The notes under the pieces were generated by a model. That model worked only from the letters and a program-made list of their open reading frames with translations, was not told the DNA's origin and did no database searches. From Patescibacteria group bacterium UBA3531 (GTDB lineage: Bacteria; Patescibacteriota; Minisyncoccia; Phycocordibacterales; UBA3531), in NCBI GenBank assembly GCA_002376885.1, contig DFOW01000001.1:15381-79380 (forward strand): a stretch of DNA of 64,000 nt, given 5' to 3'. This document shows, in pieces, positions 1 to 64,000 of the stretch. Within the stretch, counting starts at the first letter, position 1. Each line of letters opens with the position of its first letter. The translations under genes and the position numbers were made by a program.

Positions 1-356
1 GGGGCATCCCCTTCTTTGTCATAGAGATACTTGGCGTAGGTAATGTTTCCGCCTTCGGTGTAGATGTCTACTCCGAGTGCATCAATTCGCTCTTGGTGAT
101 ACAGCTTATTGATCTGACAGATTCCAATGTCGAATGGATTAACTCGCCCACGTAATACGCTTCCGTCATCGTTGTACTGATTCAGGTTACTTTCGCATGA
201 ACAAATCGCACGAAGCGTTGGGTATCCATAGAATGGATCTTTAATCTCAATTAAGTTGCTATCAACACTTGCAAAGAATGCACTTGGTGAAATAACGAGT
301 GACATAGCAAGAAGCGACGTAAGTACTCCCTTCTGTATGATTCTCGAAAAGATCAT
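1..356 (-). CDS. secreted protein with lysozyme/transglycosylase-like motif; 5' part only, gene continues beyond window edge
   Basis: Minus-strand ATG at ~356 gives MIFSRIIQKGVLTSLLAMSLVISPSAFFA (signal peptide). Then ...CESNLNQY..GRVNPFDIGICQIN, resembling the E-S...Q signature of SLT/lysozyme-like folds. The reading frame stays open to position 1. Not in the ORF track. Confidence 0.35.
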   Translation of the reverse strand, partial: MIFSRIIQKGVLTSLLAMSLVISPSAFFASVDSNLIEIKDPFYGYPTLRAICSCESNLNQYNDDGSVLRGRVNPFDIGICQINKLYHQERIDALGVDIYTEGGNITYAKYLYDKEGDA

Positions 357-542
357 ATTTGTTTTTCAATTAACAATATAATTTCTATATTGGCGCCTCG
401 ACTCGGAAATATATAAGCAAGCTTATTATTTCCTCATACTACGTTGCCAATAAAAAAACACCGGCGAAAACCAGTGATGCAAGAATTGTAGACTATAAAT
501 TTACTTTTGTCAATACCCTAAAAAGTATACCGTAAAATGGCT

Positions 543-806
543 CTACGGGGCCGTATTTTCAGTATTCACCCAATTATTAATTGGCTCTATGATAAACGGA
601 AAAAAGAGTGTATCCCATATCCAAATGAAGGGCTTCTTTAGGTAATCATTCCATAAGGTCTCAAGTACTTGCTTGGTATAGCTAAAATTATCTTGTACAG
701 TCCCCTCTTGGCTTACATCTCGTAAACTAATACCAAACAAGCTCACAATAAAGATTGCAATTGCAATAAGAATAATAAGTTTTACAAGTCCCCGCTCTGT
801 ATTCAT
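543..806 (-). CDS. small membrane protein (hypothetical)
   Basis: 87-aa ORF with a hydrophobic N-terminal helix (LVKLIILIAIAIFIVSLFGI). No recognisable motif. Confidence 0.3.
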   Translation of the reverse strand: MNTERGLVKLIILIAIAIFIVSLFGISLRDVSQEGTVQDNFSYTKQVLETLWNDYLKKPFIWIWDTLFFPFIIEPINNWVNTENTAP

Positions 807-818
807 AGGTTCAGTATA

Positions 819-2120
819 CTATGGCTCTGGCAGGTACGAAAGTGGATTAAGATACCCCCCTGTTTTTGTTAGAAGAGGAATACTGTACGTTACATTGGCA
901 CATGAACGACTATTAAGAGATCCTATCTTTACAGAATCACTAGCAAACACGGTAAAGTGAAGATGCGGACCTGTTGAGTACCCAGAATTACCGGTATAAC
1001 CAATAATTTGATCACTTGTTACCGTCTCTCCGCTTGAAACTCGAATGAGAGATAAGTGAGCATAGAGTGTAGTAAGACCATTATCGTGCTCTATTAAAAT
1101 CCATTTTCCATATGAAGCATTTGGACATGTTGCATCAGTGTTCCCTACTCCAAGTACTTTTCCTTGGCGTGCGGAGTATACGGTTGTCCCTATCCCTACC
1201 GCAAGGTCAATTCCATTATGTCCCCGTCCCGAATAAACCGATGGGTTGGCCGTCGCAAAAGGAGTGTTTCCATAGTATTGAGTGATAATAAAACTCTTAA
1301 GGGGCCATTCGAGTACTCCTGCTCTGGGGGTTGGAAGAAGTGATCGATCAAGTACATCTCGAAGTTCTTGCTCATAAGCGGTAAGCTCTTCCTCAAAGGC
1401 CTCTTTTTTAGCAACTCTGTCTTCTAAAAGTCGCTCAAACTCACTTTGGCGATTTTTTGTTTGATTAAGTAGGAATGCCTTCTCTTCTTTTGTGATTTCA
1501 GTGACCTCTTTTTTATCTATATACTCTCCCCTTAAATCAATAAGCTCTCCTCTGTATTCTGCTGCCTCTTTTGAAGCGGTCTCAAGTGCCAACTTATTTC
1601 TTTGAAGCTCTCCTAATTGGACGGTCATACTTTTTTGTATTGTTTGAAGATCGTTTACTGCACCCCAAAAATCAGACACGGTGTCATGAATAAAAAGTAC
1701 TTCTACAAGTGATGTAGATTCTGCCTCTTGAAGACGCAAGAGTGTTTCTCTAATCGCTTCTTTATTTCTATCAATTTTAGTTCCTGTATCGCCTATTTCA
1801 ATATCAAGGCGCTCAATGTTGAGTTCCGTATTCTCAATCCTTTTTCCTGTTACAACAATGTCTGTTTCAAGCTTTTGTTCAGTATATTGAAGCTCTTTGA
1901 TTGCGGTGTTTAGGGTTGTTGCCTCTTTTTTGGTCTCTTGGACCTTTCCTTCGTACTCTTTAATTTCTTTTTCAAGTTTTTGAACCTCACTTGCTGTTTC
2001 TGTAATCTTTGAACGAAGCTCATCCTCTCTGGAAGCATCAATAACACTTCCAGGCACCAATAAAAGAGATAGTATGAATAATAAAACTACCTGATATCGC
2101 ATACTCTTATTGTAACGCAT
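819..2120 (-). CDS. M23/LytM-family peptidase with long N-terminal coiled coil (EnvC-like murein hydrolase activator)
   Basis: The N-terminal 300 aa are heptad-rich in E, K and L. The C-terminus carries M23 motifs GHNGIDLAV...HLHFTV. Sits next to the cell-wall cluster. Confidence 0.75.
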   Translation of the reverse strand: MRYNKSMRYQVVLLFILSLLLVPGSVIDASREDELRSKITETASEVQKLEKEIKEYEGKVQETKKEATTLNTAIKELQYTEQKLETDIVVTGKRIENTELNIERLDIEIGDTGTKIDRNKEAIRETLLRLQEAESTSLVEVLFIHDTVSDFWGAVNDLQTIQKSMTVQLGELQRNKLALETASKEAAEYRGELIDLRGEYIDKKEVTEITKEEKAFLLNQTKNRQSEFERLLEDRVAKKEAFEEELTAYEQELRDVLDRSLLPTPRAGVLEWPLKSFIITQYYGNTPFATANPSVYSGRGHNGIDLAVGIGTTVYSARQGKVLGVGNTDATCPNASYGKWILIEHDNGLTTLYAHLSLIRVSSGETVTSDQIIGYTGNSGYSTGPHLHFTVFASDSVKIGSLNSRSCANVTYSIPLLTKTGGYLNPLSYLPEP

Positions 2121-3426
2121 TACAAGCTTTTGTAAGTCTCTTTATGGTCTCTTCTTTCCCCAGTATTTCAGCCAGAGTAAAAGGATCTGGGCTTTTTGGG
2201 GCGCCCGAAAGGCTGTAGCGCATGGGCCACAATACATTCCCACGGCCATGTTCTTCTGCGTAACTCCAAACGGCATTTTTTATATCTTCTTTAGTGAATT
2301 CGGCATTGTTAAGAGCCTCAATGAGGGCTTCTAAGTGTCGAATAGTCTCTTCTTTAGGTGGTGCTTTTTTGTTTCCTCCAATTAAGTCTGTATCAAGAGC
2401 TGGCTCTTTGTAGTAATAAGAAAGTTCTCCGTTTTCATGAAGTTCTTGAATATCAGATGCTTTATCGATCCTTTCTTTTAAAAGTTCGTAGATAGCTTCT
2501 TTTTTAGAATGATTAATTATCTCTTCTGGAACATAGTTTTGTATGTATTTTTCAAATTCGCTTTCGTTAAGGTTTCCAACGTAGTGGCGGTTTATCCAGT
2601 TAAGTTTCTCTGTATCAAATATGGCCCCACCCTTTTGGACACTCTCAAGCGAGAACAACTTTATCATCTCCTCAAGAGACAAGATTTCTTCCTCCCCTTT
2701 TGGATGCCATCCGAGGAGTACAAGATAATTAAGGAGAGCCTCTTTTAAGTAGCCCATCTTTTTATATTCAATAATAGATACTGCTCCGTGTCGCTTTGAA
2801 AGCTTAGTCTTATCGGGTGCCAAAATAAGTGGTAAATGAGCATAAATGGGGGTTTTGTAACCCAATGCTTGTTGAATCAAAATTTGACGTGGTGTATTTG
2901 AGATTCCATCTTCTCCACGGATTACATGAGTTACATTGTGATTTGCATCATCTGCAACAACTGCCAAATGATACAAAGGACTTTCCATGTCTTTTGCAAT
3001 AACAAAATCACCAAGTGATTCAGTTTCCATAGTCACCTCTCCACGAATAATGTCTTTAAACGTTATGGGGGTTTTTGGATTTTTAAAACGAATCACTTCT
3101 GGACGATCCCCTTCTTTTTTTACTTCTTCTTGTGACACGTATGCTGCACCTTTCTCAATAAGCTCTTCAAGAACTTTTTTATGGTGCTCCATTTCTGCTT
3201 GTTGTGTGTGGGTGTGGTCCCACTCGATACCAAGCCAAGAAAGGCCTTCTTTAATGTCGTCTTCAAATTCTTTTGTGGAACGTTCTTTGTCAGTATCTTC
3301 AATCCGAAGAACAAATTCCCCTTTATTTTGTTTTGCAAAAAGATAATTAAAAAGTGCTGTTCGAGCGGTACCGACATGTAAGTATCCTGTTGGTGATGGA
3401 GCAATTCGTGTTTTTATAGAAGTCAT
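2107..3426 (-). CDS. gltX: glutamyl-tRNA synthetase
   Basis: Class I HIGH-like motif APSPTGYLHVGTARTALFNY and KMSKS-like KLSKRHG. 439 aa. Confidence 0.9.
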   Translation of the reverse strand: MTSIKTRIAPSPTGYLHVGTARTALFNYLFAKQNKGEFVLRIEDTDKERSTKEFEDDIKEGLSWLGIEWDHTHTQQAEMEHHKKVLEELIEKGAAYVSQEEVKKEGDRPEVIRFKNPKTPITFKDIIRGEVTMETESLGDFVIAKDMESPLYHLAVVADDANHNVTHVIRGEDGISNTPRQILIQQALGYKTPIYAHLPLILAPDKTKLSKRHGAVSIIEYKKMGYLKEALLNYLVLLGWHPKGEEEILSLEEMIKLFSLESVQKGGAIFDTEKLNWINRHYVGNLNESEFEKYIQNYVPEEIINHSKKEAIYELLKERIDKASDIQELHENGELSYYYKEPALDTDLIGGNKKAPPKEETIRHLEALIEALNNAEFTKEDIKNAVWSYAEEHGRGNVLWPMRYSLSGAPKSPDPFTLAEILGKEETIKRLTKACNALQ

Positions 3427-3427
3427 A

Positions 3428-4549
3428 TTACTTGTGTGAACGCGTTATTCGAATAAGTTCTTCTGCGATTTGCTTACCTGCCTCGGGGTGGGCAAGAGAT
3501 TTTAAGGCGTCTCGCATAGCAACATATCCTCCTTGATTGTCAGTGATTCGTTTGAGTTCTGATAAAAATACTGCCTCAGTTAAGTTCTTTTCTTCTATCA
3601 CTGCTGCGCCTTTTCTTCGTGCCAAACTATAGGCGTTGGTTCTTTGATCTCGAGAGATCTCTTCTGGGATAGGAATCAAAATTGAAGGAATCCCCCAATG
3701 GGCGAACTCTAAAATACCAGACCCAGATCGGGAAACGATAAGCGTTGTGATCCCCGCCATTCGTCTCATTCCCTCTTCGTCTAGTGTTGGTACCGCTTTG
3801 TATCGTTCTTTTCCTTTAGCTTTCTCAAAAATAATACGAGCTCGTGCTTCCATATCTTTAAAATTCTTCTCTCCTGTTTGGTGGATTACCTGAAATTGTT
3901 CTACAAGCGTAGGGAGCATATCTAAAATAAAATCATTAATGCGTTGAGCTCCTTGGGAACCTCCTAATACACACAAAACAGGCCCTGGCTGGAATGAAAA
4001 GTGTTCAAACGAACCTTCTTTAATAGGGGTTCTGAGTGCTTCGCGCACTGGTTGCCCCGTAACAGCAGTTTTAGCTTCTGGGAAAAATTCTGCAGCCTCC
4101 TCCCACGATATTGCTACTCGACGAGCAAATTTGCCTGCCCATTTATTTACACGCCCAGGCACCGTGTCTGAATCATGAATCACAACAGGAATTGCTAAAA
4201 GACGTGCCGCAAAAAGTGTTGGGAAGCTTGCATACCCCCCTTTTCCAAAAATAACGTCGGGATAAATAATAAGGAGTCGGATGATGGCAACTAAAATACC
4301 AATGCTGGTTACAAAAAAATCTAAAATGTTTCGAGGGGAAAAATACGTACGAACCTTTCCCGCCGGAATTTTTATAAACTGAATTGAATGACTATCTAAC
4401 AGTTTTTGGTCGTAAGGAGTATTTGATAAAAAATAAAGAGAAAGATCGTTCAATCCTTCTTGTTCTTTTATTTTTTGTATTTCTTCAGCAACGGCAAGGA
4501 TGGGGTAAAAATGTCCTCCTGTGCCACCACCGGTAAATGCGATCTTCAT
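3428..4549 (-). CDS. murG: UDP-GlcNAc:undecaprenyl-PP-MurNAc-pentapeptide GlcNAc transferase
   Basis: N-terminus MKIAFTGGGTGGHFYPILAVAEE is the MurG G-loop. 373 aa. Neighbours are ftsW and mraY. Confidence 0.9.
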   Translation of the reverse strand: MKIAFTGGGTGGHFYPILAVAEEIQKIKEQEGLNDLSLYFLSNTPYDQKLLDSHSIQFIKIPAGKVRTYFSPRNILDFFVTSIGILVAIIRLLIIYPDVIFGKGGYASFPTLFAARLLAIPVVIHDSDTVPGRVNKWAGKFARRVAISWEEAAEFFPEAKTAVTGQPVREALRTPIKEGSFEHFSFQPGPVLCVLGGSQGAQRINDFILDMLPTLVEQFQVIHQTGEKNFKDMEARARIIFEKAKGKERYKAVPTLDEEGMRRMAGITTLIVSRSGSGILEFAHWGIPSILIPIPEEISRDQRTNAYSLARRKGAAVIEEKNLTEAVFLSELKRITDNQGGYVAMRDALKSLAHPEAGKQIAEELIRITRSHK

Positions 4550-4551
4550 TC

Positions 4552-5652
4552 TTAATGTTGATATTTGGAGATATTGAGGATGATCCCTACCTCAAGGAGC
4601 GTAAATAAAAGTGCTGTTCCGCCCTGACTCACAAATAAAATAGGGACTCCAGAGAGCGGAAACACTCCAAGCATCGCGCCAATATTCAAAAATGACTGCG
4701 ACACAACTAGTATAACAATTCCCAAAACAAACAGTCTACTAAAGGAATCGGGTGCCCGAGCAGCTATTTTAAACCCTAAAAGTGCGAATAAAAAGAAGAG
4801 TAGTATCAGTAAAAAGCTTCCAATAAATCCAGATTCTTCACCCCATACCGCAAAAATAGAGTCCCCGATTGGTTCAGGTAAGTAGTTAAATTTTTGAATA
4901 CTCTGCCCCAATCCCCTTCCGGAGACCCCTCCTGATCCAATAGCAATAAGCGATTGTCTAATTTGGTACCCCTCATTAAGCGGATCAACCAAGTTTGGAG
5001 TAATAAAGGTTAAGAGCCTATCTTTAACATAGGGCCTCGCAACAGCAAGTCCGGCGATTCCAAGAAGCATAATAAGAGCAATAATTACAAAATGCGCAAA
5101 GCGTCCTCCTGCTATAAAAAACATGGTGAGACCAGTAATTACAATCACCACAAAAAGTCCCGTATTTGGTTGTGCTAAAAGAAGCGCACCAATTAATCCA
5201 AACATAACAAGCATAGGAAGTGTTCCATACTTTAAATCTTTAATTTTGTCTCGCACAGCAGAAAGCCATGCCGAAAAATATAAAACAAAACCAAACTTTA
5301 AAAACTCTGCCGGCTGGAACGATAACGGCCCTAGGTTAATCCATCGCTTTGCACCACCAAGCTCAAGTCCAACCCCCGGGATAAATACAAGGAGTGTCGC
5401 AATAAGAGACAATATAAAAATTAAAAAAGCATACTGCTTCCAAACTTTATAATTTATTTTGGACGCAACAAAAAGTGCCAAAAGTCCACCAACTACTCCA
5501 ATCAATAATTGTTTTGCAAGAACCCAGGTAAAGTTAGCACCGTCGCGAACAAGAAGTCCTAAAGAAGCACTTACAAAAATACCAAGTCCAAATAAAAGTA
5601 GTAAAAGCGTGACAATGAGGAATGACCTATCGACATTGCTTCGTGCCCCCAT
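4552..5652 (-). CDS. ftsW: SEDS-family peptidoglycan glycosyltransferase FtsW/RodA
   Basis: Polytopic 10-TM protein of 366 aa between mraY and murG. SEDS-like loop motifs. Confidence 0.8.
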   Translation of the reverse strand: MGARSNVDRSFLIVTLLLLLFGLGIFVSASLGLLVRDGANFTWVLAKQLLIGVVGGLLALFVASKINYKVWKQYAFLIFILSLIATLLVFIPGVGLELGGAKRWINLGPLSFQPAEFLKFGFVLYFSAWLSAVRDKIKDLKYGTLPMLVMFGLIGALLLAQPNTGLFVVIVITGLTMFFIAGGRFAHFVIIALIMLLGIAGLAVARPYVKDRLLTFITPNLVDPLNEGYQIRQSLIAIGSGGVSGRGLGQSIQKFNYLPEPIGDSIFAVWGEESGFIGSFLLILLFFLFALLGFKIAARAPDSFSRLFVLGIVILVVSQSFLNIGAMLGVFPLSGVPILFVSQGGTALLFTLLEVGIILNISKYQH

Positions 5653-5655
5653 ACT

Positions 5656-6717
5656 CTATCCAATGAGTGCAATAATCATTCCAAAGATAGCAAAAACTAC
5701 TCCCACTACCCAAAATCGCATGGTTACTTTGTGTGCTGGCCATCCAAGCGCTTCAAAATGATGATGAATCGGCGCAACAAGAAATACCTTTTTACCGTTA
5801 CGCATTTTTTTAGAGCTAGTTTGAATGATCACTGATGCTGAAGCAAGGTAAAGTGGAAAGGCAATTACCAAAAGCGGTACCACTGCCTCTGTTAAAAAGG
5901 CAATTACAGAAAGCGTTGCCGTAAGTCCAATCATTCCTGTCTCTCCCATATAAAATCGTGCTGGTGGAATATTGAACCATAAAAAGGCAAGTATTCCTCC
6001 TGCTATCACTGCAGAAAGCGCCGCAATATCAATTTGATCTTGAAAGAAAGCAATACCAGCATATGCTGCAAAAATTGATGCCATGGTCCCTCCTGCTAAT
6101 CCATCCAAACCATCAATTACTCCACCCGAGAAAAGCGAGAGCATAACCATCATAAAGAATGGAATAAAGAGGATTCCAAGCTCAAAACTTTCACTCAAAA
6201 ATGGAATAGGGATAGCAGAGTATTCAAGTTTAAAGTAAAACCACCATGCCCCTACAAGCCCGATTAAAAGCACGAGCCCAATTCTTCGTGTAAGTGACAG
6301 CCCGCCTGCAATATAGGTTCCCCCTCCGCGAACCATTAAAATGTCGTCAATTAAACCAACAAGAGACGCTGCAAATAAAGTAAAGAGCGGGAGCCACGTT
6401 TGATTATTTGAGAGAAAGTTTATTTTTTCAGAAAAAGGAGTTGGAAATACCATAGAAATAGCCCAGAACAAAAAAGTTGTTAGAAGGACACTTCCCCAAA
6501 TAACAATGCCTCCCATGCGTGGTGTTCCTACTTCTTTTTCTTTATGAAGCTTATTAAAGATAGGAGTTCCTCCACCTGCCAAGCCTTCTGTCCTTGCCTT
6601 CTTTTTCCATGCTTTGTACTTGTACAAATAGTGAGCAACAATGGGTGTGATAGCAATTCCAATAACAAAAGCGGTTGTTGATGGAAGTAAAATTTTTACA
6701 AAGCTATCAATTGGCAT
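5656..6717 (-). CDS. mraY: phospho-N-acetylmuramoyl-pentapeptide transferase
   Basis: 353-aa polytopic protein. MraY-like motifs DDxxD (GLIDDILMVRGG) and HHHFE (APIHHHFEALGW). Confidence 0.9.
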   Translation of the reverse strand: MPIDSFVKILLPSTTAFVIGIAITPIVAHYLYKYKAWKKKARTEGLAGGGTPIFNKLHKEKEVGTPRMGGIVIWGSVLLTTFLFWAISMVFPTPFSEKINFLSNNQTWLPLFTLFAASLVGLIDDILMVRGGGTYIAGGLSLTRRIGLVLLIGLVGAWWFYFKLEYSAIPIPFLSESFELGILFIPFFMMVMLSLFSGGVIDGLDGLAGGTMASIFAAYAGIAFFQDQIDIAALSAVIAGGILAFLWFNIPPARFYMGETGMIGLTATLSVIAFLTEAVVPLLVIAFPLYLASASVIIQTSSKKMRNGKKVFLVAPIHHHFEALGWPAHKVTMRFWVVGVVFAIFGMIIALIG

Positions 6718-6729
6718 ACTAAGATAACG

Positions 6730-7623
6730 TTAATATTTAAAAGTTGCCCACACTAATTCTTCAACATCAGTAAAACGATCTTCTTTGGTTGAGCCAAGAA
6801 CAACAACTGCAATAGGGTGTCCTGGTTCTTTTTCAAACACAACAGCTAGGTTTCCTCCTGCAAGGTCGGTAAAACCAGTTTTCCCTGCTAAAAGTGAAGG
6901 AATATTGTTGGTAATAACGTTAGTGTTGCTTATTGTGTGTGCTCCGTAATTTAACGAGTATACCGTTGCGCTTTCGTTTTTTGTTTTCCCAAACAAGTCG
7001 TAATGATTTTGAACTGCATATCCTAAAAGATCAGCGGTGTCTTCTGCAGAACCATAGGACCCACCAATATAGTCGGTAACATCAAGACCTGACTCGTTTA
7101 AATAGTAGGTATTAGACAGCCCAAGTTCTTCTGCCTTTTTATTCATCTCTTCAATAAGATCAACATTAAATGATGATTCAACGGTTGATTTAATAGCACT
7201 ACTTCCGTCATTTGAAGAAATCAAAAGAGTAAGTCCTAAAAGCTCTTTACTTTCCCATAGCTCATCCAAAAAAAGTCCGCTATCCCCTTCAGTCATTAAG
7301 TCACGTTCTTCTATAGAGACAAGTGCTGTATCTCCCAAATATTCACGAGCAACAATCGATGACATTACTTTGGTAAGAGACGCTAGTGGATGTTTTTCAT
7401 TTTTATTTTTTGCATATAAAACTTCTCCTGTCTTTAGGTCTTTTACAATCCCTGCTTGCCCAACAATGGTAACACTTGGGAAGGTGCGTGCTGGTTCTAT
7501 AACTTCCGCCTCTGTTTCTACTTGCAAATCATCAACAAATGGCAAGAAGGTAAGTAAAACAAGCAAAAGAATGCCTACACCGTAGAAAATTTCGTCCTTG
7601 TATTCTTTAAAGCGATTCATCAT
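6730..7623 (-). CDS. serine-type D-Ala-D-Ala carboxypeptidase (PBP5/DacA-like)
   Basis: Signal/TM N-terminus. SxxK active-site motif ASLTKVMS, SxN (ISSNDG) and KTG (AGKTGFT). Confidence 0.75.
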   Translation of the reverse strand: MMNRFKEYKDEIFYGVGILLLVLLTFLPFVDDLQVETEAEVIEPARTFPSVTIVGQAGIVKDLKTGEVLYAKNKNEKHPLASLTKVMSSIVAREYLGDTALVSIEERDLMTEGDSGLFLDELWESKELLGLTLLISSNDGSSAIKSTVESSFNVDLIEEMNKKAEELGLSNTYYLNESGLDVTDYIGGSYGSAEDTADLLGYAVQNHYDLFGKTKNESATVYSLNYGAHTISNTNVITNNIPSLLAGKTGFTDLAGGNLAVVFEKEPGHPIAVVVLGSTKEDRFTDVEELVWATFKY

Positions 7624-8149
7624 CTCGTGTTTCTAATGACTGTTGCATTGTAGCATTATATTGCTCGTATTCTGGGAGCTCTTTTTGCTCTTTTATACCC
7701 AAATGAGAGAAAAGATCGTTAGTGGGCCGATATAAAAAGGTTCTGGCGTCGGCTGGGTTTGGAGTCTTTTCAATAAGTCCGCGAATTAAAAGGTTCCGCA
7801 AAATAAACCCCGAATTTACCCCTCTTACATAATCAATGTCGCTTTTGGTAATAGGGGCTCTGTATAAAATAATAGAAAGTGTTTCAAGCGCTGCTTTAGT
7901 AAGCGGCCCAGTGACTTCTTCTTTCGCAAGCGTATCAATAAGTTCAGAAACGTCTTGATGTGTTCCGAGTGTTATATCTTGATCCCGAATAACAGCAACA
8001 ATCCCCCGGTCTTCAAGCGACTGACTAAGTTCGTGGCATGCATTTTTTATCTCTTCCTCACTTTTGTTAAGCGTTTTTGCAAGGTATTTAAACATGAGAG
8101 GTTCTCCCTTAAAAAATAGTAATGCTTCTATGGTTTGGTTTAGGTTCAT
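7607..8149 (-). CDS. scpB: segregation and condensation protein B
   Basis: 180 aa. Winged-helix ScpB-like N-terminus (IEALLFFKGEPL), directly downstream of scpA with an overlapping stop/start. Confidence 0.75.
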   Translation of the reverse strand: MNLNQTIEALLFFKGEPLMFKYLAKTLNKSEEEIKNACHELSQSLEDRGIVAVIRDQDITLGTHQDVSELIDTLAKEEVTGPLTKAALETLSIILYRAPITKSDIDYVRGVNSGFILRNLLIRGLIEKTPNPADARTFLYRPTNDLFSHLGIKEQKELPEYEQYNATMQQSLETRDDESL

Positions 8150-8880
8150 GCTTCTTGTTTGTGAGTTTCTATCGTAATATCGTCAAACTTTTCAGATTGG
8201 GTTGCGTGTACTACCTCTTGCTTCACAAGCTCAAGGATTGCTAAAAAGCTTACCACAACATTAAGCTTCTCTTCCTTCCCCATTGGTTCTTCTTTATGTC
8301 CTGAGATTTTTTTAAAGCTCGTAGAAAGACTCACCTGGACTTTTTCTCGTAAGTTATCAATCATCTCTTCAAGACTCATTACTTTTGCAATGGTTGCCTC
8401 GGGAGTTTTTTCAGTCCCTGGAAGAGTTTTTAAACAACTTGCCAAAAGAGAACTAAGTTCGTTCACATTGGTTCGTTCGTCAGGAGAAAAGAATGGTTCG
8501 GGAGTAAAGCTTCGTTTGCCCCAAAAGATTTTTCTTTTTCCATACTGTTTATCTATATGTTCAGAAAGTCGTTTGATTTCTTTATAATCACGTAAACGTT
8601 TCTCCAACTCTTCGATACTTTGCTCTTCCTCTTCAGATAGTTCGAGGGTTGGCAGCAAAGAGAGTGATTTAAGAAGCAAAAGAGCGCTTGCCACCAATAA
8701 AAAGTGCGCGGTTTGTGCAATAGGAAGGTTTTCTAGCTTTTGTAGGTGCTCGATATATCCGTCTGCTACTTCTTTAAGAGAGACTTCATTGATAGAAAGT
8801 TGTTTTTTTTCGATTAAATCAAGAAGGAGTTCGAGGGGTCCCTCAAACTCCCCCACGCGCGCAGTAAAGGTTTCTGTCAT
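8146..8880 (-). CDS. scpA: segregation and condensation protein A
   Basis: 244 aa. ScpA-like N-terminal motif FEGPLELLLDLIEKKQL. Overlaps scpB by 4 nt. Confidence 0.8.
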   Translation of the reverse strand: MTETFTARVGEFEGPLELLLDLIEKKQLSINEVSLKEVADGYIEHLQKLENLPIAQTAHFLLVASALLLLKSLSLLPTLELSEEEEQSIEELEKRLRDYKEIKRLSEHIDKQYGKRKIFWGKRSFTPEPFFSPDERTNVNELSSLLASCLKTLPGTEKTPEATIAKVMSLEEMIDNLREKVQVSLSTSFKKISGHKEEPMGKEEKLNVVVSFLAILELVKQEVVHATQSEKFDDITIETHKQEA

Positions 8881-8918
8881 GGCAAAATAGTACCATTTTA
8901 AGCCATTTTTTCAAGGTT

Positions 8919-9860
8919 TTAGAGTGTTGATAGTGCTTTGTCTATCGAAGGATATTTATAGGCAAATTGGGCTTCTTTAAGCTTCTTGGGTGTAACCTTC
9001 TGACTCCCTAAAATAACACTTCCAAGTTCCCCCATCACGAGTTTTAATGCAAACCCGGGAACAAAAAAGAGAGTTGGTCTCTTGAGGGCTTTCCCCAATG
9101 CTTTAGTAAACACTTTATTTCTTACTGGTTCAGGAGAGACCGCATTAATAGGCCCTTCGAGTGAATCATCTATAAGAGCTTTTTTATATACCTCAATAAG
9201 ATCATCAATGTGGATCCATGAAAACCATTGCTCTCCATTCCCAAGCTTCCCCCCTAAAAACCATTTAAATACAGGAACAAGTTTTTTAAGCATTCCCCCA
9301 CCCGGACCAAGCACAATCCCTGTCCGTACCGAAACGGTCCGCATACCTAAATCATTAAATTGTTCTCGGGCACGTTCCCATGCAATACACACGGTAGCTA
9401 AAAAATCCCCTCCCGGCGGCAAACTCTCGGTCAATTCGGTCTCTCCTTGTGCTCCGTAATAACCAATAGCTGATGCACTTATAAAAATAGATGGCCTTGT
9501 ATCGCCCTCTTTACACTTCTCATATAAAGCCTCTGCTGTTTTTACGCGACTCTCAACAATGAGCTCTTTGTAGTCTTTAGTCCACCTTCCAAAAATATTT
9601 ACTCCCGCTAAGTGCACAATTGCATCACACTCCAAAACTCTTTCAGGAACTTCTTCCTTCATTAAATCTACTTTTACAAACGAAGCCCCTTGGACTGATT
9701 GTTTGGGTGGATGAAGATCAAGAATTAAAACGGCATGACCGTCACGCGCAAGAGATTCTGAAAGTTTAGAGCCAACAAATCCGGCTCCTCCGGTAATAGC
9801 GATGTTCATGTATTGAAGTATACCAAAATGTATGATTGTATTGCGTATAGAAAGGAGCAC
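8919..9860 (-). CDS. NAD-dependent epimerase family protein (YfcH/TIGR01777-like, N-terminal Rossmann + C-terminal DUF1731)
   Basis: GxxGxxG Rossmann motif ITGGAGFVGSKL near the N-terminus. The C-terminal region resembles DUF1731. Confidence 0.65.
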   Translation of the reverse strand: MLLSIRNTIIHFGILQYMNIAITGGAGFVGSKLSESLARDGHAVLILDLHPPKQSVQGASFVKVDLMKEEVPERVLECDAIVHLAGVNIFGRWTKDYKELIVESRVKTAEALYEKCKEGDTRPSIFISASAIGYYGAQGETELTESLPPGGDFLATVCIAWERAREQFNDLGMRTVSVRTGIVLGPGGGMLKKLVPVFKWFLGGKLGNGEQWFSWIHIDDLIEVYKKALIDDSLEGPINAVSPEPVRNKVFTKALGKALKRPTLFFVPGFALKLVMGELGSVILGSQKVTPKKLKEAQFAYKYPSIDKALSTL

Positions 9861-9862
9861 TC

Positions 9863-10084
9863 ATGGAGGGCCTTACCCCGAAAGAGATCGGTATTGCAAT
9901 CGCAGTCATTGTATGGGTTGCTTTCTGGATTACTCTCATCATCGTAATGTGGGGCCAGAGGTGCAGTGTATGCAATGAGAAGATCGCCATCCTTGAACCG
10001 CGCTACTTCGATGAGGAGGAGAAGCCCTACCACATCGACTGTGCAAGGGTACGTCGTTTCAAGGAGAAAGCCACCGGAGACTAA
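9863..10084 (+). CDS. small membrane protein with C-terminal Cys/His cluster (hypothetical; first gene of GC-rich island 1)
   Basis: Strong SD (AAAGGAGCACTC-ATG). One TM helix (IAIAVIVWVAFWITLIIVMW), then CSVC...HIDC. Local GC is clearly higher than the flanks. Confidence 0.4.
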   Translation: MEGLTPKEIGIAIAVIVWVAFWITLIIVMWGQRCSVCNEKIAILEPRYFDEEEKPYHIDCARVRRFKEKATGD

Positions 10085-10142
10085 ACCGGTGGTTCTCTTT
10101 TTTTGTATGTATGATATAACGCTATTTAGAAGGGGGGGTCCT

Positions 10143-10619
10143 TTGAATAGTAAAATCTTGTATGTATTGGTATTTCTTCTCATCTTCTTTTTCCCCGTTC
10201 ACGGGGCAACTGAAGAAGTCGAGATGGACACACCGACGAAGACCTACTACCGTTTTGCCACTCTCGGAAAGCAAGAGCGCTACTACGAGATGTGGCTCAT
10301 GACGGATCCGGATACCCGGTACGAGGCCATGGACCGGGTCAAGAGGGCGCTTGCAGCACGAGCGTTCGACCCCGAGCTCAGAGCCTTCATCATGGGTCTC
10401 CCGCCCGATGAGATCTTCGAGCTTCTTGTGTCCCAGTCAAGCATGGAGCTCATCGTCCTCTCCGAACAACAAGATGGGCCACGGGCATGGCTTGAGGTTC
10501 AGTCGCCAATGCGTGGTAAACCTCAAGGGTACTACGTCGTCAACAAGGTTGAGATGCGTCTCCTCAAAGAGAGGTGGCTCATCGTCTTCACCAACGTCAA
10601 GGTGGAAGACCATCACTAG
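10143..10619 (+). CDS. secreted hypothetical protein (GC-rich island 1)
   Basis: Probable TTG start after AGGGGGGG. Signal peptide LNSKILYVLVFLLIFFFPVHGATEE. A rho-independent terminator follows. The longer 9966 start in the ORF track overlaps the upstream gene and is unlikely. Confidence 0.4.
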   Translation: MNSKILYVLVFLLIFFFPVHGATEEVEMDTPTKTYYRFATLGKQERYYEMWLMTDPDTRYEAMDRVKRALAARAFDPELRAFIMGLPPDEIFELLVSQSSMELIVLSEQQDGPRAWLEVQSPMRGKPQGYYVVNKVEMRLLKERWLIVFTNVKVEDHH

Positions 10620-10624
10620 CCCAA

Positions 10625-10666
10625 CGGCCCGGTATCAAACGATACCGGGCCGGGTTTCTTTTTATA
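10625..10666 (+). terminator. rho-independent terminator
   Basis: Hairpin CCCGGTATC-AAACG-ATACCGGG followed by a T-run (GTTTCTTTTT) immediately after the stop codon. Confidence 0.6.
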
Positions 10667-10742
10667 TAAATTCTCAATTTTTCTACTATTGACCGAGACT
10701 AATTTAAATGTTATTATAAGTACAGACAAGGAGGTATTTAAC

Positions 10743-11162
10743 GTGAAGAATACGGCTCTGTATACCACCCTCATCGCTCTCTCCTCCATGCTTGTCTTTG
10801 CATGTACACCGCCCACCACTCGGGAATCGGTGACCGAGGAGATCACGGCTCGCGTTCTCACCAAGGGTGAGATCGAGAGTTTCGACCTGGGTGGAGCCCT
10901 CATCGGCTACATGATTGGCGAATCCATGTGCTGTGGCGGGGGGCTGTACGGCGGTTTCATCGGTGGCGTTGCTGCCGCCGATGACTGCGAGGTTCCCGTC
11001 ATGGTGGAGGGAGAAGCCCTCACCTTGAGCGCCCCTGATCGTGCCTGTCGCGACTCGGAGGAGAACCAGATCGTCACCGTCAACAAGACGACCACCACCG
11101 TTCGTGACCGAGAGACCGGCGAGGTCAAGAGCACTCGCATCCGCTACCGCTGGAAGCGATAA
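10743..11162 (+). CDS. lipoprotein with Gly-rich segment (hypothetical; GC-rich island 1)
   Basis: GTG start after AGGAGG. Signal plus lipobox LVFA-C, then CCGGGLYGGFIGGVAAADDCE. A terminator hairpin follows. Confidence 0.45.
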   Translation: MKNTALYTTLIALSSMLVFACTPPTTRESVTEEITARVLTKGEIESFDLGGALIGYMIGESMCCGGGLYGGFIGGVAAADDCEVPVMVEGEALTLSAPDRACRDSEENQIVTVNKTTTTVRDRETGEVKSTRIRYRWKR

Positions 11163-11171
11163 ACCCAAACC

Positions 11172-11212
11172 AGAGGGCCCCGATTCATTTCGGGGCCTAC
11201 TTTTTTGTATAC
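11172..11212 (+). terminator. rho-independent terminator
   Basis: GGCCCCGATTCATTTCGGGGCC hairpin followed by TACTTTTTTG. Confidence 0.6.
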
Positions 11213-11226
11213 ACCTCAACTTCAAA
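11200..11226. repeat. 27-bp direct repeat copy 1 (CTTTTTTGTATACACCTCAACTTCAAA) flanking the Doc cassette
   Basis: 25/27 identical to the copy at 11875-11901. On the minus strand it reads FEVEVYTKK*, a duplicated gene 3' end. Confidence 0.6.
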
Positions 11227-11719
11227 CACTTTTTGTAGTGAACTTTAGAAACTTTTCCACCTTCTTTTTAAGAGCTTCAAAATCAGGCTCGTGCGCAACA
11301 CTATCAGCAACAATAATAGATAAATTATACAAACCAAACTCTTCAGGATTAAAATCTCCAAAATCTTGATATTTATTAAAGCTCGGGAATAGTTCTTTTA
11401 CCAAGGAAGAATACTCTTCCTTGGTATGTTCAGAAAACTGAGCGTTATTAATAAGAAGAAATCCCAAGGTCGTAACAAGGGCAAGACGTTTATTTCCATT
11501 TTCAAAAAAATGTCCCTTGTTGATTTGAACCAATAAATACGCCGCCTTCTCTAGCAATGTTGGGTAATAAATGTCGTTTGTAACTTGAATAAGTACCCCC
11601 TTCAGTTTTTTGCATCCCTCCTCTTGAGAATCATAAGGAGGCATCGGCTCCTGTTTAGAGTAATGCCGATAAATGAGGTCAAAGAGGGTTGGGAGATCCT
11701 CTTCTTTAAAATAATTCAT
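11222..11719 (-). CDS. doc: Fic/Doc-family toxin (death-on-curing-like)
   Basis: Fic/Doc motif HFFENGNKRLAL (HxFx[D/N]GNKR). 165 aa. Its ATG lies 2 nt after the stop of the small upstream ORF. Confidence 0.7.
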   Translation of the reverse strand: MNYFKEEDLPTLFDLIYRHYSKQEPMPPYDSQEEGCKKLKGVLIQVTNDIYYPTLLEKAAYLLVQINKGHFFENGNKRLALVTTLGFLLINNAQFSEHTKEEYSSLVKELFPSFNKYQDFGDFNPEEFGLYNLSIIVADSVAHEPDFEALKKKVEKFLKFTTKSV

Positions 11720-11721
11720 AC

Positions 11722-11835
11722 TTAGCGATCAGCAAGACGCTCAAGAGCACGCCCCAAGCGTTTTTCTATGGTCTTTATAGCCTCTTCTACTCTTTGGGTA
11801 TGAGTATCCTTTTTTCTCTTGAAAATCTTAAACAT
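11722..11835 (-). CDS. small ORF immediately upstream of doc (37-42 aa; antitoxin by position only, no motif evidence)
   Basis: Unlisted minus-strand ORF MFKIFKRKKDTHTQRVEEAIKTIEKRLGRALERLADR*. An alternative ATG lies 15 nt upstream. Its stop is 2 nt from the doc ATG. No strong SD. Confidence 0.35.
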   Translation of the reverse strand: MFKIFKRKKDTHTQRVEEAIKTIEKRLGRALERLADR

Positions 11836-11862
11836 ATGTACAGTATACATTTTTCATTATTA

Positions 11863-12135
11863 TCAAACAAGATCATTTTTTGTATAAACCTCAACTTCAA
11901 ATTCTGGGAAGTAGTTGTAGATCTCAGGGAGATCAAACTTTTTTAAAATACTTTCTTTTTGCTCGCGCGCGAGCAAAAACTCAAAACTCCTCCGTATCAA
12001 ATCTTCTGGGACCACCTCCTCTCTCGTGAGTTTTTTATAATAGTCTTCTGTCAGCCCTACCGTATACACACTCCCCTCAACACCCACCTCAAACTCCGCG
12101 TTTGGGAATTCTTTTGTTTGCTTGATTTGTATCAT
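11863..12135 (-). CDS. hypothetical protein (C-terminus is the source of the 27-bp repeat)
   Basis: 90-aa ORF ending PEFEVEVYTKNDLV*. Its last codons are copy 2 of the direct repeat. Confidence 0.4.
   Translation of the reverse strand: MIQIKQTKEFPNAEFEVGVEGSVYTVGLTEDYYKKLTREEVVPEDLIRRSFEFLLAREQKESILKKFDLPEIYNYFPEFEVEVYTKNDLV
11875..11901. repeat. 27-bp direct repeat copy 2 (ATTTTTTGTATAAACCTCAACTTCAAA)
   Basis: Matches 11200-11226 at 25/27 positions. Lies inside the 3' end of CDS 11863..12135. Confidence 0.6.
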
Positions 12136-12353
12136 TCAAAAAAATAAACTAAATCCCGGTCATTTCCCGGGTTCTAGTTTACATTAGTGTGTATATGCTC
12201 TCTGGTCCGCGCTTGCTTTTTTCGCAACTTCCAAAAAGACCTTTTTTCTTTTGCGGGAAGGAGCCTTTCTAAAGAAATCAGAAAAGGCACTTGACGAAGG
12301 TTTTTCACTCTTCGCAATAGAAGCCCCCTTTCTAGGCCAAAATTCAAAAACAA

Positions 12354-13064
12354 TCATTTCAAAATATCGTGTAACTTATCACTAGAATACTCTTCTGGAA
12401 TATAGCTGTCAATCTTTGAAATATTCTCATGGTACTTAAAATCTGTTCCATCAATGTTCTTCACGATTAGATCCACTTGTAAATTGCCCACAAATTGGGC
12501 CTTTATCTTGTTTACGTTTTCCCTGGCCAAAAAATACTGTTCAATAAAGGCCTCCCTGGGAATAATCCTACCATCTTTAGAGGCCCTTATCTTCACAAAC
12601 TCCCAGGCTTGTATCGGATCCTGATACACATAAACTATAAAAACATCTCTGGACTTTTTAAGTGATCTACTAATGTTATCAACTGCTCTATTAAAATTGG
12701 TTAGAGTACCATCAAAAACAAAACTCTGCTTTTGTTTCAATGCAAGATCATGTATTTTATCTACAACAATAGAGGTAGCCCCCTGAAATAAAGAAGAATT
12801 CTTTCCGTTATATGCCTCAAACTCAACTCTTAATTCATCAGGATCTATATGCAAAACCAAGTCATTATTTGAGATTTTTTGAATCAAGGCCTTAGCAGAC
12901 TCTGTCTTTCCCGCCCCAGGAGAACCAGCCATAAACACTGAAACTGGGTGGTCCTCTGGTTTATATATGGAGGAATCCACAAGCCTTTTTGCTATTTCTT
13001 TTTTATTTTTTTGTGCAAATACAATAGCTTCAGCTTCTATATCGGCATCTGAAATATTAGACAT
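12354..13064 (-). CDS. zeta-toxin-like P-loop kinase (AAA_33/Zeta_toxin family)
   Basis: Walker A MAGSPGAGKTES. Then HIDPDELR and FVFDGTL motifs with zeta/PezT-like order and spacing. Preferred start is ATG 13064 (MSNISDADIE, GGGAGA upstream). The longer 13169 start overlaps the antitoxin gene. Confidence 0.6.
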   Translation of the reverse strand: MSNISDADIEAEAIVFAQKNKKEIAKRLVDSSIYKPEDHPVSVFMAGSPGAGKTESAKALIQKISNNDLVLHIDPDELRVEFEAYNGKNSSLFQGATSIVVDKIHDLALKQKQSFVFDGTLTNFNRAVDNISRSLKKSRDVFIVYVYQDPIQAWEFVKIRASKDGRIIPREAFIEQYFLARENVNKIKAQFVGNLQVDLIVKNIDGTDFKYHENISKIDSYIPEEYSSDKLHDILK

Positions 13065-13074
13065 TATTTTCCAT

Positions 13075-13260
13075 TTATTTCTCCCAATCTTCAATGATAA
13101 GTTTTTTGCCGGATTTTTTAACGGTGACTTTTTGGCGTTCTCGCCAGCCGAGTTCACGAACAACCTCAATAGGAATAGTCACCGAGATACTGTGTTTCCC
13201 TACTTTGGTTAATTTTCGTATTGTTTTGTCCCTCTTTTTTCTTCGTACCATATAAACCAT
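13075..13260 (-). CDS. AbrB/MazE/SpoVT-type (swapped-hairpin) antitoxin
   Basis: 61 aa. KVGKHSISVTIPIEVVRELGWRERQKVTV matches the AbrB/MazE fold signature. Ends 10 nt before the kinase start. Confidence 0.65.
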   Translation of the reverse strand: MVYMVRRKKRDKTIRKLTKVGKHSISVTIPIEVVRELGWRERQKVTVKKSGKKLIIEDWEK

Positions 13261-13294
13261 TTACGTAAGGATTTACGTAAATCCTTACGTAAAT
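13259..13294. promoter_or_regulatory. perfect 36-bp palindrome ATTTACGTAAGGATTTACGTAAATCCTTACGTAAAT (putative autoregulatory operator of the AbrB-type antitoxin operon)
   Basis: Three TACGTAA half-sites in perfect dyad symmetry. Lies between a TATATT -10-like element and the antitoxin start codon on the minus strand. Confidence 0.6.
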
Positions 13295-13358
13295 ATACTA
13301 CTCCTTTGCCCTTATTTTTCAAACAAGAACGCCCCGCAAAGGAAACGTCCCTGCGGAG

Positions 13359-13622
13359 CTATGTCCTACTGCTGGCTTCACTCCACAAAGCTAGCAGACG
13401 TTGCTGTTTCTTCCCTTCAAACTTCTCTGCGAGTGCTTCTACTGCATCAGCAAGATCCGTCATCTCGCATTCGGTCTGCATGGCGTATCCAAGACATGTA
13501 AGAGCCCATGTCTCTGGATCGTCATCAGGGTCGAGTTCTAGGGAGTTGATGATCGCTTCCCCCAAGGCACGAAAGAACTCCTCTTCGTCAACTTCCACGA
13601 TGTCGACTTCTCCAGACTCCAT
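13359..13622 (-). CDS. acidic hypothetical protein (GC-rich island 2)
   Basis: 87 aa, strongly acidic (VEVDEEEFF...DPDDDPE). RBS GAAGGGAGG. GC-rich codon usage unlike the backbone. Confidence 0.35.
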   Translation of the reverse strand: MESGEVDIVEVDEEEFFRALGEAIINSLELDPDDDPETWALTCLGYAMQTECEMTDLADAVEALAEKFEGKKQQRLLALWSEASSRT

Positions 13623-13718
13623 CTTTTCAGCCTCCCTTCTAGTTTTACCCTACCTTATTTATTTTTATTTTTCAAATTAAACAAGAGCAGCCCGGAACTT
13701 GCGTTCCGGGCTGTACCC

Positions 13719-14111
13719 CTAGTAGATGAAATCTTCAGGCTTCTCCTTCTGTGGCTCGAGGCCGTACCAGCGAAGAACTTCCTTGTTACGGGCAGTGTGC
13801 GTGAGTCCGAAGAGTTCTTCGGCGATCCGCAGCTGATCCCCAGCATCCGTATGGTACGGATGCTGATTGCAGTCGATGCGAATCAAAAGGTCAGGAACAA
13901 TGCCGAACATGGGGCCATGCTTGTAGATCCTGAGCTCAAATCCTAAAACGTTCGATACCAGTTGACACGGAAGCTCCAGGCGTCTGGTGATCTCGTCCAC
14001 TCGCGCCCACTCTTCCGTCCGAAGCTGGTGGCAGCCCCATCCACCCTCGTTATGGATCTTCCTTTCCATCTCCTTGAGCCACGCGATGTCGGCTTCTCTG
14101 CAATCTGTCAT
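13719..14111 (-). CDS. hypothetical protein (GC-rich island 2)
   Basis: 130-aa ORF. A terminator-like hairpin (CAGCCCGGAAC..GTTCCGGGCTG) lies downstream. No motif recognised. Confidence 0.35.
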   Translation of the reverse strand: MTDCREADIAWLKEMERKIHNEGGWGCHQLRTEEWARVDEITRRLELPCQLVSNVLGFELRIYKHGPMFGIVPDLLIRIDCNQHPYHTDAGDQLRIAEELFGLTHTARNKEVLRWYGLEPQKEKPEDFIY

Positions 14112-14205
14112 GGCTAAAACACCTCCATTCCCAACATTACCCTTTTCATTATATTTTTCAAACCATATGAAAGGTCCGGCGCTCAGCGCCGGACCTGGGC
14201 TCTTT

Positions 14206-14787
14206 TCAGCCCTTGAGTTCTTCCAAATACGTCTCCCAAAGAGGCAACCAGTCTTCCCTACTCACACTAAGAAGGATCTCATCGTAGTAGGTTCCGTTCC
14301 GGAAATGCCAACCATCTCTTCGTCCCACTTCCTTGTACCCACACCCCATAAGGTACCGATGACTTCGCTCGTTGAAGCCAATCACTGCGGCCCCCACCTG
14401 TCGCAGATTGAGTGTAAGGAATGCAAAGGCAAGCTGGAGCATCTTGGCATCCGTACCGTACCCCTTCCCCCAATATTCCTTCTCACCGATGATGGTTCCC
14501 GAAGCGGCTGTCCGATTGATCGGATGGATTCGGTGAAGACCGATATTCCCGATCAGCTTCTTTCCTTTGAGTGTCTCGATTGCAAAGACAATCTGCTCGT
14601 CAGAGCCCTTGCCGAGCCTGTCGAACCAGGCCTCTTCCTGCGATCGCATCACTGGATTGTTTGATCCAACGAACTGTGTCACCTCTGGATCGTTCAACCA
14701 CTTAAGAAAGTGACTCAGATCGTGCCTCTTGTCGAGCGGACGGAGCCGAACAAGTCTGCCTTCGCGAATCACGTGATTGTCTTCCAT
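14206..14787 (-). CDS. GNAT-family N-acetyltransferase (RimJ/RimL-like)
   Basis: Preferred start MEDNHV at 14787 with SD GAGGAG. GNAT motif A-like region (QVGAAVIGFNERSHRYLMGCGYKEVG) and general RimL-like architecture. The N-terminal 130 codons of the track ORF look non-coding (R/S/P-rich). Confidence 0.65.
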   Translation of the reverse strand: MEDNHVIREGRLVRLRPLDKRHDLSHFLKWLNDPEVTQFVGSNNPVMRSQEEAWFDRLGKGSDEQIVFAIETLKGKKLIGNIGLHRIHPINRTAASGTIIGEKEYWGKGYGTDAKMLQLAFAFLTLNLRQVGAAVIGFNERSHRYLMGCGYKEVGRRDGWHFRNGTYYDEILLSVSREDWLPLWETYLEELKG

Positions 14788-14844
14788 GTTCTCCTCACAT
14801 TGTTTTGGAATTATTAAAAGAACTTCCATTTCGAGAAAGGTGGG

Positions 14845-14876
14845 TAAAAAAACACCCTGACGCTTTCTCGCCAGGG
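14845..14876 (-). terminator. rho-independent terminator (minus strand) upstream of the GNAT gene
   Basis: Minus strand: GCCCUGGCG-AGAAAG-CGUCAGGG followed by UGUUUUUUUACCC. Confidence 0.55.
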
Positions 14877-15118
14877 CATTCCTCAGACTAGTGTTGTTAG
14901 CTTTTATATAACCATAAGAGTAAGAGAATCTTGACCAGGCGAAACAGCCTCCTGTGCTTCGGTGCACACGAGATATGAAATCCCCGCATTCATTTTTCGC
15001 AAAAATTCTCTTTGCATAATTAAAAAATACCCTGTTTAGGGTATTTGTCAAGAGGACAGCCCCGGTCGCAACATTAACGACCGGGGCTGTGTCAACTTGA
15101 GAAGGCGCGGTAGAGTGC

Positions 15119-15376
15119 CTATTGGGTCTCGGCCGGATTCTCCGTATAGACGAAGATCTCCTGGATCGAGGCTCCACTCCTGATAGTCACCCTGAGCCCC
15201 GCCTGGATAGGCGTGAACTTGATCCGTCGAGGGGCACCGCGTGCCTTCTTGATGATCCCCAAGACGACTTTCGAAGTATAGGGGCACTTCTATGCTGTGT
15301 CTACGACACCTACTGCGGCATTGATGGTGGTTGTGTGGCTTCCGGCCACTTTGCCACCGGCACGATGTTTCGGCAT
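15119..15376 (-). pseudogene. bL27-like small ORF interrupted by an in-frame TAG (possible pseudogene or read-through gene)
   Basis: SD AAGAGGA 6 nt before the ATG. MPKHRAGGKVAGSHTTT...TA-TAG-KCPYTSKVVLGIIKKARGAPRRIKFTP.... Weak resemblance to bL27 (AHKKAGG N-terminus; V.LAG.IIVRQRGTKF core). Total read-through length 85 aa equals bL27. Two hairpin terminators downstream at 15030-15091. Confidence 0.25.
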
Positions 15377-15462
15377 AATTCCTCTTTTACCGGTGGTTTT
15401 ACCTGCCTATTTAATATAATAATTTAAAATAAGTGTCAAGAATATAGATTTCTGTATCCCTA

Positions 15463-15491
15463 TTGACAAAATAGTACTTCCCTACTATTAT
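15463..15491 (+). promoter_or_regulatory. sigma-70-like promoter TTGACA-N17-TATTAT
   Basis: Consensus -35 and near-consensus -10 with a 17-nt spacer in an AT-rich intergenic region, about 215 nt upstream of the ABC exporter start. Confidence 0.55.
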
Positions 15492-15649
15492 CCCAATATT
15501 ATGAATATATACCGAACAAAAACACTGTTCATGCGAACCACGCAATTTATGTGTGGGCGTCTTGGCGTAGTCATTTCTACCGTACACCGTTTTTGTGCCA
15601 GGCAATATGTTCTGAGGGCTTAAATTCTCATCTCTAATCTGAGCGTTTG

Positions 15650-15686
15650 AAACATCTTGTCTGGCTGACAAGATGTTTTTGTTCTT
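15650..15686 (+). terminator. intrinsic terminator/attenuator inside the 5' leader of the ABC exporter gene
   Basis: Perfect 11-bp stem AAACATCTTGTC-TGGCTG-ACAAGATGTTT followed by TTGTTCTTTC, ending about 20 nt before the SD GAGAGGG and the ATG at 15707. Confidence 0.6.
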
Positions 15687-15706
15687 TCACAACGAGAGGG
15701 TTAACC

Positions 15707-17548
15707 ATGGAAAAGCGCTTGCGTAAGTACTGCGACGATCTTGCTGAAACGCGGGAAGTGATTCAGTGGATCAAGAGTGAATTTGTCACTCAAGAGGCAT
15801 GGGCATGGGCAAAGAAGATGTTCTTTGTTTTTGCTATCATGATCGGCCTTGACGCACTCCAGCCGTTTGCGGTTCGGTATGTGTTTGATGGGCTCGTTTC
15901 GGGCAACTCTTCATGGGTTATCTTTGGCTTCGTTGGTTTTCTTGTGTGCTTTACGGCACAGAAGGTTACTGACTATCTGAAGAACACCTATCGGGAGTGG
16001 TTCATTGGTCTTAACATTGCAACCATCGATCGTCGTATTACCGAGCTTTTCTTCGAGAAGTCGCTTGGTCAATACGTTACCCATAGTTCTCTTTTGAACG
16101 TGGCGACGATGGACCGCGGGAGGAGCAGTATCAACAACATTCAGGGTACGCTCGTTTTTTACGGGACCTCTTCCTTTTTGTACATGACACTGTCTTGGGT
16201 TGCTGTTGCTCTCTTGAGTCCGCTCTCGGGCGCGCTCTTTTTGCTAGTTGCAACCATCTACCTTCTTTCGGGTTTTTATCTGAACAGTCGTGTAGAAACG
16301 GAGTGTCACGAAATTGAGGAAGATTTTAGGCGTCTTCGTCGTCACCGCTTTGAACGGTGGGAAAAGCTTGAGCGTGTTGCGCTCACTGGAAAGAAGCATC
16401 ACGAGCTTTCCTTCATGACGGAGCGCTTTGACGACATCCTTTCCAAAGACCGAGCATTTTGGTTGGGATTTATTCGTCACTGTGGTTTACGTGAAGGAGT
16501 GAACATTCTGGTGCTTGCGCTCATCTTTGGGATCGGCGCATGGAATGTGTGGACCGGAGTGTGGAGTGTGGGACTTTTGTACCCACTCTACAGTTTGTCG
16601 TCTCGCATCAGTCATAACATGTGGCAGATTGGCGACATTTATCTGGATCTTTCACGTGAGGTTCCTCGTGTTCGCTCAATGATGCGTGCACTCTCGCTCA
16701 CACCAGAAGTGACTGACGCCCCGAACGCGCAAGAGCTTGACCTTACACGTGCTCCGGAAATTCGGTTTGAGGGGGTCTCGCACCGATACCCAGCAGAAGA
16801 CACACGCACTGCAAACGATGGTGTACACACTCTGAAGAATGTCTCGTTTGAGATTGGGCAGGGTGAGAAGCTTGCTGTCATTGGGCCAAGCGGCGCTGGT
16901 AAAACCAGCATTGCAAAACTCCTTTTGCGGTACATGGATCCTGAAGAGGGTGCCATTACTGTAAACGGTATCAGCCTGAAAGACATTGCGCTTTCTTCGT
17001 GGATGCGTCATGTGGGAGTAATTGCCCAAGACCCGCAAGTGTTCGACAACACGTTGCGTTACAACATTACGTATGGTCTTTCCGAAGATCATCGGGAGGA
17101 AATCAAAGACGAAGACGTATGGCATTTGATGAAGCTTCTTCATATCGATTTTGGAAAGCGACTCACTGCAGGACTTGAAACCCGAGTCGGCAGAAGCGGT
17201 ATGAAGCTTTCGGGTGGAGAAGCACAACGCCTTATGATTGGAGCGGCGGCAATCAAGCGCCCCCACTTCATGATCATTGATGAGGCAACCAGCAGTCTCG
17301 ATTCTACAACCGAGAAGGAGGTCCAGAAGGGATTGGCAGATGTGCTTTCGGGTGATGTTGGTGCTCTTGTGATTGCGCATCGGCTTTCAACCGTACGAGA
17401 CCTGTGTGATAAGTTCATGGTACTGAAGCGCAGTACCGACGCGAACACCACTCCGCAGGTTGAAGCAATTGCCGGGAGCTTTGAGGAGCTCTACGAACTC
17501 TCTCCTACGTTCAGGCGTCTATGTGATGACCAAGGGGTCATCATTTAG
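15707..17548 (+). CDS. ABC transporter, fused permease/ATP-binding exporter (type I half-transporter)
   Basis: N-terminal 6-TM domain. Walker A GPSGAGKTS, ABC signature LSGGEAQRL, Walker B MIIDEATSSLD and H-loop. Preferred start MEKRLRKY with SD. The track start at 15647 lies inside the terminator hairpin. Confidence 0.85.
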   Translation: MEKRLRKYCDDLAETREVIQWIKSEFVTQEAWAWAKKMFFVFAIMIGLDALQPFAVRYVFDGLVSGNSSWVIFGFVGFLVCFTAQKVTDYLKNTYREWFIGLNIATIDRRITELFFEKSLGQYVTHSSLLNVATMDRGRSSINNIQGTLVFYGTSSFLYMTLSWVAVALLSPLSGALFLLVATIYLLSGFYLNSRVETECHEIEEDFRRLRRHRFERWEKLERVALTGKKHHELSFMTERFDDILSKDRAFWLGFIRHCGLREGVNILVLALIFGIGAWNVWTGVWSVGLLYPLYSLSSRISHNMWQIGDIYLDLSREVPRVRSMMRALSLTPEVTDAPNAQELDLTRAPEIRFEGVSHRYPAEDTRTANDGVHTLKNVSFEIGQGEKLAVIGPSGAGKTSIAKLLLRYMDPEEGAITVNGISLKDIALSSWMRHVGVIAQDPQVFDNTLRYNITYGLSEDHREEIKDEDVWHLMKLLHIDFGKRLTAGLETRVGRSGMKLSGGEAQRLMIGAAAIKRPHFMIIDEATSSLDSTTEKEVQKGLADVLSGDVGALVIAHRLSTVRDLCDKFMVLKRSTDANTTPQVEAIAGSFEELYELSPTFRRLCDDQGVII

Positions 17549-17562
17549 CTGCCTTAACAGCA

Positions 17563-17600
17563 ACCGCCCTGGGTTTTTACCCAGGGCGGTTTTGTTTTTA
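17563..17600. terminator. bidirectional rho-independent terminator between convergent ABC and NUDIX genes
   Basis: ACCGCCCTGGG-TTTTT-ACCCAGGGCGGT, flanked by an A-run and a T-run. Confidence 0.65.
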
Positions 17601-18122
17601 TAGATATTTAAGATGTTCCCTAAAGAATCTTGCATCCCGCACGATATTAAAAGTTGTATTATAAAAACTTATTTCCCTTTTTTTGACTTTTTCTTCTTGC
17701 GAAGATAAAACCTTTAAGGCTTCACCCTTTTGTATCCATACAGGCTTTAGATTATTTTCTTTTTCTTCCTCAGTCCGGGTATCTTTGGGTAGTTCCTTCA
17801 AAACCTTAACAAAAAAGCAAGTTGTAACACTCTCTCTTTCTTCCTTGTTTCTGAACTCATGAGCTGTTCCAATTTTTTTTACTATTTTTACTCCAACATT
17901 CAACTCTTCATCACACTCACGCATAATCTCTTTTTCTAAATCATCAGACTCCGCTCCTCCTCCAGCAAGAAGGTAGCATCCATGTTTTGGGTTGGTCACA
18001 AAACCATATTCTCCCCGGCTATTAATAACAATAGCTTTTACTGTTTGCCTATTTTTATACTTGTTAGGAATTGAGTAATTAGAATCTGGATCTATGTCCT
18101 TATCTGTGAGGGTAAAGTCCAT
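17598..18122 (-). CDS. NUDIX hydrolase
   Basis: Nudix box GGGAESDDLEKEIMRECDEELNV (GX5EX7REUXEEXGU). Confidence 0.75.
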   Translation of the reverse strand: MDFTLTDKDIDPDSNYSIPNKYKNRQTVKAIVINSRGEYGFVTNPKHGCYLLAGGGAESDDLEKEIMRECDEELNVGVKIVKKIGTAHEFRNKEERESVTTCFFVKVLKELPKDTRTEEEKENNLKPVWIQKGEALKVLSSQEEKVKKREISFYNTTFNIVRDARFFREHLKYL

Positions 18123-18123
18123 A

Positions 18124-19506
18124 CTAAAGCCCTAGCTCCTTTTTTTGCTCGGGTGAAAGTTCTGACGGGGCGTCTACTACTGACGTTGCCCCTCCTCGTG
18201 TCATAGGGAATGCTTGGACTTCTCGCAAGTATTCCTCCCCTGCCAAAATCATTACGTTACGTTCCACACCAATCGCAATTCCTCCGTGTGGTGGTGTTCC
18301 AAAAGTAAACGCATCAAGTAAGTGCCCAATGCTTTCTTTTAAGTCTTCTGGGCCATAACCCATGGTTTTATATACTGCCTCCAAAACATCTTTTTTATGG
18401 ATTCGAATTCCTCCGCCCCCTACTTCAAACCCATTACAGACAAGGTCGTACTGGAGCGACAAAAGATTTTCGGTATCTTCGCCTTTCAATAATTTTTCTT
18501 CATCTTCTTTACGTGGTGCAGTAAAAGGGTTATGGCTAAAGGTCCATTTGTCCTTGCCTTCTTCTGTTCGTTCAAACACTGGTTGGTCGATTACCCATGC
18601 GTATGCCAAGATTCTTTTTTGCTTTTCTTCATTGCTACGGAGATCAAACTTATCGTCTCCGTGTTTCTCGAGTGCTTCTTTATATGAGATTCGTGGGAAA
18701 GGCTTCTCTTTAATCGTGTATCCCATGCCCTCAACCGTTGTGGTAATCATCTCTTCAATCAAGTTCAATACGTCTTCGCGATTTACAAACGACATTTCAA
18801 GGTCGATTTGTGTGTGTTCAAAACCACGGTCCGCTCGCAGGTCCTCATCTCGAATGGCTCGTGCTACTTGGAAGTACCTCTCAAACCCTGCTGTCATAAG
18901 CATTTGTTTATATTGTTGAGGAGATTGCGGGAGTGCGTAAAACTTTCCTTTATGAAGCCGAGATGGCACCACAAAGTCTCGTGATCCTTCTGGGGTACTC
19001 TTTGTTAAAAGTGGTGTCTCGATCTCAGTAAAATTATGGTTTTCTAAATAATCCCTACACAAACGCACAAACTCACTGCGGAGCTTCATATTTTTTTGCA
19101 TTCGAGGACGTCGCAAGTCTAGGTAGCGATACTTAAGACGGGTTTCTTCATCAATATCGTGCCCGTCTTCGTGTAGGTCAAACGGTGGAGTATCTGATTC
19201 GTTTAATACTTCAATATTTAAAATTTCAATCTCAATGTCTCCGTTTGGCTGATCTTCATTTACATTTTTTTCTGGACGTTTATTAACCTTGCCAGTAATA
19301 GCAAGTACCCATTCTGGGCGGACAGTGTCGGCAACTTTTACAGCCTCCTCGTGATTTGGAAGCGCTACCATTTGTACATTTCCGGTTACATCACGTAAAT
19401 CCAAAAAAACCATCTTGCCTTGATCACGACGAACATCTACCCATCCCATGGTAGTTACCTCTTGATCTATATGCTCGTGTAAATCTTTTATAAGTGTGCG
19501 TTTCAT
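18124..19506 (-). CDS. aspS: aspartyl-tRNA synthetase (short form lacking GAD insertion domain)
   Basis: Class IIb motifs FVVPSRLHKGKFYALPQSPQQYKQMLM...ERYFQVARAIRDEDLRADRGFEHTQIDLEMSF and GGGIRIH. 460 aa, against about 590 for the bacterial type. Confidence 0.85.
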   Translation of the reverse strand: MKRTLIKDLHEHIDQEVTTMGWVDVRRDQGKMVFLDLRDVTGNVQMVALPNHEEAVKVADTVRPEWVLAITGKVNKRPEKNVNEDQPNGDIEIEILNIEVLNESDTPPFDLHEDGHDIDEETRLKYRYLDLRRPRMQKNMKLRSEFVRLCRDYLENHNFTEIETPLLTKSTPEGSRDFVVPSRLHKGKFYALPQSPQQYKQMLMTAGFERYFQVARAIRDEDLRADRGFEHTQIDLEMSFVNREDVLNLIEEMITTTVEGMGYTIKEKPFPRISYKEALEKHGDDKFDLRSNEEKQKRILAYAWVIDQPVFERTEEGKDKWTFSHNPFTAPRKEDEEKLLKGEDTENLLSLQYDLVCNGFEVGGGGIRIHKKDVLEAVYKTMGYGPEDLKESIGHLLDAFTFGTPPHGGIAIGVERNVMILAGEEYLREVQAFPMTRGGATSVVDAPSELSPEQKKELGL

Positions 19507-19662
19507 ATTTAAATATTACCAGATTACACTTTTGAAAGAGCTCTCGGAGCCCGAGCGGGCATGGTGTCCTGTTTTATAGGACGAGCGAGGGCGAGAGGAG
19601 CAAAGAAATTCTCGCTGGGAATTTCTAATGCGTGTCTTTCAAAAGTCGTAATCAAAATCATA

Positions 19663-20685
19663 TTAGGTAAAGTAATTAATTTTCATTGCTGCTTTGGCTT
19701 CTTCGAGTGTTTTTTGTGCTACCTTTTGCGCTTCTTCCGTTCCCTTTTCTAAAATCTTCATGACTTCGTCTGGATTTTTTGAAAGGTATTCCCTTTTTTC
19801 TCTAATTGGTTCGATAACATCTTGAAGAACTTTTGTGAGTCTTTTTTTAAGCTCTACATCTCCCAAGCCCCCTTTTTGATATTGCTCTTTTAGTTGTGCA
19901 ACTTGATCTTTATTTGGATCAAAAATATCTAAATAGGTAAACACGACATTGCCCTCTACTTTTCCTGGCTGGTCTACATTAATATGCTCTGGATCGGTGT
20001 ACATTTTCATTACCTTCTCTTCAATTTCTTCGTTTGAGTCTGAAAGTAAAATTGCATTGCCGAGAGACTTACTTGCCTTACCTTTGCCATCAATTCCTGG
20101 GAGGCGTGCACCATGCTCTGGGACCATTGCTTTTACTTTATTAAACACTGGTGGCTCACTAGGATAAAGGCGATTAAACTTTTCTACAATTTCATTGGTT
20201 TGTTCAATCATAGGGAGTTGATCTTCTCCAACCGGCACAAGTGTTGGTTTGAATGCCAAAATATCTGCTGCTTGCGATACCGGATACGCCAAAAATCCTG
20301 CGGGGACATCTTCGTCAAAGCCTTTCTCTTTCATTTCATTCTTTACGGTTGGGTTTCGTTTTAGACGGGCAAGAGTAACTAAGTTCAAAAAATAGGTAAA
20401 GAGTTCTGGGAGCGCGGTAATCTCTGATTGAATAAACAGGGTGGATTTTTGTGGATTGAGCCCTGCGGCCAGGTTGTCTACCGCCACTTCAAATACCGAG
20501 CTACGAACCTTCTCAGGATTGTCGGCATTATCGGTAAGAGCCTGAACATCAGCAATCATAACAAACTGCTTATGGCTGTCTTGGAGTTCTACCCGATTTT
20601 TTAAGGAACCAACAAGGTGGCCCAAATGGAGCTTTCCGGTGGGCCTATCCCCCGTTAAAATTGTCTGAACATTATCTTTGTCCAT
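19663..20685 (-). CDS. trpS: tryptophanyl-tRNA synthetase (AT-rich, native-composition copy)
   Basis: 340 aa. GDRPTGKLHLGHLVG (HIGH region), LFIQSE...LVPVGEDQ, KMSKS-like GKGKASKS. Confidence 0.8.
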   Translation of the reverse strand: MDKDNVQTILTGDRPTGKLHLGHLVGSLKNRVELQDSHKQFVMIADVQALTDNADNPEKVRSSVFEVAVDNLAAGLNPQKSTLFIQSEITALPELFTYFLNLVTLARLKRNPTVKNEMKEKGFDEDVPAGFLAYPVSQAADILAFKPTLVPVGEDQLPMIEQTNEIVEKFNRLYPSEPPVFNKVKAMVPEHGARLPGIDGKGKASKSLGNAILLSDSNEEIEEKVMKMYTDPEHINVDQPGKVEGNVVFTYLDIFDPNKDQVAQLKEQYQKGGLGDVELKKRLTKVLQDVIEPIREKREYLSKNPDEVMKILEKGTEEAQKVAQKTLEEAKAAMKINYFT

Positions 20686-20703
20686 TCCGCTACTATAGCA
20701 GAT

Positions 20704-21420
20704 TTAGACGTTGGTATCTATACGATTTTCCTGTCTTCTGCCGACAATACGTGCCCACCAAAAGACGATCGCTGTGGCAAAAAATGATACCAGAGCCAAG
20801 ATAAAAGCAATGGCCGTATTTGCAGCGCTCTCTGATGGAAAGTAAAAAAATGAAGCAATTCCCCAGGCAAAACCATCAAGAGAGAGTACATATGCTTTTG
20901 CACGAGCTATTTTTGATTCTGCAATACGTGCTGTTTGAAACAGTACAAAACCAAACACACTCCCCCATACAATACTGGCAACAGCAAGCGTCCATCTAAC
21001 AAACGGGTGCGCATTCCAAAAAATAAATCCACTGTCATCTATAATTGGCTCTCTGATTTCTTGAAATGAAAAAAAGAGTGTACTAATGATCGCAAAAACA
21101 ATAACACCTAAAATGTATGGTCGATATTTAAGTATTGCTTCTCGAGCCGCAACAAACTTTGTAAAAAAGATATGGAAGTGTACAAAATAAATAAGAATAG
21201 CAGACACAATAAACCATATACCCATTATTCTAAGATCGCCGCCCGAGAGATAGAACGGCAAGCTTTGTGTATACGCATACAATGCTACCCAAATAAAAAA
21301 GAGCATCATTCCCAAGACCTCTTTTTGACGTGTCCGCAAGTACGAAACAAAAACAGAAAACACCACGAGCGTCATAACAATCGCCATAATTAACTGGAAA
21401 AGCGCCGTAAGGTTTATCAT
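20704..21420 (-). CDS. stand-alone 7TM sensor-domain paralog (no kinase domain)
   Basis: 238 aa, about 7 TM helices. Collinear similarity to the N-terminal membrane domains of the adjacent histidine kinases and to 21422..22120. Confidence 0.5.
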   Translation of the reverse strand: MINLTALFQLIMAIVMTLVVFSVFVSYLRTRQKEVLGMMLFFIWVALYAYTQSLPFYLSGGDLRIMGIWFIVSAILIYFVHFHIFFTKFVAAREAILKYRPYILGVIVFAIISTLFFSFQEIREPIIDDSGFIFWNAHPFVRWTLAVASIVWGSVFGFVLFQTARIAESKIARAKAYVLSLDGFAWGIASFFYFPSESAANTAIAFILALVSFFATAIVFWWARIVGRRQENRIDTNV

Positions 21421-21421
21421 T

Positions 21422-22120
21422 CTATTCTAGATTGTTTGGCAAAAAGCGTGGCACCCAAAATACGAGCGCCGAGAGAATGAGCGAAATAAGAGTAATGATG
21501 ATTGCAAACGAGATTTGAGAAGGGTCTGCTGACGGAAAGTATAAAACCACTGCAAGTGCCCAAATAATCCCGTTTAAGCTCAAAATATAGGCTTTTACAC
21601 GCGCTACAAGGCTCTCTGTGAAGCGTGCACTATCGAAATAGGCAAAGCTCCATAAAAGTGCCGTAAAGCCAGTTATAAGGCTAAATGCCCAGATGGCGAG
21701 AGGGTTTACATTCCATAAAATCCATCCACTTTCATCGAGTATAGGAAGCCTAAAGTCGGTAATTAAAAGCGCCATAATAAACACCCCCGACACCACCACG
21801 AGCAATCTAAAGAAGGGTCTGATTCTTTTAATAAGAGGGTTTAGGTAAAACACTTTTGTTTCAAAAAGTACGAGAACCATGACCAAAACCAAATAAACTG
21901 AAAGAATAAATCCCCATGCAACGTACTCTAAGGTTCCTACAATTAAAAACGGTAAGCTTTGTGCAAACGAATACGCAGCAAACAATGTAAAAAAGAGTCC
22001 AAGCTTAGTAAGCTCTCCTTTATGTACATCTTTTTTCCAATACGAAACAAAAAGTCCAAGCGCTGCAATGCTTGAGACAAGCGCCATAATAAATTGGAGT
22101 GCAACCGTATAATTCAGCAT
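21422..22120 (-). CDS. stand-alone 7TM sensor-domain paralog
   Basis: 232 aa. Paralogous to 20704..21420 (LFQLIMAIV../LQFIMALV.. and conserved W..P motifs). Confidence 0.5.
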   Translation of the reverse strand: MLNYTVALQFIMALVSSIAALGLFVSYWKKDVHKGELTKLGLFFTLFAAYSFAQSLPFLIVGTLEYVAWGFILSVYLVLVMVLVLFETKVFYLNPLIKRIRPFFRLLVVVSGVFIMALLITDFRLPILDESGWILWNVNPLAIWAFSLITGFTALLWSFAYFDSARFTESLVARVKAYILSLNGIIWALAVVLYFPSADPSQISFAIIITLISLILSALVFWVPRFLPNNLE

Positions 22121-22141
22121 ACTCCTATGATACTAACGTTT

Positions 22142-23824
22142 CTAAATATCCTCAAGAAAATCTTTGATCTCTTTTCGTTTTTGCACATATTCCGGGTTTG
22201 GATACTCAACAATAAATCGAGTTCCTTTTCCGCGTCCTGTAGACTCTGCCCAAATTTTACCCCCATGCGCCTCAACAATTTGCTTTGCAACATAGAGTCC
22301 CAATCCCCGCCCTTCGGTGTGCAATCTAAATGATCCTTGTGTTCGACTAAACTTCTCAAAAAGTCTACTCATCATCTCTGGCTGGATTCCCATTCCGGTA
22401 TCGGTAATAGATGTTCTGATTACTTTGTCTTGCGTGTCATTTTCAATATCAATTTTAATGGTTCCTCCTGCTGGTGTGTACTTAATAGCGTTATCAAGAA
22501 TGTTTGAATACACTTGTTCCAACTTTTCTCTGTCCCCTTCTATAATGTAATTCCCGCCAAGCGAGGCATTTAAAATTACATCAAACTTTTGTTCTTTAAG
22601 AGTGTCTCTAAAGTATTCAATCGAGGCACTTACCACATTGCGCACATTAGTTTTATCAAAAACGTATTTCATCTCCCCCTTCTCGATCCGAGAGATGTTA
22701 GTAAACTCCTGAATCACAAGCACGAGTCGCTGGCTCCCTTGAAAGATTTGATCGATTGCATTTGTTTGTTTTTTGTTATCAATTTTTCCAAACGCACCCT
22801 CAAGGAGCATTGAGGCGTATCCTTTAATCACCGTAAGGGGGGTTCTTAATTGGTGGGATGTAATAGATACAAAATCAGACTTCTCGATATCAATTTGCTC
22901 AAGGCGCTTGTTGGCAGTTTGAAGCTTTATTGCTAACTGTTCCATCTCCTCCCGCAAGTCAACCTCTTTTAAGAGTCCGCGAACCAAGTAAAAACTAAAT
23001 CCAGATACCACAAGGAAGATGGCTGTTTTAAGTGCTGTTTCAACGGGTCCTTCTGCAACAAAAATCTGAAGCAAAAGAATCACGACCATGAGTGCAATAA
23101 AGAATTGGAGCGCAACAATTTTAAAGTCCCACAACTTGTGCCGAATAATGGCGTAAGCAATAAACGATACAAAAATAAGAGTACCCACTGGTCCCATCCA
23201 GTCATTCCCTTGTACCCCAAAAGCTGGAAGAACAAGGTTAGTTAAAAGCCCTAAAACGATCGAAATTCCGGTTCCGGTAACAATAAATTTAAGTTGGTTT
23301 TTAACGTTTCCTGATGCAGTGAAGTATTTTTTAGTAAGCCATACAAGACCACCAAAAAAGTATGCAAACACAAACACTGTGTAATACCAAAATGCCCATC
23401 CAAATTCTTGTGCTTTTGCATACGGCGCAATCTCGGTTACATCAGTAATTACAGAACGCGGAATCCCTGGACTCAAAATAAGAAAAATAAGAACAATCAT
23501 TGACCCAATAACAATCCATGCTTGTCGTTTATCAAGCTTTTTATCTTCTGTTCCAAAATAATATCCAAAAAAATAAAACGCTACTGAGAAGATTGCGGCA
23601 ATCATATAGTTCATGTCACTCCAAAAAAGAGTGAGCGCATTTACCCCTGGCTGAATATAAAAGTTAATACCAATAGCCCAAATTCCTACCCCCGTAATGG
23701 TGAGCACGAAAAAGATACTACTTTTAAGTTTGCTACGAAGATAGATAAGAGACGCCAAAATAAAGTTCGTAACCGAGACGATTGCTAAAATAATGGTTCT
23801 AAAATCTACTCCTAAAAATTCCAT
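22142..23824 (-). CDS. sensor histidine kinase with N-terminal 7TM domain (HisKA + HATPase_c)
   Basis: H-box ITSHQLRTPLTVIKGY, N-box NILDNAIKYT, G1 DTGMGI, G2 GRGLGLYVAKQIVEAHGG. About 250 aa of polytopic N-terminus. Confidence 0.85.
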   Translation of the reverse strand: MEFLGVDFRTIILAIVSVTNFILASLIYLRSKLKSSIFFVLTITGVGIWAIGINFYIQPGVNALTLFWSDMNYMIAAIFSVAFYFFGYYFGTEDKKLDKRQAWIVIGSMIVLIFLILSPGIPRSVITDVTEIAPYAKAQEFGWAFWYYTVFVFAYFFGGLVWLTKKYFTASGNVKNQLKFIVTGTGISIVLGLLTNLVLPAFGVQGNDWMGPVGTLIFVSFIAYAIIRHKLWDFKIVALQFFIALMVVILLLQIFVAEGPVETALKTAIFLVVSGFSFYLVRGLLKEVDLREEMEQLAIKLQTANKRLEQIDIEKSDFVSITSHQLRTPLTVIKGYASMLLEGAFGKIDNKKQTNAIDQIFQGSQRLVLVIQEFTNISRIEKGEMKYVFDKTNVRNVVSASIEYFRDTLKEQKFDVILNASLGGNYIIEGDREKLEQVYSNILDNAIKYTPAGGTIKIDIENDTQDKVIRTSITDTGMGIQPEMMSRLFEKFSRTQGSFRLHTEGRGLGLYVAKQIVEAHGGKIWAESTGRGKGTRFIVEYPNPEYVQKRKEIKDFLEDI

Positions 23825-23825
23825 A

Positions 23826-25511
23826 TTAGCGTGTACTTATTTCGGTTACTGTTTCTGGAATCTCGACCCTGTGGCGTGCCACAAACTCGGCGAGTTCTAA
23901 ATGGAAGGTGCTCCCCGCACCCTCTCCTTTTGACTCCACCCAAATCTTTCCCCCATGCGCACGAACAATTTGCCGTGCAACATACAATCCCAATCCACGT
24001 CCTTCTTTACGTAATTTTTCTGCAGATTCGGTACGAGTATATTTTTGGAAGAGTTTTTCTTGTGCCTCTTTGCTAATACCAATCCCGTGATCTTTTACGC
24101 TCAAGTACACTTTGTGATCTCGTTTTTTAAGTGCTACTTCAATATCTGTGCCTTTAGGACTGTACTTAATGGCATTATCTATTAAGTTATTGATTACTTG
24201 GCGTAACTTAAGCGCATCTCCAATAACTGGATACTGCTGGCCTTCTCCGATATGAATTTTTAAGCGCTCGCCAACCTCAGGGGACGCTGCCTTAAGCTCG
24301 TTTACCACACTCCATAAAAGTGTCGCTACCTCAATACGGGTAAACTTATACGACATCTTCCCTTGTTCGATTCGTGAAATATTAAGAAAGTCTTCAATCA
24401 TACCAACGAGTCTTTCGCTCGCATCAAAAATATTACGGATAACTTTTTTAGCCTCTTTATTTTCGATCGGTCCAAATGTTCCCTCTAAAAGCATGGCGGC
24501 GTACCCCTTAATTACCGTAAGTGGTGTACGCAATTGGTGCGATGCGATTGACACAAACGTTGATTTTTCGACATCAATTTCTTTAAGTCGAATATTGGCA
24601 CGTTCAAGCTCTTCAGTAAGCTCTCTCACATCCTCCCGAGCCTCAACTTCTTTAAAAATTCCACGAATAAGTAAGTAACTAAAGATAGCGGTAAAAATAA
24701 AGGCGATAGATTTAAAAATAACCTTACTTAATACATCTGCAGCAACAAAAATATCTACCAAAAGAGTAAGTAACACTGCCACTACCACAATCTCGGTAAT
24801 AACGAGTTTAAAGTCCCATAACTCGCGCCTGGTAATGGCATATCCCACAATCATTAAAAGCACGATCGCAACAAGCGGCCCAAGCCACACCACGTTAGTA
24901 ACTCCAAAGAGTGGTAGAAAAAGATTTGCTGTTACCGCAACCGTGATAGAGAAGAAGGTTCCAAAAATAATGTAACGGAGTCTAATGCGCAAATCATTAC
25001 TTACTCGAGAATATTTATAAATAAGGATTGGAAACATTCCAAAAAGATACACGGCCAAAAGCGGTAAGTAGACTTTAAAAAAGAGTGGGCCATACACCAC
25101 CACATTTTGCCCGCCTTGAAACACAACATCACGAGCTGTTGCCCCTGGCGACAAAGTAAACAATAAAAGAGCAATCCATGGGCCAAATATAAAGATCTTT
25201 TGTAAAGGACTTATAACTCTATTCTCTCGTCCAATATAAAAGGCAAACAAAAACAAAAAGAGCGCCATTACAATGGGCGGGATAAATAAATAATACCCCC
25301 ACACAGGGGCAAGCCCCGTTACACTAGAGAGCTGCAAAAAGGCTCGCCCTAAAACCCAAAAACCGGCTGCAATACCTACAATCCCAAAATATCGAGTTGA
25401 GCGCTTTGTTTTATCGTGCCGATAAATACTAATCCCAATTGCAAACGATGCAAGTGCAACTAACAATAAAAGAAGTGTAATGAGTGTGTTGGCATTAAGT
25501 TCGGGAATCAT
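23826..25511 (-). CDS. sensor histidine kinase with N-terminal 7TM domain (paralog 2)
   Basis: IASHQLRTPLTVIKGY, NLIDNAIKYS, DHGIGI, GRGLGLYVARQIVRAHGG. Separated from HK1 by 1 nt. Confidence 0.85.
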   Translation of the reverse strand: MIPELNANTLITLLLLLVALASFAIGISIYRHDKTKRSTRYFGIVGIAAGFWVLGRAFLQLSSVTGLAPVWGYYLFIPPIVMALFLFLFAFYIGRENRVISPLQKIFIFGPWIALLLFTLSPGATARDVVFQGGQNVVVYGPLFFKVYLPLLAVYLFGMFPILIYKYSRVSNDLRIRLRYIIFGTFFSITVAVTANLFLPLFGVTNVVWLGPLVAIVLLMIVGYAITRRELWDFKLVITEIVVVAVLLTLLVDIFVAADVLSKVIFKSIAFIFTAIFSYLLIRGIFKEVEAREDVRELTEELERANIRLKEIDVEKSTFVSIASHQLRTPLTVIKGYAAMLLEGTFGPIENKEAKKVIRNIFDASERLVGMIEDFLNISRIEQGKMSYKFTRIEVATLLWSVVNELKAASPEVGERLKIHIGEGQQYPVIGDALKLRQVINNLIDNAIKYSPKGTDIEVALKKRDHKVYLSVKDHGIGISKEAQEKLFQKYTRTESAEKLRKEGRGLGLYVARQIVRAHGGKIWVESKGEGAGSTFHLELAEFVARHRVEIPETVTEISTR

Positions 25512-27181
25512 TATGTAGCTTGATTATTAGCGGGCGTAGCCTCTTCTTCTCGCTTTCGTTCTTGTACTGGGTTTGTGTTGGGTGGAACAAACGGAAGCTC
25601 TACACTAAACACACTTCCCTTTCCGTCACCTTCTGACTCTGCCCAAATGCGCCCTCCATGCGCCTCAACCATTTCTCGTGCAATATAGAGTCCTAACCCA
25701 GAACCACCGACTTGAATCTTCCCCACATCTTTTGCTCGGCTGAACCGCTTAAAGAGGCGTCCCGTTGTTTCCTTATTCATTCCAATACCCCTATCAACAA
25801 CTGATATTTTTATTTTTTTCTGCTCTTTGTTGTTTTCAAGAATAATTTTTACCTCTCCTTGTTTGCTGTATTTAATAGCGTTATCAACAAGGTTAGTGAT
25901 AATTTGCCGAATTTTTCCATAATCTGCTGTTACATGAATGTCCCCTTCTTGTTTTATTTCTGACACAAGCGTAAGTCCGGCAGACGAAGCAACGTGCTTC
26001 ATGCTCTCAGTTATTTCAGTAACAAGTTTTCTAACATCTACAATTCCAAAGTCATATTTCATGCGTCCTTGTTCAATGCGTGACACATTCAAAAAGTCAT
26101 CCAAAATAACATTTTGCCGTTGTGCAGAATCAAACACACGCCCCAGCATTTCTTTTGCCTTGTCGTTAATTTCTCCAAGAGACCCTTCCAACATCAAAGA
26201 GACAGCGTTTCGAATTTCTGAAATAGGAGTTTTTAGTTGGTGTGTTGCAATAGACAAGAACTCCGACTTCTCCAAATTAAGCCGCTCCAATTGCTTATTC
26301 GCCGCCGCAAGAAGCTCCCGAGCCTGCACTTCTCTAATAACGTTACGAATCAAGAGGATACCAATAATGATCGTTCCCAACAAAAGAAGTCCATCAGAAA
26401 TAATTTGTGAGAAGTCGTCTTGCGTCAGTATCCTTAAGAAAATGAATCCCCAAAGCATGAAAACAAAGAACTCTGCCAAAACAACTTTAGTATTAAAGAG
26501 CTGGTGCTTCAAAACAGCATAAAAGAGTGCTGACACCATAAAAATGACTGTTATCTGTCCCGTCCAGTTATAATCAAAATTTCCTGTTAGAGGTAAAGAT
26601 AAGTTTGTTGTAGTCCCCAAAATAGCCGTTATTAGAATTCCAAAAAAAACATAAGCAACTCGTTTTCGTTTTAAACCTGTATTGAAATAAAGTTTTTTCC
26701 CAAGAATAAAAAAGACCCATGCAAAGGTAAGGTTTAGATAAACTGCGTACATATAATGGTATAAATCTGTGAAAACAATTGTATGCTCTTTGCCGGGAGT
26801 TACAATAATTTCTCTAATCAAAAAACCATCCCACAACGAGACAAAAACTATAAAAAAGTATGGGAAAACAATTAAAAGCTTTCTCTTAAGGTCAAAGGCA
26901 TATCCTTCGTCCATAAAAATATGGGCAAAAAATATAAGGGTAATTGGTGTTCCTGCGGCGGCAAAATAAAGCACTTTTGCGTAAAGTAGTCGTAACGATT
27001 CACTTTCTACACCCCTGAACAAAACCATTGAAATTATCCATCCCAAAACAGCCAAAATAAACATCAAGAACCAAAAGTTGGTCCTTGACTTGTAATCAGA
27101 CAAAAAGACAATGGTACCGAAAGCAAGCGTAATCAAACCAACTGTTGAAATCGCTATATTTATAAGGTCAAAGTTAAACAT
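25511..27181 (-). CDS. sensor histidine kinase with N-terminal 7TM domain (paralog 3)
   Basis: IATHQLKTPISEIRN, NLVDNAIKYS, DRGIGM, GSGLGLYIAREMVEAHGG. Start overlaps the HK2 stop. Confidence 0.85.
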   Translation of the reverse strand: MFNFDLINIAISTVGLITLAFGTIVFLSDYKSRTNFWFLMFILAVLGWIISMVLFRGVESESLRLLYAKVLYFAAAGTPITLIFFAHIFMDEGYAFDLKRKLLIVFPYFFIVFVSLWDGFLIREIIVTPGKEHTIVFTDLYHYMYAVYLNLTFAWVFFILGKKLYFNTGLKRKRVAYVFFGILITAILGTTTNLSLPLTGNFDYNWTGQITVIFMVSALFYAVLKHQLFNTKVVLAEFFVFMLWGFIFLRILTQDDFSQIISDGLLLLGTIIIGILLIRNVIREVQARELLAAANKQLERLNLEKSEFLSIATHQLKTPISEIRNAVSLMLEGSLGEINDKAKEMLGRVFDSAQRQNVILDDFLNVSRIEQGRMKYDFGIVDVRKLVTEITESMKHVASSAGLTLVSEIKQEGDIHVTADYGKIRQIITNLVDNAIKYSKQGEVKIILENNKEQKKIKISVVDRGIGMNKETTGRLFKRFSRAKDVGKIQVGGSGLGLYIAREMVEAHGGRIWAESEGDGKGSVFSVELPFVPPNTNPVQERKREEEATPANNQAT

Positions 27182-28338
27182 TACCTTTGGTTAATTATTT
27201 TTTGAATATTTTTTAAGTGCTCTTCCGAAATTATTTCTTTGAAGTTTTGTGGTTTTGACAACTCAAAACCAAGACCTTCACTCATTTCAATAATTGAATC
27301 AATCAAGGGTAAATCTGCCCTATTTACTACGTAATTTCCTTTCCATTCATTTGCAGCAAGAACCATAATTTCACACATGCAACAAAAATTATCGTACTTG
27401 TCTTTTAGGCCAAAATTAAAATGGTTATCTACTCCTGGTGTGTGTACAGCACCTGCCTCGAGAACAAGTACGTCGTAATTATCCAACACTTCTGGTGCAA
27501 CATCAGACGGCTGAGCATCGTCTACAATAATGGCTCCTTTTTTGAGGTGGTTACTATTAACAACAGCATCGGGCGCATTAGTTGCAGTAACTATAATGTC
27601 TGCATCTTTTATCGAATTCATGTCGGAATCTTTGGTGACTTTAACACCGGGTCCAACCTTCTTTAGAGTTTCAATGACGGGAGTTAATCGATCAGTTTTT
27701 CTAGCCACCTCTACAAGATGTATATTTTTGTAACCCTCTCTTGCAAGAAGTTGTCCAGTTGTTGAACCAACAGAACCGCTTGCACCCACAATTGCCACCT
27801 TCATATTTTCTTTCGAGAAACCAAAGGTTTCTGTCATCTTGAAAACATTAGAAGCAACTGTGAAAGCCGTATAAGCATGTCCAGTAGTCACGTTTATATC
27901 CACCTGATCAACAATATCTAAACCACCCTTACTTAGCGAAGACATTAAACCCCCAAGTCCTACAATCTCAACTCCCATTTTTTTTGCTAGAGTTGCAGAG
28001 TCAATAATTTTCTTAAGTGCTAATTCCCTGTCTTCCATCATTTGTTGAGCAGTAATAATGACACCAATAACAAGTCCCTGCACTTCTTCACCGGTTTTTT
28101 TAGATCTAAGACCCGTAACTTTTGATATAACCACTGGCCACATTCGTTTAGCAATACCTGCTACAAATGCTTTGGGAAAAATTCTTAAAAAAGGATATTT
28201 TCTATAGATATCAGAAATTTCTCTTGCGTGAACAAGAAAAGCATATCCATACTTTTTTCTAGAAAAAGACACCGGAGAAATCCTTATAAAAAGGTCTCTA
28301 AACATCGTAAAAAAAGACCAAAAATGTTTTGCTTTCAT
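27181..28338 (-). CDS. NAD(P)-binding Rossmann-fold oxidoreductase (shikimate/amino-acid dehydrogenase-like, COG5322-like)
   Basis: VAIVGASGSVGSTTGQLLA dinucleotide-binding motif and ADIIVTATNAPDAVV. Family assignment is tentative. Confidence 0.4.
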   Translation of the reverse strand: MKAKHFWSFFTMFRDLFIRISPVSFSRKKYGYAFLVHAREISDIYRKYPFLRIFPKAFVAGIAKRMWPVVISKVTGLRSKKTGEEVQGLVIGVIITAQQMMEDRELALKKIIDSATLAKKMGVEIVGLGGLMSSLSKGGLDIVDQVDINVTTGHAYTAFTVASNVFKMTETFGFSKENMKVAIVGASGSVGSTTGQLLAREGYKNIHLVEVARKTDRLTPVIETLKKVGPGVKVTKDSDMNSIKDADIIVTATNAPDAVVNSNHLKKGAIIVDDAQPSDVAPEVLDNYDVLVLEAGAVHTPGVDNHFNFGLKDKYDNFCCMCEIMVLAANEWKGNYVVNRADLPLIDSIIEMSEGLGFELSKPQNFKEIISEEHLKNIQKIINQR

Positions 28339-28378
28339 GCAATTATTATAGCCAATACGGCCCTAGATATAAACGTAT

Positions 28379-29071
28379 TTATCCTAACTCTGGTTTTGCG
28401 GTGACGTATCTTCGGATACTTGGCATTACTATAGACACCAAAACAAAAACATACCCAACAACACCAATACTTGATCCTAAGAAACTAGTTTCTATGTTCT
28501 GGGATAAAGTATAAGAAATATCACTTATTCCCAACATTACGCCTCCGATACACAATAAGTATGAACGTGTCTTGAAAACTAGACTTACTCTCTCAGGAAG
28601 ATTTTTCATGTATTGCCAATACCACATAACAGAAACGAACATTGCCGGGAAACCTGAAAGAAAACCAACCCAGAGAGGTAAATTAAGTGCAATCACTCCA
28701 AACTCTGAAATAGTTGGCTCAACAGGAAAGAGTAACCTAAACCCAGTTACAACTAAAGCAATCACAATCAGGAGGTACGTAATAGCATTAGAATTTAAGA
28801 AAGTTAATTTAAAAATTGGTGTTTTAAATAAGAATATAACTGCCACAAAAATAAACATTCTTGTCATACTCATCAGTTTCCCCACAATCAGAGGTTCTAA
28901 GTTTAAAACAAGAAAAACAGGGAGCGAACCAAGATATATTCCTATACTTATAAAAGCAATTGAAAAATATAGTAGCGCCTTATCTTGTGTCTTTCTGTAA
29001 GAAATATTAGACCTCCAGCCAACACCAAGAGCCAAGAAAGACATCAGAGAATATAAAAATATAGCAGTCAT
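28379..29071 (-). CDS. stand-alone 7TM sensor-domain paralog
   Basis: 230-aa polytopic protein. Architecture as 20704..21420 and 21422..22120. Confidence 0.45.
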   Translation of the reverse strand: MTAIFLYSLMSFLALGVGWRSNISYRKTQDKALLYFSIAFISIGIYLGSLPVFLVLNLEPLIVGKLMSMTRMFIFVAVIFLFKTPIFKLTFLNSNAITYLLIVIALVVTGFRLLFPVEPTISEFGVIALNLPLWVGFLSGFPAMFVSVMWYWQYMKNLPERVSLVFKTRSYLLCIGGVMLGISDISYTLSQNIETSFLGSSIGVVGYVFVLVSIVMPSIRRYVTAKPELG

Positions 29072-29787
29072 TAAACTTTAGTATAACTTTGATTATTTCT
29101 AATTAAAAAGCGGCGGACGCTTGGCATCAAAATAGCAGTAACTATAAGAAGATCACCAACAAAAACGTTTGCCACACCAATCATACTATCAAAAGACCCT
29201 GTAGATGTTATGTAAAGAGAATAGCCAAACAACATAACAAGCATACCCACTGAGAACAAATATATCTTTGCACTAAAAAAAGAAAGATACCGTGGGAGGG
29301 CACTCATTAAATAGCAAACAAAAAAACCAACTAAAAAATACAATGGTAGAAGGATAGAAACATACAAAAGCGGATTAGAGATATTCTCAACAATAAAGCC
29401 GTTTTCTGTAACATAGATAGGGCTCTCTGAAACATATTGGTAATAAGCTCCTAACAAAGACAGGAGCACAATTACAATCACAACAAAACCGTTGTATTTT
29501 TGAAAAAACTTCCTCTTTTGAAATAAGGGCGCCTGAAGCAAAAAAAGGACTCCCCCATGCAACAAAACTTTTGCCAAAATAGCTGATGGTTTTAATATGC
29601 CCATATTTAAAACTTCACTCATCAAAACACCTGAGACAAGCGTCCATGAATGGAGCGAGAAGAACAAAAAAGCCAAGGCAAAAAACTTTAAGGATATGTC
29701 TTCTGTTCTTTCGAAAGATTTAAAGGAATTCCACGCAACAATGGCAGAAAATAGCCCTATAGTAGCTTGCAAATATATACCTATCAT
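29071..29787 (-). CDS. stand-alone 7TM sensor-domain paralog
   Basis: 238-aa polytopic protein, tandem with 28379..29071 (overlapping stop/start). Confidence 0.45.
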   Translation of the reverse strand: MIGIYLQATIGLFSAIVAWNSFKSFERTEDISLKFFALAFLFFSLHSWTLVSGVLMSEVLNMGILKPSAILAKVLLHGGVLFLLQAPLFQKRKFFQKYNGFVVIVIVLLSLLGAYYQYVSESPIYVTENGFIVENISNPLLYVSILLPLYFLVGFFVCYLMSALPRYLSFFSAKIYLFSVGMLVMLFGYSLYITSTGSFDSMIGVANVFVGDLLIVTAILMPSVRRFLIRNNQSYTKV

Positions 29788-29829
29788 AAACCCATACTAT
29801 ACAAACTAGAGTGTGTGGCAAGGTTTTTA

Positions 29830-30471
29830 CTAAGGTTTTCGAGCAATCATGTGGGCCAGCACATTCTTCATAGGGGTTCCGTCTGCCCGTGTTTCGTGCG
29901 CAGTTCCTTCTTGTTCTTTGTACACAAGAACATCCCAATCTGCATAGAGATCCTTTAGTTCGTTTTCTTCTAGATAGAAAAAAAGTTTACTAATAGGAAG
30001 TTTATAAAAATCACCTTTTTTTGTAAAAACACTTATTACATTAAAACCTCCTTTTTTTGTTGCCTCTTTAATTTTTGACACAACTTGGAATCCCTCTTTC
30101 ACCTTCAGGTGGTGAAAGACAAATGTAGACAAGACAACATCATATTCCTTAGAAAACTTTACGCTTCTAACATCTTCTGTATTGGTTTTGATATCTAAGT
30201 TTAATTCTTTTGCTTTATTTTCAACCGCACCAATCCCCGCATCAGAAGTATCGTTTATCTCAACATCAAAACCTTTGGAAGCCAAAAATAAACTATTCCT
30301 CCCATTTCCTGCGCCAATTTCATAAACAGAACCATTACTAATATAATCAAGAAGCATTGTTGTAAGTTTTGATGGCCCCACACCAAATGGGTCAGTTTCC
30401 TTCTTGTATAAATCATTGTAGTGATTTTTAGTTGTCATTGTTCTATCTTTTTTAATGGGTACGAACCCCAC
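29830..30471 (-). CDS. class I SAM-dependent methyltransferase (TehB-like)
   Basis: Motif I VYEIGAGNGRNSLFLASKGFDVEINDTS. 213 aa. Confidence 0.7.
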   Translation of the reverse strand: MGFVPIKKDRTMTTKNHYNDLYKKETDPFGVGPSKLTTMLLDYISNGSVYEIGAGNGRNSLFLASKGFDVEINDTSDAGIGAVENKAKELNLDIKTNTEDVRSVKFSKEYDVVLSTFVFHHLKVKEGFQVVSKIKEATKKGGFNVISVFTKKGDFYKLPISKLFFYLEENELKDLYADWDVLVYKEQEGTAHETRADGTPMKNVLAHMIARKP

Positions 30472-31790
30472 AGAAGGCCTGTGACGTTGTTCTTTTTATC
30501 TAGTCTAAAAGTCACGTTTTCTCCAACTTGACTAAAGACAGATGTTCCATTAACTCCAAAGACTTTTTTACTTTGAGGAATAAGAATCTCCACACCTTCA
30601 GAAGGTTGGTTTGTTCCTGGACTTGTGGAAAAGATAAAATTTTTGAGAGACACAAGTATTGTCTCACCATCAATTGATTGATAGGTGCCGGCATATTTAT
30701 CTAGTTTTACCTTTGAAGGTTTTTCATCTTTTTTATCAATAAAATAGTAAATAAGCTTTAATATTCCTGAATTAATCATCCCAAGTGGTATAGCAGAAGT
30801 GTTAGAAAGAGTAATAACACCGATATCGTTTTCAAGATCTAATGAAAAAAACGAAGCAAATCCAGGAAAACCACCGCTGTGTGCAGCTACTTTTCTGTTT
30901 TTTATCTTATAGATCTCGACACCCAAACCGTACCAATCATCTTCAACTGTCCTCCAGTGTTCCCTTAACATTTCTTTTTTAGTTTCTCGAGAAAGAATAG
31001 TATCTTTAGCCTCTTCTCTTAAGGAGAGGGCTCCAACAACTCTTGCCAAATCTTCGACATTAGAAATAAAACCAGCTGCGGGTATATAACTATTTGCTTT
31101 GCATTGTTTAAAAATTTGTCTATTGTTTTCCTCACCAGGAATAACTCTTCCATACCCTAGGGTTTCTAAGGAGTCCCCTAAGTCCACTTGTGTCGAAACC
31201 AATCCCAAAGGTTTAATTATAAACTTCCTAATATAGTCTTCGTATGAAAGACCGGAAGCTGATTTGATAACCTCCCCAAGAAGAGAAAAGGCATAATTTG
31301 AATATTTAAAATGTTTTTGGTTTTCTATCACCAAAGAATTCTTTTTTAACTCTTTTTTAAACTCATTTAGATTAGGAAATTTTCCGTTAGACCAGTGTGC
31401 TGTGGTTCCATCTCTAAAAATTCCCCCTGAGTGGGTAAGTATTTGTCGAATAGTAATATTCTCAGCTCCTTTTACCTTACCTTTTGCCGCCTTAAACCAA
31501 GGGATGTGTTTGATGAGTGGATCGTCGAGATTTAATTTCTTCTTTTCATACAATTGCAAGATTGCAATAGAAGTAAGCGTTTTTGAAATAGAAGCAATCC
31601 GATAGGGAGTTTTAGAGGTTGTTTTCTTTTTATTTTTTATATCAGAAAAGCCAAAGCCAGCCTTATAAACGAGCCTTCCTTTGTAAGTAATACCAACTGA
31701 AATACCAGGAATACGCCCATAGAATATTTTCCTGGGCATCCAAGCATTAATAACTTTTTTTGTATTTTGTATTGCTTCTTGGGTTTTCAT
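30435..31790 (-). CDS. serine hydrolase, beta-lactamase/PBP4*-family (class C-like)
   Basis: SxxK motif ASISKTLTSIAIL. YxN-like and HSGG motifs. 451 aa. Confidence 0.7.
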   Translation of the reverse strand: MKTQEAIQNTKKVINAWMPRKIFYGRIPGISVGITYKGRLVYKAGFGFSDIKNKKKTTSKTPYRIASISKTLTSIAILQLYEKKKLNLDDPLIKHIPWFKAAKGKVKGAENITIRQILTHSGGIFRDGTTAHWSNGKFPNLNEFKKELKKNSLVIENQKHFKYSNYAFSLLGEVIKSASGLSYEDYIRKFIIKPLGLVSTQVDLGDSLETLGYGRVIPGEENNRQIFKQCKANSYIPAAGFISNVEDLARVVGALSLREEAKDTILSRETKKEMLREHWRTVEDDWYGLGVEIYKIKNRKVAAHSGGFPGFASFFSLDLENDIGVITLSNTSAIPLGMINSGILKLIYYFIDKKDEKPSKVKLDKYAGTYQSIDGETILVSLKNFIFSTSPGTNQPSEGVEILIPQSKKVFGVNGTSVFSQVGENVTFRLDKKNNVTGLLWGSYPLKKIEQ

Positions 31791-31799
31791 GACACTAAA

Positions 31800-32282
31800 T
31801 TAAATTTTTTTGCAAAATATAAAATATTCATCTGGGTCCCAAAAGTTATCTTTATGTTTATGGTCTCCAGCTAGCCATAGTTTACCATCGACAGCATGGA
31901 CAACACGAAACTCACTTTTATACCCTTTAGTGTCTTCTTGTTGTCTCATTCCAATCTGTAATGATTCTAATAAGGGTTGGTTTTTATATTGTAATCTCAA
32001 TTGAGGCCCGACTTCTAGAGGACACAAACTCAGCCCGAAATCAAATATCTTATTATAAATAACTTCTGTTGTAACACCAGTAGGGTACCCTAACTCTTTT
32101 GGAGTGATACGGAACAAGTCAAGACTAGTTTTATTGTTGGATAGTATGAACTCCTTACTATAGAGAACATCCTTTGCCCATGATCCAATAATCATCTTAC
32201 TTTTTTGAATAGCTGTCTCTAGGTCGTTGATATTTTTATGCGTGCCAAGTTCTATAGTTTTCCAAATTTTGAAATCTTTCAT
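31800..32282 (-). CDS. hypothetical protein
   Basis: 160-aa ORF with backbone-like composition. No motif recognised. Confidence 0.35.
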   Translation of the reverse strand: MKDFKIWKTIELGTHKNINDLETAIQKSKMIIGSWAKDVLYSKEFILSNNKTSLDLFRITPKELGYPTGVTTEVIYNKIFDFGLSLCPLEVGPQLRLQYKNQPLLESLQIGMRQQEDTKGYKSEFRVVHAVDGKLWLAGDHKHKDNFWDPDEYFIFCKKI

Positions 32283-32351
32283 GATTGAGTATTAAAGATA
32301 TGGATAAGTCTCAGTAATACAATATGATTATATTCTAGTTTTTACATCTAT

Positions 32352-32388
32352 AAATAAAAGGTGCTATTTTCGAGCACCTTTTATTGCT
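32352..32388. terminator. hairpin terminator flanked by A- and T-runs
   Basis: AAAAGGTGCT-ATTTTCG-AGCACCTTTTATT immediately downstream (minus sense) of the GC-rich ORF 32413..32826. Confidence 0.55.
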
Positions 32389-32412
32389 GTGGGTTGCAGG
32401 TACATCCTCCTC

Positions 32413-32826
32413 TTATCGGTGCTGGTAGTAGTCGCACATGGCGCAGTTGCCGACGGCTTGCGTCTCTCCATCCCAGCGCCACATCACAGGGATGGCGGAC
32501 TCCAACCTGTCGCTTCCTTCCTGCACGAAGGAAACCTTGAGCCCAGACTCGAACGAGACTGTGCCCTTCGGAAGAGGCATGAAGTTGCCATCTTCTCCGT
32601 GCAGGTGAGGCAGCGCAACCGCAAGACCATGTTCGGAAAGGCTCTTCATCAGCTCCTGAACTTCAGGAGTCTGAACAGCTTCCAGTCCCCTCTTGATTTC
32701 CGGATGAATATCGTGCAAATTGCTCACAGCTTTTCCTTTATTTTGAACGCCTGGAAACGACCCCAGGTCTACACCCAAATTACTAAAGTCCCCTACTGTT
32801 GTCAAATCTTGACAACAGTAGGCCAT
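32413..32826 (-). CDS. hypothetical protein encoded by a 450-bp GC-rich islet
   Basis: 137-aa ORF with a sharp GC shift against the flanks. Balanced composition, ending CAMCDYYQHR. Strand choice is uncertain: a + ORF (32389..32841) overlaps it. Confidence 0.3.
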   Translation of the reverse strand: MAYCCQDLTTVGDFSNLGVDLGSFPGVQNKGKAVSNLHDIHPEIKRGLEAVQTPEVQELMKSLSEHGLAVALPHLHGEDGNFMPLPKGTVSFESGLKVSFVQEGSDRLESAIPVMWRWDGETQAVGNCAMCDYYQHR

Positions 32827-32894
32827 AGGTATAAAATATAGTCAAATTGTGTTGTTAGTATACATCAACTGGTGTATAATAAAAGCCCAAGACA

Positions 32895-33677
32895 ATGAAG
32901 AATTTACGAGAAAACCTTATACAATTTGGACTCTCAGACAAGGAGGCGGACGTCTACCTTGCCCTGCTTTCTGCTGGTCCATCACTTGGTAGTGTAATCG
33001 CCCAAAAGGCAAAGATTAATAGGAGCACCACCTATCTTCATCTAGACACCCTTATCAAAAAAGGTCTTGTAAGCGTGAGCGAAGAGAACAAAATTAAAAC
33101 TTTTACCCCTGCCCCACCGGACAGAATCATCCACCTTCTTGAGGAATCTCTTTCTAAATATACCGAGCTTTTGCACGTTGCAGATGCAATGCTCCCTGAT
33201 CTTAAAAAAATGTACGCCACTGAAAAGAAGAAGGAGGATGCAAAACCAAAAGTACAACTTTTTGAAGGGACCCAAGGCCTAAAAAGTGCTTACGAGGACA
33301 TGCTAGAGACCAATGATGATGTGCGTACTTATGCCTCAATGGAAGACATACACACCCTTTTGCCAGAATACTTCCCTAAATACTACAAACGTAGAGCTGA
33401 AAAAGGTACTCAAATACGAGTAATCTTCCCTGACATTAAAAAAGTAACAGAGCGCGTAAAAGCTATCCCCTCAAAAATTAGAGACGCACGGGTGCTTTCA
33501 AAAGAAGCTCACGACTTTTCTCCTGAGATTAATATCTATGGAAGCAAAATTGCATTTATTTCTCCTAAAGAACAGTTTGGACTCATTATTGATAGTTCTG
33601 AACTCTCAAACGCACTCAAAACAATCTTTGAGATCTCTTGGCTTGCTGCCAAAAAACTAAGTCTCCAAACCGCTTAA
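32895..33677 (+). CDS. TrmB-family transcriptional regulator
   Basis: N-terminal wHTH LGLSDKEADVYLALLSAGPSLGSVIAQKAKINRSTTYLHLDTLIKKGLV. 260 aa. Upstream TTGTTA-N17-TATAAT promoter with a TATACA..TGTATA inverted repeat. Confidence 0.7.
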   Translation: MKNLRENLIQFGLSDKEADVYLALLSAGPSLGSVIAQKAKINRSTTYLHLDTLIKKGLVSVSEENKIKTFTPAPPDRIIHLLEESLSKYTELLHVADAMLPDLKKMYATEKKKEDAKPKVQLFEGTQGLKSAYEDMLETNDDVRTYASMEDIHTLLPEYFPKYYKRRAEKGTQIRVIFPDIKKVTERVKAIPSKIRDARVLSKEAHDFSPEINIYGSKIAFISPKEQFGLIIDSSELSNALKTIFEISWLAAKKLSLQTA

Positions 33678-33682
33678 AATTT

Positions 33683-34363
33683 TTAGTCTTTGTTATATAA
33701 TTCTTCTGCTCTCCGATGGAGCCACTTGGAAGATTCTATCTCGTTTAAAGGAGTGTGTTCAGAAAAATAGGTGTGTTCTTTGTCCCACCGAATGGTTCTT
33801 TTAGACCATGGTAACCACCATGGGCCTTTAATTTTAATTGTCGTTAACAGTATTGGTGCTTTTGATTTGTAATGTATATGTTGTGGGCCTCGTTTAAATT
33901 CTCCAATTCCATCTTTTTTATGGACTCTCCCTTCGGCAAAAATCATTACTGCCTCACCCTTTTGTAGTCTGTCGACAGTTGATGCCGTTTTGTCTTCAAT
34001 AGTAAGAACCCCGTCTTTATCGCGAGGAGGAAGGATTAATACACCATTTGGCCAATAAATAAATGGATAGGTGATCACCCAATAAATTATTTTTAAAAAC
34101 CAGTGCCGAGGGCTTTGTGTCGCTAAAAAACGAATGGGTAGTATGCTCCAGTAATATTTAAAAGGAAGACTTTGAACAAACAACCAAGGGTCAATAACTG
34201 TCTTATGGTTCCCTACAATCAAAAGGGGTCGTGTTTTAATATCTTCGTATCGGGGCAAAACAACCTTTGTGTACAAAATAGTTTTTAAAACAGGATGAGC
34301 AACGAGCCATTCAAAAACCTGCCAGGAAATGACAATAAAACGTTTAATTTTTGATTCTTTCAT
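33683..34363 (-). CDS. 1-acyl-sn-glycerol-3-phosphate acyltransferase family (PlsC-like), AT-rich copy
   Basis: HX4D motif VGNHKTVIDP and FAEGRV (FPEGTR-like) motif. Confidence 0.7.
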   Translation of the reverse strand: MKESKIKRFIVISWQVFEWLVAHPVLKTILYTKVVLPRYEDIKTRPLLIVGNHKTVIDPWLFVQSLPFKYYWSILPIRFLATQSPRHWFLKIIYWVITYPFIYWPNGVLILPPRDKDGVLTIEDKTASTVDRLQKGEAVMIFAEGRVHKKDGIGEFKRGPQHIHYKSKAPILLTTIKIKGPWWLPWSKRTIRWDKEHTYFSEHTPLNEIESSKWLHRRAEELYNKD

Positions 34364-34431
34364 CTAGGGTAAGTATATAAAAGATGGATAAATGAAACGG
34401 ACGGAGGTTTGTGTAGCTGTGGAAACTACAC

Positions 34432-35091
34432 CTAACTCCGTCCGTGTGCCTCTGCCTCCCGATAGAGCGCAGAGAGCCGCGCATGAATGAACTCGACGCC
34501 CTCTTCTCCCGACATGCCCGAAGGCACGACAAGAGGAGCGATGTCCCAGTTCATCACGACTCGCCACCTGAAGGCGCTCACCTTCTGGCGATAGAGCGCA
34601 ACGAGCCAGATGGACGCACCGCTCTGCCGATGAACCGCCACGATCCCCTTCCGAAGCGGGCCAACCCCAGGACCCTTCCAGATCTTCCCTTCGGGATAGA
34701 TGAGGACGGACGTCTTCTGCTCGACGAGAGCTTCGACCGCGCCAGGGATTGCATGCTGCTTGGGGATGATCATGTTCCTCCGGTAGAACCACCGGTAGAA
34801 CTGACGGAACGGCGGCCACCAGAAGAGCTCCTTCCACGTGAACCTCTCCTTGGCGACGAACCGAATCGGCGCGATGGACTTGAAGCTTGCAAGGACAAGC
34901 GTCAGGACCGCGAAGGGGTGGTCGAGAGTCGACCGGTGGGTGGACCCGATGATCCGAGGCTCGCTCCCAAGAGCCGGGCCCGGATCGTTCAAGACCGTCA
35001 CCTTGTGGAAGGGAGCCAGAAGCCGGGGAAGCCACCAGTGTTCCTTCACCTGGAACCTGGCCGTCTCGCTAAGCTGTGTCTTGATCGACAT
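34432..35091 (-). CDS. PlsC-like acyltransferase, GC-rich paralog
   Basis: HX4D THRSTLDHP, PEG motif IYPEGKIWKG. SD AAGGAGG. Extended -10 (TGGTATAGT) upstream. GC-rich codon usage. Confidence 0.65.
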   Translation of the reverse strand: MSIKTQLSETARFQVKEHWWLPRLLAPFHKVTVLNDPGPALGSEPRIIGSTHRSTLDHPFAVLTLVLASFKSIAPIRFVAKERFTWKELFWWPPFRQFYRWFYRRNMIIPKQHAIPGAVEALVEQKTSVLIYPEGKIWKGPGVGPLRKGIVAVHRQSGASIWLVALYRQKVSAFRWRVVMNWDIAPLVVPSGMSGEEGVEFIHARLSALYREAEAHGRS

Positions 35092-35157
35092 GCCAGATTC
35101 CTCCTTAGGGTTTGGATGAACTTACTGACAAGCACTATACCACATATTTATAAAAAA

Positions 35158-35212
35158 GGAAAGGCCCTGCGGGTAATCACATTGATGTACACCCACAGGG
35201 CCCTTTTTGGCA
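35158..35212. terminator. bidirectional hairpin terminator between MMPL stop and PlsC2 promoter
   Basis: GGCCCTG-26 nt loop-CAGGGCC, flanked by AAAAAAGG and CTTTTTGG. Confidence 0.5.
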
Positions 35213-35228
35213 GTTGCCTGCCCTTCTC

Positions 35229-37559
35229 CTACGCCGCCTCGCCGTAGACCGGCCGGATCCGCGACCGCATCTCCTGGATCCTGCGTTCGAGGTCTCGCCT
35301 GAAGAACGTCTCCGGCGCAACCCGAACGATCGACGGAACGATCACGAGCGTTGCGACGAGACTCGCCACCATCGCGAGCGCGAGGAAGAACCCCAACACC
35401 CGAATGGGAACGAACGCCGAGAGCACGAGCGCGATGAACGCCAGGTTCGAACAGCAATCGAAGACGATCGGCATGCCGACGTCCTTGATGGCCACCCGAA
35501 GCGAGTTGTTCACGTTGCCAAAACTTCTCACCAGAAGACCCGTGCGGGTCACCAGGTGGATGTAGAAGTCGATAGCGGTCGCACCCACGATCAGCGTGAT
35601 AGCGAAGTTCGCAATGTCGATCGTGATGCCGAAGGCACCCATGAGGGCATAGACCAGCCCGTTGGCAAACGTCACGGGGACGAGGGCCAAGAAGGCGAGC
35701 CGCATGCTCCCCAAGAACCACCAGCACACGAGGACGAGAAGGATGGTCAGGAGCCCGTTGCTCCGTGCCCACGACTCGCCCAAGACATCGATCATCGCCG
35801 CCCATTCGAGGAACTCGCCGGTGATCCACAGGGAACCACCAAGGTCGTGTTCCTCCCGATACTCCCGGAGGGAGTCGCGGATGGCGTTGATCCGGTCGCT
35901 CGAGAACGCGTAGATGAACGGGTTCAAGACGAGGTACTCCTCGCCGTCATCCCGAAACTCGGACAGGACGTCCGGGTTGTCGAAGAGCGCGAACTGAGCG
36001 ATCGCATTCTCGTCGTTCGGGATCCGCTCGTCTGCCAGGTCCCCGTCGCGGAGCTCGCGGTTCATGCGAGCCACGCGCTCGTGGAGACCCGTACAGAAGG
36101 TGACGTCGGCGTGAGCCGACGCGTACCCGCAGACCTCGCGTGCCGTCTTGAGACATTCGGGGTCGTTCGTGCTCGTCTCGCACTTCAGCATGACCTGCAC
36201 GAACATCGTACCCCCGAAGTACTTCTCGAGGATGTCGAAGCCGTCGCGAGCCTTCTCCCCCTTCGGGATGAAGTGCGGCGGGTTCGAGCTCACGTTGACC
36301 TCTCTGATGAAGGGGGCCGCAATGATTACGGTCACCGCAACACCAGCGAGGACTCGTCTGCGTGAGTTGCTGAAGAGCGACATCTGGTGCGCCTTCTGCA
36401 AGAACCGCGCAAGCCGACTCCTGACGCGTTTCGACCGAATGGTCTCCGGCGTCGTGATGAGAGACGGAATGAACCAGACCGCTGCGGGAATGACCAGGAG
36501 GCTCGTAGCCGCACCGGTCAGGATCCCCACGATGGCGAACCAGCCGAAGTCGTGATGCGCCTGGACCGGGACACCCACCACCAGGGAAACGAATCCCAAG
36601 GTGCTGGTGAATGCCGCGGCCCGAACGGGACGGCTGACCAGCTCGAACGGGCTCTTGATGGCCTGCTCGAGGCCTTCGTAGTTCCTGTACGACCGCAGCA
36701 TGCACTCGAACACGTGGTACGCGTGCGATGACACGATTGCGAACAGGAGCACCGGAAGGCTTGAAGTCAGCACGTTCTGGAGGACACCGAAGTGCCCCAC
36801 CACACCGAGCGCCCCGACGATCGAGGTCGGGATCACGACGAAGACAGTGAAGACGGCTGCACGCCACCCAAGCACCGTCGACATGGTGATCCACAAGAAC
36901 ACGAGCGCCACTGCACCGAGCATCGCGAACTCTCGATTCGCGAGGATCTCGAACCAGCGGTTCTGGTAGTGGTTGGCGTACGGACCCGCACGGAAGGTGG
37001 CACCCTCCGTAAACGAATCTGCGAGACGCTCGAGTTCGTCGAAGACCTCGTTCTGCCCCTTCTTTCCGTCGAGACGGAAGACCATGAGGCTTGCGTAGCT
37101 GTCGGTCGAGACGATGCGCCCGTAGAGGAGCGGATCGCTTTCGATCTTTGCCCGAAGCGCACGCTCCTCTTCGCGCGTGGCGGGGACCTCTCGAATGAGA
37201 TCACCCACGCGCACCTCGCCCTCGCCCACGTTCTCGATGTAGTCGTAGCCCGTAAGCGAATGGACCACGGCTCCCGGCGCCAGGATCGAGGAGGTCTCGA
37301 CCTCGGCGTGGAGTGCCATGATCTTCTGGATGCAGCTGGCCGAGTAGGAACCCATGGGGCCCTTGCACTCGAGTCCGATGACCGCGTAGTCGTAGTCGAC
37401 GAAGACGCGATCGAACGCTGCGTTCTCGATGGCCTGGGGATGATCCGACTCGAGGTGACCCTCGAGAACCGGCGTCATCTCCGGACTGATCCCCAGAAGG
37501 GATACGGCCCAAAAGACCACGAGAGCGGTCAGAATGAAACCTGCCGTCTTTTTGCTCAC
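35229..37559 (-). CDS. RND-superfamily MMPL-type exporter (two 6-TM bundles)
   Basis: 776 aa. Duplicated 6-TM MMPL/SSD-like modules with large periplasmic loops. GTG start with SD AAAGGAG. GC-rich. Confidence 0.7.
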   Translation of the reverse strand: MSKKTAGFILTALVVFWAVSLLGISPEMTPVLEGHLESDHPQAIENAAFDRVFVDYDYAVIGLECKGPMGSYSASCIQKIMALHAEVETSSILAPGAVVHSLTGYDYIENVGEGEVRVGDLIREVPATREEERALRAKIESDPLLYGRIVSTDSYASLMVFRLDGKKGQNEVFDELERLADSFTEGATFRAGPYANHYQNRWFEILANREFAMLGAVALVFLWITMSTVLGWRAAVFTVFVVIPTSIVGALGVVGHFGVLQNVLTSSLPVLLFAIVSSHAYHVFECMLRSYRNYEGLEQAIKSPFELVSRPVRAAAFTSTLGFVSLVVGVPVQAHHDFGWFAIVGILTGAATSLLVIPAAVWFIPSLITTPETIRSKRVRSRLARFLQKAHQMSLFSNSRRRVLAGVAVTVIIAAPFIREVNVSSNPPHFIPKGEKARDGFDILEKYFGGTMFVQVMLKCETSTNDPECLKTAREVCGYASAHADVTFCTGLHERVARMNRELRDGDLADERIPNDENAIAQFALFDNPDVLSEFRDDGEEYLVLNPFIYAFSSDRINAIRDSLREYREEHDLGGSLWITGEFLEWAAMIDVLGESWARSNGLLTILLVLVCWWFLGSMRLAFLALVPVTFANGLVYALMGAFGITIDIANFAITLIVGATAIDFYIHLVTRTGLLVRSFGNVNNSLRVAIKDVGMPIVFDCCSNLAFIALVLSAFVPIRVLGFFLALAMVASLVATLVIVPSIVRVAPETFFRRDLERRIQEMRSRIRPVYGEAA

Positions 37560-37675
37560 CGTTTGCTCCTTTGGCGGACTTTCAAAGAACGCCTAAAAAG
37601 GTATGAATCTAGGTTAAAAGTGCCATAAATATATAAAAAAGTCAATAGTTATCGTGCCCCTGTGGATAGAGAAAG

Positions 37676-37712
37676 AGAAAAGGCGGCACGCGCGCGTGCC
37701 GCCTTCCTTGTC
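37676..37712 (-). terminator. rho-independent terminator after the LolA-like gene
   Basis: Minus sense: GGCGGCACGCG-CG-CGTGCCGCC followed by UUUUCUCUUUCUC. Confidence 0.6.
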
Positions 37713-37715
37713 CCC

Positions 37716-38540
37716 CTACTTCTTCGGGGGCTTCCTTCCCTGCTGGAGTGCTTGTTGGGTGCAGACAGGCACCCTGATCGTGGGGTCAATGACCCGCTCC
37801 TTCCACGTCACCTCGGTGGTACGCTCGGGAGTCTTTGGATCCCAGGCCACAAGCTTTGTGGGGAGTGCTCGCCCACCCACAGCCATGATGTTCTTGCGCC
37901 CAATGTCGATCATTCGCACCGGCACAAGCTCCGTGCCTTGCATCTTCTCTTGCGTGACACGAAGAAGAGCGCCGTCGCTCTTCGCAATCATCATCGTGGT
38001 CTGGTCGTACCCGCTCGCAAACCGCGGGCGGAGCACAAAGACGTACACGGGTTCATCGTCGAGCATGCTCTCCTCCATCCGAAGGACAGAGAAGTGCTCA
38101 CCTCGCCTGAACTCCATGTCGCCCTGCGAGAGCTCCGTTCCGAAGAACGCGTCACCCCGACTTGCGCCGCTGATGCGTCTCCGGTTCCGAATGGACGGGA
38201 GATACATCCAGTAGTCGTTCGATCCTTCGTCGATCGCGCGCTCCATTACGAGCATGGTGGTGTTGCGTACCGTTGTCGGGGCAAAGAACTGCCCAAACAA
38301 GCAGTACTCGTTGTCACGCTCTACCGTCCACACACCAAGCTCGCCCTTGAGTCGCCGCTTACCTCGCTTGGTATCGACGTTCTCGAGCGTTACTCGAGCG
38401 TAGTTGGGAGCGAAGTTCTGACGAAGAGCACGTTCCAGGATCTGTTCCGGGTTCACCGGAATGGCGTCTTCGATCGCTCGGGCGGTGCTCTCGCCACCAA
38501 GGAGAGAGCCTACCAGAAACAAAATGATAGCAAGCCGCAT
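37716..38540 (-). CDS. LolA-like periplasmic lipoprotein-sorting fold protein (partner of MMPL exporter)
   Basis: Signal peptide MRLAIILFLVGSLLGGESTA. 274 aa. The LolA/DUF1329-like assignment rests on size, the signal peptide and recurrent genomic pairing with MMPL exporters. Low sequence certainty. Confidence 0.4.
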   Translation of the reverse strand: MRLAIILFLVGSLLGGESTARAIEDAIPVNPEQILERALRQNFAPNYARVTLENVDTKRGKRRLKGELGVWTVERDNEYCLFGQFFAPTTVRNTTMLVMERAIDEGSNDYWMYLPSIRNRRRISGASRGDAFFGTELSQGDMEFRRGEHFSVLRMEESMLDDEPVYVFVLRPRFASGYDQTTMMIAKSDGALLRVTQEKMQGTELVPVRMIDIGRKNIMAVGGRALPTKLVAWDPKTPERTTEVTWKERVIDPTIRVPVCTQQALQQGRKPPKK

Positions 38541-38659
38541 GGCTCACCTCCTTGGAGTTTCGAAGATCCATGCGCGAAATGCGCATATCCAGTATTAAAA
38601 TAACACGTAAATTTTATTTGTCAATTAAACTGCCCTCCTTTAGGCCTTTTAAAGAATGC

Positions 38660-39454
38660 TTAAAGTTTTATATTCTTTTTATCTGTGACAAGAGAGAAGG
38701 TCTCATCATATCTACCTGCTGAAACAAAAAGTGGGTAGAAACTTATACTTGAAAAAATAACTGATTTTCCATTTTTACCGAGCGGTGTGTTTTTTTTAAT
38801 TTTTTGAAACTCTTTAAATTTATACTGATGAAATGGTTTGGGTGTTTTTAAGACGTCTTTTACTATATAAAGCTCTTTGTTGCGATGTCGTTTTCTCTGA
38901 TTTTTTAACATTTCTAGATTGCCAAGGATTTCCTCTATATCTCTTGCTACTATTTTATATCTCCTAGTTGATTTATCTGGTCCATATTCTAGAGAAACAC
39001 CGCATTTTGATGCACCTATTAAAGACCCCTTACCAAATTTATTTTTTCTAATTAGGGCTACTTTTGATATTGCAGAACAAGAAAGAAGTCTTTTTTTATT
39101 TTTATTAAAATCTGTAGTTATAAGAAGTCTATCTAGTTTTGAACTTGTACCATGAATATCTAAAACATAATCACATTTAGATATAATTTTTCGGATATGA
39201 TATGCGAGTTGTTGTTCCTGATTCCCACTTTTTTTACCAGGAAAACTTCTATTGAGATCTTGATGGATGTGTCGTGTCTTTGACTTCACTCCTTCTGGGT
39301 GAGCAATTATAAAAGTTATTGAGCCCTTTTTAAGGTCAATATTTTTTCTTAAGTATTTTATAGCCTCAATACCAATTGGTTCATCACCGTGGACGGCACC
39401 GACAATGGCAATTGATGGCCCTTTGATTTTACTTGTAGTTTTATACAGTTTCAT
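38660..39454 (-). CDS. succinylglutamate desuccinylase/aspartoacylase (AstE/AspA) family zinc deacylase
   Basis: SIAIVGAVHGDEPIG (the GxHGNE zinc motif of the AstE_AspA family). 264 aa. AT-rich, unlike the GC-rich neighbours. Confidence 0.65.
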   Translation of the reverse strand: MKLYKTTSKIKGPSIAIVGAVHGDEPIGIEAIKYLRKNIDLKKGSITFIIAHPEGVKSKTRHIHQDLNRSFPGKKSGNQEQQLAYHIRKIISKCDYVLDIHGTSSKLDRLLITTDFNKNKKRLLSCSAISKVALIRKNKFGKGSLIGASKCGVSLEYGPDKSTRRYKIVARDIEEILGNLEMLKNQRKRHRNKELYIVKDVLKTPKPFHQYKFKEFQKIKKNTPLGKNGKSVIFSSISFYPLFVSAGRYDETFSLVTDKKNIKL

Positions 39455-39518
39455 TATCTAAAAAAAATTTGGGGAGGGGCGGTGGTGTCATCATACGACG
39501 ACACCACCGCACATGCCC

Positions 39519-40277
39519 CTAGAGGTACTTCGCACACAGATCTTTGCATGTGAAGGCCCACGTAGCCACTTCGGCGGGACACCCGCTTGCACCGAAGACT
39601 CGAAACTCGATGGTCCCGTGCCCAGTGATTCGGATGTAGTGCCAGCAGCTTCGCAGATCTTCCGACCATCCGTCGGCGCGTGCCTTCTCGTGAACTTCTT
39701 CCCATCCCTTGAACTTGGGAGGTCGGAAGTTAGGGGCGACAACCTGGTAGAGCCTGTGACGCTCTCCGTTCGAGTGGTCCCCGACATTTCGAAGCTCGTC
39801 GACATGATCCACTACCCCATTGTAGACACGCAGAGCAGATTCATGATCGGGCATACCCACATGGATGTGGGTTCCCGTTACACGACATGCCGCATCGAGA
39901 ACTTCTCTGGGCATGTCTTTGGTGATCTCCGCGTACCTGCCAGTCGGGTCGGGGTACACCGAGAGACACATACCAGGAGGGGCTACCTCCAAGAATTGCA
40001 CCGAGAGCCCTAGGAACGAACATGCTCGGTTGAGCGCACGATCATTCCTCATGAGAGTACCGAGCACGTCTTTGGGAAGAACAGGCCCGATACGATCTTC
40101 AATCTGACATGCCGACAGCTCGAAACCGAATTCCTCACACTCTCCAAGAGAGGCAAGAACTTCGTGAGCTCTCGGAACGATCTCTCCCTTGTCATCGGTA
40201 ACGAAACGTTCCCGTTCGATACCGAGAAACAAGGACCTCTCTCTGTCGAAAGAGAAGCGATCCAAGAATTCTTTCAC
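39519..40277 (-). CDS. GCS2/YbdK-like carboxylate-amine ligase, C-terminally short (252 aa)
   Basis: LFLGIERERF (the GCS2 FTLGIELE metal-binding motif) and HIHVGM (the HVHVG motif) at YbdK-like spacing. GTG start 8 nt after GAAGGAGG. Preceded by a T-box leader. Confidence 0.45.
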   Translation of the reverse strand: MKEFLDRFSFDRERSLFLGIERERFVTDDKGEIVPRAHEVLASLGECEEFGFELSACQIEDRIGPVLPKDVLGTLMRNDRALNRACSFLGLSVQFLEVAPPGMCLSVYPDPTGRYAEITKDMPREVLDAACRVTGTHIHVGMPDHESALRVYNGVVDHVDELRNVGDHSNGERHRLYQVVAPNFRPPKFKGWEEVHEKARADGWSEDLRSCWHYIRITGHGTIEFRVFGASGCPAEVATWAFTCKDLCAKYL

Positions 40278-40299
40278 GAGAGTATCCTCCTTCTAAAGA

Positions 40300-40575
40300 A
40301 CTATTCGGGAACAAAAAATCCCGTCCTCACGACACAACCATCTGTATTGTGTCAAAAGGACGAGAGTTTTCCCGCGGTACCACCTTTTTTATCCCATTAA
40401 TGAAATGGGATCACTTAACTGACTCATAAAGATATCAGTTTTCCTATGATTACGGAGGAAGCCGAGCTACCACTATCGCAGTAGCCATCCTGCCTACGGA
40501 GGCGATACAAGCCCAACCCCGAATCCTTGTTCGGGACCTGCATCAAGGATTTTATTTCTTAAATATACTTCTATT
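40300..40575 (-). promoter_or_regulatory. T-box riboswitch leader (tRNA-sensing transcription attenuator)
   Basis: Minus-strand RNA carries the T-box sequence AAAAAAGGUGGUACCGCGG (consensus AGGGUGGNACCGCG, N=U). Antiterminator: AAGG/CCUU helix with a UGGUACC bulge and a CGGGA-AAAC-UCUCG helix. A competing 17-bp terminator hairpin CUCGUCCUUUUGACACA...UGUGUCGUGAGGACGGG plus AUUUUUUGUU follows. There is a Stem-III-like hairpin GAUCCCAUU-UCAUU-AAUGGGAU and a distal Stem-I hairpin GGCUACUGCGAUAGUGGUAGCUC. Confidence 0.75.
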
Positions 40576-40579
40576 GAAA

Positions 40580-40609
40580 GTATAAACACCAACAGTTTAA
40601 CTGTCAATA
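40580..40609 (-). promoter_or_regulatory. sigma-70-like promoter TTGACA-N18-TATACT driving the T-box leader, overlapped by the 13-bp palindrome ACAGTTTAACTGT
   Basis: Minus sense: CTGTATTGACAGTTAAACTGTTGGTGTTTATACTTTC. The palindrome spans the -35 and spacer region. Confidence 0.5.
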
Positions 40610-40620
40610 CAGAAAAGCAG

Positions 40621-40652
40621 GGGGCGCAGACCTTGACGCCTGCGCCCCCACT
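40621..40652 (-). terminator. rho-independent terminator of the trpS2/CM-MTase operon
   Basis: Minus sense: GGGGGCGCAG-GCGUCAAGGU-CUGCGCCCCC followed by UGCUUUUCUGU. Confidence 0.65.
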
Positions 40653-40654
40653 TT

Positions 40655-41776
40655 CTAGACACGAGTCGCTACCACGATCGTGTATGCACCATGCTCATTA
40701 CCTTCGTTGGAAAGACCTCGGTCAATCTTCTCGATCTCTTCACCGAGAAGCCCCTCCACCAGAAGGTTGCCTGGAAGCACGGACGACACTGTCGGATAGG
40801 TGTACATTTCGTCGATGACGAAATGTTGGTCGCTCACCATACTCTCGACGTCCGCAAAGGTGTACGGCCGTGCGAACACGGAGAACACCTCAGGTCCCGT
40901 CTCGGTATCCAGGTGGACATCGAGGCATTCCTCGTCGAGGTTGATCTGGGCTGCGAGACCCAGGGGCCACGGAAGGAATTGCTTGTAGACGAGAGCATCC
41001 AGGTTATAGAACGAGGCGAACAGCTTTCCACCCGGGGAGAGGACGTCGTGAAGGTTCGCAAGAAGCTTGCGGATCTCCCTGATGTCACTCCCTGTGCCCA
41101 TGGAAAGCGCTGCAAACGAGACAGAAGTCTGCGGGAACGAAAGGTTTCCTTCGTCCAGGTCATGGACGAAGAACTCGGCATTTCCGATGGACTTCTTCTT
41201 GGCCTCTCTGATCATGTGAGGACTGATGTCATAGCCCACCACACGATCGAACCTTGCCGCAAGGCGAGCGGCCTGAATCCCTGTAGCACAGCCAAGATCA
41301 AGGGCGCGCTCACGCTCGTCCTTGCTCATGTTCTCGACGATTCGATCGAGTACCTCTCTTTCGAACCTGAGATACGAGTCCGTGCTGAAGGTACCCCCCA
41401 GGAACTTCTCCTCGTACCATGGGGCGACACGCTCGGTTAGGTCGAGAAGCGCTTGCTTACGATCCCTCGGAGTCTTCTCCAGGGAATGGTCTCCCTGGAG
41501 AAGTCGAAGCTGTTCGTGACACGACTGAAGGATGGAGAAGTACATCAGCGCCCCAGCAAAATGGGAACGTACTCCGTACTTCTTTGCCCACTCCTGGGCT
41601 GCCTTCATCACACGAGCATCCTCGATTTCCTCTCGGATGATCGGCTGACCCTGGGAACGCTTGTAACGTTCCACCTGTGCCGCAAGCTCCATCCGACGAG
41701 CAAAGATCGCAAGGATCGTCTCGTCGACTGCCCCAAGCCTCTTTGCGAGGATCTCGAGGTTGGGTAGTTCTGTCAT
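40655..41776 (-). CDS. chorismate mutase (AroQ/CM_2) domain fused to class I SAM-dependent methyltransferase
   Basis: The N-terminal 90 aa, LEILAKRLGAVDETILAIFARRMELAAQVERYKRSQGQPIIREEIEDARVM, align to AroQ catalytic positions (Arg11, Arg28, Lys39, Glu52, Gln88 equivalents). Central MTase motif I LDLGCATGIQAARLAARFDRVVGYDIS and motif II/III GGKLFASF. Start is 13 nt after the trpS2 stop. Confidence 0.6.
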   Translation of the reverse strand: MTELPNLEILAKRLGAVDETILAIFARRMELAAQVERYKRSQGQPIIREEIEDARVMKAAQEWAKKYGVRSHFAGALMYFSILQSCHEQLRLLQGDHSLEKTPRDRKQALLDLTERVAPWYEEKFLGGTFSTDSYLRFEREVLDRIVENMSKDERERALDLGCATGIQAARLAARFDRVVGYDISPHMIREAKKKSIGNAEFFVHDLDEGNLSFPQTSVSFAALSMGTGSDIREIRKLLANLHDVLSPGGKLFASFYNLDALVYKQFLPWPLGLAAQINLDEECLDVHLDTETGPEVFSVFARPYTFADVESMVSDQHFVIDEMYTYPTVSSVLPGNLLVEGLLGEEIEKIDRGLSNEGNEHGAYTIVVATRV

Positions 41777-41789
41777 CTCTTGGATCCTT

Positions 41790-42788
41790 CTAGTACTGCC
41801 TGATTCCCATCAGGTCGCGTACTTGTTCGGTCGTTTCCTTGATCATGGCTCGGGCGGTCTTTCCACCTTCTACCAGAACTTCTTCGACGTAATCTCGCTT
41901 CTTGGCGAGTTCACGTCGTCTCTCCTGGAACGGCTCGATGACCGACGCAAGGCTTTCGATGAGGAGAGTCTTGCATTCACCGCAACCGATCGAGGCAGAT
42001 TGACACGCATGTGCAATCTCTCGGTTGCCTTTTTCGCCAGGAGTGATGAGCTCGTGAACCGGATACACGGACTTGCATCCGTGATACGGGTCACCGGGAT
42101 CGGTTCGTGTCCTTCGTGCAGGGTCCGTGACTCCGCGCTTCTTGTACAAGTTACCGATTTCGGCGATAGGAAGATTGATGTCGACAGCGTTACTGGCGTC
42201 TGACTTTCCCATCTTCCCACCGTCGAGACCAGGCACCTTCACCATTTCGGAGAGCATTCGCGGTTCTGCGAAAACATCTCCGAAGCGGCTGTTGAAACGA
42301 CGAGCAATGGAGCGCGCCATCTCAACGTTCGGGACCTGGTCCTCGCCACACGGCACAAGGGTCGCCTGCGGACCAAGAATGTCCGCAGCCATCAGCACGG
42401 GGTAGGAAACCAAACCGAGACTCACACGGTCCGGATTCCTCTTCACCAGATCCTTGAAGGTCGGAACCCTCTGCAGATCTCCAAGCGGTTGAAACATGGA
42501 GAGATACAGGAAGAGTTCCACCGTCTCGGGAACGCTCGACTGAGCGTAGATGACGGACTGCTCCGGGTCGAGACCCGCAGCGAGGTAGTCCGTAACGATC
42601 TCGAGGAGGTTCTTTCGAAGCTCTTCGGGGTCGTCGAGCGTCGTCAAGGTGTGCAGATCTGCAACGAAGTAGAGGCAGCGATTTCCTTCCGCCTGATGCT
42701 CCACAAAGTTCCTCACTGCACCCAGGAAGTTTCCGAAATGGAGTCTTCCTGTAGCCCTGATTCCAGAAAGCACGGTCTCTTTATTCAC
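41790..42788 (-). CDS. trpS: tryptophanyl-tRNA synthetase, GC-rich second copy (possible Fe-S type)
   Basis: LSGIRATGRLHFGNFLGAV (HIGH region), SYPVLMAADIL, KMGKS. C-terminal Cys cluster HGC...HAC...CGEC. GTG start after GGAGGAG. Confidence 0.8.
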   Translation of the reverse strand: MNKETVLSGIRATGRLHFGNFLGAVRNFVEHQAEGNRCLYFVADLHTLTTLDDPEELRKNLLEIVTDYLAAGLDPEQSVIYAQSSVPETVELFLYLSMFQPLGDLQRVPTFKDLVKRNPDRVSLGLVSYPVLMAADILGPQATLVPCGEDQVPNVEMARSIARRFNSRFGDVFAEPRMLSEMVKVPGLDGGKMGKSDASNAVDINLPIAEIGNLYKKRGVTDPARRTRTDPGDPYHGCKSVYPVHELITPGEKGNREIAHACQSASIGCGECKTLLIESLASVIEPFQERRRELAKKRDYVEEVLVEGGKTARAMIKETTEQVRDLMGIRQY

Positions 42789-42895
42789 GTCTACTCCTCC
42801 GAAGGTTTCTAACTCTAGGTGACAAGCACGATGCTTGGCAAAGACCTTGTTCTGATCAGAAGTCTAACAATTAAAACTTTGTTGTCAATGTTTAA

Positions 42896-43969
42896 CTACA
42901 CCCCCTCTTCCTTTAACTCTTCAATGAGTTTTTTTGCTTTTTTAGAAAGCTTGCCTGGAGTTTTTACAATGAGTTTTATAAGTAGGTCTCCTCGTTTATT
43001 GTCACTTACCGGTACTCCTTTGCCACGCAAACGAAGCACCTCGCCACTTGAAGCACCTGCAGGGATCGTTACTTTTAGGTTTCCTTCAAGTGTCTCTACG
43101 CTGTAGTCTGCACCAAGCACGGCATCGGTAAGTTTTACATTTAAATCCATAAGAAGATCTGATGCTTGCCGTTTAAAGGCTTCGTGTGCTTCTACATGCA
43201 CTCGCAAATACAGATCTCCTGTTACCCCATGTGGCACAGCCTCTCCTTTCCCGGAAAGCCTAATCATTTCGCCATGTTGGATACCTGCTGGGATAGTGAT
43301 ATTAATTTCTTCATCACTTTTTACTACGCCAGAGCCGTTACAGTCTTTACACTTTTCTTTAGGAATTGAACCCTTTCCAAAACAATCAGAACACTCTTTA
43401 ACTTGTGTAAAGGTCCCTAACAGAGATTTTCTTGTTTCGTGGAGTTTACCCTTACCGTTACAGGTATTGCAGGTGATTGTCTCCTTTTCATTCTTTGCCC
43501 CCGTACCATTGCAGGTTTTACACTGAGAGTTTTTAGTGAGTTTTATGATGCGAGTCGTTCCAAAAATGCTTTCCTTAAAAGGCAGTTGAATATCTACTTG
43601 GATGTCGCTCCCTCGGCGGACATTTGCACCACGGCCACCAAACGGACCACCCCCGGTAAAGATGTTTTCAAAAATATCACCCAAGTCGACATTAAACCCA
43701 TCTGCTCCTTGGAAACCAGAGAAATCAAAACCACCAAAACCTTGTCCACCGCCACCAGAAAATGCCTGGCCGTAGGTATCGTATTCGGCTCGTTTTTTAT
43801 CGTTTGAAAGGACTGTGTAGGCCTCGTTTACTTCTTTGAATTTTGCTTCGTCTCCCCCTTTGTCGGGATGGTATTTATGCGCAAGACGTCTAAAGGCTTT
43901 TTTGATTTCGTCTTTAGAAGCCTTTTTATCTACCCCCAATACTTGATAGTAGTCTTTATTGGCTGACAT
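42896..43969 (-). CDS. dnaJ: chaperone DnaJ
   Basis: J-domain with HPD (YYQVLGV...KYHPDK). G/F-rich linker. Four CxxCxGxG zinc-finger repeats. Confidence 0.9.
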
Positions 43970-44571
43970 TATTTTTGGATATTTAATTTAGTTTTAGGAA
44001 AAAGTTTTTTTATTATACTCTCATACCCATCTCTCTCAACAATTTCCCAGGCCTCCTTATATGCTGGGAACATTTGGGATTTTTCTATATCACGCTCTAA
44101 TCGACTCGGTTCATTTAATACATCTTTGTAGAGAGCTTTTAAAACAGCATGCACCGCAACATGGATAATTACCAGATTCTCTTTATTTGGATACATTTCT
44201 TTAAGAATTTGAAAAAAACTGTATTCTTCTTTGTCTCTACTAAACAATCGATGTATCAACTCATGAGAAAGAATATCAATATAGCGGTCAGGCTCCAGGT
44301 AGGAACCAGTAACAAGGGGTGTGCTAAAACCACCCTTATAAGCAGGTAGTAAATACACATTAATCGTATCTTCTTTGTATGTCAGACCACATATGTCTTG
44401 TAGTCCGAGTAGTATTTTCTCTTCTACCTGCGACCACCTCTTTTTATATTCTTCAGCTCGTTCCTGTAATTTTTCTAAAGAAAGGGGTTCCCACTTTTTT
44501 TCTTGGGCATATAATGCAGCCATCTGGTGAAGTTTATGCTGCGTTATAAACTCTACCTTAGGAATATTCAT
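43969..44571 (-). CDS. hypothetical protein with HExxH motif inside the grpE-dnaK-dnaJ operon (putative small metallopeptidase)
   Basis: 200 aa. [12 protein letters not shown] contains HELIH. Start and stop overlap the dnaK and dnaJ boundaries. Confidence 0.35.
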
Positions 44572-46499
44572 TATTCTTTTTTATCTTCCTCTTTGAAGTC
44601 TGCGTCTTTTACGTTACTGTCTCCATTCTGGGTGCTATCCTGATCTTCTTTGCCTGCTTGGTTTTGATTTTGTTCTGGGGCGGTTTGTTTTTGCATTGCC
44701 TCTCCTATTTTTTGCATTTCTTTAGAAAGATCTTCTGTTGCTTTTTTGATTGCTTCGTTATCGTTACCAGCAAGTGCCTTTTTGGTTTCGTCTACTTTTT
44801 CAGTAACTGCTTTTTTAATATCATCACTAATTTTACCTTCTGCATCTTTAAGCGCCTTTTCTGCAGTATACACAAGAGATTCTGCAATATTTTTTGTTTC
44901 TGCTCCTTCCTTTTTCTTTTTATCTTCTTCTGCGTGGAGCTCTGCATCTTTTTTCATCTTCTCAATGTCTTCTGCTGACAAGCTTGATTTAGCTTCAATC
45001 CTAATTGATTGTTCTTTACCACTTGCCTTGTCTACTGCCTTAACAGAAAGGATTCCGTTTGCATCGATATCAAATGACACCTCTACTTGTGGAGTTCCTC
45101 TCGGTGCTGGTGGAATACCATCTAAAATAAAGCGTCCAAGACTTTTATTGTCTCCTGCCATTTCTCGTTCCCCTTGCACCACATGCACTTCAACACTGGT
45201 TTGGTTGTCTGCTGCAGTTGAGAAGGTTTGAGATTTACTTGCAGGAATAGTGGTATTTTTTTCGATAAGTTTTGTGGCTACTCCTCCAAGAGTTTCGATT
45301 CCTAGCGAAAGCGGTGTAACATCGAGCAAAAGAACATCTTTAACGTCTCCTTGGAAGATTCCTCCTTGTACAGCGGCGCCAATAGCCACCACCTCGTCTG
45401 GGTTAATGGTTCGGTTTGGATCTTTGCCGAAGAGTTCTTTTACCTTTTCTTGAATAATCGGCATTCGGGTTTGCCCACCGACTAAAATAATTTCATCAAT
45501 GTCACTAATTGCAAATCCTGAAGCTTCTACTGCTTGTTTTGTGATATCAATTGATCGATCTACAAATTTGCTTGCTAAATCCTCAAGTTGCGTTCTTGTC
45601 ATTTTTAGTAGCAAATGTTTTGGGCCATCTGCGTCGCTTGTAATGAAGGGAATATTGATTTCTGTTTCTGTTGTAGTTGAGAGCTCGTGCTTTGCCTTCT
45701 CTGCTCCTTCTTTAAGACGTTGAAGAGCAAGTTCATCTTTTAAGATGTCTACACCGTTTTCTTTTTTAAATTCTTCTCCAATCCATTTAATGATTTCTTG
45801 ATCGATATCTTCCCCACCCATGTGAGAATCTCCATCGGTTGATTTGACTTCGATACTTTGACCTTCCTCGTCCCCTGTTCCAATTTCAAGAACTGACACA
45901 TCAAAGGTTCCTCCACCAAAGTCATACACCACTACTTGCTCATTCTTTTTTTTGTCGAGGCCGTAAGCAAGTGCAGCTGCGGTTGGTTCGTTAATAATTC
46001 TACGAACTTTGAGCCCTGCGATTTCTCCTGCATTTTTAGTTGCTTGTCGTTGAGAGTCATCAAAGTATGCAGGCACGGTAATAACTGCTTCTTCTACTTT
46101 CTCTCCTAATTTTGCTTCTGCATCTTTTTTAAGTTTTTGGAGAATTTTTGCGCTGATTTCTTCTGGACGGAAGAACTTGTCTCCCATTTTTACCTTTACA
46201 CCGCCATCGTCTGATCGCTCCATTTCGTAGGCGACAATATCTTTTTCTTCCTTAACGACACTATCTTCAAACCGGTGTCCCATAAGGCGCTTGATTCCGT
46301 GAATGGTATTTTTTGGGTTGGTAACTGCCTGTCGTTTAGCTAAAAGACCAACAAGTGTCTCACCTGATTTTGAGAGCGCAACAACTGATGGTGTTGTTCG
46401 GTTTCCTTCTTGGTTTTCAATAACTTTTGGTTCACCACCCTCAACCGCAGCAACAGCAGAATTAGTGGTTCCCAAATCAATTCCAATGATTTTTGCCAT
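44571..46499 (-). CDS. dnaK: chaperone DnaK (Hsp70)
   Basis: [23 protein letters not shown] and the rest of the Hsp70 signature set. 642 aa. Confidence 0.95.
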
Positions 46500-46652
46500 G
46501 ATATTTAGTGGTTAATTAGTAATGAAAGTGTCTTATTAAGCGACGTAGAGTGAGATCCGATACTACTTTTTATAAAAGTGGGTGTCGGGCGAGCCGAGGA
46601 GCTTATATAGTTCCAAGGATATACAACTCTACTCTTAAGGGACTATATACTA

Positions 46653-47204
46653 TCACGATTTTTTGTATTCGGCCACTTTGACTCGCGCCGGCCGAACAAT
46701 GTGATTATTTAACATAAAACCTTTTTGAATAATGTCAGTAATTTTCCCGTCGTCTCCTTTTTTGTCTGCCTCTACAACTTCTGCTGACACATGACGATTA
46801 GGGTCAAAAGGCTTTCCAAGGTCTTCGTAAGGCTCGAGTCCATGGTTTTTTAGGGTTTCCATCAAGTGATTATAAATATACTCAACCCCTGTTCGCCATA
46901 CTTGGTCTACCTTCTCCCATGCCTCTTTATCTTTAAAGGCCATATCGAAGCTATCGATAACCGGGAAAAGATCATTAATTAAATCTTCTTTAGCAAGAGA
47001 ACGAAGACGGGTTTTATCGTCCTCAAAATTACGTTTTGCATTAACAAAATCCGCTTTTGAGCGTTGCCATCCTTCGAGATACTCACCCTTTTCCTTTCGG
47101 CAGGCTTCGAGTTCTTTTTTTAGTTTCTTTAGCTTTTTGGCGTACTCGGGAGTATCTTCAAGGGATTCGTATTCAATGTCATCGTATGAATCCTTTTTAG
47201 ACAT
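46653..47204 (-). CDS. grpE: nucleotide exchange factor GrpE
   Basis: 183 aa. GrpE-like coiled-coil N-terminus and the C-terminal ..DPNRHVSAEVV... beta-sheet domain motif. Confidence 0.8.
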   Translation of the reverse strand: MSKKDSYDDIEYESLEDTPEYAKKLKKLKKELEACRKEKGEYLEGWQRSKADFVNAKRNFEDDKTRLRSLAKEDLINDLFPVIDSFDMAFKDKEAWEKVDQVWRTGVEYIYNHLMETLKNHGLEPYEDLGKPFDPNRHVSAEVVEADKKGDDGKITDIIQKGFMLNNHIVRPARVKVAEYKKS

Positions 47205-47222
47205 AGATTATATGGGGCGAGA

Positions 47223-47630
47223 TTATCGCTTGCTCCACTGTGGCGACTTCCGTGCCTTCTTCTTACCAAACTTACGTCGCTCTTTAATTCGTGCGTCTCG
47301 GGTAAGGAGTCCTGACTTTTTGAGTGATTTGCGGAGTTCTCCATCGAATGAAAGAAGCGCTCGAGAAAATCCATGGCGAACTGCCTCTGCTTGAGAGTGG
47401 ATTCCACCACCTGATACTTTTACTGAAACACTAAACTTTTCGCCTGGCGCAGACTTTTCGATCGGCTCATGGACAATCTTTTTAAGTTCTTCTGTTGGGA
47501 AGTACTCATCTAAAGACTTATCATTTACACTCAAGGTATTTTTACCAGCGGGAGTAATACGAACTCGCGCGACAGACTCCTTTCGTTTTCCTACTCCTTC
47601 GGTATATTGTTTATCTTTTGTGGTTGCCAT
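47223..47630 (-). CDS. rpsI: 30S ribosomal protein S9
   Basis: C-terminus ...KKARKSPQWSKR typical of uS9. 135 aa. Confidence 0.85.
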   Translation of the reverse strand: MATTKDKQYTEGVGKRKESVARVRITPAGKNTLSVNDKSLDEYFPTEELKKIVHEPIEKSAPGEKFSVSVKVSGGGIHSQAEAVRHGFSRALLSFDGELRKSLKKSGLLTRDARIKERRKFGKKKARKSPQWSKR

Positions 47631-47631
47631 A

Positions 47632-47994
47632 TTAGTCCGTAATAGTTAAATTCTTTAACATTTCTTTTCGTAATTTGTTTCCGGGAAGCATTCCATATAC
47701 TGCCTTCCGTACCGCCTCACCGTGCCCCTTTTTAGCAATAAGCTCTTCAAGCGTTTGTTCTCGCAATCCCCCTGGATAACCGGTGTACCGTGTATACACT
47801 TTTCCTTTTGCTTTTCGTTCAGTAATGTTTAGCTTACTTGCATTTACTACATGCACTTTAACTTTTGGAGCAACATTTGCTTTAAAATCTGGAGTCGTTT
47901 TGCCTCGCAATAAAAGCGCAGCTTCGCTTGCTACTCGTCCTAATTGTCTATCTTGTGCGTCAATCGTAAATGTTGCCATATTATACAAATTCAA
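47632..47994 (-). CDS. rplM: 50S ribosomal protein L13
   Basis: N-terminus TFTIDAQDRQLGRVASEAALLLRGK is the uL13 signature. Short at 120 aa. Confidence 0.8.
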   Translation of the reverse strand: MNLYNMATFTIDAQDRQLGRVASEAALLLRGKTTPDFKANVAPKVKVHVVNASKLNITERKAKGKVYTRYTGYPGGLREQTLEELIAKKGHGEAVRKAVYGMLPGNKLRKEMLKNLTITD

Positions 47995-48331
47995 TTACTG
48001 CCATTTTTGCAGCATCCCCTTTACGTGCCGGTAATTTTATAACTCGGGTGTAGCCACCTTCTCGCTTTTCGTACTTTGGGGCGATTTCATCGATAAGTTT
48101 TTTTGCTGCAGTCTTTGATCCAAGGCGTGCCACCAAAATTCGGTGAGCAGCAACATCGCCCTTTCGTGCTCGTGTTACAAGCTTTTCAATAAAGCTTTTG
48201 AGTTCTTTTGCTTTTGCTTCGGTCGTCTCAATTTTTTCATAACGCACCAAAGACTCTGCAAGGTGCTTCAAAAGAGCATTCCTTTGATTTCGTGTCCTTC
48301 CAAATTTTCGGTTAGCGTTATGATGTCGCAT
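47981..48331 (-). CDS. rplQ: 50S ribosomal protein L17
   Basis: MRHHNANRKFGRTRNQRNALLKHLAESL... is the canonical bL17 N-terminus. Confidence 0.9.
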   Translation of the reverse strand: MRHHNANRKFGRTRNQRNALLKHLAESLVRYEKIETTEAKAKELKSFIEKLVTRARKGDVAAHRILVARLGSKTAAKKLIDEIAPKYEKREGGYTRVIKLPARKGDAAKMAVIEFV

Positions 48332-48344
48332 GATTCTATTGCTT

Positions 48345-49373
48345 CTATTGTTTCAGGGTCAATCCGAAGTTACTTAATACTCGTTTAATCTCGGTGATTC
48401 CTTTTGCTCCAAGACCATCTACATCAAGAAGATCCTCTTCTCCTTTTCGTACCAATCCACCAATGGTTCGGATTCCTGAATTACCGAGCGCTTTCATGGT
48501 TCTAACAGAAAGGCTAAGGTCTTCGATTCGGGTCTTCAATACATCGTCATCTGGTTGTTCAACCATTGCTTCTGCCTCGCCCTTCAATTCTTCTTTAATT
48601 TCTTCTGCGAGTTCTGCTGGTTCTGGCTCTTCTTCTTTAAATCCAACAATTGCTTTTAATTGCTTGATCATGATCTCGATAGCCTTCTCAAGAGCCTCTT
48701 TTGGAGAAACGGTTCCGTCTGTTTCGATAGCAAGTCGCAATCGGTTAAAGTCGGTTCGGTCTCCTACTCGCATGTTCTCTACCTCGTAGTTTACGCGCCG
48801 TACGGGAGTAAAGGTTGCATCAAGTGCAATCATTCCAATGTCTACCTTCTCTTTAGAAAGCGCCTCTTTTGGCATGTAACCAAGACCTTTTTCAATCGTT
48901 GCCTCCATTACAAAATGAGTATCTTTTGAGGTAACAGTAAGGATGTGTTCATCTGGATTACCTACCTCTACTTGTCCTGGCAAGGTAAGATCTTTTGCTT
49001 TTACTTCTTTGTCTCCTTTAATATCGAGCTTAATTACTTGTGGCTCGTCAACGGTCATATTAAACCGAACCTTTTTAAGGTTAAGAATAATGTTAAGAAC
49101 ATCCTCTTTAACACCGGTGAGTGTTGAGAACTCATGATCTACTCCGTCAATTTTTACTGACGTAATAGCAGCTCCTGGGAGACTTGAAAGAATGATCCTT
49201 CGCAAAGAGTTACCAAGAGTATGACCGTACCCTGGGTAAAGCCCTTCAATCTCATAGACACCCTTGGTTCCTTCCTCGTGGGTTATCTTTGGCTTTGATG
49301 GCAATACAATGTTGTAATCTGGCATAGTATTTAAAATTACTCGTTTAGATTTATACTCGGCTATAAAACTCAA
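48345..49373 (-). CDS. rpoA: DNA-directed RNA polymerase subunit alpha
   Basis: N-terminal domain GYGHTLGNSLRRIILSSLPGAAITSVKIDGV, plus a C-terminal alpha-CTD. 342 aa. Confidence 0.9.
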   Translation of the reverse strand: MSFIAEYKSKRVILNTMPDYNIVLPSKPKITHEEGTKGVYEIEGLYPGYGHTLGNSLRRIILSSLPGAAITSVKIDGVDHEFSTLTGVKEDVLNIILNLKKVRFNMTVDEPQVIKLDIKGDKEVKAKDLTLPGQVEVGNPDEHILTVTSKDTHFVMEATIEKGLGYMPKEALSKEKVDIGMIALDATFTPVRRVNYEVENMRVGDRTDFNRLRLAIETDGTVSPKEALEKAIEIMIKQLKAIVGFKEEEPEPAELAEEIKEELKGEAEAMVEQPDDDVLKTRIEDLSLSVRTMKALGNSGIRTIGGLVRKGEEDLLDVDGLGAKGITEIKRVLSNFGLTLKQ

Positions 49374-49968
49374 TCACGGTTGCAAGGTCGAGTGTTTCGT
49401 CTTGCGCACCTTCTTGTGCTGGAGTTCCTTTAATGGCTACTTCGCCCTTCTTTTTGTCGTAACTAAACCAGGTTGGTGTTGCTACGTCTTTTGTTTTTTC
49501 ACCAATTCCAGCAAAAATGTGATTTTCTTTACTTTCAGGACGAATCGACACGACGTCCCCAACTTTTAGCTTGTATGATGGCACGGTTACTTTTCTTCCA
49601 TTTACGTGAATGTGTCCGTGACTTACGATTTGCCGTGCAAAGGCTCGTGTATTGGCAAACCCTGATCGGAATACAACATTATCGAGTCGTGATTCAAGCG
49701 ATGCAAACAATGACTGTGTAGGAGTGGTTTCTTTTTGGTTTCTGGCTTTTTTAACGTAGTTAGAAAGTTGCTTTTCATTAATGTAGTAGGAGTATCGTAC
49801 TTTTTGCTTTTCAAGAAGTTGGATTCCATACTCGGTTCGAGATTTTCGGAATGTTCTTTGAGCTCCTTGTTTTTTGCTTTTAGCAAGCTGAAATTTTTGT
49901 GTTTGGCATTGCCCAAACACATCGCTTCCTAGTCGTCTACAAATTTTATATTTTGGTCCTACTTTCAT
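49351..49968 (-). CDS. rpsD: 30S ribosomal protein S4
   Basis: MKVGPKYKICRRLG... N-terminus. S4 domain (RQIVSHGHIHVNGRKV). Confidence 0.9.
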   Translation of the reverse strand: MKVGPKYKICRRLGSDVFGQCQTQKFQLAKSKKQGAQRTFRKSRTEYGIQLLEKQKVRYSYYINEKQLSNYVKKARNQKETTPTQSLFASLESRLDNVVFRSGFANTRAFARQIVSHGHIHVNGRKVTVPSYKLKVGDVVSIRPESKENHIFAGIGEKTKDVATPTWFSYDKKKGEVAIKGTPAQEGAQDETLDLATVIEFYSRV

Positions 49969-49970
49969 GG

Positions 49971-50402
49971 TTATACTCGTCGTGGTTTTTTAGCTCGCGG
50001 ACCATTGTGTGGAATAGGGGTAATATCTTTAATACTTGAAACGTCCATTCCTCGTCCTACGAATGTTCTAATTGCTGACTCTCGGCCTGAACCAACTCCT
50101 TTTACTACAATATCAACTTCTTTTACTCCCATGCCTTCTGCCTTCTCTAGTACGATTTCTGCAACCTTCCCAGCAGCAAAGGGAGTTCCTTTTTTGGCTC
50201 CTTTGAAACCAAGTGATCCACTTGAGCTCCATGCAAGAGCGTTTCCTTTTGTGTCAGAAAGAAGAAGCTTTGTATTATTGAAGGTAGCTTGAACGTGGAG
50301 CACTCCTTGTGCCACACGCTTTTTTGAACCTCGAGCACTAGCGCGGCGTACGCCCTCTCCAGATTCTCCACCTGATTTTGTGATAATACGCTTCTTTCCC
50401 AT
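49971..50402 (-). CDS. rpsK: 30S ribosomal protein S11
   Basis: GVLHVQATFNNTKLLLSDTKGNALAWSSSG...GSGRESAIR is the uS11 signature. Confidence 0.9.
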   Translation of the reverse strand: MGKKRIITKSGGESGEGVRRASARGSKKRVAQGVLHVQATFNNTKLLLSDTKGNALAWSSSGSLGFKGAKKGTPFAAGKVAEIVLEKAEGMGVKEVDIVVKGVGSGRESAIRTFVGRGMDVSSIKDITPIPHNGPRAKKPRRV

Positions 50403-50403
50403 A

Positions 50404-50784
50404 CTATTTCTTTTCTAACTTTCGTTTACCTGAACCCATGGTCTTTCGTACGTTTCCACGAACGGTTCGTGAATTGGTTTTGGTTCGTTGACCACGGCTT
50501 GGCAAGTTATGTGAATGACGTGCCCCTCGGTAACTTTTAATATCTTTCAATCGCTTAATGTTTCCAGAAACTTCTCGTTTTAAATCTCCTTCGATAGCAA
50601 AAGCTTCAATCTCTTTTCGGATCTTATTTTCATCTTCTGGTTTAAGATCCTTTGGCTTTGAACCTCGTTCAATTCCTGTTTTATCTAAAATTTGATGCGC
50701 TCTGGTCCGCCCAACACCAAAAACGGCGGTGAGGCCGATTTCGAGTCTTTTTTCATCTGGAATGGTAATACCTGCGATTCGCAT
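50404..50784 (-). CDS. rpsM: 30S ribosomal protein S13
   Basis: MRIAGITIPDEKRLEIGLTAVFGVGRTRA is the uS13 N-terminus. Confidence 0.9.
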   Translation of the reverse strand: MRIAGITIPDEKRLEIGLTAVFGVGRTRAHQILDKTGIERGSKPKDLKPEDENKIRKEIEAFAIEGDLKREVSGNIKRLKDIKSYRGARHSHNLPSRGQRTKTNSRTVRGNVRKTMGSGKRKLEKK

Positions 50785-50786
50785 AT

Positions 50787-50900
50787 TTATCCTTGTCGTT
50801 GTTTATGTTTTGGATTGGTGCACAAAACATACAGCCGACCAGAACGTCTGACCAGCTTGCAATTCATGCACATTTTTTTGACTGATGCCCTTACTTTCAT
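50787..50900 (-). CDS. rpmJ: 50S ribosomal protein L36
   Basis: Unlisted 37-aa [40 protein letters not shown] (the bL36 C-x2-C...C-x4-H zinc ribbon). Its ATG overlaps the infA TGA (ATGA). Confidence 0.85.
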
Positions 50901-51112
50901 AGTCTTTTAATGATCCTCCCTTTTTCGCCGTAATCATCTAATTTTACGGTTACTTTATCGCCAACAAGGACCTTGATTCTATGCATTCGCATCTTCCCAG
51001 AGAGGTAGGTAAGAATTTCTTTACCCGGCTCAAGTTCTACCCGAAACATAGTGTTCGGAAGAGCCTCGAGAACTACTCCCTCTTTCAAATCAATGGAATC
51101 GTTTGTTGTCAT
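50897..51112 (-). CDS. infA: translation initiation factor IF-1
   Basis: 71-aa S1-like fold. [50 protein letters not shown]. Confidence 0.9.
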
Positions 51113-51178
51113 TAGGGTTTAGGTATAGTAGCAAAAGATATCCCCAGACGTCAAGGGTTTTAGCCTTAAAAATCGGGC

Positions 51179-52465
51179 TTATTTTAAGACCTCTACAATC
51201 TCTATTTTTTCACTATTTGAGGGGAATCGTCGAGCCCAGAAAGGGTCAAATTGAGTGACTTGGGCTTGAATAATGTCAGGGAATTCTTCAATAAACATAC
51301 GCTGATAGGTGATTTCATCCTTCGGGAGTCCTGAAAGAGCGCTCTGTACGGCCATTTTATCGATATCCCAGACGAAGACGGCTTCGCCAGAAATCGTGAC
51401 TTGGGCATCGCCTGGATCATTAAAATCAATTTCATTCTTGTTTTGAAGACTGAAGGAAAGGTCTGCCAAGTTCCCTACTGAGACGATTCCGCTATCCACG
51501 CCAGAGAGTGCTTCTCCTGCAATATAGGCATCAAGACTGTCTTGGTGGAGGGCGATTCCTTCAAGTTCTCCGCTCACAATAAAGGTTACGGGCTCATCTT
51601 CTTTAGAAACGTCCTCTTCTCTGGATTCTGTGAAGTTAATAAAGATAGCATCATCCAAAAGAATGTAACCTTCGGGGAGTCCTTCGAGTGCTTCTTCCTT
51701 CAGGCTCCCCGTGAGAGCATTTTCAAGCTCGCTTCGGGCAGCGTCCTCGTCCTCCTTCTTTACCTCCTTGGTGAGACCAGAGAATCCTCCTGTCATAGGT
51801 GTCTTTGAACGAGCATATACGGCATCAAAAAGCGGTGTTCCTTTAAGGCCTGGGACCGTAAAGTCTACAAAATCAATATTGTAATTATCTCCTGGTTCAT
51901 CTGCCTGGACTGTTACCTCAAGTGATCCAGGGCCACTATTTGTTCCTGCCGGAACCGTAACGGCATCAGAGATTCTATATACAAGACCATTTGGTGCTTC
52001 AAACCGAGTCCTGGCAATAAGGCGTTGTGTGCTTCCATTATCATTGAAAATAACTATTTTCCCGGAAGCTTTTCGTTCAATATCTTTTACTCCTTGTGCT
52101 CGTACATCCTTTTCCATTGATCCTGATGCACTCACTACTTGTACCACGGGGTTTGCACTCAAAGACGAAATATCTGAAAGCGTGAACTCAAGATCAATTG
52201 CTTGGGTTTCGGTTCGTGGTGTTACCTCAACCACTACCTTTCCAGTAAATGAGAAAAAGATAATCGCAACAACAATAAGAGCAAGGACTGCCCATAACCA
52301 TTTTTTAGAGAAAAACCCCCCGAGGTTCATTGAACGTCTTCGTCTTGGTGGTTTTGGTGGAAGCGGTCGGCGCATTGGTGGCGGAGTATTTTCTTCCGTC
52401 ACGGGCGGTTTTTTCATCGGTACGTTTTTATGAATGACAACGTCTTGTATAGCGCTTTTAGGCAT
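51179..52465 (-). CDS. membrane-anchored hypothetical protein with Pro-rich cytoplasmic N-terminus
   Basis: PPVTEENTPPPMRRPLPPKPPRRRR, then one TM helix, then about 330 aa of extracytoplasmic domain. It occupies the position usually held by secY-adk-map upstream of infA. Confidence 0.35.
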   Translation of the reverse strand: MPKSAIQDVVIHKNVPMKKPPVTEENTPPPMRRPLPPKPPRRRRSMNLGGFFSKKWLWAVLALIVVAIIFFSFTGKVVVEVTPRTETQAIDLEFTLSDISSLSANPVVQVVSASGSMEKDVRAQGVKDIERKASGKIVIFNDNGSTQRLIARTRFEAPNGLVYRISDAVTVPAGTNSGPGSLEVTVQADEPGDNYNIDFVDFTVPGLKGTPLFDAVYARSKTPMTGGFSGLTKEVKKEDEDAARSELENALTGSLKEEALEGLPEGYILLDDAIFINFTESREEDVSKEDEPVTFIVSGELEGIALHQDSLDAYIAGEALSGVDSGIVSVGNLADLSFSLQNKNEIDFNDPGDAQVTISGEAVFVWDIDKMAVQSALSGLPKDEITYQRMFIEEFPDIIQAQVTQFDPFWARRFPSNSEKIEIVEVLK

Positions 52466-52480
52466 GGATTTTATACTAGT

Positions 52481-53632
52481 CTATTTTAATCCGTTTGTAA
52501 AAAGAGACAAGAGGATAAGCATAGGGTCAAGTGACTCTTTATGAGCATTATCGATTTTTTTTGAAAATACGGCTGTATCAAGCTCTTTTATAGAGAAGTT
52601 TTCGCTGTCTTCGGTGCTAAAGAGCTCACGCCTAGATTCCTTAAACCATTCGGGGAAAAACGAGGAAACTGAGGGGTCGCTCACAATTAAAATGCGTGCC
52701 GGTAACCCTCCACGGAGCTTTCCTTCTTCAATGGTTCTTTTAAAGCTCTCTTTCCACATTCCTTGAATTACAGCGAGCGCTCCTTCTGTTCGTGTTCTGC
52801 TTTTTTCATTTAACTTTTCACTTTTATAGAGTCCTAGGATTGAGTGAGCTTCACTCATCTCTACTCCCATCTCTCGTGCTAAGAGCCGTAAAAAAGTGTT
52901 TCTCCCAAACGGGAATGAAATAATTTGTGTAAGGTCGTTATCTACTGAAACAATAAGGTCAGAGACTTCGCTCGACACGTTAAGAAGCGTAAAGTTTTCT
53001 TCTTTAGGGAAGAGCATTCCTACTGTTGCGTATAAAGAAAGCGGTGTTCCGTGGAAGAGTGTATTGTCAGTATGAAATACTTGATGAACAATATTTTTTA
53101 ATTTCTCAACAATTACTTTTTCGGTATAACTCACAAAGAGTGTCACCATCATACTGTCTGCTTGTTTATTGTAAGGATCAGCAATTGAATAGCCGTTCAG
53201 CTGGATATCGAGAATCTTTTGTTCTAATAGAACCTTGTCTTTTTTTGCTGGGTCTTCTCCGGCAAGTGTCTCTATTTCTTTTTTTACAAGATTTGCAACA
53301 AGGTCGTGCGTAACCTTAAATGAGGCTCCTTTGTAATGTATCTTCCTTACTTCTCTATAGGTTAAGAGCGAAGGAATAAAACAATGAACCTCTTTAAATG
53401 AAGAGAACTCTTTATTCATTGCCATCTCAGTCGCGGCGCTCGTGGCTGCCCACAGTACTCGAGAAAGATATCTGTCTACACTTGGTTTTTCGCGCTCTTC
53501 AAAAAAACGTCGTTTAGCGTAGTGAACAGTTGGTTTTTCTTTGCCCAGATCAGTGTAGGCAATACCAACGCTCCCTGAACCGATATGAAAAAGCGCGGCA
53601 CCATTATCTTTGCCTCGTTTAGTTCCAAACAT
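52481..53632 (-). CDS. hypothetical protein with possible actin-like ATPase (ASKHA) N-terminus
   Basis: AALFHIGSGSVGIAY resembles the phosphate-1 motif of FtsA/PilM/Ppx-GppA families. Remainder unassigned. Confidence 0.3.
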   Translation of the reverse strand: MFGTKRGKDNGAALFHIGSGSVGIAYTDLGKEKPTVHYAKRRFFEEREKPSVDRYLSRVLWAATSAATEMAMNKEFSSFKEVHCFIPSLLTYREVRKIHYKGASFKVTHDLVANLVKKEIETLAGEDPAKKDKVLLEQKILDIQLNGYSIADPYNKQADSMMVTLFVSYTEKVIVEKLKNIVHQVFHTDNTLFHGTPLSLYATVGMLFPKEENFTLLNVSSEVSDLIVSVDNDLTQIISFPFGRNTFLRLLAREMGVEMSEAHSILGLYKSEKLNEKSRTRTEGALAVIQGMWKESFKRTIEEGKLRGGLPARILIVSDPSVSSFFPEWFKESRRELFSTEDSENFSIKELDTAVFSKKIDNAHKESLDPMLILLSLFTNGLK

Positions 53633-53657
53633 GATTTAAGTATAACAGACGCTTGTA

Positions 53658-54188
53658 TTAGAATCCTGCTTTGTTTGTTGATTTTTTTAATGCGCGATCG
53701 ACGTGTTCTGCAATTTTGTTTCGTGCACCGTATGGATCGGGAACTTGTTTAAATACAAAGTCTCGAGACTTACCGGCAGTTTGCACATGCACATCTCCAA
53801 AATTAAGAAGTGTAGGAATGATACCTTTTACTTCAACAGTAATGTCTTGAATTCTATCGAGACGAAACTCTGAAACATCTCGAGAGAAAAGCGCATATTG
53901 TTCAATGTCGTATACACGAGTGGTGGTAATTACCCATAAATCAAGGGCGTAGTTAACCCATTTTACAAATAAAATAGACCATTCAATAAGAAGGATAGAT
54001 GCCACTACAATAACAACCAACCTTCGCGCGTCAGGAACATATTGAGAAAGCGCTTCTCCTGCAATAAATGCAAGAGGAATAAGAATGATTACTGCGACAA
54101 TACTTGGGAAGGACGATATAAAGTAGACAAACCAATGCCTTCTAAAAAACATTTCTAACTTTTCGCCTTCTGGAACGGTAAAACTCAT
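53658..54188 (-). CDS. membrane protein with bacterial PH (YdbS/YdbT-like) domain
   Basis: Two N-terminal TM helices, then a bPH_2-like soluble domain (...LDLWVITTTRVYDIEQYALFSRDVSEFRL...). Confidence 0.5.
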   Translation of the reverse strand: MSFTVPEGEKLEMFFRRHWFVYFISSFPSIVAVIILIPLAFIAGEALSQYVPDARRLVVIVVASILLIEWSILFVKWVNYALDLWVITTTRVYDIEQYALFSRDVSEFRLDRIQDITVEVKGIIPTLLNFGDVHVQTAGKSRDFVFKQVPDPYGARNKIAEHVDRALKKSTNKAGF

Positions 54189-54189
54189 A

Positions 54190-54465
54190 TTAAATACTTA
54201 AAAGCACACTTAAAATAACCACGAGCGGAACAAATGAGACGACCAAGTAAATCACCTCTGCCTTAATAGCAAATGTTTTAGTAAGACTATAACGACGCAA
54301 ATGATACGTAGTGGTAATAAGCGTCACAATAAAAACAATAAATACAAGCAAAAAAAGTACTGCAGATATCCACCGTATTGCATCAATACTCAAAACTGTC
54401 CCCAAATAGTCATAAGAAAACCCTGGGATTCCAAAGTCTAAGCTGTCTAAATTTGGTTCTGGCAT
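54190..54465 (-). CDS. small membrane protein (hypothetical)
   Basis: 91 aa, two predicted TM helices. Confidence 0.3.
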   Translation of the reverse strand: MPEPNLDSLDFGIPGFSYDYLGTVLSIDAIRWISAVLFLLVFIVFIVTLITTTYHLRRYSLTKTFAIKAEVIYLVVSFVPLVVILSVLLSI

Positions 54466-54466
54466 A

Positions 54467-56224
54467 TTACTCTAAAGTTGCTTTGATTCTTCTTACTCCT
54501 GCACTGCTCGCCTCTTCTTTTTTTATTTTGAAGGTTCCCATGGCGCCAGTACTCTCTACATGAGGACCACCACAAATTTCGTAACTAAAGCGGTCATCTC
54601 CTTCACCTACACTATACACTTTTACCTTGTCTCCATATTTTACCCCGAATTCACCAAGGGCTCCGCTTTCGAACGCAACACCCGTGGACATCTCGGTAAA
54701 CGAGACAGGGAGATCTTTTTTAATGATCTCGTTTATCATGTCTTCTACCTTTTGCTTTTCTTCATCGGTCATTTTTTGTGTATGAGAAAAATCAAACCGC
54801 AAGCGTTCGCTCGTTATGTTTGAACCTCTCTGATGAACATGATCACCTAACACACGACGGAGTGCCTCGTGCAACAAGTGTGTTGCGGTATGGTATGCAA
54901 TTGTTTTTGGATTTGTGTCGGCAAGACCACCTTTAAACTTCCCTTCTGCACCACTCCGAGACTTGTCTTGGTGCTCCCTCATTTCTTTTTTAAATCCTTC
55001 TTCGTCTACCTCAATTCCCTCTTCTTGTGCTAACTCTTGTGTGAGCTCCAGAGGAAATCCATACGTAGTAAAAAGAGTAAATGCTTCTTTGCCAGAGATG
55101 CCATCGCTTCCCATCTTTTCAAACTGTTTTAGTCCTTGATCGAGTGTTTTTTTGAATGCTTCTTGCTCTTTTTGGATTACTTGAATAAACTGCGACGTGT
55201 TTTGCATGTTCTCATATACTGCTTCATATTTGAACACAATGGCCCCAACAATAGCAGCAAGAGATTCTTCTGGAATTTCTTTATTGTCTGTATTAAAAAT
55301 GGCACGTCTTAGGAGTCGCCGTAAAATGTATCCTTGTTCAGTATTACTTGGAACAACACCGTCTGAAATAAGAAGGACGGCTGTGCGCACATGGTCTGCA
55401 ATGATTCTTTGTTTTTTTGTATCGCTTGCAAGACCCTCTACTTCTTTCATAATGCCTGCAAAAAGGTCGGTATCAAAAATGTTGTCTTTGTCTTGCATAA
55501 CCATTGCAAGGCGTTCGAGTCCAGCACCGGTGTCTACATTTTGCTGGGTTAGTTTTCCTGTTACTTTTCCGTCTTTCTTTTCGTACTCCATAAAGACATC
55601 GTTCCATACCTCAACCACGCGACTCTGGTCATCTGCTTTTTTAAATTCTTCTTTATTGGTGATGGGTCCTACTTCTGGGCGAAGGTCATAAAACATTTCA
55701 CTATCAGGACCACACGGGCCATTATCTCCTGGGCTCCACCAGTTGTCTTCTTTCCCTAAGAAATAGATCCGCTCCTCTGGAATACCCAAAGACTTCCAAA
55801 TCTCTGCGCTTTCTTCGTCTTTAGGGGCATCTTCGTCTCCTTCAAATACTGTTACATACAGCCTGTTTGGATCAAGACCGAGGCCTTCATCTTTGCTCGT
55901 TAAAAACTCATAACTCCAGGTAATGGCGTCTTTTTTAAAGTAGTCCCCTAAAGACCAATTCCCCAGCATTTCAAAAAAGGTATCGTGGGTTGCGTCGCCC
56001 ACTTCTTCAATGTCTTGTGTCCGTACACACTTTTGAACATTTACCAGGCGTTTCCCAGCAGGATGTTCTTGCCCTAAAAGATACGGCACGAGTGGTTGCA
56101 TTCCGGCGGTCGTAAAAAGGACCGAAGGATCGTTTTCAGGAACAAGAGATGCGCTTGGAATTACAGTATGATTTCGAGCCTCAAAAAAAGCTAAAAATCG
56201 CTTTCGTATTTCATCTGAAGTCAT
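54467..56224 (-). CDS. alaS: alanyl-tRNA synthetase, short form (catalytic + editing domains, no C-Ala domain)
   Basis: N-terminus FLAFFEARNHTVIPSASLVP..FTTAGMQP, editing HxxxH (HLLHEALRRVLGDHVHQRGS) and CGGPHV. 585 aa, against about 870 typical. Confidence 0.85.
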   Translation of the reverse strand: MTSDEIRKRFLAFFEARNHTVIPSASLVPENDPSVLFTTAGMQPLVPYLLGQEHPAGKRLVNVQKCVRTQDIEEVGDATHDTFFEMLGNWSLGDYFKKDAITWSYEFLTSKDEGLGLDPNRLYVTVFEGDEDAPKDEESAEIWKSLGIPEERIYFLGKEDNWWSPGDNGPCGPDSEMFYDLRPEVGPITNKEEFKKADDQSRVVEVWNDVFMEYEKKDGKVTGKLTQQNVDTGAGLERLAMVMQDKDNIFDTDLFAGIMKEVEGLASDTKKQRIIADHVRTAVLLISDGVVPSNTEQGYILRRLLRRAIFNTDNKEIPEESLAAIVGAIVFKYEAVYENMQNTSQFIQVIQKEQEAFKKTLDQGLKQFEKMGSDGISGKEAFTLFTTYGFPLELTQELAQEEGIEVDEEGFKKEMREHQDKSRSGAEGKFKGGLADTNPKTIAYHTATHLLHEALRRVLGDHVHQRGSNITSERLRFDFSHTQKMTDEEKQKVEDMINEIIKKDLPVSFTEMSTGVAFESGALGEFGVKYGDKVKVYSVGEGDDRFSYEICGGPHVESTGAMGTFKIKKEEASSAGVRRIKATLE

Positions 56225-56269
56225 TATTCAATAGATTAAACTGAATTTAGCTAAAAAGAAAGCGCCGCG

Positions 56270-56479
56270 TCATTCGACACGGCGGTCCCCTTCTTCTCCC
56301 AGGTCCTCGAGGATCGCAGTGTCTGCGTCCTGATTCCCTCGATTGATGGTGACGTAGAGCACCGCCGTGAGAATCACGGTAACGCCAAGAGCCACCAGAA
56401 ACGAAAGGAGAAGCTTCTTCGTGACGAGGCCCACGAGGGAAAACAAGACCACGAAGAGTGCGATTGCTAAACGCTCCAT
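56270..56479 (-). CDS. small 2-TM membrane protein encoded by a GC-rich islet
   Basis: Preferred start MERLAIALFVV after SD AGAGGGGG. About 55% GC against the AT-rich flanks. Confidence 0.35.
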   Translation of the reverse strand: MERLAIALFVVLFSLVGLVTKKLLLSFLVALGVTVILTAVLYVTINRGNQDADTAILEDLGEEGDRRVE

Positions 56480-56529
56480 GTACACCCCCTCTGTCTCGGA
56501 GAATACCTTACTTATGTTGCATCGTAAAG

Positions 56530-57603
56530 CTACCCAATTACTCCTCCACCTAAACACTCTTTACCTTTATAGAGCACTAACGACTGCCCACGAGCAATCC
56601 CTGTTTGAGGTTTTTTAAATTGTACGTAATATTTGCTTCCCTTCTTTTTAAGAATGCCTTTTACGAACTTCTGTCTGTACCGGCTTCTAGCAGAATATTC
56701 TTCATTTAAAGCAGGCGTCTTTCCTTCGGTCCAATTAGTGTCACCAAGAGAAACTTCTTTTACAGCACTCTCTTCTATATCTTTCTTCTCTGCAACAATG
56801 AGTTCATTCTTTTTTATATTTTTATCGACAATATAGTAGGGAGTATCATTTGGAGTTTTTTTGGTTACCGTAAAACCGTGTCGTTCACCGATTGTATAGA
56901 ACACTGCACCTTCATGCCAACCAATAACTTCTTTTTTAAGATTAAGAACATTCCCCTTCTTTGTTTTTATGTATCGTTTAAGGAATTTTTTAAAATTAAT
57001 TTTTCCTACAAAACAAAGTCCTTGGCTATCTTTTTTACGAGCTGTTACAAGTCCGCGCTTTTCTGCCTCACGTCTTACTGCACTTTTCTCTAAATGACCG
57101 ATAGGAAAAAGAGTGTGCTTAAGATGTTTTTGTTGTAGGTTCCATAAAAAGTACGTTTGATCTTTATTGTCGTCTTTGCCTTGATACAGACAGTACATGC
57201 CACCCTTTTCCTTCACTTGCGCATAATGCCCTGTTGCAACATAATCTGCCCCTTCTTTACGTGCCCACTTGAAAAATGCTCCAAACTTAATAGTTTTATT
57301 ACACATAACATCAGGGTTGGGAGTTTTACCTTTTTTGTATTCACTCAAAAGATAATCAATAACTTCTTTTTTATATTCTTTAGAGAGATTAATGGTTTTA
57401 AATGGAATATTTAAATGGGTTGCCACACGAAGCGCATCGAGTCTGTCTTCCTTCCATGGACACTCGAGGAACGGCGGATGCCAGGTTTTTATAAATACCC
57501 CAACCACATTAAAACTAGCCTCTTTTAAAAGGCTTGCCGAAAGTGAGCTGTCTACGCCACCAGACATGGCAACGTATACCGTTTTTGTCTCTTTTTTTGT
57601 CAC
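56530..57603 (-). CDS. mnmA: tRNA-specific 2-thiouridylase MnmA
   Basis: PP-loop VYVAMSGGVDSSLSASLL and the catalytic Cys region. 357 aa. Confidence 0.85.
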   Translation of the reverse strand: MTKKETKTVYVAMSGGVDSSLSASLLKEASFNVVGVFIKTWHPPFLECPWKEDRLDALRVATHLNIPFKTINLSKEYKKEVIDYLLSEYKKGKTPNPDVMCNKTIKFGAFFKWARKEGADYVATGHYAQVKEKGGMYCLYQGKDDNKDQTYFLWNLQQKHLKHTLFPIGHLEKSAVRREAEKRGLVTARKKDSQGLCFVGKINFKKFLKRYIKTKKGNVLNLKKEVIGWHEGAVFYTIGERHGFTVTKKTPNDTPYYIVDKNIKKNELIVAEKKDIEESAVKEVSLGDTNWTEGKTPALNEEYSARSRYRQKFVKGILKKKGSKYYVQFKKPQTGIARGQSLVLYKGKECLGGGVIG

Positions 57604-57612
57604 GAGCCTACT

Positions 57613-58164
57613 TTATAGGGCGGCGATCTTTTTGTAAACCTCAAAGGTTGCTCGAGCATCAGAGAGTGCTGTATGAGCATTTTCGTTTACTACACCAAAG
57701 TGTTCACACAAACTCCTCATGGTGAATTTTTGAATAGAGTCATCGTCTTTAAGAGCTCCGAATGCAATAGAGGCAAGATCCCATTTATGGTAGTTCATCT
57801 CTTCTTTCATTCCATGTTCATGGAGAGCTTTTGCAATAAAGGCCCAGTCAAAGGATACATTTTGAGCAACAATAATGGCATCCTTTGTTTTTTCTGCTAG
57901 TGTCTTGATTGCGTCTTCTGGTTCAGTTGCAAAAAGCCATTCTGACTCTGAATATTTATTAACTCTCAGTGCCCCCGGTTCTGCGTCTTCAATTCGCTTT
58001 GGTTTTACTTTAATATCAAACTCTTCTATCTTTTCTACTTGAGGCTTTCCATCAGGGCCCGGTTCTTGTCGTGCAACAACACATCCGATTTCAATAATTT
58101 CGTGTTTTTGTGGGTTGGTTCCGGTTGTCTCCAAATCTAAAAAGACTAGTTTTGCTTTCTTCAT
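57613..58164 (-). CDS. DnaQ-like 3'-5' exonuclease (DEDDh)
   Basis: Exo I motif LVFLDLETTG and Exo III H...D near the C-terminus (HTALSDARAT). Confidence 0.75.
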   Translation of the reverse strand: MKKAKLVFLDLETTGTNPQKHEIIEIGCVVARQEPGPDGKPQVEKIEEFDIKVKPKRIEDAEPGALRVNKYSESEWLFATEPEDAIKTLAEKTKDAIIVAQNVSFDWAFIAKALHEHGMKEEMNYHKWDLASIAFGALKDDDSIQKFTMRSLCEHFGVVNENAHTALSDARATFEVYKKIAAL

Positions 58165-58177
58165 TATTTTTAATTAG

Positions 58178-59134
58178 TTAGCGCAAATATTTTGCTTTAT
58201 TTGCTTTGTGGGTTTCAAAATCTTCTGCGTAATGAGTGACTCCGCTATTGTCTGAAAGGTAAAATAAGTACGGAGTTTCCTCATAATATATCGCAGCCTC
58301 AATTGAATCAAGCCCTGGGTTACTTATTGGGCCGATAGGAAGCCCTGCATATTTATATGTATTGTAAGGAGAATCAACTTCTAAATCATCGAGGGTAATA
58401 TCAAGACCATTAATATCTAAAATATAAGTAAAGACAGCATCTACTTGGAGTGGCATTCCAATTTCTAAACGCTTCCATAAAATTCCCGCGATCTTCTTTT
58501 TTGTTTCAAGTTGTCTTGCTTCTTCTTCAAGAAGTGATGCCATGATGATTACATCATTCCAATCAATTCCTTTTTCTTCTGCCGCTAATTGTAAATCTTT
58601 TGTTTTTTGTTTAAACGTTGTATTGAGTATTTCAATTACTTCGCTTGTTTGTTGTGTTGGAAGGACATAGTAAGTGTCTGGGAAAAGATACCCTTCAAGC
58701 GCTTGTGCTTCTTCTAAAAAGAGTTCTTTGTCAAATTCAGGGAGTGCATTTGCCAATACTCCTGCAACCTCTCTATTGTGTTGACCTTCAAAAATAGTTA
58801 CGCGTATTGGGTCGATTCCAAACGATCCGCGTGTTGTTCTCCATACCACCGTAAAAAGATTGTCTCTGTTAGGGAAAAAGTATGTCCCCCACAATACTCC
58901 AGAGTCCCCCGGCATAAGCACTGCAAACACTTTAAAAAGGAACTGATTTTTTATAACTCCTTCATCATCAAGTATTTTTGCCGCTTCAGAGAGCGTTGCA
59001 CCCTCTGGGACAATAACTACATCGTTTGTTGGAAAACTAAATGGTGCCGCCAAAAAAATTATATACACAAGAAAAACTCCGACAAAAAAGGACTTCAAAA
59101 AGGTTTTGTTGTAAAAAATAGCAGGTAATTTCAT
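58178..59134 (-). CDS. mltG: endolytic murein transglycosylase MltG (YceG-like)
   Basis: N-terminal TM helix. YceG-like domain with a conserved catalytic Glu region (...ASLLEEEARQLETKKKIAGILWKRLEIGMPLQVDA...). Confidence 0.7.
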   Translation of the reverse strand: MKLPAIFYNKTFLKSFFVGVFLVYIIFLAAPFSFPTNDVVIVPEGATLSEAAKILDDEGVIKNQFLFKVFAVLMPGDSGVLWGTYFFPNRDNLFTVVWRTTRGSFGIDPIRVTIFEGQHNREVAGVLANALPEFDKELFLEEAQALEGYLFPDTYYVLPTQQTSEVIEILNTTFKQKTKDLQLAAEEKGIDWNDVIIMASLLEEEARQLETKKKIAGILWKRLEIGMPLQVDAVFTYILDINGLDITLDDLEVDSPYNTYKYAGLPIGPISNPGLDSIEAAIYYEETPYLFYLSDNSGVTHYAEDFETHKANKAKYLR

Positions 59135-60372
59135 TATCGTGGCAAATCTCGCGGTGGTTCTCCGGTTCGTGATGGCAACCGGTGAACCGTAGGGGTGGTT
59201 ACTACCTGTCCTGGCAAATGATAAATAGTTGCAAGTTCTTCGGTGCTCAAAACAATTGGTGTGCGTTCGTAAGGAGGATGGAAGAATGATCGTTTTTTGT
59301 ATGCATTAAAAATAATTCTTTTTCGTTTTGCGAGTCGCACCCCCATAAAATCTTCCCATGGATAGTCAAAGTCAGTTAAGTATTTACCGTTTGGTTTAAA
59401 GCCGTTCATGTCTTCTGAATTATATTGCTTAACCGCCATAATAATACCAGGCTTATTGTAGTGGTTCACCGCATCTTTTTTGTGTAAATAAATGCCACGC
59501 AAGCCGACGTCAAATGCTAGTTTTGAAAGACTTCTCTGGAGGCTTTTAATGACACGCTCTTCCCCAGGAGAAAGAAGTTTTGTATCGTACACAATTGTTT
59601 GCCCCGGTTTTGCTTCTGGCTTGCGTAATTTTTTAACAAGTTCTTCTCCCTCTTTTTTCCAATCACGTCCCTTGTTCCACCATGTTTTTCCATATTTCTT
59701 CTCTGAGGCACGAACTAGTATTTGAAACCATAACTGTTCTCCTTTCCCAATTGATCCAAAAAATTCAATAAAGGGAGTGAGGGGGTCCACTTTTTCTATC
59801 TCTTCTTTTGATCCCTTTTTATCGAGCTCATAATCAATATACGTTCTAATTGGATAGGCGTCTGCTTCTGTATGTTTAAATTCTGTTCCCCACACATCCC
59901 AGTCTGATCCATCTTCTCCAAAATTAACTCCGTGAGTATAGTCATCAACTTCTTGAATCTCGATATTTGGATATTGAGAATAAAAGTGTGATTGAATTAG
60001 TTTTGAATGAAATTTTTGTGTGTATACAAAAAAGTGCACAGAGCCCTCTATTGAAACAATTTCAAGTGAGAACCATGCACGAACTTTTCCATTCCACCAC
60101 TGGTCTACCCATGACCCTTTTGAGGTTTGATGCAAAATGGTAAGAGCAAGCTCCATTGCTTGTGGAGACTTTTCAATCTCTTGGGGAAGTTTAATTTCAA
60201 GAAGCACCCACTCCATCTCATGAATAAAGTGTGCGACTACATAGTTTTTCCACACAACCATAAAAACTCCAAACGCCGCAATAGGAATTAAGTACGGTGC
60301 AAAAAGTACAAGTATGTCGTATGTGTCTCCAAAAATTGCAATGATTTCTGGAGGAACAAAATCAAAAAGCAT
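59134..60372 (-). CDS. hypothetical protein with N-terminal TM helix
   Basis: 412 aa, no motif recognised. Overlaps the mltG start. Confidence 0.3.
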   Translation of the reverse strand: MLFDFVPPEIIAIFGDTYDILVLFAPYLIPIAAFGVFMVVWKNYVVAHFIHEMEWVLLEIKLPQEIEKSPQAMELALTILHQTSKGSWVDQWWNGKVRAWFSLEIVSIEGSVHFFVYTQKFHSKLIQSHFYSQYPNIEIQEVDDYTHGVNFGEDGSDWDVWGTEFKHTEADAYPIRTYIDYELDKKGSKEEIEKVDPLTPFIEFFGSIGKGEQLWFQILVRASEKKYGKTWWNKGRDWKKEGEELVKKLRKPEAKPGQTIVYDTKLLSPGEERVIKSLQRSLSKLAFDVGLRGIYLHKKDAVNHYNKPGIIMAVKQYNSEDMNGFKPNGKYLTDFDYPWEDFMGVRLAKRKRIIFNAYKKRSFFHPPYERTPIVLSTEELATIYHLPGQVVTTPTVHRLPSRTGEPPRDLPR

Positions 60373-60386
60373 GTGCTTATTATACC

Positions 60387-61427
60387 CTAGACAGGCTTGT
60401 AGCGACCACTCTTGTCCTTCTTAAAGTACTTACTGTTTTGTAAGTTAACAAGAATAGTGTTTTCTTTTACGTGTCGTTCTTTAAGAACCTTATCTACAAT
60501 GTCTTCTTTTTTAAGCGGTCCTTCTTCGTTCAAAATATCTTTAATAACATCACGTACCACACCGCGTTCATACCCCCATTCTCGCAAGGCATAGAGTCCT
60601 CGTCCCACCAAAACAAAACGCTTATCTTTAATGAGTTCGTTGTGGACTGTTGCTTGGTGTGCCTTTTTACCAAATCGTTCAGTGATTGAGCTTGCAACTT
60701 CAGTAAAGTGCATTGGCGAACCATGGTCACGAATCACCAAGTACGCTAAGTCGCGAACCCCTCGCGCTTTTACATTTGGTGAGTGTGATACTCCCCATTC
60801 TCCCAATGGATTTTGACCAATAAACTTAGCGAGAGTAAGCCATCGCTTTGCAATTTCCTCATCGCGAAGATCTTTCATCTCTTTACGCAAGTGTGTCATG
60901 AACTTACTTACAATATCAGTGCCAGACACAAGATCATCGTCTGAGAGCTCTTTGTAAAGATTTTTAAGTCCTTTGTGTACCTTTTCTGCTAGATCTTCAT
61001 CAACAGTCCAACGATGGAAAAAGTCATCGTCTTCGCGGAGTTTTTCAAAATAATCTCCAAGAACAAGCAAGAAGTGCACATGATTTTGGAAACCTTGATC
61101 TTCTGAAAGATGGTCTAAATAACTACTTTCTTTTACCACCTTCCCATAATCATCCATTGAATCACGAAGTTCTTCAAAAAAGGGTTCTGCCTTAACGAAT
61201 TCGTCTGAACGACGAATGGTTGAGAGGGAAAAGTTTTCAATCTGACGAACTCGCTCTCGAGTAATACCATACTCTTTTCCGATTGCTTCAAGCGTTTGCC
61301 TTTCCGTTTCAGCCCCCAAGCCATAGCGCTTTTTCATGATGTCTTGTGCGCGCTCAGAAAGCGTCCCCAAAAGTTCTTTGGTAACTGCCTTTGGTTTGAA
61401 TGATAGAATTACACTACTTTTTGGCAT
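60387..61427 (-). CDS. sigma-70 region 4 domain protein with C-terminal HTH-like domain
   Basis: N-terminus RAQDIMKKRYGLGAETERQTLEAIGKEYGITRERVRQIE is a textbook sigma-70 region 4.2. No regions 2 or 3. C-terminal about 120 aa are HARE-HTH-like. Confidence 0.55.
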   Translation of the reverse strand: MPKSSVILSFKPKAVTKELLGTLSERAQDIMKKRYGLGAETERQTLEAIGKEYGITRERVRQIENFSLSTIRRSDEFVKAEPFFEELRDSMDDYGKVVKESSYLDHLSEDQGFQNHVHFLLVLGDYFEKLREDDDFFHRWTVDEDLAEKVHKGLKNLYKELSDDDLVSGTDIVSKFMTHLRKEMKDLRDEEIAKRWLTLAKFIGQNPLGEWGVSHSPNVKARGVRDLAYLVIRDHGSPMHFTEVASSITERFGKKAHQATVHNELIKDKRFVLVGRGLYALREWGYERGVVRDVIKDILNEEGPLKKEDIVDKVLKERHVKENTILVNLQNSKYFKKDKSGRYKPV

Positions 61428-61526
61428 ATTTGTACACTATTTTTAGCATTATTTATATCTCTCGTCAACCCTGTCAAATAATTTTGGGGACAAAATTAGC
61501 TTCGCTATTTGACAGGGTCAAGCCTA

Positions 61527-63965
61527 TCACACCACAATGTTGATAATCTTCCCTTCCACATAGATCACCTTTTTAATCTCCTTTCCGTCTGTCCATTTTT
61601 TAATAACAGGAAGAGCAAGTGCTTCTTCTTTAACATCTTCTTCTTTTGTGTCCGTTTTGACCGTAAGTGTCTCTCTTACCTTCCCATTTACCTGGACAGC
61701 GAGCGCATATGATTCCTCTTGTAAGTGCTTTTCGTCTGCAACCGGCCAGGCACTTGTGTGCACAGAACCTTCTCCTCCTACTATTTCCCACAATTCCTCT
61801 GCCATATGTGGTGCAAAAGGAGCAAGAACTTGAACAAATAATTTTTTATCTTCTTTTGTCGCTCCTGTTTTTTTAAAGGTATTTACACAAATCATCATTT
61901 GAGACACAGCAGTATTAAAATCCATATTCTCAATATCGTCGCTCACTTTTTTGATAGTTTTATGAAGGGTAGCCTTATATTCATCAGTTTCTTTGTCTTC
62001 TGCTACAACTACACCCCAGGCGCGTTCTAAAAACTTCCGAGCACCAAGAATATCTTGAGTGCTCCATGCAATAGCTTGGTCAAATGGCCCCATAAACATT
62101 TCATATACCCGCAAAGTGTCTGCCCCGTATTGTGTAACCACATCATCCGGGTTAACAACATTTCCTTTTGATTTAGACATTTTTACCCCGCCTTCTGCCA
62201 AAATAAGTCCATGAGCTGTACGTTTTTTATAGGGCTCTTCAGTTGGCACTGCCCCAATGTCATATAAAAACTGGTTCCAAAAGCGCGAGTAAAGAAGATG
62301 GAGTGTTGTGTGTTCCATTCCTCCGTTATACCAATCTACTGGCATCCACTGTTTTAATAACTCTTTGCTTGCAAGCTCAGTATCATTTTTTGGATCAATG
62401 TAGCGCAAAAAGTACCATGAAGACCCTGCCCAGTTTGGCATTACGTCAGTCTCTCTTTTTGCGGGACCCTTACATTCTGGACACTCTACATTCACCCATT
62501 CTTCAATGTTTGCCAGTGGTGATTCTCCATCGTCTGTTGGTTCATATTTTTCCACATCAGGAAGCTCAAGCGGGAGCTCATTTTCTGGTACAGGAACCAT
62601 TCCGCACTTGTTGCAGTAAATAATAGGAATAGGTTCTCCCCAATACCTTTGCCGAGAGAATACCCAATCACGAAGTTTATACGTTGTTTTTAACTCCCCT
62701 CCTGCTTTTTTAGTAATTTTTTCTTTGGCTTCTCCGTTTGAAATACCATTGAATTCTCCTGAATTTGTAAGGTTTCCTTCTCCAGTCCAACATTCAACTT
62801 TTATTTTATTATCTAGGTGCCCAAATGCTGGGGCCCCTGGTACAGGATCTGGAATTGGTTGGGGTGGCTCAATAACAGAAACAATAGGAAGATTGAACTT
62901 TTTAGCAAATTCATAATCACGCTCGTCGTGTCCCGGTACCGCCATAATGGCTCCTGTCCCATATTCATAGAGGACATAATCGGCAACCCAAATAGGAATC
63001 TCTTCTCTGTTTACAGGATTAACGGCCTTCAAACCTTTTAACTCAACGCCAGTTTTTTCTTTTGTTTCATCAGTTCTATCTTGTTCGGTCTTTTTGGATG
63101 CTTCTTTTATATAAGTAGAAACCTCATCAAAATTCTCTAACGTGGTATGGAGTTCTCCTATTAGTGGATGTTCTGGGGCAAGTACTACATAGGTTGCTCC
63201 ATATAAAGTATCTGGTCGTGTTGTAAATACCTTTATTTCTTTATCGGTATCTTTGATTTTAAACGAAAGCTCTGCTCCTTCGCTTTTTCCAATCCAATTT
63301 CTTTGCTGAATTTTTATTGGCTCAAGATAATCAAGATTATCCAAATTATTTAAAAGTCGTTCGGCATGCGCGGTAATCTTTAACATCCATTGTTCTTTGT
63401 CTCGTTTTTCTGTTTCTCCCCCACAACGCTCGCACCTGCCTTCAATCACCTCTTCATTGGCAAGTCCAATCTTGCACGACAAACACCAGTTAATAGGCAT
63501 CTTTGCTTTATATGCCAAGTCTTTTTTAAAAAGCTGTAAAAAGATCCACTGTGTCCATTTGTAATATGACGGATCGGTAGTATTTATTTCCCTATCCCAA
63601 TCAAATGACACTCCTATAGACTGGACTTGCCTTCTATAATTATCAGTATTTTTTTTAGTAACTTCTTTAGGGTGAACTCCTGTTTTTATAGCAAAATTCT
63701 CAGTCGGTAATCCAAAGGCATCCCACCCAAAAGGGTACAGAACATTAAAGCCTTCCATCCTCCTTTTACGAGAAATAATATCAAGTGCCACATACGGCCT
63801 TACATGACCCGTATGGAGTCCGTCTCCTGAAGGATAAGGAAACTCTACAAGAGCATAATATTTTTCTTTTTTAGATGAGTCGCTCGCAGAATAGGTTTTA
63901 TCCTCAAGCCACTTCTTTTGCCACTTCTTTTCTATTTTTGTATGGTCGTATGATTTCTGTGACAT
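61527..63965 (-). CDS. leuS: leucyl-tRNA synthetase
   Basis: HIGH region (FPYPSGDGLHTGHV), KMSKS (VKMSKSKGN), CP1 editing domain. 812 aa. Confidence 0.95.
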   Translation of the reverse strand: MSQKSYDHTKIEKKWQKKWLEDKTYSASDSSKKEKYYALVEFPYPSGDGLHTGHVRPYVALDIISRKRRMEGFNVLYPFGWDAFGLPTENFAIKTGVHPKEVTKKNTDNYRRQVQSIGVSFDWDREINTTDPSYYKWTQWIFLQLFKKDLAYKAKMPINWCLSCKIGLANEEVIEGRCERCGGETEKRDKEQWMLKITAHAERLLNNLDNLDYLEPIKIQQRNWIGKSEGAELSFKIKDTDKEIKVFTTRPDTLYGATYVVLAPEHPLIGELHTTLENFDEVSTYIKEASKKTEQDRTDETKEKTGVELKGLKAVNPVNREEIPIWVADYVLYEYGTGAIMAVPGHDERDYEFAKKFNLPIVSVIEPPQPIPDPVPGAPAFGHLDNKIKVECWTGEGNLTNSGEFNGISNGEAKEKITKKAGGELKTTYKLRDWVFSRQRYWGEPIPIIYCNKCGMVPVPENELPLELPDVEKYEPTDDGESPLANIEEWVNVECPECKGPAKRETDVMPNWAGSSWYFLRYIDPKNDTELASKELLKQWMPVDWYNGGMEHTTLHLLYSRFWNQFLYDIGAVPTEEPYKKRTAHGLILAEGGVKMSKSKGNVVNPDDVVTQYGADTLRVYEMFMGPFDQAIAWSTQDILGARKFLERAWGVVVAEDKETDEYKATLHKTIKKVSDDIENMDFNTAVSQMMICVNTFKKTGATKEDKKLFVQVLAPFAPHMAEELWEIVGGEGSVHTSAWPVADEKHLQEESYALAVQVNGKVRETLTVKTDTKEEDVKEEALALPVIKKWTDGKEIKKVIYVEGKIINIVV

Positions 63966-64000
63966 AATGTCGCAAAATTATACCACACTTTTTAGTTCTT

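Follow-up and report, generated by a model that had tools for sequence, protein, structure and literature searches.

A probable ancient expansion of an acyltransferase–reductase–kinase–seven-helix protein operon in Patescibacteria

What purpose might be served by three paralogous sensor histidine kinases encoded next to four small seven-transmembrane (7TM) proteins and an oxidoreductase, when no response regulator is in sight? The question was raised by a sequence-only reading of 64,000 nucleotides of Patescibacteria DNA (hereafter, the window), which described a nine-gene minus-strand array and proposed that the 7TM proteins are stand-alone copies of the kinase sensor. The array is real, ORF calling having recovered all nine genes with the same coordinates and order. 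It opens with M1 (29071..29787, 238 aa) and M2 (28379..29071, 230 aa), 7TM proteins that form a divergent branch of what we call the M family, with a 1-nt overlap between M2 and the M1 stop. Then come OX (27181..28338, 385 aa), an acyl-ACP-reductase-like NAD(P)-dependent thioester reductase of the COG5322 type, and three HisKA_7TM histidine kinases: HKa (25511..27181), which has nine transmembrane helices and overlaps the OX stop by 1 nt, HKb (23826..25511) and HKc (22142..23824). Directly downstream are two further 7TM proteins of the M family, M3 (21422..22120, 232 aa), starting 21 nt past HKc, and M4 (20704..21420, 238 aa), starting 1 nt past M3. The last gene, trpS (19663..20685; TIGR00233, 261.8 bits), is a conserved syntenic neighbour 3' of the kinase–M pair (M–trpS–aspS) and lies outside the signalling unit. 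All junctions had been described as overlapping or 1–2 nt long. From M1 to trpS the gaps are −1, 40, −1, −1, 1, 21, 1 and 18 nt; in other words, the description fits five of the eight, whereas the other three measure 18–40 nt.

The assignment of the kinases is straightforward. Against the Pfam gathering score of 28.6 bits, the HisKA_7TM domain (approximately residues 13–233) scores 41.1 in HKa, 31.5 in HKb and 56.7 in HKc. The corresponding values are 47.6, 63.5 and 54.8 bits for HisKA (DHp; cut-off 26.9) and 99.6, 106.8 and 104.5 bits for HATPase_c (cut-off 26.4). As had been claimed, the H, N, G1 and G2 boxes are intact, and all can be read in the translations: T/S-H-Q-L-K/R-T-P for the H box, NLVDNAIKY, NLIDNAIKY and NILDNAIKY for the N boxes, DRGIGM, DHGIGI and DTGMGI for the G1 boxes, and GSGLGL and GRGLGL for the G2 boxes. 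From work on HK853, EnvZ and CpxA, an acidic residue (Glu or Asp) just after the phosphorylated His is regarded as the catalytic base. The three window kinases have Gln at this H+1 position, as do 24 of 25 related kinases, so that ordinary kinase activity of the window kinases is not assured. Their membrane part, previously taken as a shared N-terminus of about 250 aa, extends over approximately 290 aa with nine predicted helices, two of them extra helices ahead of the DHp domain. On the extracytoplasmic side the kinases carry no domain, only a short β-hairpin (predicted at residues 123–137 of HKa), and they would therefore be expected to sense in or at the membrane.

Judging from sequence identity, the kinase triplication is old. 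The window paralogues are 31–37% identical to one another, and each corresponds 1:1 to an orthologue at the same place in the array of a related genome (L001). HKa is 52% identical to its orthologue and HKb 51% identical to the second L001 kinase. HKc is 47% identical to the third, which is itself followed by an M gene. Among the paralogues, the sensor parts (22–29% identity) are far more diverged than the catalytic cores (41–47%), which suggests three different specificities. HKa falls in the OX-coupled kinase group in a neighbor-joining (NJ) tree without support values.

Are the M proteins derived from this sensor module? They certainly constitute one family: BLASTP connects M1 with M2 (2e-11), M2 with M3 (1e-7) and M3 with M4 (5e-40), and the family HMM matches M1, M2 and M3 with E-values of 1e-39, 3e-52 and 3e-64. 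Thus the notion of four stand-alone 7TM paralogues holds for their mutual relationship, but their paralogy to the kinase sensor is not supported. BLASTP of M against the kinase N-termini gave nothing at E<0.1. None of 85 M family members matched Pfam HisKA_7TM at E<=0.1; M2, M3 and M4 had no match to it at all, and M1 reached 9.7 bits (E=0.97), collinear but below the 28.6 cut-off. The hhalign profile–profile score of M versus the kinase N-termini (31.6, probability 25%) was equalled or exceeded by reversed-sequence controls (32.9 and 36.0). A lenient search with the M HMM (E<=10, --max), run over the whole set of stored ORFs, did not pick up any of the kinase ORFs that follow OX, and no M–kinase fusion occurs among 127 family representatives. 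The alignment and HMM comparison of the membrane modules, put forward earlier as one check of the idea, has come out negative, and the proposed collinearity stands in predicted topology but not in sequence. Both M and the kinases are predicted to have four transmembrane helices, an external β-hairpin at about 123–137 and three more helices, with the N-terminus outside. This common layout, the collinear hhalign alignment (M 16–145 versus kinase 14–143; 2–244 versus 1–241 at low mact), the collinear yet insignificant M1 match and the strong kinase-to-M adjacency described below would fit very remote sensor-only paralogues that have lost or never had an output and serve as decoy or co-receptor subunits of heteromeric sensors. 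Given the lack of any signal above controls and of any fused form, we consider such an origin unlikely. The kinase N-terminal structure model is of low confidence (pLDDT 50.6), so that a common fold with M is conjectural.

The identity of OX offers a different lead. It had been suggested that it may supply a redox or ligand input, but a generic redox role is unsupported: OX is an acyl-ACP-reductase-like enzyme beside PlsC-like acyltransferases. Its NCBIfam matches, the PigE N-terminal region (1.1e-39) and TIGR04058 AcACP_reductase (7.6e-23), are both below the equivalog cut-offs (for TIGR04058, 81.4 bits versus 449.7), and its PDB matches are 4ppm and 6jzq/6jzu. By these scores OX is a relative of long-chain acyl-ACP reductase, not an equivalog. 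Its Cys320 is aligned with the catalytic Cys294 of acyl-ACP reductase (AAR), and C319, C320 and the Rossmann motif GASGSVG (185–191) are invariant in 20 homologues. Hence the predicted function is that of an acyl-ACP-reductase-like thioester reductase with a catalytic Cys, in a lipid-type operon. According to an acyltransferase HMM, a gene for a PlsC-type acyltransferase immediately precedes OX in 16 of the Patescibacteria loci surveyed below. The window has two on the minus strand, one at 33683..34363 (PF01553, Pfam 3.5e-9) and the other at 34432..35091 (local acyltransferase HMM match, ORF 34435-35121). They are displaced from OX by a 5.3-kb stretch that holds M1/M2 and is absent from relatives. 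Upstream of them, also on the minus strand, is an MMPL/RND-type membrane transporter (35229..37559, Pfam MMPL 1.5e-9); L004 has the same order, MMPL followed by two acyltransferases, with OX and a kinase next. The GC content of the window MMPL gene is 0.62 versus 0.43 for the window.

How general is the linkage of these genes? A genome scan anchored only on OX provided 22 loci, or 20 distinct ones, since L001–L003 represent one lineage. Every one of these 20 Patescibacteria loci, for all of which downstream DNA was available, has a HisKA_7TM kinase as the next gene after OX, at a distance of −118 to +138 nt. The same succession is found with different flanks in Clostridia, Nitrospiraceae and an unclassified bacterium, where the kinases have GAF domains and adjacent receivers. 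Sampling anchored on M covered 22 M lineages whose upstream DNA could be read. In 15 of them the gene just before M encodes a HisKA_7TM kinase, with gaps mostly between −28 and +49 nt, and two more have a kinase C-terminus at the contig edge. The M genes of the remaining five, as well as M1/M2 of the window, are not preceded by a kinase. The conserved adjacency supports a functional tie of M to the kinases, and the OX–kinase tie appears to be even stronger. Nor is the arrangement peculiar to this genome; it probably represents an enlarged form of an operon that Patescibacteria conserve, and accessory membrane proteins beside kinases are known from LiaFSR and VraTSR.

The M proteins represent an undescribed seven-helix family, with 127 representatives, all of 97–258 aa, among 1.84 billion proteins. 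The AF2 model of M4 (pLDDT 96.3, pTM 0.91), whose long start is backed by the orthologue P0004, has seven helices and a β-hairpin at 126–133. Positive-inside analysis places its N-terminus outside, its C-terminus inside and the hairpin externally. In the predicted topology of the family, a conserved acidic and aromatic hairpin is outside and a conserved Lys inside. M1 clusters with M genes that do not adjoin kinases (L008), again in an NJ tree without support values. It could be argued that M is a lipid-handling membrane protein (an exporter, a flippase or a membrane enzyme) for the acyltransferase/reductase product, located beside the kinase only through a common lipid operon. The operon does look lipid-related, with PF01553 acyltransferases, an AAR-like reductase and a nearby MMPL transporter, and in L101 acyltransferase, OX, kinase and M are packed into a single tight block. 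However, M tracks the kinase and not the enzymes. Kinase–M pairs lacking OX are found in L005, L095 and L096; in L005 a NAD_binding_4 thioester reductase and in L095 a FeeM/autoinducer-synthase-like enzyme occupy the place of OX upstream of the pair, and the L096 pair has two acyltransferases nearby. At the same time, most acyltransferase–OX–kinase operons have no M gene, which also means that this kinase type does not require M. In addition, the conserved M positions (Pro, Gly, Trp, Asn, Lys and aromatics) do not include a His, Asp or Cys set of the kind usual in membrane hydrolases or transferases, and the only matches of a fold search were receptor- or rhodopsin-like 7TM bundles of a generic kind, with transporter folds absent. 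We therefore find a lipid-handling role distinctly unlikely.

Gene order is generally conserved in small Patescibacteria genomes, so some of the observed adjacency may be inherited rather than functional. Taken to the extreme, the locus would consist of ordinary duplicated orphan kinases and unrelated membrane neighbours, clustered by inheritance and without shared function, with the regulators elsewhere. Long-range order such as trpS–aspS–scpA–scpB (the window, L094 and L096) agrees with this. So does the frequency of promoter- and terminator-like sites, which in the array region are no commoner than in shuffled sequence; the operon structure of the array is therefore only putative. Yet OX–HisKA_7TM adjacency is seen in other phyla amid different flanks, and kinase–M adjacency persists while the downstream genes change: trpS (M–trpS–aspS order in L001, L094, L095 and L096), a CTP-transferase gene with serS after it, or a receiver (kinase–M–receiver in L110 and L112). 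The narrow kinase–M gaps also speak against mere inheritance, as does the retention of three kinases as 1:1 orthologues in L001, whose OX is only 63% identical. Such functionless clustering thus seems very unlikely.

The regulator itself is not part of the locus. As noted before, the 64-kb window contains no receiver domain in its six-frame ORFs, and the search for a cognate regulator just outside it, in 10 kb beyond either end (about 83 kb covered in all), found none. Relatives do have adjacent single-domain receivers (L023, L025, L026, L110 and L112), and a CheY-like receiver sometimes follows M.

Based on these observations, the reading that we favour, and regard as somewhat probable, is that the locus arose by ancient expansion of an acyltransferase–reductase–kinase–M operon of Patescibacteria. 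The base operon comprises a PlsC-type acyltransferase, OX, a nine-helix HisKA_7TM kinase and, in a subset of lineages, M; in a few lineages a single-domain CheY-like receiver is added. In the window, one kinase would have given rise to three diverged ones and the M gene to the tandem pair M3/M4, with a second, divergent pair, M1/M2, located upstream of OX inside the 5.3-kb stretch. The most likely cue for kinases sensing within or at the membrane might be a hydrophobic acyl-derived product such as an aldehyde or an alcohol, or else a state of the lipids, brought about by the co-encoded enzymes; this ligand is a guess from neighbour genes. We infer that kinases of this type have in M a dedicated partner in the membrane, an accessory or co-sensor in contact with them, and that the phosphoryl group passes to an unlinked receiver, probably single-domain as in relatives.

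It is tempting to go further and view the cassette as a system for both production and reception of a signal. The reductase, or in some lineages its FeeM/LuxI-like or FAR-like substitute, would use acyl chains scavenged from the host to make a signal, be it a fatty aldehyde, an alcohol or an N-acyl compound. Inside the membrane, the nine-helix kinase would detect this signal with M, of GPCR topology, as a co-receptor, and the three kinases and four M proteins of this genome would combine into a varied set of receptors for lipids of self or host origin. Although we deem this rather improbable, it would, if true, be the first candidate for a chemical cell–cell or host-sensing signalling system in these episymbionts, which are tiny, uncultured bacteria.

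Several known systems may serve for comparison. OX resembles cyanobacterial AAR (PDB 6jzq) and the PigE N-terminal domain (PDB 4ppm) in an alignment of about 290 residues, the Rossmann motif and the catalytic Cys. It differs from AAR in its score (81 versus the equivalog cut-off of 450 bits) and in its partners, which are a PlsC-type acyltransferase and a kinase, an aldehyde-deformylating oxygenase being absent. DesK is a HisKA_3 kinase with five transmembrane helices that senses the lipid state within the membrane and has an adjacent regulator controlling a desaturase. The window kinases share no homology with its sensor part, but they likewise combine the absence of an extracytoplasmic domain with a lipid-metabolism context, which makes DesK-like sensing of a membrane property plausible. 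To our knowledge, no HisKA_7TM kinase has a known ligand. Reports of this sensor type (PF16927) concern mainly haloarchaeal and other kinases (PMC5847659). The window kinases pass its gathering score and carry HisKA and HATPase_c; as points of difference, they have two extra helices before DHp and Gln at H+1 and are fixed beside an acyl-thioester reductase, a link for which our literature search found no description. CqsA/CqsS and LuxM/LuxN of Vibrio are pairs of an autoinducer synthase and a polytopic receptor kinase (PMC3285556, PMC13174287). There, too, the gene of an acyl-thioester enzyme adjoins a kinase gene, and the sensor of the kinase consists solely of bundled membrane helices, which in Vibrio detect the hydrophobic product; in L095 a FeeM/autoinducer-synthase-like gene stands at the position of OX. 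However, neither the enzymes nor the membrane domains are homologous, and CqsS and LuxN, unlike the window kinases, are hybrids that carry receivers; cell-to-cell signalling by the window locus would be pure inference. Finally, the three-component systems LiaFSR and VraTSR include an accessory membrane protein (PMC3543457, PMC9380581). M differs from LiaF and VraT in being an unrelated 7TM protein, encoded downstream of the kinase and in tandem paralogue pairs, and the regulator is not in the window operon. Nonetheless, M is like them a membrane protein without an output domain, encoded in the operon of a kinase that it presumably modulates, and its conservation beside the kinase in 15 of 22 M lineages is what would be expected of an accessory gene of the three-component type.

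In the array of the window, a conserved operon of the type acyltransferase-reductase-kinase-(M)-(receiver) is present in expanded form, M being a family of polytopic membrane proteins of about 230 residues. The array comprises nine open reading frames (ORFs) on the minus strand (19663-29787), in the order proposed by the sequence-only reading of this DNA: M1 (29071-29787) and M2 (28379-29071); OX (27181-28338), an acyl-ACP-reductase-like NAD(P)-dependent thioester reductase; three HisKA_7TM histidine kinases, HKa (25511-27181), HKb (23826-25511) and HKc (22142-23824); M3 (21422-22120) and M4 (20704-21420); and trpS (19663-20685), clearly a tryptophan-tRNA ligase. The junctions, all described earlier as overlapping or 1-2 nt, measure -1, 40, -1, -1, 1, 21, 1 and 18 nt from M1 to trpS; the description thus fits five of the eight (overlapping or 1 nt) but not the other three (18, 21 and 40 nt). 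HKa, HKb and HKc do have intact H, N, G1 and G2 boxes, and all exceed the Pfam gathering scores for HisKA_7TM, HisKA and HATPase_c. It is also true that the 64 kb hold no receiver gene: phmmer and a receiver HMM built from CheY, PhoB, Spo0F and NarL found none among the six-frame ORFs, nor was a receiver domain found in the 10 kb flanking either window end. The stretch maps to a metagenomic contig of 245,626 bp, at roughly 21,000-84,150 as judged from the record ranges, and the names of its relatives point to a Patescibacteria bacterium of Paceibacteria type. Since the HMM readily detects receivers in other loci, it evidently works. Neither Rfam families nor tRNA genes were detected in the 64 kb, and promoter and terminator scans performed no better than on shuffled sequence. 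Canonical HisKA kinases carry Glu or Asp directly after the phospho-acceptor histidine; in all three kinases of the array (22142-27181) this residue is Gln (S/T-H-Q-L-R/K-T-P), as it is in 24 of 25 related kinases (set drawn from loci L001-L030, L095 and L096). Judging by the motif, the whole subfamily may have an unusual kinase or phosphatase chemistry.

The four stand-alone membrane proteins had been interpreted as paralogues of the kinase sensor, collinear with it and possibly serving as decoys. M1-M4 do form one family (BLASTP E-values of 2e-11 for M1 and M2, 1e-7 for M2 and M3, and 5e-40 for M3 and M4), and none of them matches a Pfam or NCBIfam model above cut-off. Their relationship to the kinases is another matter. 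BLASTP between M and the kinase N-termini gave nothing below E=0.1, a shallow profile-profile comparison gave a probability of 0.3%, and none of 85 M family members matched HisKA_7TM at E<=0.1. A deep hhalign comparison of the 85 M sequences with 25 kinase N-termini scored 31.6 (probability 25%), which could be taken as a sign of homology; however, reversed-sequence controls scored 32.9 and 36.0, equalling or exceeding it, and the score therefore reflects membrane-helix composition. What M and the kinase N-terminus do share is the predicted layout of elements. The N-terminus is predicted to consist of four helices, a β-hairpin (residues 123-137), three helices and then two more before the DHp domain, although this model, built from a shallow three-sequence alignment, is of low confidence (pLDDT 50.6), so that just the helix positions and the order of elements are usable. 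Collinearity therefore stands at the level of layout but not of sequence similarity, which does not rise above the controls; paralogy finds no support in these sequence comparisons, and neither does the idea of decoy sensor paralogues. A remote homology of the two modules is conceivable.

When M profiles were run against a word-indexed protein collection, just 4-6 proteins came back, probably an effect of the many hydrophobic words in such an index, and a full HMMER scan was therefore needed. Across 1.84 billion representative proteins it recovered 127 clusters with lengths of 97-258 aa, not one of which is fused to a kinase or another domain. The AlphaFold2 model of M4, based on an 85-sequence alignment, is very confident (pLDDT 96.3, pTM 0.91) and predicts seven helices, with a short β-hairpin joining helices 4 and 5. 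According to the charge distribution, the N-terminus and the hairpin are predicted to lie outside and the C-terminus inside. The hairpin motif R-x-P-I-I-x-x-S-G-F-I-F-W-N-x-N-P contains the best-conserved positions (P125 91%, G131 89%, W135 84%, N136 85%); Lys175, where helix 6 begins on the cytoplasmic side, reaches 92% conservation. Foldseek matches in the PDB are only generic GPCR- or rhodopsin-like 7TM bundles (E>=0.02, TM about 0.5), too weak and generic for a family assignment, and at the sequence level neither the M nor the kinase N-terminal profile had a match in the PDB. We considered M as a rhodopsin or heliorhodopsin and rejected this assignment, as Lys175 is not in helix 7 and the PDB rhodopsin matches (E about 0.15, TM 0.46-0.49) are no stronger than those to GPCRs.

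To counter the bias of OX-anchored sampling, M genes were also gathered independently of OX, through cluster look-ups and by scanning metagenomes for a degenerate DNA pattern derived from the hairpin; the scan yielded 35 loci, 23 of them with an M gene. After clustering at 70% identity, we counted the 22 clusters for which 700 nt or more of upstream sequence was available. A kinase of this family lies directly upstream of M in 15 of these, with a gap of mostly -28 to +49 nt, supporting the proposed functional tie between M and the kinases; in two further clusters a kinase C-terminus lies at the contig edge. Locus L101 has acyltransferase, OX, kinase and M in a single tight block, and L012 has OX, kinase and M. 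Where kinase-M pairs have no OX upstream, another acyl-handling enzyme occupies its position: a NAD_binding_4 thioester reductase in L005 and a FeeM/autoinducer-synthase-like enzyme in L095, while in L096 a transglutaminase-core protein, itself preceded by two acyltransferases, lies upstream of kinase-M. Tandem M-M pairs also occur elsewhere (L092). The arrangement is not peculiar to this genome. In one groundwater lineage a repeat-rich, coiled-coil-like ORF of 143 aa (L113:5053-5481, L116:930-1358, L123:11608-12036), with repeated F-D-S-V-H-T-K-M-D-x-G-F-K-E-V, separates kinase from M. Two metagenomic lineages have the order kinase-M-receiver, a CheY-like receiver of about 125 aa following M immediately (L110:2445-2834, L112:1240-1629).

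OX is related to cyanobacterial acyl-ACP reductase (AAR) and to the N-terminal domain of PigE, and keeps the catalytic cysteine (Cys320, aligned with AAR Cys294). With 81 bits against a cut-off of 450 bits it is a relative rather than an equivalog. Shikimate, amino-acid and glutamyl-tRNA reductases were considered and dismissed, since just the Rossmann part matches those families. We scanned one genome per species with OX as the sole anchor; in the loci obtained, local HMMs served to locate kinase cores, kinase N-termini, M, receivers and acyltransferases. In Patescibacteria, 22 fetched loci have DNA downstream of OX (L001-L004, L010-L018, L020-L023, L025-L028 and L030), representing 20 distinct ones, as L001-L003 are one lineage. 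In every one of them the next gene is a HisKA_7TM kinase, at a distance of -118 to +138 nt, and in 16 OX is immediately preceded by a PF01553 (PlsC-type) acyltransferase whose end meets the OX start. This conserved adjacency supports the suggested functional tie between OX and the kinases. Beyond this radiation, a Clostridia locus and an unclassified bacterium have OX followed by HisKA_7TM-GAF kinases with adjacent receivers, and in a Nitrospiraceae locus OX is followed by a HisKA_7TM protein truncated by the contig end. In Chloroflexi, OX precedes a receiver protein and then a giant kinase, indicating that its link to two-component signalling reaches beyond HisKA_7TM kinases; in L056, L065, L068, L075, L077 and L086 the receiver protein has about 300 aa and the kinases 1,100-2,970 aa. 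Such a neighbour is missing from most OX homologues of Armatimonadota and Firmicutes. In the Patescibacteria loci examined, the kinase usually has no adjoining regulator gene. In Saccharibacteria, a divergent single-domain receiver of about 135 aa lies directly upstream of acyltransferase-OX-kinase (L023:5220-5621, L025:8811-9221, L026:777-1181), and it is likely the cognate regulator type for this kinase family.

The related lineage L001-L003 (OX 63% identical) encodes, besides OX, three kinases and a single M as well as trpS and aspS. HKa, HKb and HKc are each closest to their positional counterpart in that lineage (52, 51 and 47% identity) and are 31-37% identical to their own paralogues; such position-by-position orthology implies that the triplication is old and maintained. 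Among the three, sensor parts are 22-29% and catalytic cores 41-47% identical, a sequence pattern compatible with diverged specificities. Rough neighbour-joining trees without support values group HKa with single OX-coupled kinases, HKb and HKc with M-coupled kinases, and M1/M2 with M genes away from kinases. An MMPL transporter and two acyltransferases, which stand directly before OX in L004, are found 5.3 kb upstream of it in the window. The intervening stretch of about 5.3 kb, absent from relatives, looks like an insertion or rearrangement; M1/M2 are accompanied in it (29830-33677) by a methyltransferase of TehB type, a serine hydrolase of the β-lactamase family with DUF3471, an ORF of 160 aa that no Pfam model matches and, on the plus strand, a TrmB-family regulator. 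The MMPL-type gene (35229-37559, in the zone 34000-38000) has a GC content of 0.62 against 0.43 for the window, and its L004 counterpart 0.51 against 0.42, which could reflect a strong composition bias of that gene or foreign origin. The GC-richer zone also holds a second class-I Trp/Tyr-type tRNA synthetase gene (41790-42788, PF00579, 332 aa), adjoined by a chorismate-mutase/methyltransferase fusion (40655-41776). In L001, the closest relative, two HisRS-type genes, a 436-aa paralogue without anticodon-binding domain and hisS, lie directly upstream of OX (7161-9783). Aminoacyl-tRNA synthetase genes (hisS, trpS, aspS, serS) border this operon in many lineages.

The genomes of Patescibacteria are tiny; these bacteria cannot make fatty acids and have to rebuild the lipids that they scavenge. 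A conserved operon that joins two acyl-handling enzymes to a kinase with a sensor wholly within the membrane offers a specific and testable way into the question of how lipids or hosts are sensed in this radiation. From the conserved gene order, a sensor made up of membrane helices and a conserved hairpin on the outside, we infer that the kinases detect a cue that is acyl-derived or lies in the membrane, with M as their accessory partner. The M family is a candidate new class of kinase partner. As for the sequence-only reading, its observation holds in part, and its interpretation is supported for the functional ties but not for paralogy or uniqueness; with regard to its specific claim, the value of our analysis is mainly corrective. 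Even so, the operon of lipid enzymes and membrane kinases deserves attention, as does the undescribed 7TM family; both are testable leads on membrane or host sensing in Patescibacteria. In the searchable literature we found no description of the M family and no prior description of the OX-HisKA_7TM link; the HisKA_7TM domain itself has only been catalogued (PMC5847659), and with OX this orphan Pfam domain has, for the first time, a functional neighbour that recurs consistently in several phyla. In the locus, a kinase operon includes a coupled enzyme and a putative accessory membrane protein, and known systems resemble it in both respects. CqsA/CqsS, a synthase and receptor-kinase pair, is alike in working mode (PMC3285556, PMC13174287), and LiaFSR and VraTSR are alike in combining a kinase with an accessory membrane protein (PMC3543457, PMC9380581), but in neither case are the relevant parts homologous.

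Follow-up and report, generated by a model that had tools for sequence, protein, structure and literature searches.

A compact-Stem-I T-box leader, probably specific for tRNA-Trp, upstream of a carboxylate-amine ligase gene in Patescibacteria

The closest described counterparts of the leader presented here are the transcriptional T-boxes of Firmicutes (Rfam RF00230), for example those of the Trp type that belong to trpS and the trp operons, and the actinobacterial ileS T-boxes whose Stem I is of intermediate or ultrashort length (Sherwood et al. 2015; structures from M. tuberculosis and N. farcinica), reviewed in PMC7583486. In that review the elbow-binding platform is called essential for transcriptional T-boxes, and current reviews hold both the platform and the K-turn to be essential in transcriptional or short-Stem-I T-boxes. 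The nearest structural relatives of the regulated enzyme are the YbdK/GCS2 ligases (PDB 1R8G and 1TT4) within the wider GS/GCL fold.

Gamma-glutamyl ligases are known to be paired with hydrolases, as are PuuA with PuuD and GCL with gamma-glutamyl cyclotransferase. Neighbourhoods composed of an amidoligase, GAT-II and AIG2 were reportedly predicted by Iyer et al. in 2009. To our knowledge none of these systems is tRNA-regulated or tied to tryptophan.

In the DNA analysed here, a stretch of 64,000 nucleotides from Patescibacteria group bacterium UBA3531 (the window), a variant of this known riboswitch is located upstream of an uncharacterised operon (Table 1). No paper joining T-boxes to a carboxylate-amine ligase of such type, or to Patescibacteria (CPR), was found in the literature, and the amidoligase/AIG2 literature yielded nothing relevant.

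Table 1. Features of the T-box locus, all on the minus strand, with positions in the window
Feature	Position	Basis and remarks
TrpRS	42788-41790	trpS model, 255.6 bits
Chorismate-mutase-like/SAM-methyltransferase fusion (CM-MT)	41776-40655	Recurrent neighbour of the ligase operon, as is TrpRS
Intrinsic terminator of the upstream TrpRS/CM-methyltransferase unit	40620..40649	12-bp stem, 10 GC pairs, then UGCUUUUCUG
Sigma-70-type promoter	40579..40607	TTGACA 40607-40602, 17-nt spacer, TATACT 40584-40579; 11/12 matches
Compact Stem I	40487..40550	A2 alignment and covariation
Stem I P1	40550-40546 with 40491-40487	Compensatory changes in 4/5 pairs
Stem I P2	40544-40537 with 40511-40504	Compensatory changes in 7/8 pairs
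Stem I P3, short distal hairpin	40536-40517	Compensatory changes in 5/7 pairs
Stem I P4, side hairpin	40503-40492	Compensatory changes in 3/3 pairs
Specifier bulge U-UGG-G	40512..40516	Codon UGG (Trp) 40515-40513, then conserved purine G40512
Stem II	40465..40486	7 bp, conserved UGCR..AGUG loop; RF00230 alignment
Stem IIA (CGG/CCG), F-box-like CCGUAA and IIB pseudoknot	40441..40464	RF00230 alignment
Conserved linker hairpin ACUGAU..GAGUCAGU, pseudoknot to Stem III	40418..40439	Seen in almost every leader, with covariation of the outer helix visible by eye
Stem III and flanks	40391..40416 (Stem III 40411-40391)	RF00230 alignment, MFE fold
Antiterminator	40356..40386	A1 AAGG/CCUU; A2 GCGGG/CUCGU; RF00230 alignment
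Intrinsic terminator	40313..40365	19-bp interrupted stem 40365-40319, U-tract UUUUUU 40318-40313
Compact GS/GCL-fold carboxylate-amine ligase, 252 aa	39519..40277 (with SD 40294)	Pfam GCS2, AF2, Foldseek
Strong hairpin and U-run 3' of the ligase gene	39458..39510	Read directly from the sequence
Predicted AstE/AspA-type zinc N-acyl-amino-acid deacylase	38660..39454	Pfam, 79 bits; 31% GC here

The T-box and its switch

The T-box that a preliminary description of this DNA had placed on the minus strand is matched end to end by RF00230 (40555-40353, model positions 1-219; 58.1 bits, E 3.9e-12 in a 551-nt search). The cmsearch suggested there as a check succeeded in part: the match was revealed by the relaxed search alone, since it lies below the gathering score of 93, at which RF00230 gives no match in the window and none in 20 relatives either. 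The RF00230 alignment passes over the interior of Stem I, and all tested copies score 39-58 bits (window 58.1; relatives 39-55 or missed), which is attributed to one structural reason common to them all. Judged from the sequence, the T-box is real and of the bona fide transcriptional type, upstream of a GCS2-superfamily ligase. The observation that its target is such a ligase, in place of an aaRS or an established biosynthesis gene, also holds beyond the window: 49 of 80 related loci have the same leader 5' of the ligase gene. The 31 loci that lack it weigh against the interpretation given below.

Both promoter boxes had been recognised earlier, with a spacer of 18 nt that has to be corrected to 17, and the leader, with 43% GC, is not the GC-rich one it was taken for. 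Its fold is more stable than that of shuffled sequence (z = -5.6). The T-box core GGUGGUACCGCG lies at 40384-40373 and its 7-nt bulge UGGUACC, just as described, at 40382-40376 within the antiterminator AAGG(UGGUACC)GCGGG...CUCGUCCUU (40386-40356). The 3' strand of the antiterminator, CUCGUCCUU (40364-40356), doubles as the 5' arm of the terminator, so the two structures are mutually exclusive; this part of the preliminary description stands, the stem being 19 bp long instead of 17. The computed energies are -5.3 kcal/mol for the antiterminator and -35.3 kcal/mol for the terminator, and in 43 of 47 relatives, too, a terminator with U-tract overlaps the antiterminator. The SD AGAAGGAGG (40294-40286) and the GTG start of the ligase (40277) are located as previously read, the SD outside the switch region. 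The terminator at 40620..40649 insulates the T-box unit from the TrpRS/CM-methyltransferase unit. In the window the hairpin and U-run at 39458..39510 may cut the deacylase gene off from that of the ligase, a point against the interpretation given below.

Stem I, specifier and regulon

The structure of the leader was resolved with an alignment of 44 related leaders (A2), on which the covariation counts are based. On A2 the structure is 91.3% paired, compared with 40-54% in slid controls, and 30 of 38 pairs show compensatory changes, a result that was equalled in 0 of 500 shuffles. Covariation, which had been proposed earlier for fixing Stem I and the specifier, resolved a compact Stem I, and its invariant bulge gave UGG (Trp), not AUC, as the specifier. 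Helices P1, P2 and P4 meet in a three-way junction at the usual place of the K-turn, both in the window and in most ligase-linked copies, where no tandem G.A of the K-turn (GA motif) was found at the base of Stem I; the K-turn consensus is present in leaders L016 and L027 and in many metagenome members. Across the class Stem I measures 47-94 nt and its distal P3 hairpin 15-36 nt. No conserved loop or bulge that would correspond to an elbow-binding platform (AG bulge and distal loop, interdigitated T-loops) was detected in the distal hairpins. The specifier bulge presents UGG, complementary to the CCA anticodon of tRNA-Trp, and the string UGGG is invariant in 44/44 leaders, preceded by U, C or A.

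Downstream of Stem I, the anatomy follows that of RF00230. Stem II is 97.7% paired with compensatory changes in 6/7 pairs and has an invariant U, G, C / G, U in its loop; according to the RF00230 alignment and covariation, this is the GAUAGUG loop that had been ascribed to the distal end of Stem I. The F-box-like CCGUAA occupies 40455-40450, and the IIB pseudoknot UUCCU/AGGAA covaries at 5/5 pairs. Stem III is flanked as AAGUG-(AUCCCAU..AUGGGAU)-AA at 40416-40389, which agrees with the RRRxG ... AA purine flanks defined in PMC7583486. The window leader has kept all of the conserved positions of its class.

At the base N of the UGGN bulge 31 leaders carry C and 14 carry U. Among the tRNAs near ligase loci 21 of 32 are tRNA-Trp, and all 21 tRNA-Trp genes adjoining the ligase carry G73, including those at loci L010, L021, L035 and L038, where N is U. 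A tRNA search of the window found none; because the tRNA-Trp of the host lies outside the window, the U.G73 pairing is inferred here from the relatives. In 35/80 loci a TrpRS gene lies no more than 3 kb from the ligase, and four different arrangements occur; the CM-MT fusion is a neighbour in 14/80. In a metagenome scan that started from the RNA (nhmmer with the A2 profile) 73 of 80 matches fitted the leader profile, and the genes downstream encode TrpRS (trpS), TrpB, TrpB2, TrpE, TrpD-like and Trp-dehydrogenase-like proteins in addition to the ligase. The ligase follows 8 of the 62 evaluable leaders and trp genes follow the others, which overturned the picture of a leader dedicated to the ligase that had been drawn from the protein. 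TyrRS was rejected as a target of the L136 leader, being a separate gene past a small Cys-rich ORF and the terminator of that ORF. The specifier is therefore assigned to Trp, as UGG is invariant, N (C or U) pairs with G73, TrpRS is encoded nearby and trp genes belong to the regulon. It can be said with considerable confidence that the leader represents a tRNA-Trp-specific, transcription-attenuating T-box class of Patescibacteria with a compact Stem I.

Other readings of the leader have been weighed against this one. The preliminary description had favoured Ile, with AUC-A in CCGUAAUCAUAGG as the specifier above a UGAUG/AUAGG K-turn-like base and with a tRNA bearing A73 deduced from the variable U. 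An AUC followed by A does exist at 40450-40447 and the bulge base of the window copy is U, but the segment aligns to the F-box and Stem IIA/B of RF00230, its pseudoknot covaries throughout, and relatives have AAYCAUGGG or AACAGAGG at that place, so AUC is not conserved. The K-turn-like base does not exist, the bulge C of most relatives is incompatible with A73, and the deduction of A73 fails because relatives with U adjoin tRNA-Trp with G73; with neither IleRS nor ilv genes in the regulon, the probability of an Ile switch is close to nil. Reading YUGGG in another frame, as Leu (UUG or CUG) or Gly (GGG), is hardly more credible: U or C does precede UGG in 43/44 leaders and GGG is invariant too, but the string is AUGGG in L016 and GUGGG in many leaders from the metagenomes. 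In bacteria A73 is usual for tRNA-Leu and U73 for tRNA-Gly; both fail to pair with the majority C, and regulon and neighbourhood are Trp-specific. The low score, 58 bits where 93 is the gathering score, together with the Stem I interior skipped by the model, could point to a decayed or chance T-box-like sequence without regulatory role, yet all class-conserved positions are intact, the architecture recurs in hundreds of relatives, compensatory changes included, and every tested relative scores low for the same structural reason, which leaves next to no room for such an explanation. Slightly more weight, though still very little, can be given to a mainly translational switch acting by SD sequestration, as in actinobacterial short-Stem-I T-boxes. 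A platform-less short Stem I is otherwise described for translational T-boxes (PMC7583486), and a weak UUCUUU/GGAGGA hairpin can form across the SD; against this, both the window and 43/47 relatives have a GC-rich 19-bp hairpin with U6 whose sequence overlaps that of the antiterminator.

For the tRNA-Trp-specific transcriptional T-box the following mechanism is proposed. Transcription would begin at the TTGACA/TATACT promoter, and UGG in the 5-nt bulge of the short Stem I would pair with the CCA anticodon of tRNA-Trp, an interaction that Stem II and the IIA/B pseudoknot would support; the elbow platform is missing, and in this copy a three-way junction takes the place of the K-turn. The NCCA end of uncharged tRNA-Trp would then pair with the bulge UGGU (a U.G73 wobble in this copy, a C-G73 pair in the majority of relatives) and stabilise the weak antiterminator, and RNA polymerase would read through into the ligase gene. 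With charged tRNA-Trp the 19-bp terminator would form and transcription would end. Given PMC7583486, the missing elbow platform counts against a compact transcriptional T-box, and fast recruitment of tRNA needs explaining.

The ligase operon and its possible role

The ligase had been regarded as a truncated GCS2/YbdK-like protein. It scores 25.6 bits against Pfam PF04107 (GCS2; gathering 21) with model positions 1-145 of 291 matched, and it stays below the cutoffs of NCBIfam TIGR02050 (YbdK; 40.7 vs 176.4) and of the NCBIfam GCL equivalogs (15-35 vs 332-427). Its AF2 model (pLDDT 97.1) matches YbdK (1R8G/1TT4) in Foldseek with E 1e-10, the motifs GVERE, THxHxG and GTIEFR align with those of YbdK, and residues E21, E23, E53, E60, H137, H139, R209, R216 and E224 are invariant. 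The family comprises 164 clusters at 50% identity, and its proteins are 245-300 aa long. According to the predicted structure, the ligase is a complete compact GS/GCL-fold protein of a patescibacterial family and not a truncation.

The usual operon partner of the ligase is the AstE/AspA-type deacylase, encoded downstream in 46/76 loci, with aspartoacylase and N-acetyl-DABA deacetylase as its nearest PDB relatives. The partners vary among AstE/AspA-like, GGACT/AIG2, peptidase C26, GATase_4 and M20 proteins, and by their family assignments these are amide hydrolases.

The T-box had been supposed to come, with a GC-rich island, from one of the phyla known for T-boxes. This does not hold: the native DnaK of the host is patescibacterial by its relatives, and the leader-ligase unit is widespread in AT-rich and GC-rich Patescibacteria alike. 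Since the host itself is a patescibacterium, the switch is considered native to the phylum; at most, the local leader-ligase copy was derived from a GC-richer patescibacterium.

As to function, it is tentatively suggested that the operon has a part in the supply or homeostasis of tryptophan, an amide conjugate (gamma-glutamyl or N-acyl) being formed at the expense of ATP and hydrolysed again, a proposal to which less than even chances are given. This functional part is weak because the induction of a possibly amino-acid-consuming ligase in tryptophan starvation is counter-intuitive. A further step, more doubtful still, would be to regard ligase and deacylase as a route, not described before and peculiar to CPR, by which tryptophan is acquired or kept in balance under the control of tRNA-Trp, with a transcriptional leader class that works without the elbow platform and mostly without the K-turn. 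Alternatively, under the same Trp T-box, the operon could modify tRNA-Trp or TrpRS, or detoxify a natural TrpRS inhibitor or tryptophan analogue, to which the leader would respond by way of uncharged tRNA-Trp. In favour of this, the genes found clustered with the ligase are those of TrpRS (35/80), tRNA-Trp (21) and the CM-MT fusion (14), a pattern more typical of translation-linked than of metabolic genes, and tryptophan is not an obvious ligase product. T-box-controlled auxiliary aaRS genes that give resistance to inhibitors are known and provide a precedent. However, the same leader class controls genes of tryptophan synthesis and salvage (trpB, trpB2, trpE, Trp-dehydrogenase-like), and the AstE/AspA-like, M20, GGACT and C26 partners are predicted to act on small-molecule amides, so a role in the charging machinery is held to be rather unlikely, less so than the rejected readings of the leader itself.

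A dependence on scavenged amino acids is presumed for CPR organisms. Tryptophan limitation offers a physiological handle on this widespread CPR ligase family and its deacylase partner, and the association with TrpRS, tRNA-Trp and the chorismate-mutase-like methyltransferase makes the function of the ligase directly testable.

Comparison with known systems

The leader class places T-box regulation firmly in Patescibacteria (CPR), where standard Rfam annotation misses T-boxes entirely, and this fits the Terrabacteria affinity of the group. With Firmicutes transcriptional T-boxes it shares the UGGN bulge, the antiterminator/terminator switch, the purine-flanked Stem III, Stem II, the IIA/B pseudoknot with its F-box, and a specifier that occupies a bulge on the 3' side of Stem I and has a purine after it; targets of the relatives include trpS, trpB and trpE on both sides. 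In contrast to the Firmicutes T-boxes, the CPR class has a Stem I of 47-94 nt without the AG bulge/distal-loop platform, a three-way junction in place of the K-turn in most ligase-linked copies, G as the purine after the codon, RF00230 scores of 39-58 bits, under the gathering score of 93, and a host in the phylum Patescibacteria. Actinobacterial ileS T-boxes resemble it in the platform-less Stem I, the side-bulge specifier under a short hairpin and the dependence on the Stem II and IIA/B pseudoknot module, but they are translational, with an SD sequestrator and Ile specificity, whereas the CPR class has an intrinsic terminator with U-tract and Trp specificity. The combination of a terminator with a platform-less Stem I, often without a K-turn, is a natural test of which modules are required for co-transcriptional tRNA capture.

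On the protein side, the CPR ligase matches YbdK/GCS2 ligases over the whole fold (TM 0.76-0.79) with the GxExE, HxHxG and GT(I/V)E(F/V)R motifs aligned, at an identity of 14-16% and with about 250 aa vs about 370 aa in YbdK. It differs from YbdK in its five conserved cysteines, its restriction to Patescibacteria, the deacylase operon and the Trp T-box, and it falls far under the NCBIfam YbdK/GCL cutoffs. What it has in common with PuuA/PuuD, GCL/cyclotransferase and the amidoligase pairs is a GS-fold ligase beside an enzyme for the cleavage of amides of the N-acyl or gamma-glutamyl type.

Leader, expression platform and distribution

The leader upstream of the ligase gene is a T-box, and it controls an uncharacterised ligase operon inside a recurrent tryptophan-charging neighbourhood (see the table). 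In a relaxed search of the leader region a full-length match to RF00230, the T-box model of Rfam, was obtained (model 1-219, 58.1 bits, E 3.9e-12), the interior of Stem I being skipped in the alignment. At curated thresholds Rfam gave no match in the whole window; the T-box proposed in the preliminary description is thus recovered full-length under relaxed conditions and not at the gathering score, which is 93 for this model. The leader fold is far more stable than that of shuffled sequence (z = -5.6) and the discriminator domain is canonical, with AAGUG, Stem III and AA followed by the T-box bulge. The antiterminator, AAGG[UGGUACC]GCGGG..CUCGUCCUU (-5.3 kcal/mol), and a terminator of 19 bp with U6 (-35.3 kcal/mol) are mutually exclusive because strand 40364-40356 is common to both, so the expression platform had been read correctly at the outset. 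A terminator with a U-tract follows the T-box bulge in 43 of 47 relatives.

Features of the ligase locus in window coordinates
Feature	Position	Strand
TrpRS	42788-41790	-
Chorismate-mutase-like/SAM-methyltransferase fusion (CM-MT)	41776-40655	-
Strong terminator between CM-MT and leader promoter	40649-40620	-
Near-consensus promoter, TTGACA-17-TATACT	40607-40579	-
Leader of ~295 nt, then AGAAGGAGG (SD), then GTG start		-
Ligase ORF, 252 aa	40277-39519	-
AstE/AspA-type gene, after second terminator	39454-38660	-

A scan with one genome per species returned 80 ligase loci, essentially all from Patescibacteria (CPR). Of these, 44 have a T-box core 112-234 nt ahead of the ligase, and with a profile of the Stem I-IIA/B block the leader was recognised ahead of the ligase, on its strand, in 49. 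In L029, L032, L036, L087 and L098 an extra small ORF (~107-177 aa) stands between the T-box terminator and the ligase, the leader being 600-780 nt upstream. None of 20 leader-bearing loci reached the Rfam gathering score, and at E <= 1e-3 RF00230 matched six of ten loci (39-55 bits) and missed four; with such scores the class escapes standard annotation.

Compact Stem I and specificity for tryptophan

By the RF00230 alignment GGCUACUGCGAUAGUGGUAGCU is Stem II and CGGCUUCCUCCGUAA comprises Stem IIA and the F-box. The GAUAGUG formerly assigned to a distal Stem I loop is consequently the loop of Stem II, and the AUC-A offered as a specifier belongs to the IIA/B pseudoknot (UUCCU with AGGAA). This leaves 40550-40487 as the place of the true Stem I. 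The architecture was tested on an alignment of 44 ligase-linked leaders in the order P1, P2, short distal hairpin P3, 5-nt bulge, optional side hairpin P4, Stem II, Stem IIA and IIB pseudoknot. Paired cells amounted to 91.3%, against 40-54% with partners slid by 1-3 columns, compensatory changes occurred at 30 of 38 pairs, and the covariation score was 0.52 against 0.11-0.15, a value equalled in 0 of 500 shuffles. The distal hairpin measures just 15-36 nt and the whole Stem I 47-94 nt, and the AG-bulge/distal-loop platform is absent. A three-way junction of P1, P2 and P4 stands at the K-turn position in the window and in the majority of ligase-linked copies, whereas L016, L027 and numerous metagenome members have a clean K-turn there. 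A further hairpin (40418-40439, minus strand), conserved class-wide and at the same position in loci L004-L077, separates the IIA/B pseudoknot from Stem III. Its outer helix covaries (CUGAU/GUCAG, CCGAU/GUCGG, UCAAU/GUUGA) and its inner nucleotides, G-U-C ... (U)G-A, are conserved around a variable insert. This hairpin might make up for the absent elbow platform or K-turn.

The bulge reads N-UGG-G, with UGGG invariant in all 44 leaders and N being U, C or A (also G in metagenome members). In the window the specifier codon UGG, the complement of anticodon CCA, occupies 40515-40513. At the T-box position that pairs with the discriminator, 31 leaders have C and 14 have U, as expected opposite G73, and G73 is carried by 21 of 21 tRNA-Trp genes of ligase loci, including L010, L021, L035 and L038 with their U-bearing T-boxes. 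Of 32 tRNA genes located no more than ~3 kb from the ligase, these account for 21; they are placed either upstream in divergent orientation or downstream, immediately next to the ligase or one gene further on. Four orientations are seen among the 35 of 80 species whose TrpRS gene is no more than 3 kb away from the ligase. As a check independent of protein, metagenomes were scanned with the RNA-only class signature TCCTCCGTAAYCATRGGA; it gave more than 120 matches, and 73 of the 80 loci retrieved conform to the profile and have the N-UGG-G bulge. Since codon, discriminator base, tRNA-Trp neighbours, TrpRS neighbours and RNA-first scan agree, the specifier is that of tryptophan, and readings as Ile (the preliminary choice), Leu or Gly are excluded.

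Regulated genes and the ligase operon

Genes immediately following the leader in the RNA-first set include those for TrpRS (391 bits), TrpB (559), stand-alone TrpB2 (735), TrpE (529), TrpD-like enzymes and homologues of the tryptophan dehydrogenase ScyB, as well as the ligase in eight loci. TrpB2, a TrpB-like PLP enzyme, stands directly behind the compact UGG T-box in L086 and L131, which suggests indole salvage. Dehydrogenases of the Glu/Leu/Phe/Val family lie downstream of the UGG T-box in L129, L162 and also L153/L154; their best NCBIfam match is ScyB (301 bits, under the cutoff of 600), which suggests tryptophan synthesis from indole-3-pyruvate under T-box control. TyrRS was rejected as a target, being a separate gene in L136. 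On the reverse strand of that locus a Cys-rich ORF of ~75 aa (CAICE..CRECE..CCC), with its own SD and terminator, lies ~100 nt past the T-box terminator, and TyrRS starts only afterwards.

The ligase family has hundreds of members at ~50% identity (164 clusters at 50% identity, E <= 1e-30), all of 245-300 aa, and every named one is from Patescibacteria. The AlphaFold model is very confident (pLDDT 97.1, pTM 0.93), with YbdK as best structural match (TM 0.76-0.79, 14-16% identity) beside plant glutamate-cysteine ligase, glutamine synthetases and gamma-glutamylmethylamide synthetase; its GxExE, HxHxG and GTIEFR motifs, which do not vary within the family, can be aligned with those of YbdK. The protein is thus complete and not truncated, a compact carboxylate-amine ligase of the GS fold. 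It scores far under the curated YbdK and GCL cutoffs. Cysteines C57, C131, C211, C244 and C248 are invariant or nearly so in 98 family members, with a CxxxC in the C-terminal helix, and could form a metal site or a redox feature.

Downstream of the ligase an AstE/AspA-type zinc deacylase is encoded in 46 of 76 loci, and a GGACT/AIG2, GATase_4 or C26 enzyme in the remainder; M20 amidohydrolases recur upstream. The nearest solved relatives of the deacylase are aspartoacylase, N-acetyl-diaminobutyrate deacetylase and succinylglutamate desuccinylase. In the window a strong GC-rich hairpin with a U-run (39458-39510, minus strand) separates the ligase from the AstE-like gene, whose start is marked by promoter-like hexamers. 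Ligase and deacylase may therefore be transcribed separately in this genome, whereas their tight spacing in most relatives suggests co-transcription. CM-MT, whose gene abuts TrpRS, joins a chorismate-mutase-type-II domain to a class I SAM methyltransferase, a pairing which presumably recalls the prephenate-dependent carboxy-SAM synthase CmoA; in 14 of 80 genomes this fusion is found no more than 3 kb from the ligase, mostly adjoining TrpRS.

The conserved pair of an ATP-dependent amide-forming enzyme and an amide-cleaving one would thus be turned on by uncharged tRNA-Trp. Because genes of tryptophan synthesis and salvage stand under the same leader class, we infer that the operon serves tryptophan supply or homeostasis; alternatively, its target may be the charging machinery or TrpRS inhibitors.

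Origin of the locus and comparison with known T-boxes

Contrary to the earlier idea of import, the T-box is native to the lineage and does not come from Firmicutes or Chloroflexi: the nearest named relatives of the AT-rich DnaK of the window are all Patescibacteria, and AT-rich and GC-rich genomes of the phylum alike carry the leader-ligase unit. Nor is the GC-rich island an assembly artefact, since several marine assemblies contain the identical locus, on eight contigs or more. The island (34000-43000) is a mosaic in which a low-GC AstE-like gene (31% GC, GC3 20%, under the window average of ~40%) sits between GC-rich genes: TrpRS, CM-MT and ligase have 55-56% GC, the leader 43%, the MMPL gene 62% (GC3 83%) and the LolA-like gene 59%. 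No equivalent of the last two occurs among the 80 related loci. The window TrpRS is 65-69% identical to that of GC-rich relatives, and replacement of the local copy by DNA of a GC-richer patescibacterium is plausible. Plus-strand ORFs of 383, 278 and 313 aa (35214-37628) overlap the MMPL and LolA-like genes and look like spurious antisense ORFs of high-GC DNA; gene callers list them as genes in L001-L003.

In the literature, mainly that openly readable, no report was found that connects T-boxes with CPR or with this type of ligase. Where Stem I is long or intermediate the specifier lies in a side bulge, a platform-less Stem I is the mark of translational, mostly actinobacterial T-boxes, and the platform is essential in transcriptional ones (PMC7583486). 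The short-Stem-I model of TBDB is used only on Actinobacteria and truncated class I hits. Beside these systems the window leader is a true T-box specific for tRNA-Trp and belongs to a compact, transcriptional and poorly annotated class.

Follow-up and report, generated by a model that had tools for sequence, protein, structure and literature searches.

What does a protein do that joins a chorismate mutase (CM)-like domain to a SAM-dependent methyltransferase (MTase), and what does it have to do with the tryptophanyl-tRNA synthetase (TrpRS) encoded immediately in front of it? The question was raised by a locus in Patescibacteria group bacterium UBA3531 (GCA_002376885.1), of which we analyzed a stretch of 64,000 nucleotides (DFOW01000001.1:15381-79380), referred to here as the window. 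A first-pass annotation had placed a 373-aa ORF 13 nt past a TrpRS gene, and these coordinates were borne out: trpS2 and the downstream fusion ORF are separated by positions 41777-41789. The transcription unit contains the following features.

42861..42888, minus strand: sigma-70-like promoter (TTGACA-16-TAGACT with TG), within the 107 nt that separate dnaJ from trpS2
41790..42788, minus strand: TrpRS2, 332 aa, of the 4-Cys (putative [4Fe-4S]-type) class, assigned by TIGR00233 and the Cys motif
40655..41776, minus strand: CM-like::SAM-methyltransferase fusion ORF, 373 aa, identified by ORF calling, Pfam, homologues and AF2
40620..40649, minus strand: intrinsic terminator of the trpS2-cm/mt operon (12-bp stem with 10 G-C pairs, then a T-run)

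The terminator lies directly 3' of the stop codon of the fusion ORF; it is strong and GC-rich, with a stem that is longer than the 10 bp originally given. Both halves of the fusion scored above the cutoffs of the Pfam models that had been proposed as a check (PF01817 and Methyltransf_25/11), and database searches recovered the same architecture as a single ORF in 63 clusters (30-44% identity) and in 58 GTDB species loci. At E<=1e-30, 233 representatives among 1.84 billion carried the fusion or its MTase and C-terminal lid. The AF2 model of the fusion is one compact protein (pLDDT 93.3, pTM 0.89). There is good support for regarding the fusion as a true representative of a small, conserved enzyme family with two domains, and the earlier view that it is not a standard shikimate-pathway enzyme was also upheld. 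Our literature searches found no characterised member of the CM::SAM-MTase architecture, and nothing relevant on this fusion or on TrpRS, CM and MTase together. The two domains are located as follows.

41495..41758, minus strand: AroQ (CM_2)-like three-helix domain, aa 7-94, identified by Pfam, AF2 and profile alignment
40658..41470, minus strand: class I SAM-MTase, aa 103-373, which has two cap helices at its N-terminus and, at its C-terminus, a lid specific to the family

The N-terminal domain matches CM_2 (PF01817) at aa 12-80 with 42.4 bits (cutoff 27), and the family profile matches the structure 1ECM (E=4e-13; 52 bits). Helices predicted by AF2 at residues 7-42, 49-67 and 71-94, with a pLDDT of about 90, correspond to the three-helix AroQ fold. 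The family profile aligns with residues 2-99 of E. coli CM (EcCM) entirely free of gaps, and in this alignment the equivalents of R28, K39, E52, S84 (S85 here) and Q88 (Q89 here) are all in place. R28, K39 and E52 are at least 90% invariant in the family, while S84 and Q88 are the majority residues. The first-pass annotation had listed five catalytic residues in register, of which four held; the fifth, the arginine in AKRL, is R13, which aligns with K13 of EcCM and not with R11'. The position of R11' is occupied by Ala11 in the window protein and by Gly in the family, R51 is replaced by a hydrophobic residue (Ile51 here) and D48 by Arg48, so that the full AroQ catalytic set (R11', R28, K39, D48, R51, E52, S84, Q88; EcCM numbering) is incomplete. 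The family has also gained invariant arginines at R13, R48 and R55. In AroQ catalysis R11' and R51 are important as the cationic residues that hold the enolpyruvyl carboxylate, and because both are missing, ordinary CM or isochorismate-pyruvate lyase chemistry is not to be assumed. The family shares the equivalents of R28, K39, E52, S84 and Q88 with AroQ enzymes that include the isochorismate-pyruvate lyase PchB, from which it differs at the three substituted positions. The E. coli P-protein (CM-prephenate dehydratase) and T-protein (CM-prephenate dehydrogenase) likewise carry an N-terminal three-helix AroQ domain in a bifunctional protein. In contrast to these and to PchB, the partner here is a SAM-MTase, and the gene context is TrpRS and tRNA-Trp, unlike the Phe/Tyr biosynthesis context of known AroQ fusions.

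The C-terminal part matches Methyltransf_25, 23, 11, 12 and 31 at aa 135-273, all above the Pfam cutoffs, and has the class I SAM-MTase features DLGCATG (159-166), an acidic residue after motif I (D183) and motif II (D206). Signatures shared by the family are DLGCATG (motif I), GT(A/G)SD, SFYNxDALxY, PW, ARPY, TYPT and GAY. More than 1000 PDB MTase chains matched the AF2 model in Foldseek at E<=1e-3, the closest being small-molecule MTases such as TM1389, ToxA and DhpI, and the median pI is 5.5 for the family and 5.2 for the MTase part. All the similarities found in NCBIfam, PDB sequence, Foldseek and profile searches were generic. CmoM, the tRNA cmo5U34 carboxyl methyltransferase (PDB 8JOZ/4HTF), was the second-best PDB sequence match, in an alignment that spans the SFYN/MFYN motif, and both CmoM and TM1389 (PDB 2AVN) are about 18-20% identical to the window MTase. 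The structure closest to CmoM is TM1389, as it is for the AF2 model here (PMC10516636). Unlike both, the CM-MTase family is acidic. Membership of CmoM was judged by an equivalog-level score together with the substrate residues R26, W124 and Y247, and was rejected: NF008264 gave 30 bits against a cutoff of 366, and the substrate-positioning W124 is replaced by an invariant Asp (Asp231).

The synthetase encoded in front of the fusion is the second of two in the window, as had been claimed, since a host-like TrpRS is also encoded there.

19663..20685, minus strand: TrpRS1, host-like, 41% GC, without the Cys motif, adjoining aspS

TrpRS1 (261.8 bits to TIGR00233) is 33% identical to TrpRS2, which scored 255.6 bits to TIGR00233 (cutoff 176.75) and 181 bits to tRNA-synt_1b. 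The motifs HFGN, KMGKS and YPVLMAADIL, read from the sequence, identify TrpRS2 as a bacterial TrpRS; its gene has a GC content of 55.6% and starts with GTG preceded by GGAGGA. TrpRS2 also contains, in its anticodon-binding domain, the motif C-x23-C-x6-C-x2-C, which is found in about 30 TrpRS genes neighboring CM-MTase genes. By this motif, TrpRS2 and nearly all the TrpRS proteins adjacent to CM-MTase would be of the [4Fe-4S] type. The TrpRS of Thermotoga maritima (TmTrpRS) holds its [4Fe-4S] cluster in the anticodon-binding domain with C-x22-C-x6-C-x2-C, and those who solved its structure suggested that a tRNA carrying a particular modification is recognised by the cluster (PMC2954223). A partner methyltransferase was not reported for TmTrpRS. 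Several sister genomes have two TrpRS genes within the locus, and in these lineages the 4-Cys form is the usual TrpRS.

Immediately downstream of the operon, on the same strand, lies a second operon preceded by a T-box leader, and both are included in a compositionally mosaic region.

34364..42790, strand not applicable: mosaic island with a GC content of 55-62%, against about 40% in the host, and one gene of 31%
40579..40607, minus strand: sigma-70-like promoter of the T-box operon (TTGACA-17-TATACT, 11 of 12 matches)
40306..40555, minus strand: Trp-specific T-box leader, identified by an RF00230 match at 40353..40555 and by homologous leaders
39519..40277, minus strand: T-box-controlled amidoligase, 252 aa, with weak GCS2/Amidoligase_2 similarity
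38660..39454, minus strand: zinc deacylase of the AstE/AspA family, second gene of the T-box operon

The island contains an acyltransferase, an RND/MMPL transporter, a LolA-like protein and the Trp module. The GC content of trpS2 and cm/mt is 55-56%, against 35-43% in neighboring host genes, whereas the deacylase gene is strikingly AT-rich (31% GC) amid the GC-rich block. The same island junctions recur in independent assemblies. These features argue well for horizontal acquisition of the island by a genome that already has a host-like TrpRS, and the original description was supported in that the fusion shares a two-gene operon with the second TrpRS, which is foreign in composition, and that this operon adjoins a T-box.

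The leader scored 58.1 bits to RF00230 (E=4.7e-11), below the Rfam gathering score of 93; it was seen in E-value mode only, and at gathering thresholds Rfam gave no match in the window. Its structure is that of a T-box: a compact Stem I has a 3'-side bulge, G-UUGGG, in which the specifier UGG is followed by a purine, and the T-box sequence AAGGUGGUACCGCG is followed by the terminator of a terminator/antiterminator pair. In 25 homologous leaders the UUGGG bulge between two covarying Stem I helices is invariant, and a simple test placed UGG-G in this bulge between the helices in 19 of the 25. At one locus (L033) a leader of the same type controls trpC-trpB-trpA (IGPS, TrpB, TrpA), at other loci it controls Glycos_transf_3 (TrpD-like) genes, and the position of the amidoligase downstream of the T-box is conserved across loci. 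Trp T-boxes of Firmicutes, for example upstream of trpS and trp genes (RF00230), share the T-box sequence, the terminator/antiterminator, UGG plus purine and the control of Trp-supply genes. The window leader differs in its Stem I of 52 nt, against 87 in the RF00230 model, and in its lower score; genes under leaders of this type are mostly uncharacterised (amidoligase, AstE/AspA deacylase, GNAT, TrpD-like, BtpA-like), and, unlike in the Firmicutes examples, trpS is outside T-box control here. Nothing relevant on T-boxes in CPR/Patescibacteria was found in the literature.

All these support well that trpS2 and cm/mt form the constitutive part of a "tryptophan island" carried and exchanged by Patescibacteria. 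To judge from the leader sequences, it is equally well supported that the T-box with the UGG specifier would switch on Trp-supply enzymes when tRNA-Trp is uncharged. The supply enzymes are the amidoligase and the AstE/AspA-type deacylase here, and TrpD-like/BtpA-like enzymes or trpC-B-A elsewhere. These comparative data agree better with the fallback reading of the first-pass annotation, in which the locus is a module for the salvage of aromatic amino acids or for their regulation, than with its natural-product reading.

The association between the fusion and TrpRS was examined across genomes. A TrpRS gene is located within 300 nt of the CM-MTase gene in 28 of 44 non-alphaproteobacterial species loci, and in 25 of the 31 that have flanks of at least 1.5 kb, either co-transcribed or divergent; on the same strand the gaps are 0-30 nt. 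TrpRS and CM-MTase alone constitute the conserved unit over more than 40 Patescibacteria species, and the arrangement recurs in a 7-Mb Poribacteria chromosome (locus L009). A tRNA-Trp gene is often inside the island, and tRNA-Trp(CCA) genes are found within 300 nt in nine loci. CM-MTase is missing from about half of the loci with close TrpRS2 relatives, which makes it an accessory member of the island, shows that a synthetase of the TrpRS2 type is not dependent on it, and weakens the notion of an obligate pair. None of 14 alphaproteobacterial loci had TrpRS, aminoacyl-tRNA synthetase (aaRS) or tRNA linkage. In two syntenic alphaproteobacterial MAGs of one lineage, a class II DAHP synthase gene lies directly upstream. 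Most other alphaproteobacterial contexts gave little information; in Beijerinckiaceae the gene is flanked by EamA and SMC and is close to the cox operon.

The same MTase and lid were also found fused to a YbaK/tRNA_edit aminoacyl-tRNA editing domain, in at least 20 clusters that score 200 bits to the family profile. This sister clade lacks the CM domain and has instead an N-terminal module of about 150 aa of no assigned family, or a caspase-like domain; because its MTase and lid occur without a CM domain, the acceptor need not be a CM product. YbaK-fused relatives occur in defence-like neighborhoods with type III CRISPR, PycTM and toxin-antitoxin genes, which suggests that conflict systems have taken up the same catalytic module. 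A known defence system was considered for the family and set aside, as PADLOC anti-phage models gave only a generic match of the MTase region to mad2 (57-69 bits).

We favour a small-molecule, Trp-related step. Our best explanation as a whole, to which we assign a probability of roughly 0.4, is that the fusion carries out a small-molecule step in tryptophan or aromatic homeostasis serving TrpRS. The AroQ domain, which is presumably a dimer like that of every AroQ enzyme, would still bind a cyclohexadienyl carboxylate of the chorismate/prephenate type through R28, K39, E52, S84 and Q88, and since R11' and R51 are lost, we propose that the enolpyruvyl-carboxylate end is handled differently. The acidic MTase, with an invariant Ser-Asp pair at the predicted acceptor site and an aromatic lid, would methylate a small acceptor that resembles an amino acid and is probably cationic and aromatic. 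Such a step would belong neither to an antibiotic pathway nor to the standard shikimate pathway. A small-molecule acceptor is favoured because the nearest structures are small-molecule MTases, because the pI is acidic and because of the DAHP synthase adjacency in alphaproteobacteria. Other points pull the other way. The MTase similarities are all generic, R11' and R51 are absent, CM-MTase is an accessory member of the island, and the 14 alphaproteobacterial loci have no TrpRS linkage. The shikimate pathway is generally missing from Patescibacteria, which may leave the CM-like domain with neither chorismate nor prephenate, and the YbaK fusion in the sister clade points toward aminoacyl-tRNA.

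The latter leads to the alternative that the substrate of the MTase is tRNA-Trp, or Trp-tRNA-Trp at its aminoacyl end, which we regard as unlikely. Besides the YbaK fusions, the TrpRS linkage in 25 of 31 well-flanked loci, the tRNA-Trp genes directly flanking the locus, the CmoM match with TM1389 as closest structure for both, and the proposal that the TmTrpRS cluster recognises modified tRNA are consistent with it. If so, the [4Fe-4S]-type TrpRS and the CM-MTase might, with similarly low likelihood, be a functional pair in which, for example, the synthetase reads a modified anticodon. It is just as doubtful that a cofactor of the prephenate type would be provided or bound by the CM-like domain, or that this domain would be no more than a dimerisation module. 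The acidity of the family, however, is unusual for tRNA-binding enzymes, W124 and the NF008264 score separate it from CmoM, about half of the close TrpRS2 relatives have no CM-MTase nearby, and the alphaproteobacterial orthologues have no aaRS or tRNA linkage; adjacency to tRNA-Trp is also explained if Trp functions cluster in the island in general.

It is less probable still that the AroQ-like domain has ceased to be catalytic and regulates the MTase as a ligand-binding (chorismate, prephenate or arogenate) or dimerisation module. The loss of R11' and R51 while the rest of the pocket is kept and the invariant R13, R48 and R55 are present, the exchange of the N-terminal module in the YbaK-fused sister family, and the pTM of 0.89, which suggests a fixed inter-domain arrangement in the AF2 model, would fit such a role. 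Yet the exact retention of K39, Q88 and E52, which contact the transition state, seems to exceed the needs of mere binding, and AroQ domains fused to other enzymes, as in the P- and T-proteins, are catalytic.

The first-pass annotation had likened the operon to natural-product clusters with aaRS self-resistance. TrpRS2 would then be inhibitor-insensitive, and the CM-MTase would make a chorismate- or Trp-derived compound or detoxify a TrpRS-directed toxin. As with indolmycin-resistant TrpRS, an extra, apparently horizontally acquired TrpRS stands beside tailoring-type enzymes and a host-like TrpRS1; the sister genomes with two TrpRS genes and the defence-like neighborhoods of YbaK-fused relatives could be viewed in the same light. 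This reading found no support, and we consider it improbable. Neither the window nor about 60 related loci contained NRPS, PKS, cyclodipeptide synthase or other core biosynthetic genes beside the extra TrpRS, which leaves self-resistance unsupported. Unlike such clusters, the operon is of a housekeeping style and is conserved in many species, next to supply genes that would be induced by Trp starvation; 4-Cys TrpRS is common in these lineages and not a rare resistance allele, and the mad2 match is generic.

To our knowledge, carboxy-SAM synthase (CmoA) is the only enzyme that combines SAM with a chorismate mutase product, and an analogous activity would be chemically attractive here: the CM-like domain would make prephenate, and the MTase-fold domain would use it with SAM to form Cx-SAM for carboxymethyl transfer, the fusion channeling the co-substrate. 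CmoA itself uses SAM and prephenate on a class I MTase fold (PMC12783734). We rejected a CmoA-like synthase as a very unlikely candidate, as CmoA was absent from the top 25 NCBIfam, 34 phmmer PDB, top 60 profile and top 50 Foldseek matches, a partner transferase like CmoB/CmoX was not seen in the gene tables of the surveyed loci, and in the sister clade this lid occurs in proteins that have no CM domain. Finally, that the ORF is two separate genes merged by a sequencing frameshift or a lost stop is practically excluded: we found no support for it, and the identical ORF in independent assemblies, more than 100 divergent single-ORF representatives, conserved linker helices and the confident whole-chain model speak against it.

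A bolder view, speculative and probably incorrect in full, is that the CM-like::MTase and the putative [4Fe-4S] TrpRS are halves of an undescribed tryptophan-translation system, in which a chorismate-derived ligand or reaction modifies tRNA-Trp, Trp-tRNA-Trp or a Trp look-alike, and the island is a T-box-controlled route of Trp acquisition. If true, it would explain the fusion of MTase and lid with YbaK and give the Fe-S cluster of TrpRS a function. The amidoligase with the AstE/AspA deacylase, and the TrpD-like with the BtpA-like enzymes, would then make up this route, which had so far gone unrecognised in Patescibacteria.

Patescibacteria are commonly regarded as auxotrophic for amino acids and as having a minimal metabolism. 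Many of them nonetheless keep and pass around a compact tryptophan module that consists of a putative Fe-S TrpRS with an unexplained cluster, a Trp-sensing T-box driving uncharacterised enzymes, and the CM-like::MTase fusion. The reaction of the fusion would assign a function to an AroQ domain without two canonical arginines, which may represent a new substrate class for the fold. It would also show whether small-molecule or tRNA methylation is coupled to an aminoacyl-tRNA synthetase, and would help explain how ultra-small symbionts obtain tryptophan, their rarest amino acid.

Both ORFs of the pair described in the first-pass annotation, a second TrpRS gene (TrpRS2) followed by a chorismate mutase-methyltransferase (CM-MTase) fusion, were recovered at its coordinates by ORF calling, with an intergenic gap of 13 nt.

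40655..41776 (-), fusion ORF, 373 aa (ORF call)
41790..42788 (-), TrpRS2 ORF, 332 aa (ORF call; TIGR00233 255.6 bits, cutoff 176.75)
19663..20685 (-), TrpRS1, adjoining aspS (tblastn, 33% identical to TrpRS2; TIGR00233 261.8 bits)
40306-40555 (-), T-box leader (Rfam match 40353..40555, 58.1 bits, E=4.7e-11, under the gathering score)
38660-39454 (-), AstE/AspA-type deacylase gene (GC 31%, GC3 20%)

TrpRS2 is indeed a second TrpRS, since its paralogue TrpRS1 lies in the same window and also passes TIGR00233. The N-terminus of the fusion matches CM_2 (aa 12-80, 42.4 bits against a cutoff of 27) and aa 135-273 match five class I methyltransferase models, every one over cutoff, in agreement with the Pfam domains proposed for it. 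The fusion is genuine. Eight contigs carry the identical protein, among them ones from independent ENA, JGI and NCBI assemblies (GCA_002708165.1, PAMJ01000009.1). Database searches for the same domain fusion returned 63 clusters at 30-44% identity, nearly all with CM_2 and MTase Pfam hits, and, when 1.84 billion representatives were searched exhaustively with the profile, 233 proteins at E<=1e-30, most of them 365-420 aa long and aligned end to end. AlphaFold2 (49-sequence alignment; pLDDT 93.3, pTM 0.89) predicted a Rossmann core with a beta-rich lid, preceded by three AroQ helices and two cap helices. A missing stop or frameshift was excluded by the identical ORF in independent assemblies, the conserved family and the confident whole-chain model. 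The database label of the fusion is 'methyltransferase domain-containing protein' and both domains are known folds; our literature search, necessarily incomplete, found no paper on a CM-MTase fusion or its TrpRS linkage.

A promoter-like site (TTGACA-16-TAGACT) is located within the 107-nt gap after dnaJ, ahead of the TrpRS2/fusion pair, and a 12-bp hairpin with 10 G-C pairs and a T-run lies immediately 3' of the fusion stop codon. Past this hairpin, a second strong promoter-like site (11/12 matches) precedes the T-box leader. Between dnaK and dnaJ is a 200-aa ORF (43969-44571, -) without Pfam or NCBIfam match; its start codon overlaps the dnaK stop by one base, and its stop codon overlaps the dnaJ start likewise.

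We fetched 58 GTDB species loci and then scanned them with the proteins of the window. A TrpRS gene was located within 300 nt of the fusion in 28 of 44 non-alphaproteobacterial loci (Patescibacteria and one Poribacteria chromosome), and in 25 of the 31 among these with at least 1.5 kb flanks; none of the 14 alphaproteobacterial loci showed TrpRS linkage. The TrpRS gene is usually immediately upstream on the same strand with a gap of 0-30 nt, or otherwise divergent. In nine loci a tRNA-Trp(CCA) gene lies at most 300 nt from the fusion gene, and other loci have one farther away. Nearly every fusion-linked TrpRS contains C-x22/23-C-x6-C-x2-C. The TrpRS2 version, C-x23-C-x6-C-x2-C, matches the motif that binds the [4Fe-4S] cluster in T. 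maritima TrpRS, for which the structural study suspected a role of the cluster in modified-tRNA recognition (PMC2954223). TrpRS1 is without the four-Cys motif; its pocket motif, YPVSQAADIL, is divergent, and it carries KASKS. In many sister genomes, two TrpRS genes, one with and one without the motif, were also observed a few kb apart (L004 15358-16311; L012 12122-13093; L028 477-1448; L060 13929-14798; L065 3206-4183; L079, L081), and carrying both thus seems typical of the lineage rather than an oddity of this MAG. Among metagenomic loci with TrpRS2 relatives 55-79% identical, the fusion is nearby in about 8 and absent from about 7 that are sufficiently flanked, with a T-box adjoining the TrpRS gene in most of the latter. 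From the TrpRS side, the island carries the fusion as an accessory gene.

The T-box leader was not detected in the window by the Rfam scan at gathering threshold. Its core motif was matched by 28 sequences, 25 of which share the same compact Stem I, where a one-nucleotide bulge on the 5' side and an invariant R-UUGGG on the 3' side separate the proximal helix from a distal hairpin. Covariation is seen in both helices (at least 5/6 pairs per helix in 19/25 leaders, with many compensatory changes in a simple test), and UGG followed by a purine thereby takes the place of the specifier. The sequence of the T-box bulge is UGGC or UGGU, and linked tRNA-Trp genes carry G73, or A73 in one locus (L033) whose bulge is UGGU. 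Read from these sequences, the T-box is Trp-specific, and the genes it regulates fit a Trp role. In L033, IGPS, TrpB and TrpA (trpC-B-A) are under its control, and in other loci TrpD-like (Glycos_transf_3) and BtpA-like genes; further sets are GNAT with AstE, a PPDK-like enzyme with His-phosphatase, a 118-aa protein and AstE, and, in one locus, an aminotransferase, GCS2, an enolase-superfamily enzyme and AstE. The commonest set, that of the window included, pairs an amidoligase of about 253 aa with an AstE/AspA deacylase. At least 403 clusters make up the amidoligase family; the named ones are all Patescibacteria, and its GCS2/Amidoligase_2 similarity is weak. Across Patescibacteria the compact-Stem-I UGG class is conserved, with scores under the Rfam gathering threshold (loci L002, L004, L014, L017-L021, L025, L028-L034, L037, L040, L041, L043, L046, L051, L053, L055, L059-L061, L065). 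On the Patescibacteria contig L002, positions 15630-16688 hold in succession a tRNA-Met gene, a LAGLIDADG ORF and a match to a group I intron (45.7 bits, slightly under gathering score). The T-box class and its varied gene sets look like an undescribed Trp acquisition regulon; within our incomplete literature coverage, no paper on T-boxes in Patescibacteria was found.

Given the Trp-specific T-box and the Trp-fitting genes, the locus is a tryptophan island, with trpS2 and the fusion as a constitutive unit and the T-box operon as a starvation-induced unit. In two Patescibacteria loci without adjacent TrpRS, the fusion is beside BtpA-like plus TrpD-like or AstE genes and thus still inside the island. 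The GC content is 55-56% in trpS2, the fusion and the amidoligase gene, 59-62% (GC3 72-83%) in the LolA-like and RND genes, and 35-43% in the flanking dnaK/dnaJ/grpE, trpS1 and aspS. The AstE/AspA gene (31% GC) and the 55-62% GC genes on either side of it belong to one apparent operon, which gives the island at least three compositional classes. It is mosaic, foreign and of horizontal origin, and TrpRS1 was already present in the genome. At the island edge are tandem PlsC-type acyltransferase genes, one with host-like GC (38%) and the other GC-rich (60%), which may be its recombination joint. An RND/MMPL transporter and a LolA-like protein, encoded downstream of the T-box operon in the same orientation, could serve the Trp module, perhaps in uptake, but are not conserved in sister loci.

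33683-34363 and 34364-35035 (-), tandem PlsC-type acyltransferase genes
35229-38540 (-), RND/MMPL (HAE3-like) transporter and LolA-like protein

The family profile aligns without gaps to residues 2-99 of E. coli chorismate mutase (EcCM; 52 bits), and it can also be aligned to the isochorismate-pyruvate lyase PchB. In the EcCM-inhibitor complex, the ring carboxylate is bound by R28, the 4-hydroxyl by E52 and the ether oxygen by K39 together with Q88, whereas the enolpyruvyl carboxylate is held by R11' and, through water, R51. In the CM-MTase family, R28, K39 and E52 are at least 90% invariant and the S84 and Q88 equivalents are majority residues, whereas R11', the arginine from the partner subunit, is replaced by Gly (Ala in the window protein), the R51 position is hydrophobic and D48 is Arg; R13, R48 and R55 are new conserved arginines. 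The catalytic register proposed in the first-pass annotation thus stands for R28, K39, E52 and Q88, but its arginine in AKRL is R13, which aligns with EcCM K13, two residues off R11'. The pocket looks intact toward the ring and altered toward the side chain, and we therefore do not file the domain as a proven chorismate mutase.

Securely established are the conservation of this bidomain enzyme, its co-transcription with a TrpRS of the Fe-S type and the location of both in a Trp island that can be transferred. We favour, at a probability of about 0.4, that the enzyme would perform small-molecule, Trp- or aromatic-related methylation coupled to a chorismate-type ligand, because the ligand core is conserved, the protein is acidic (family median pI 5.5; MTase part 5.2), the nearest matches of the MTase domain are small-molecule MTases and a DAHP synthase gene can be adjacent. 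Apart from CmoM, sequence and fold searches matched the MTase domain to generic small-molecule MTases only, including TM1389/2AVN, ToxA, DhpI, YcgJ and PH0226. In two syntenic alphaproteobacterial MAGs (L054 8194-9801; L063), a class II DAHP synthase gene is directly upstream of CM-MTase on the same strand, which points weakly to real shikimate-pathway chemistry and recalls the known DAHP synthase/AroQ partnership of mycobacteria. In Beijerinckiaceae the CM-MTase gene stands alone between EamA transporter and SMC genes, near the cox operon.

Action of the MTase on tRNA or aminoacyl-tRNA is rather unlikely: operon linkage to TrpRS, resemblance to CmoM and YbaK fusions of the same MTase and lid argue for it, while the acidic pI speaks against it, as does the fact that TrpRS2 can do without the fusion gene. 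CmoM, a tRNA cmo5U methyltransferase whose nearest structure was reported to be TM1389 (PMC10516636), is the second-best PDB sequence match of the fusion, and its MFYN aligns with the family signature SFYN. Membership in the CmoM family was rejected, with an equivalog score of 30 bits against a cutoff of 366 and the W124 position occupied by the invariant Asp of GT(A/G)SD. The YbaK-fused sister family (P0064-P0085; L067-L069; L062) comprises at least 20 clusters of 458-632 aa with MTase, lid and tRNA_edit and without a CM domain, so the methyl acceptor need not be a CM-domain product. Its N-terminus is an unknown domain of about 150 aa or, in the 892-aa ORF of a Nitrospirota MAG (L062 2262-4940, +), a caspase-like domain, followed there by MTase and lid (200 bits to family profile positions 118-374, with all signature motifs) and a C-terminal YbaK/tRNA_edit domain. 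These fusions are a second, independent tie of the module to aminoacyl-tRNA biology. The three placeable sister members are in defence-like surroundings (type III CRISPR with a Card1-like nuclease; PycTM; toxin-antitoxin genes), and the sister family may therefore be a conflict-system effector aimed at aminoacyl-tRNA; PADLOC returned a generic mad2 match only.

We consider it quite improbable that the CM-like domain is a sensor-domain variant. A resistance or natural-product cassette, as first suggested with TrpRS2 in a self-resistance role, is similarly improbable, as core biosynthetic genes are absent. Least probable is a CmoA-like Cx-SAM synthase: CmoA is the sole known enzyme using SAM and prephenate together (PMC12783734), and it is absent from all sequence, profile and fold hit lists of the fusion. 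Beyond the favoured small-molecule methylation, there is a modest but real chance that the fusion marks a new Trp-translation-linked system.
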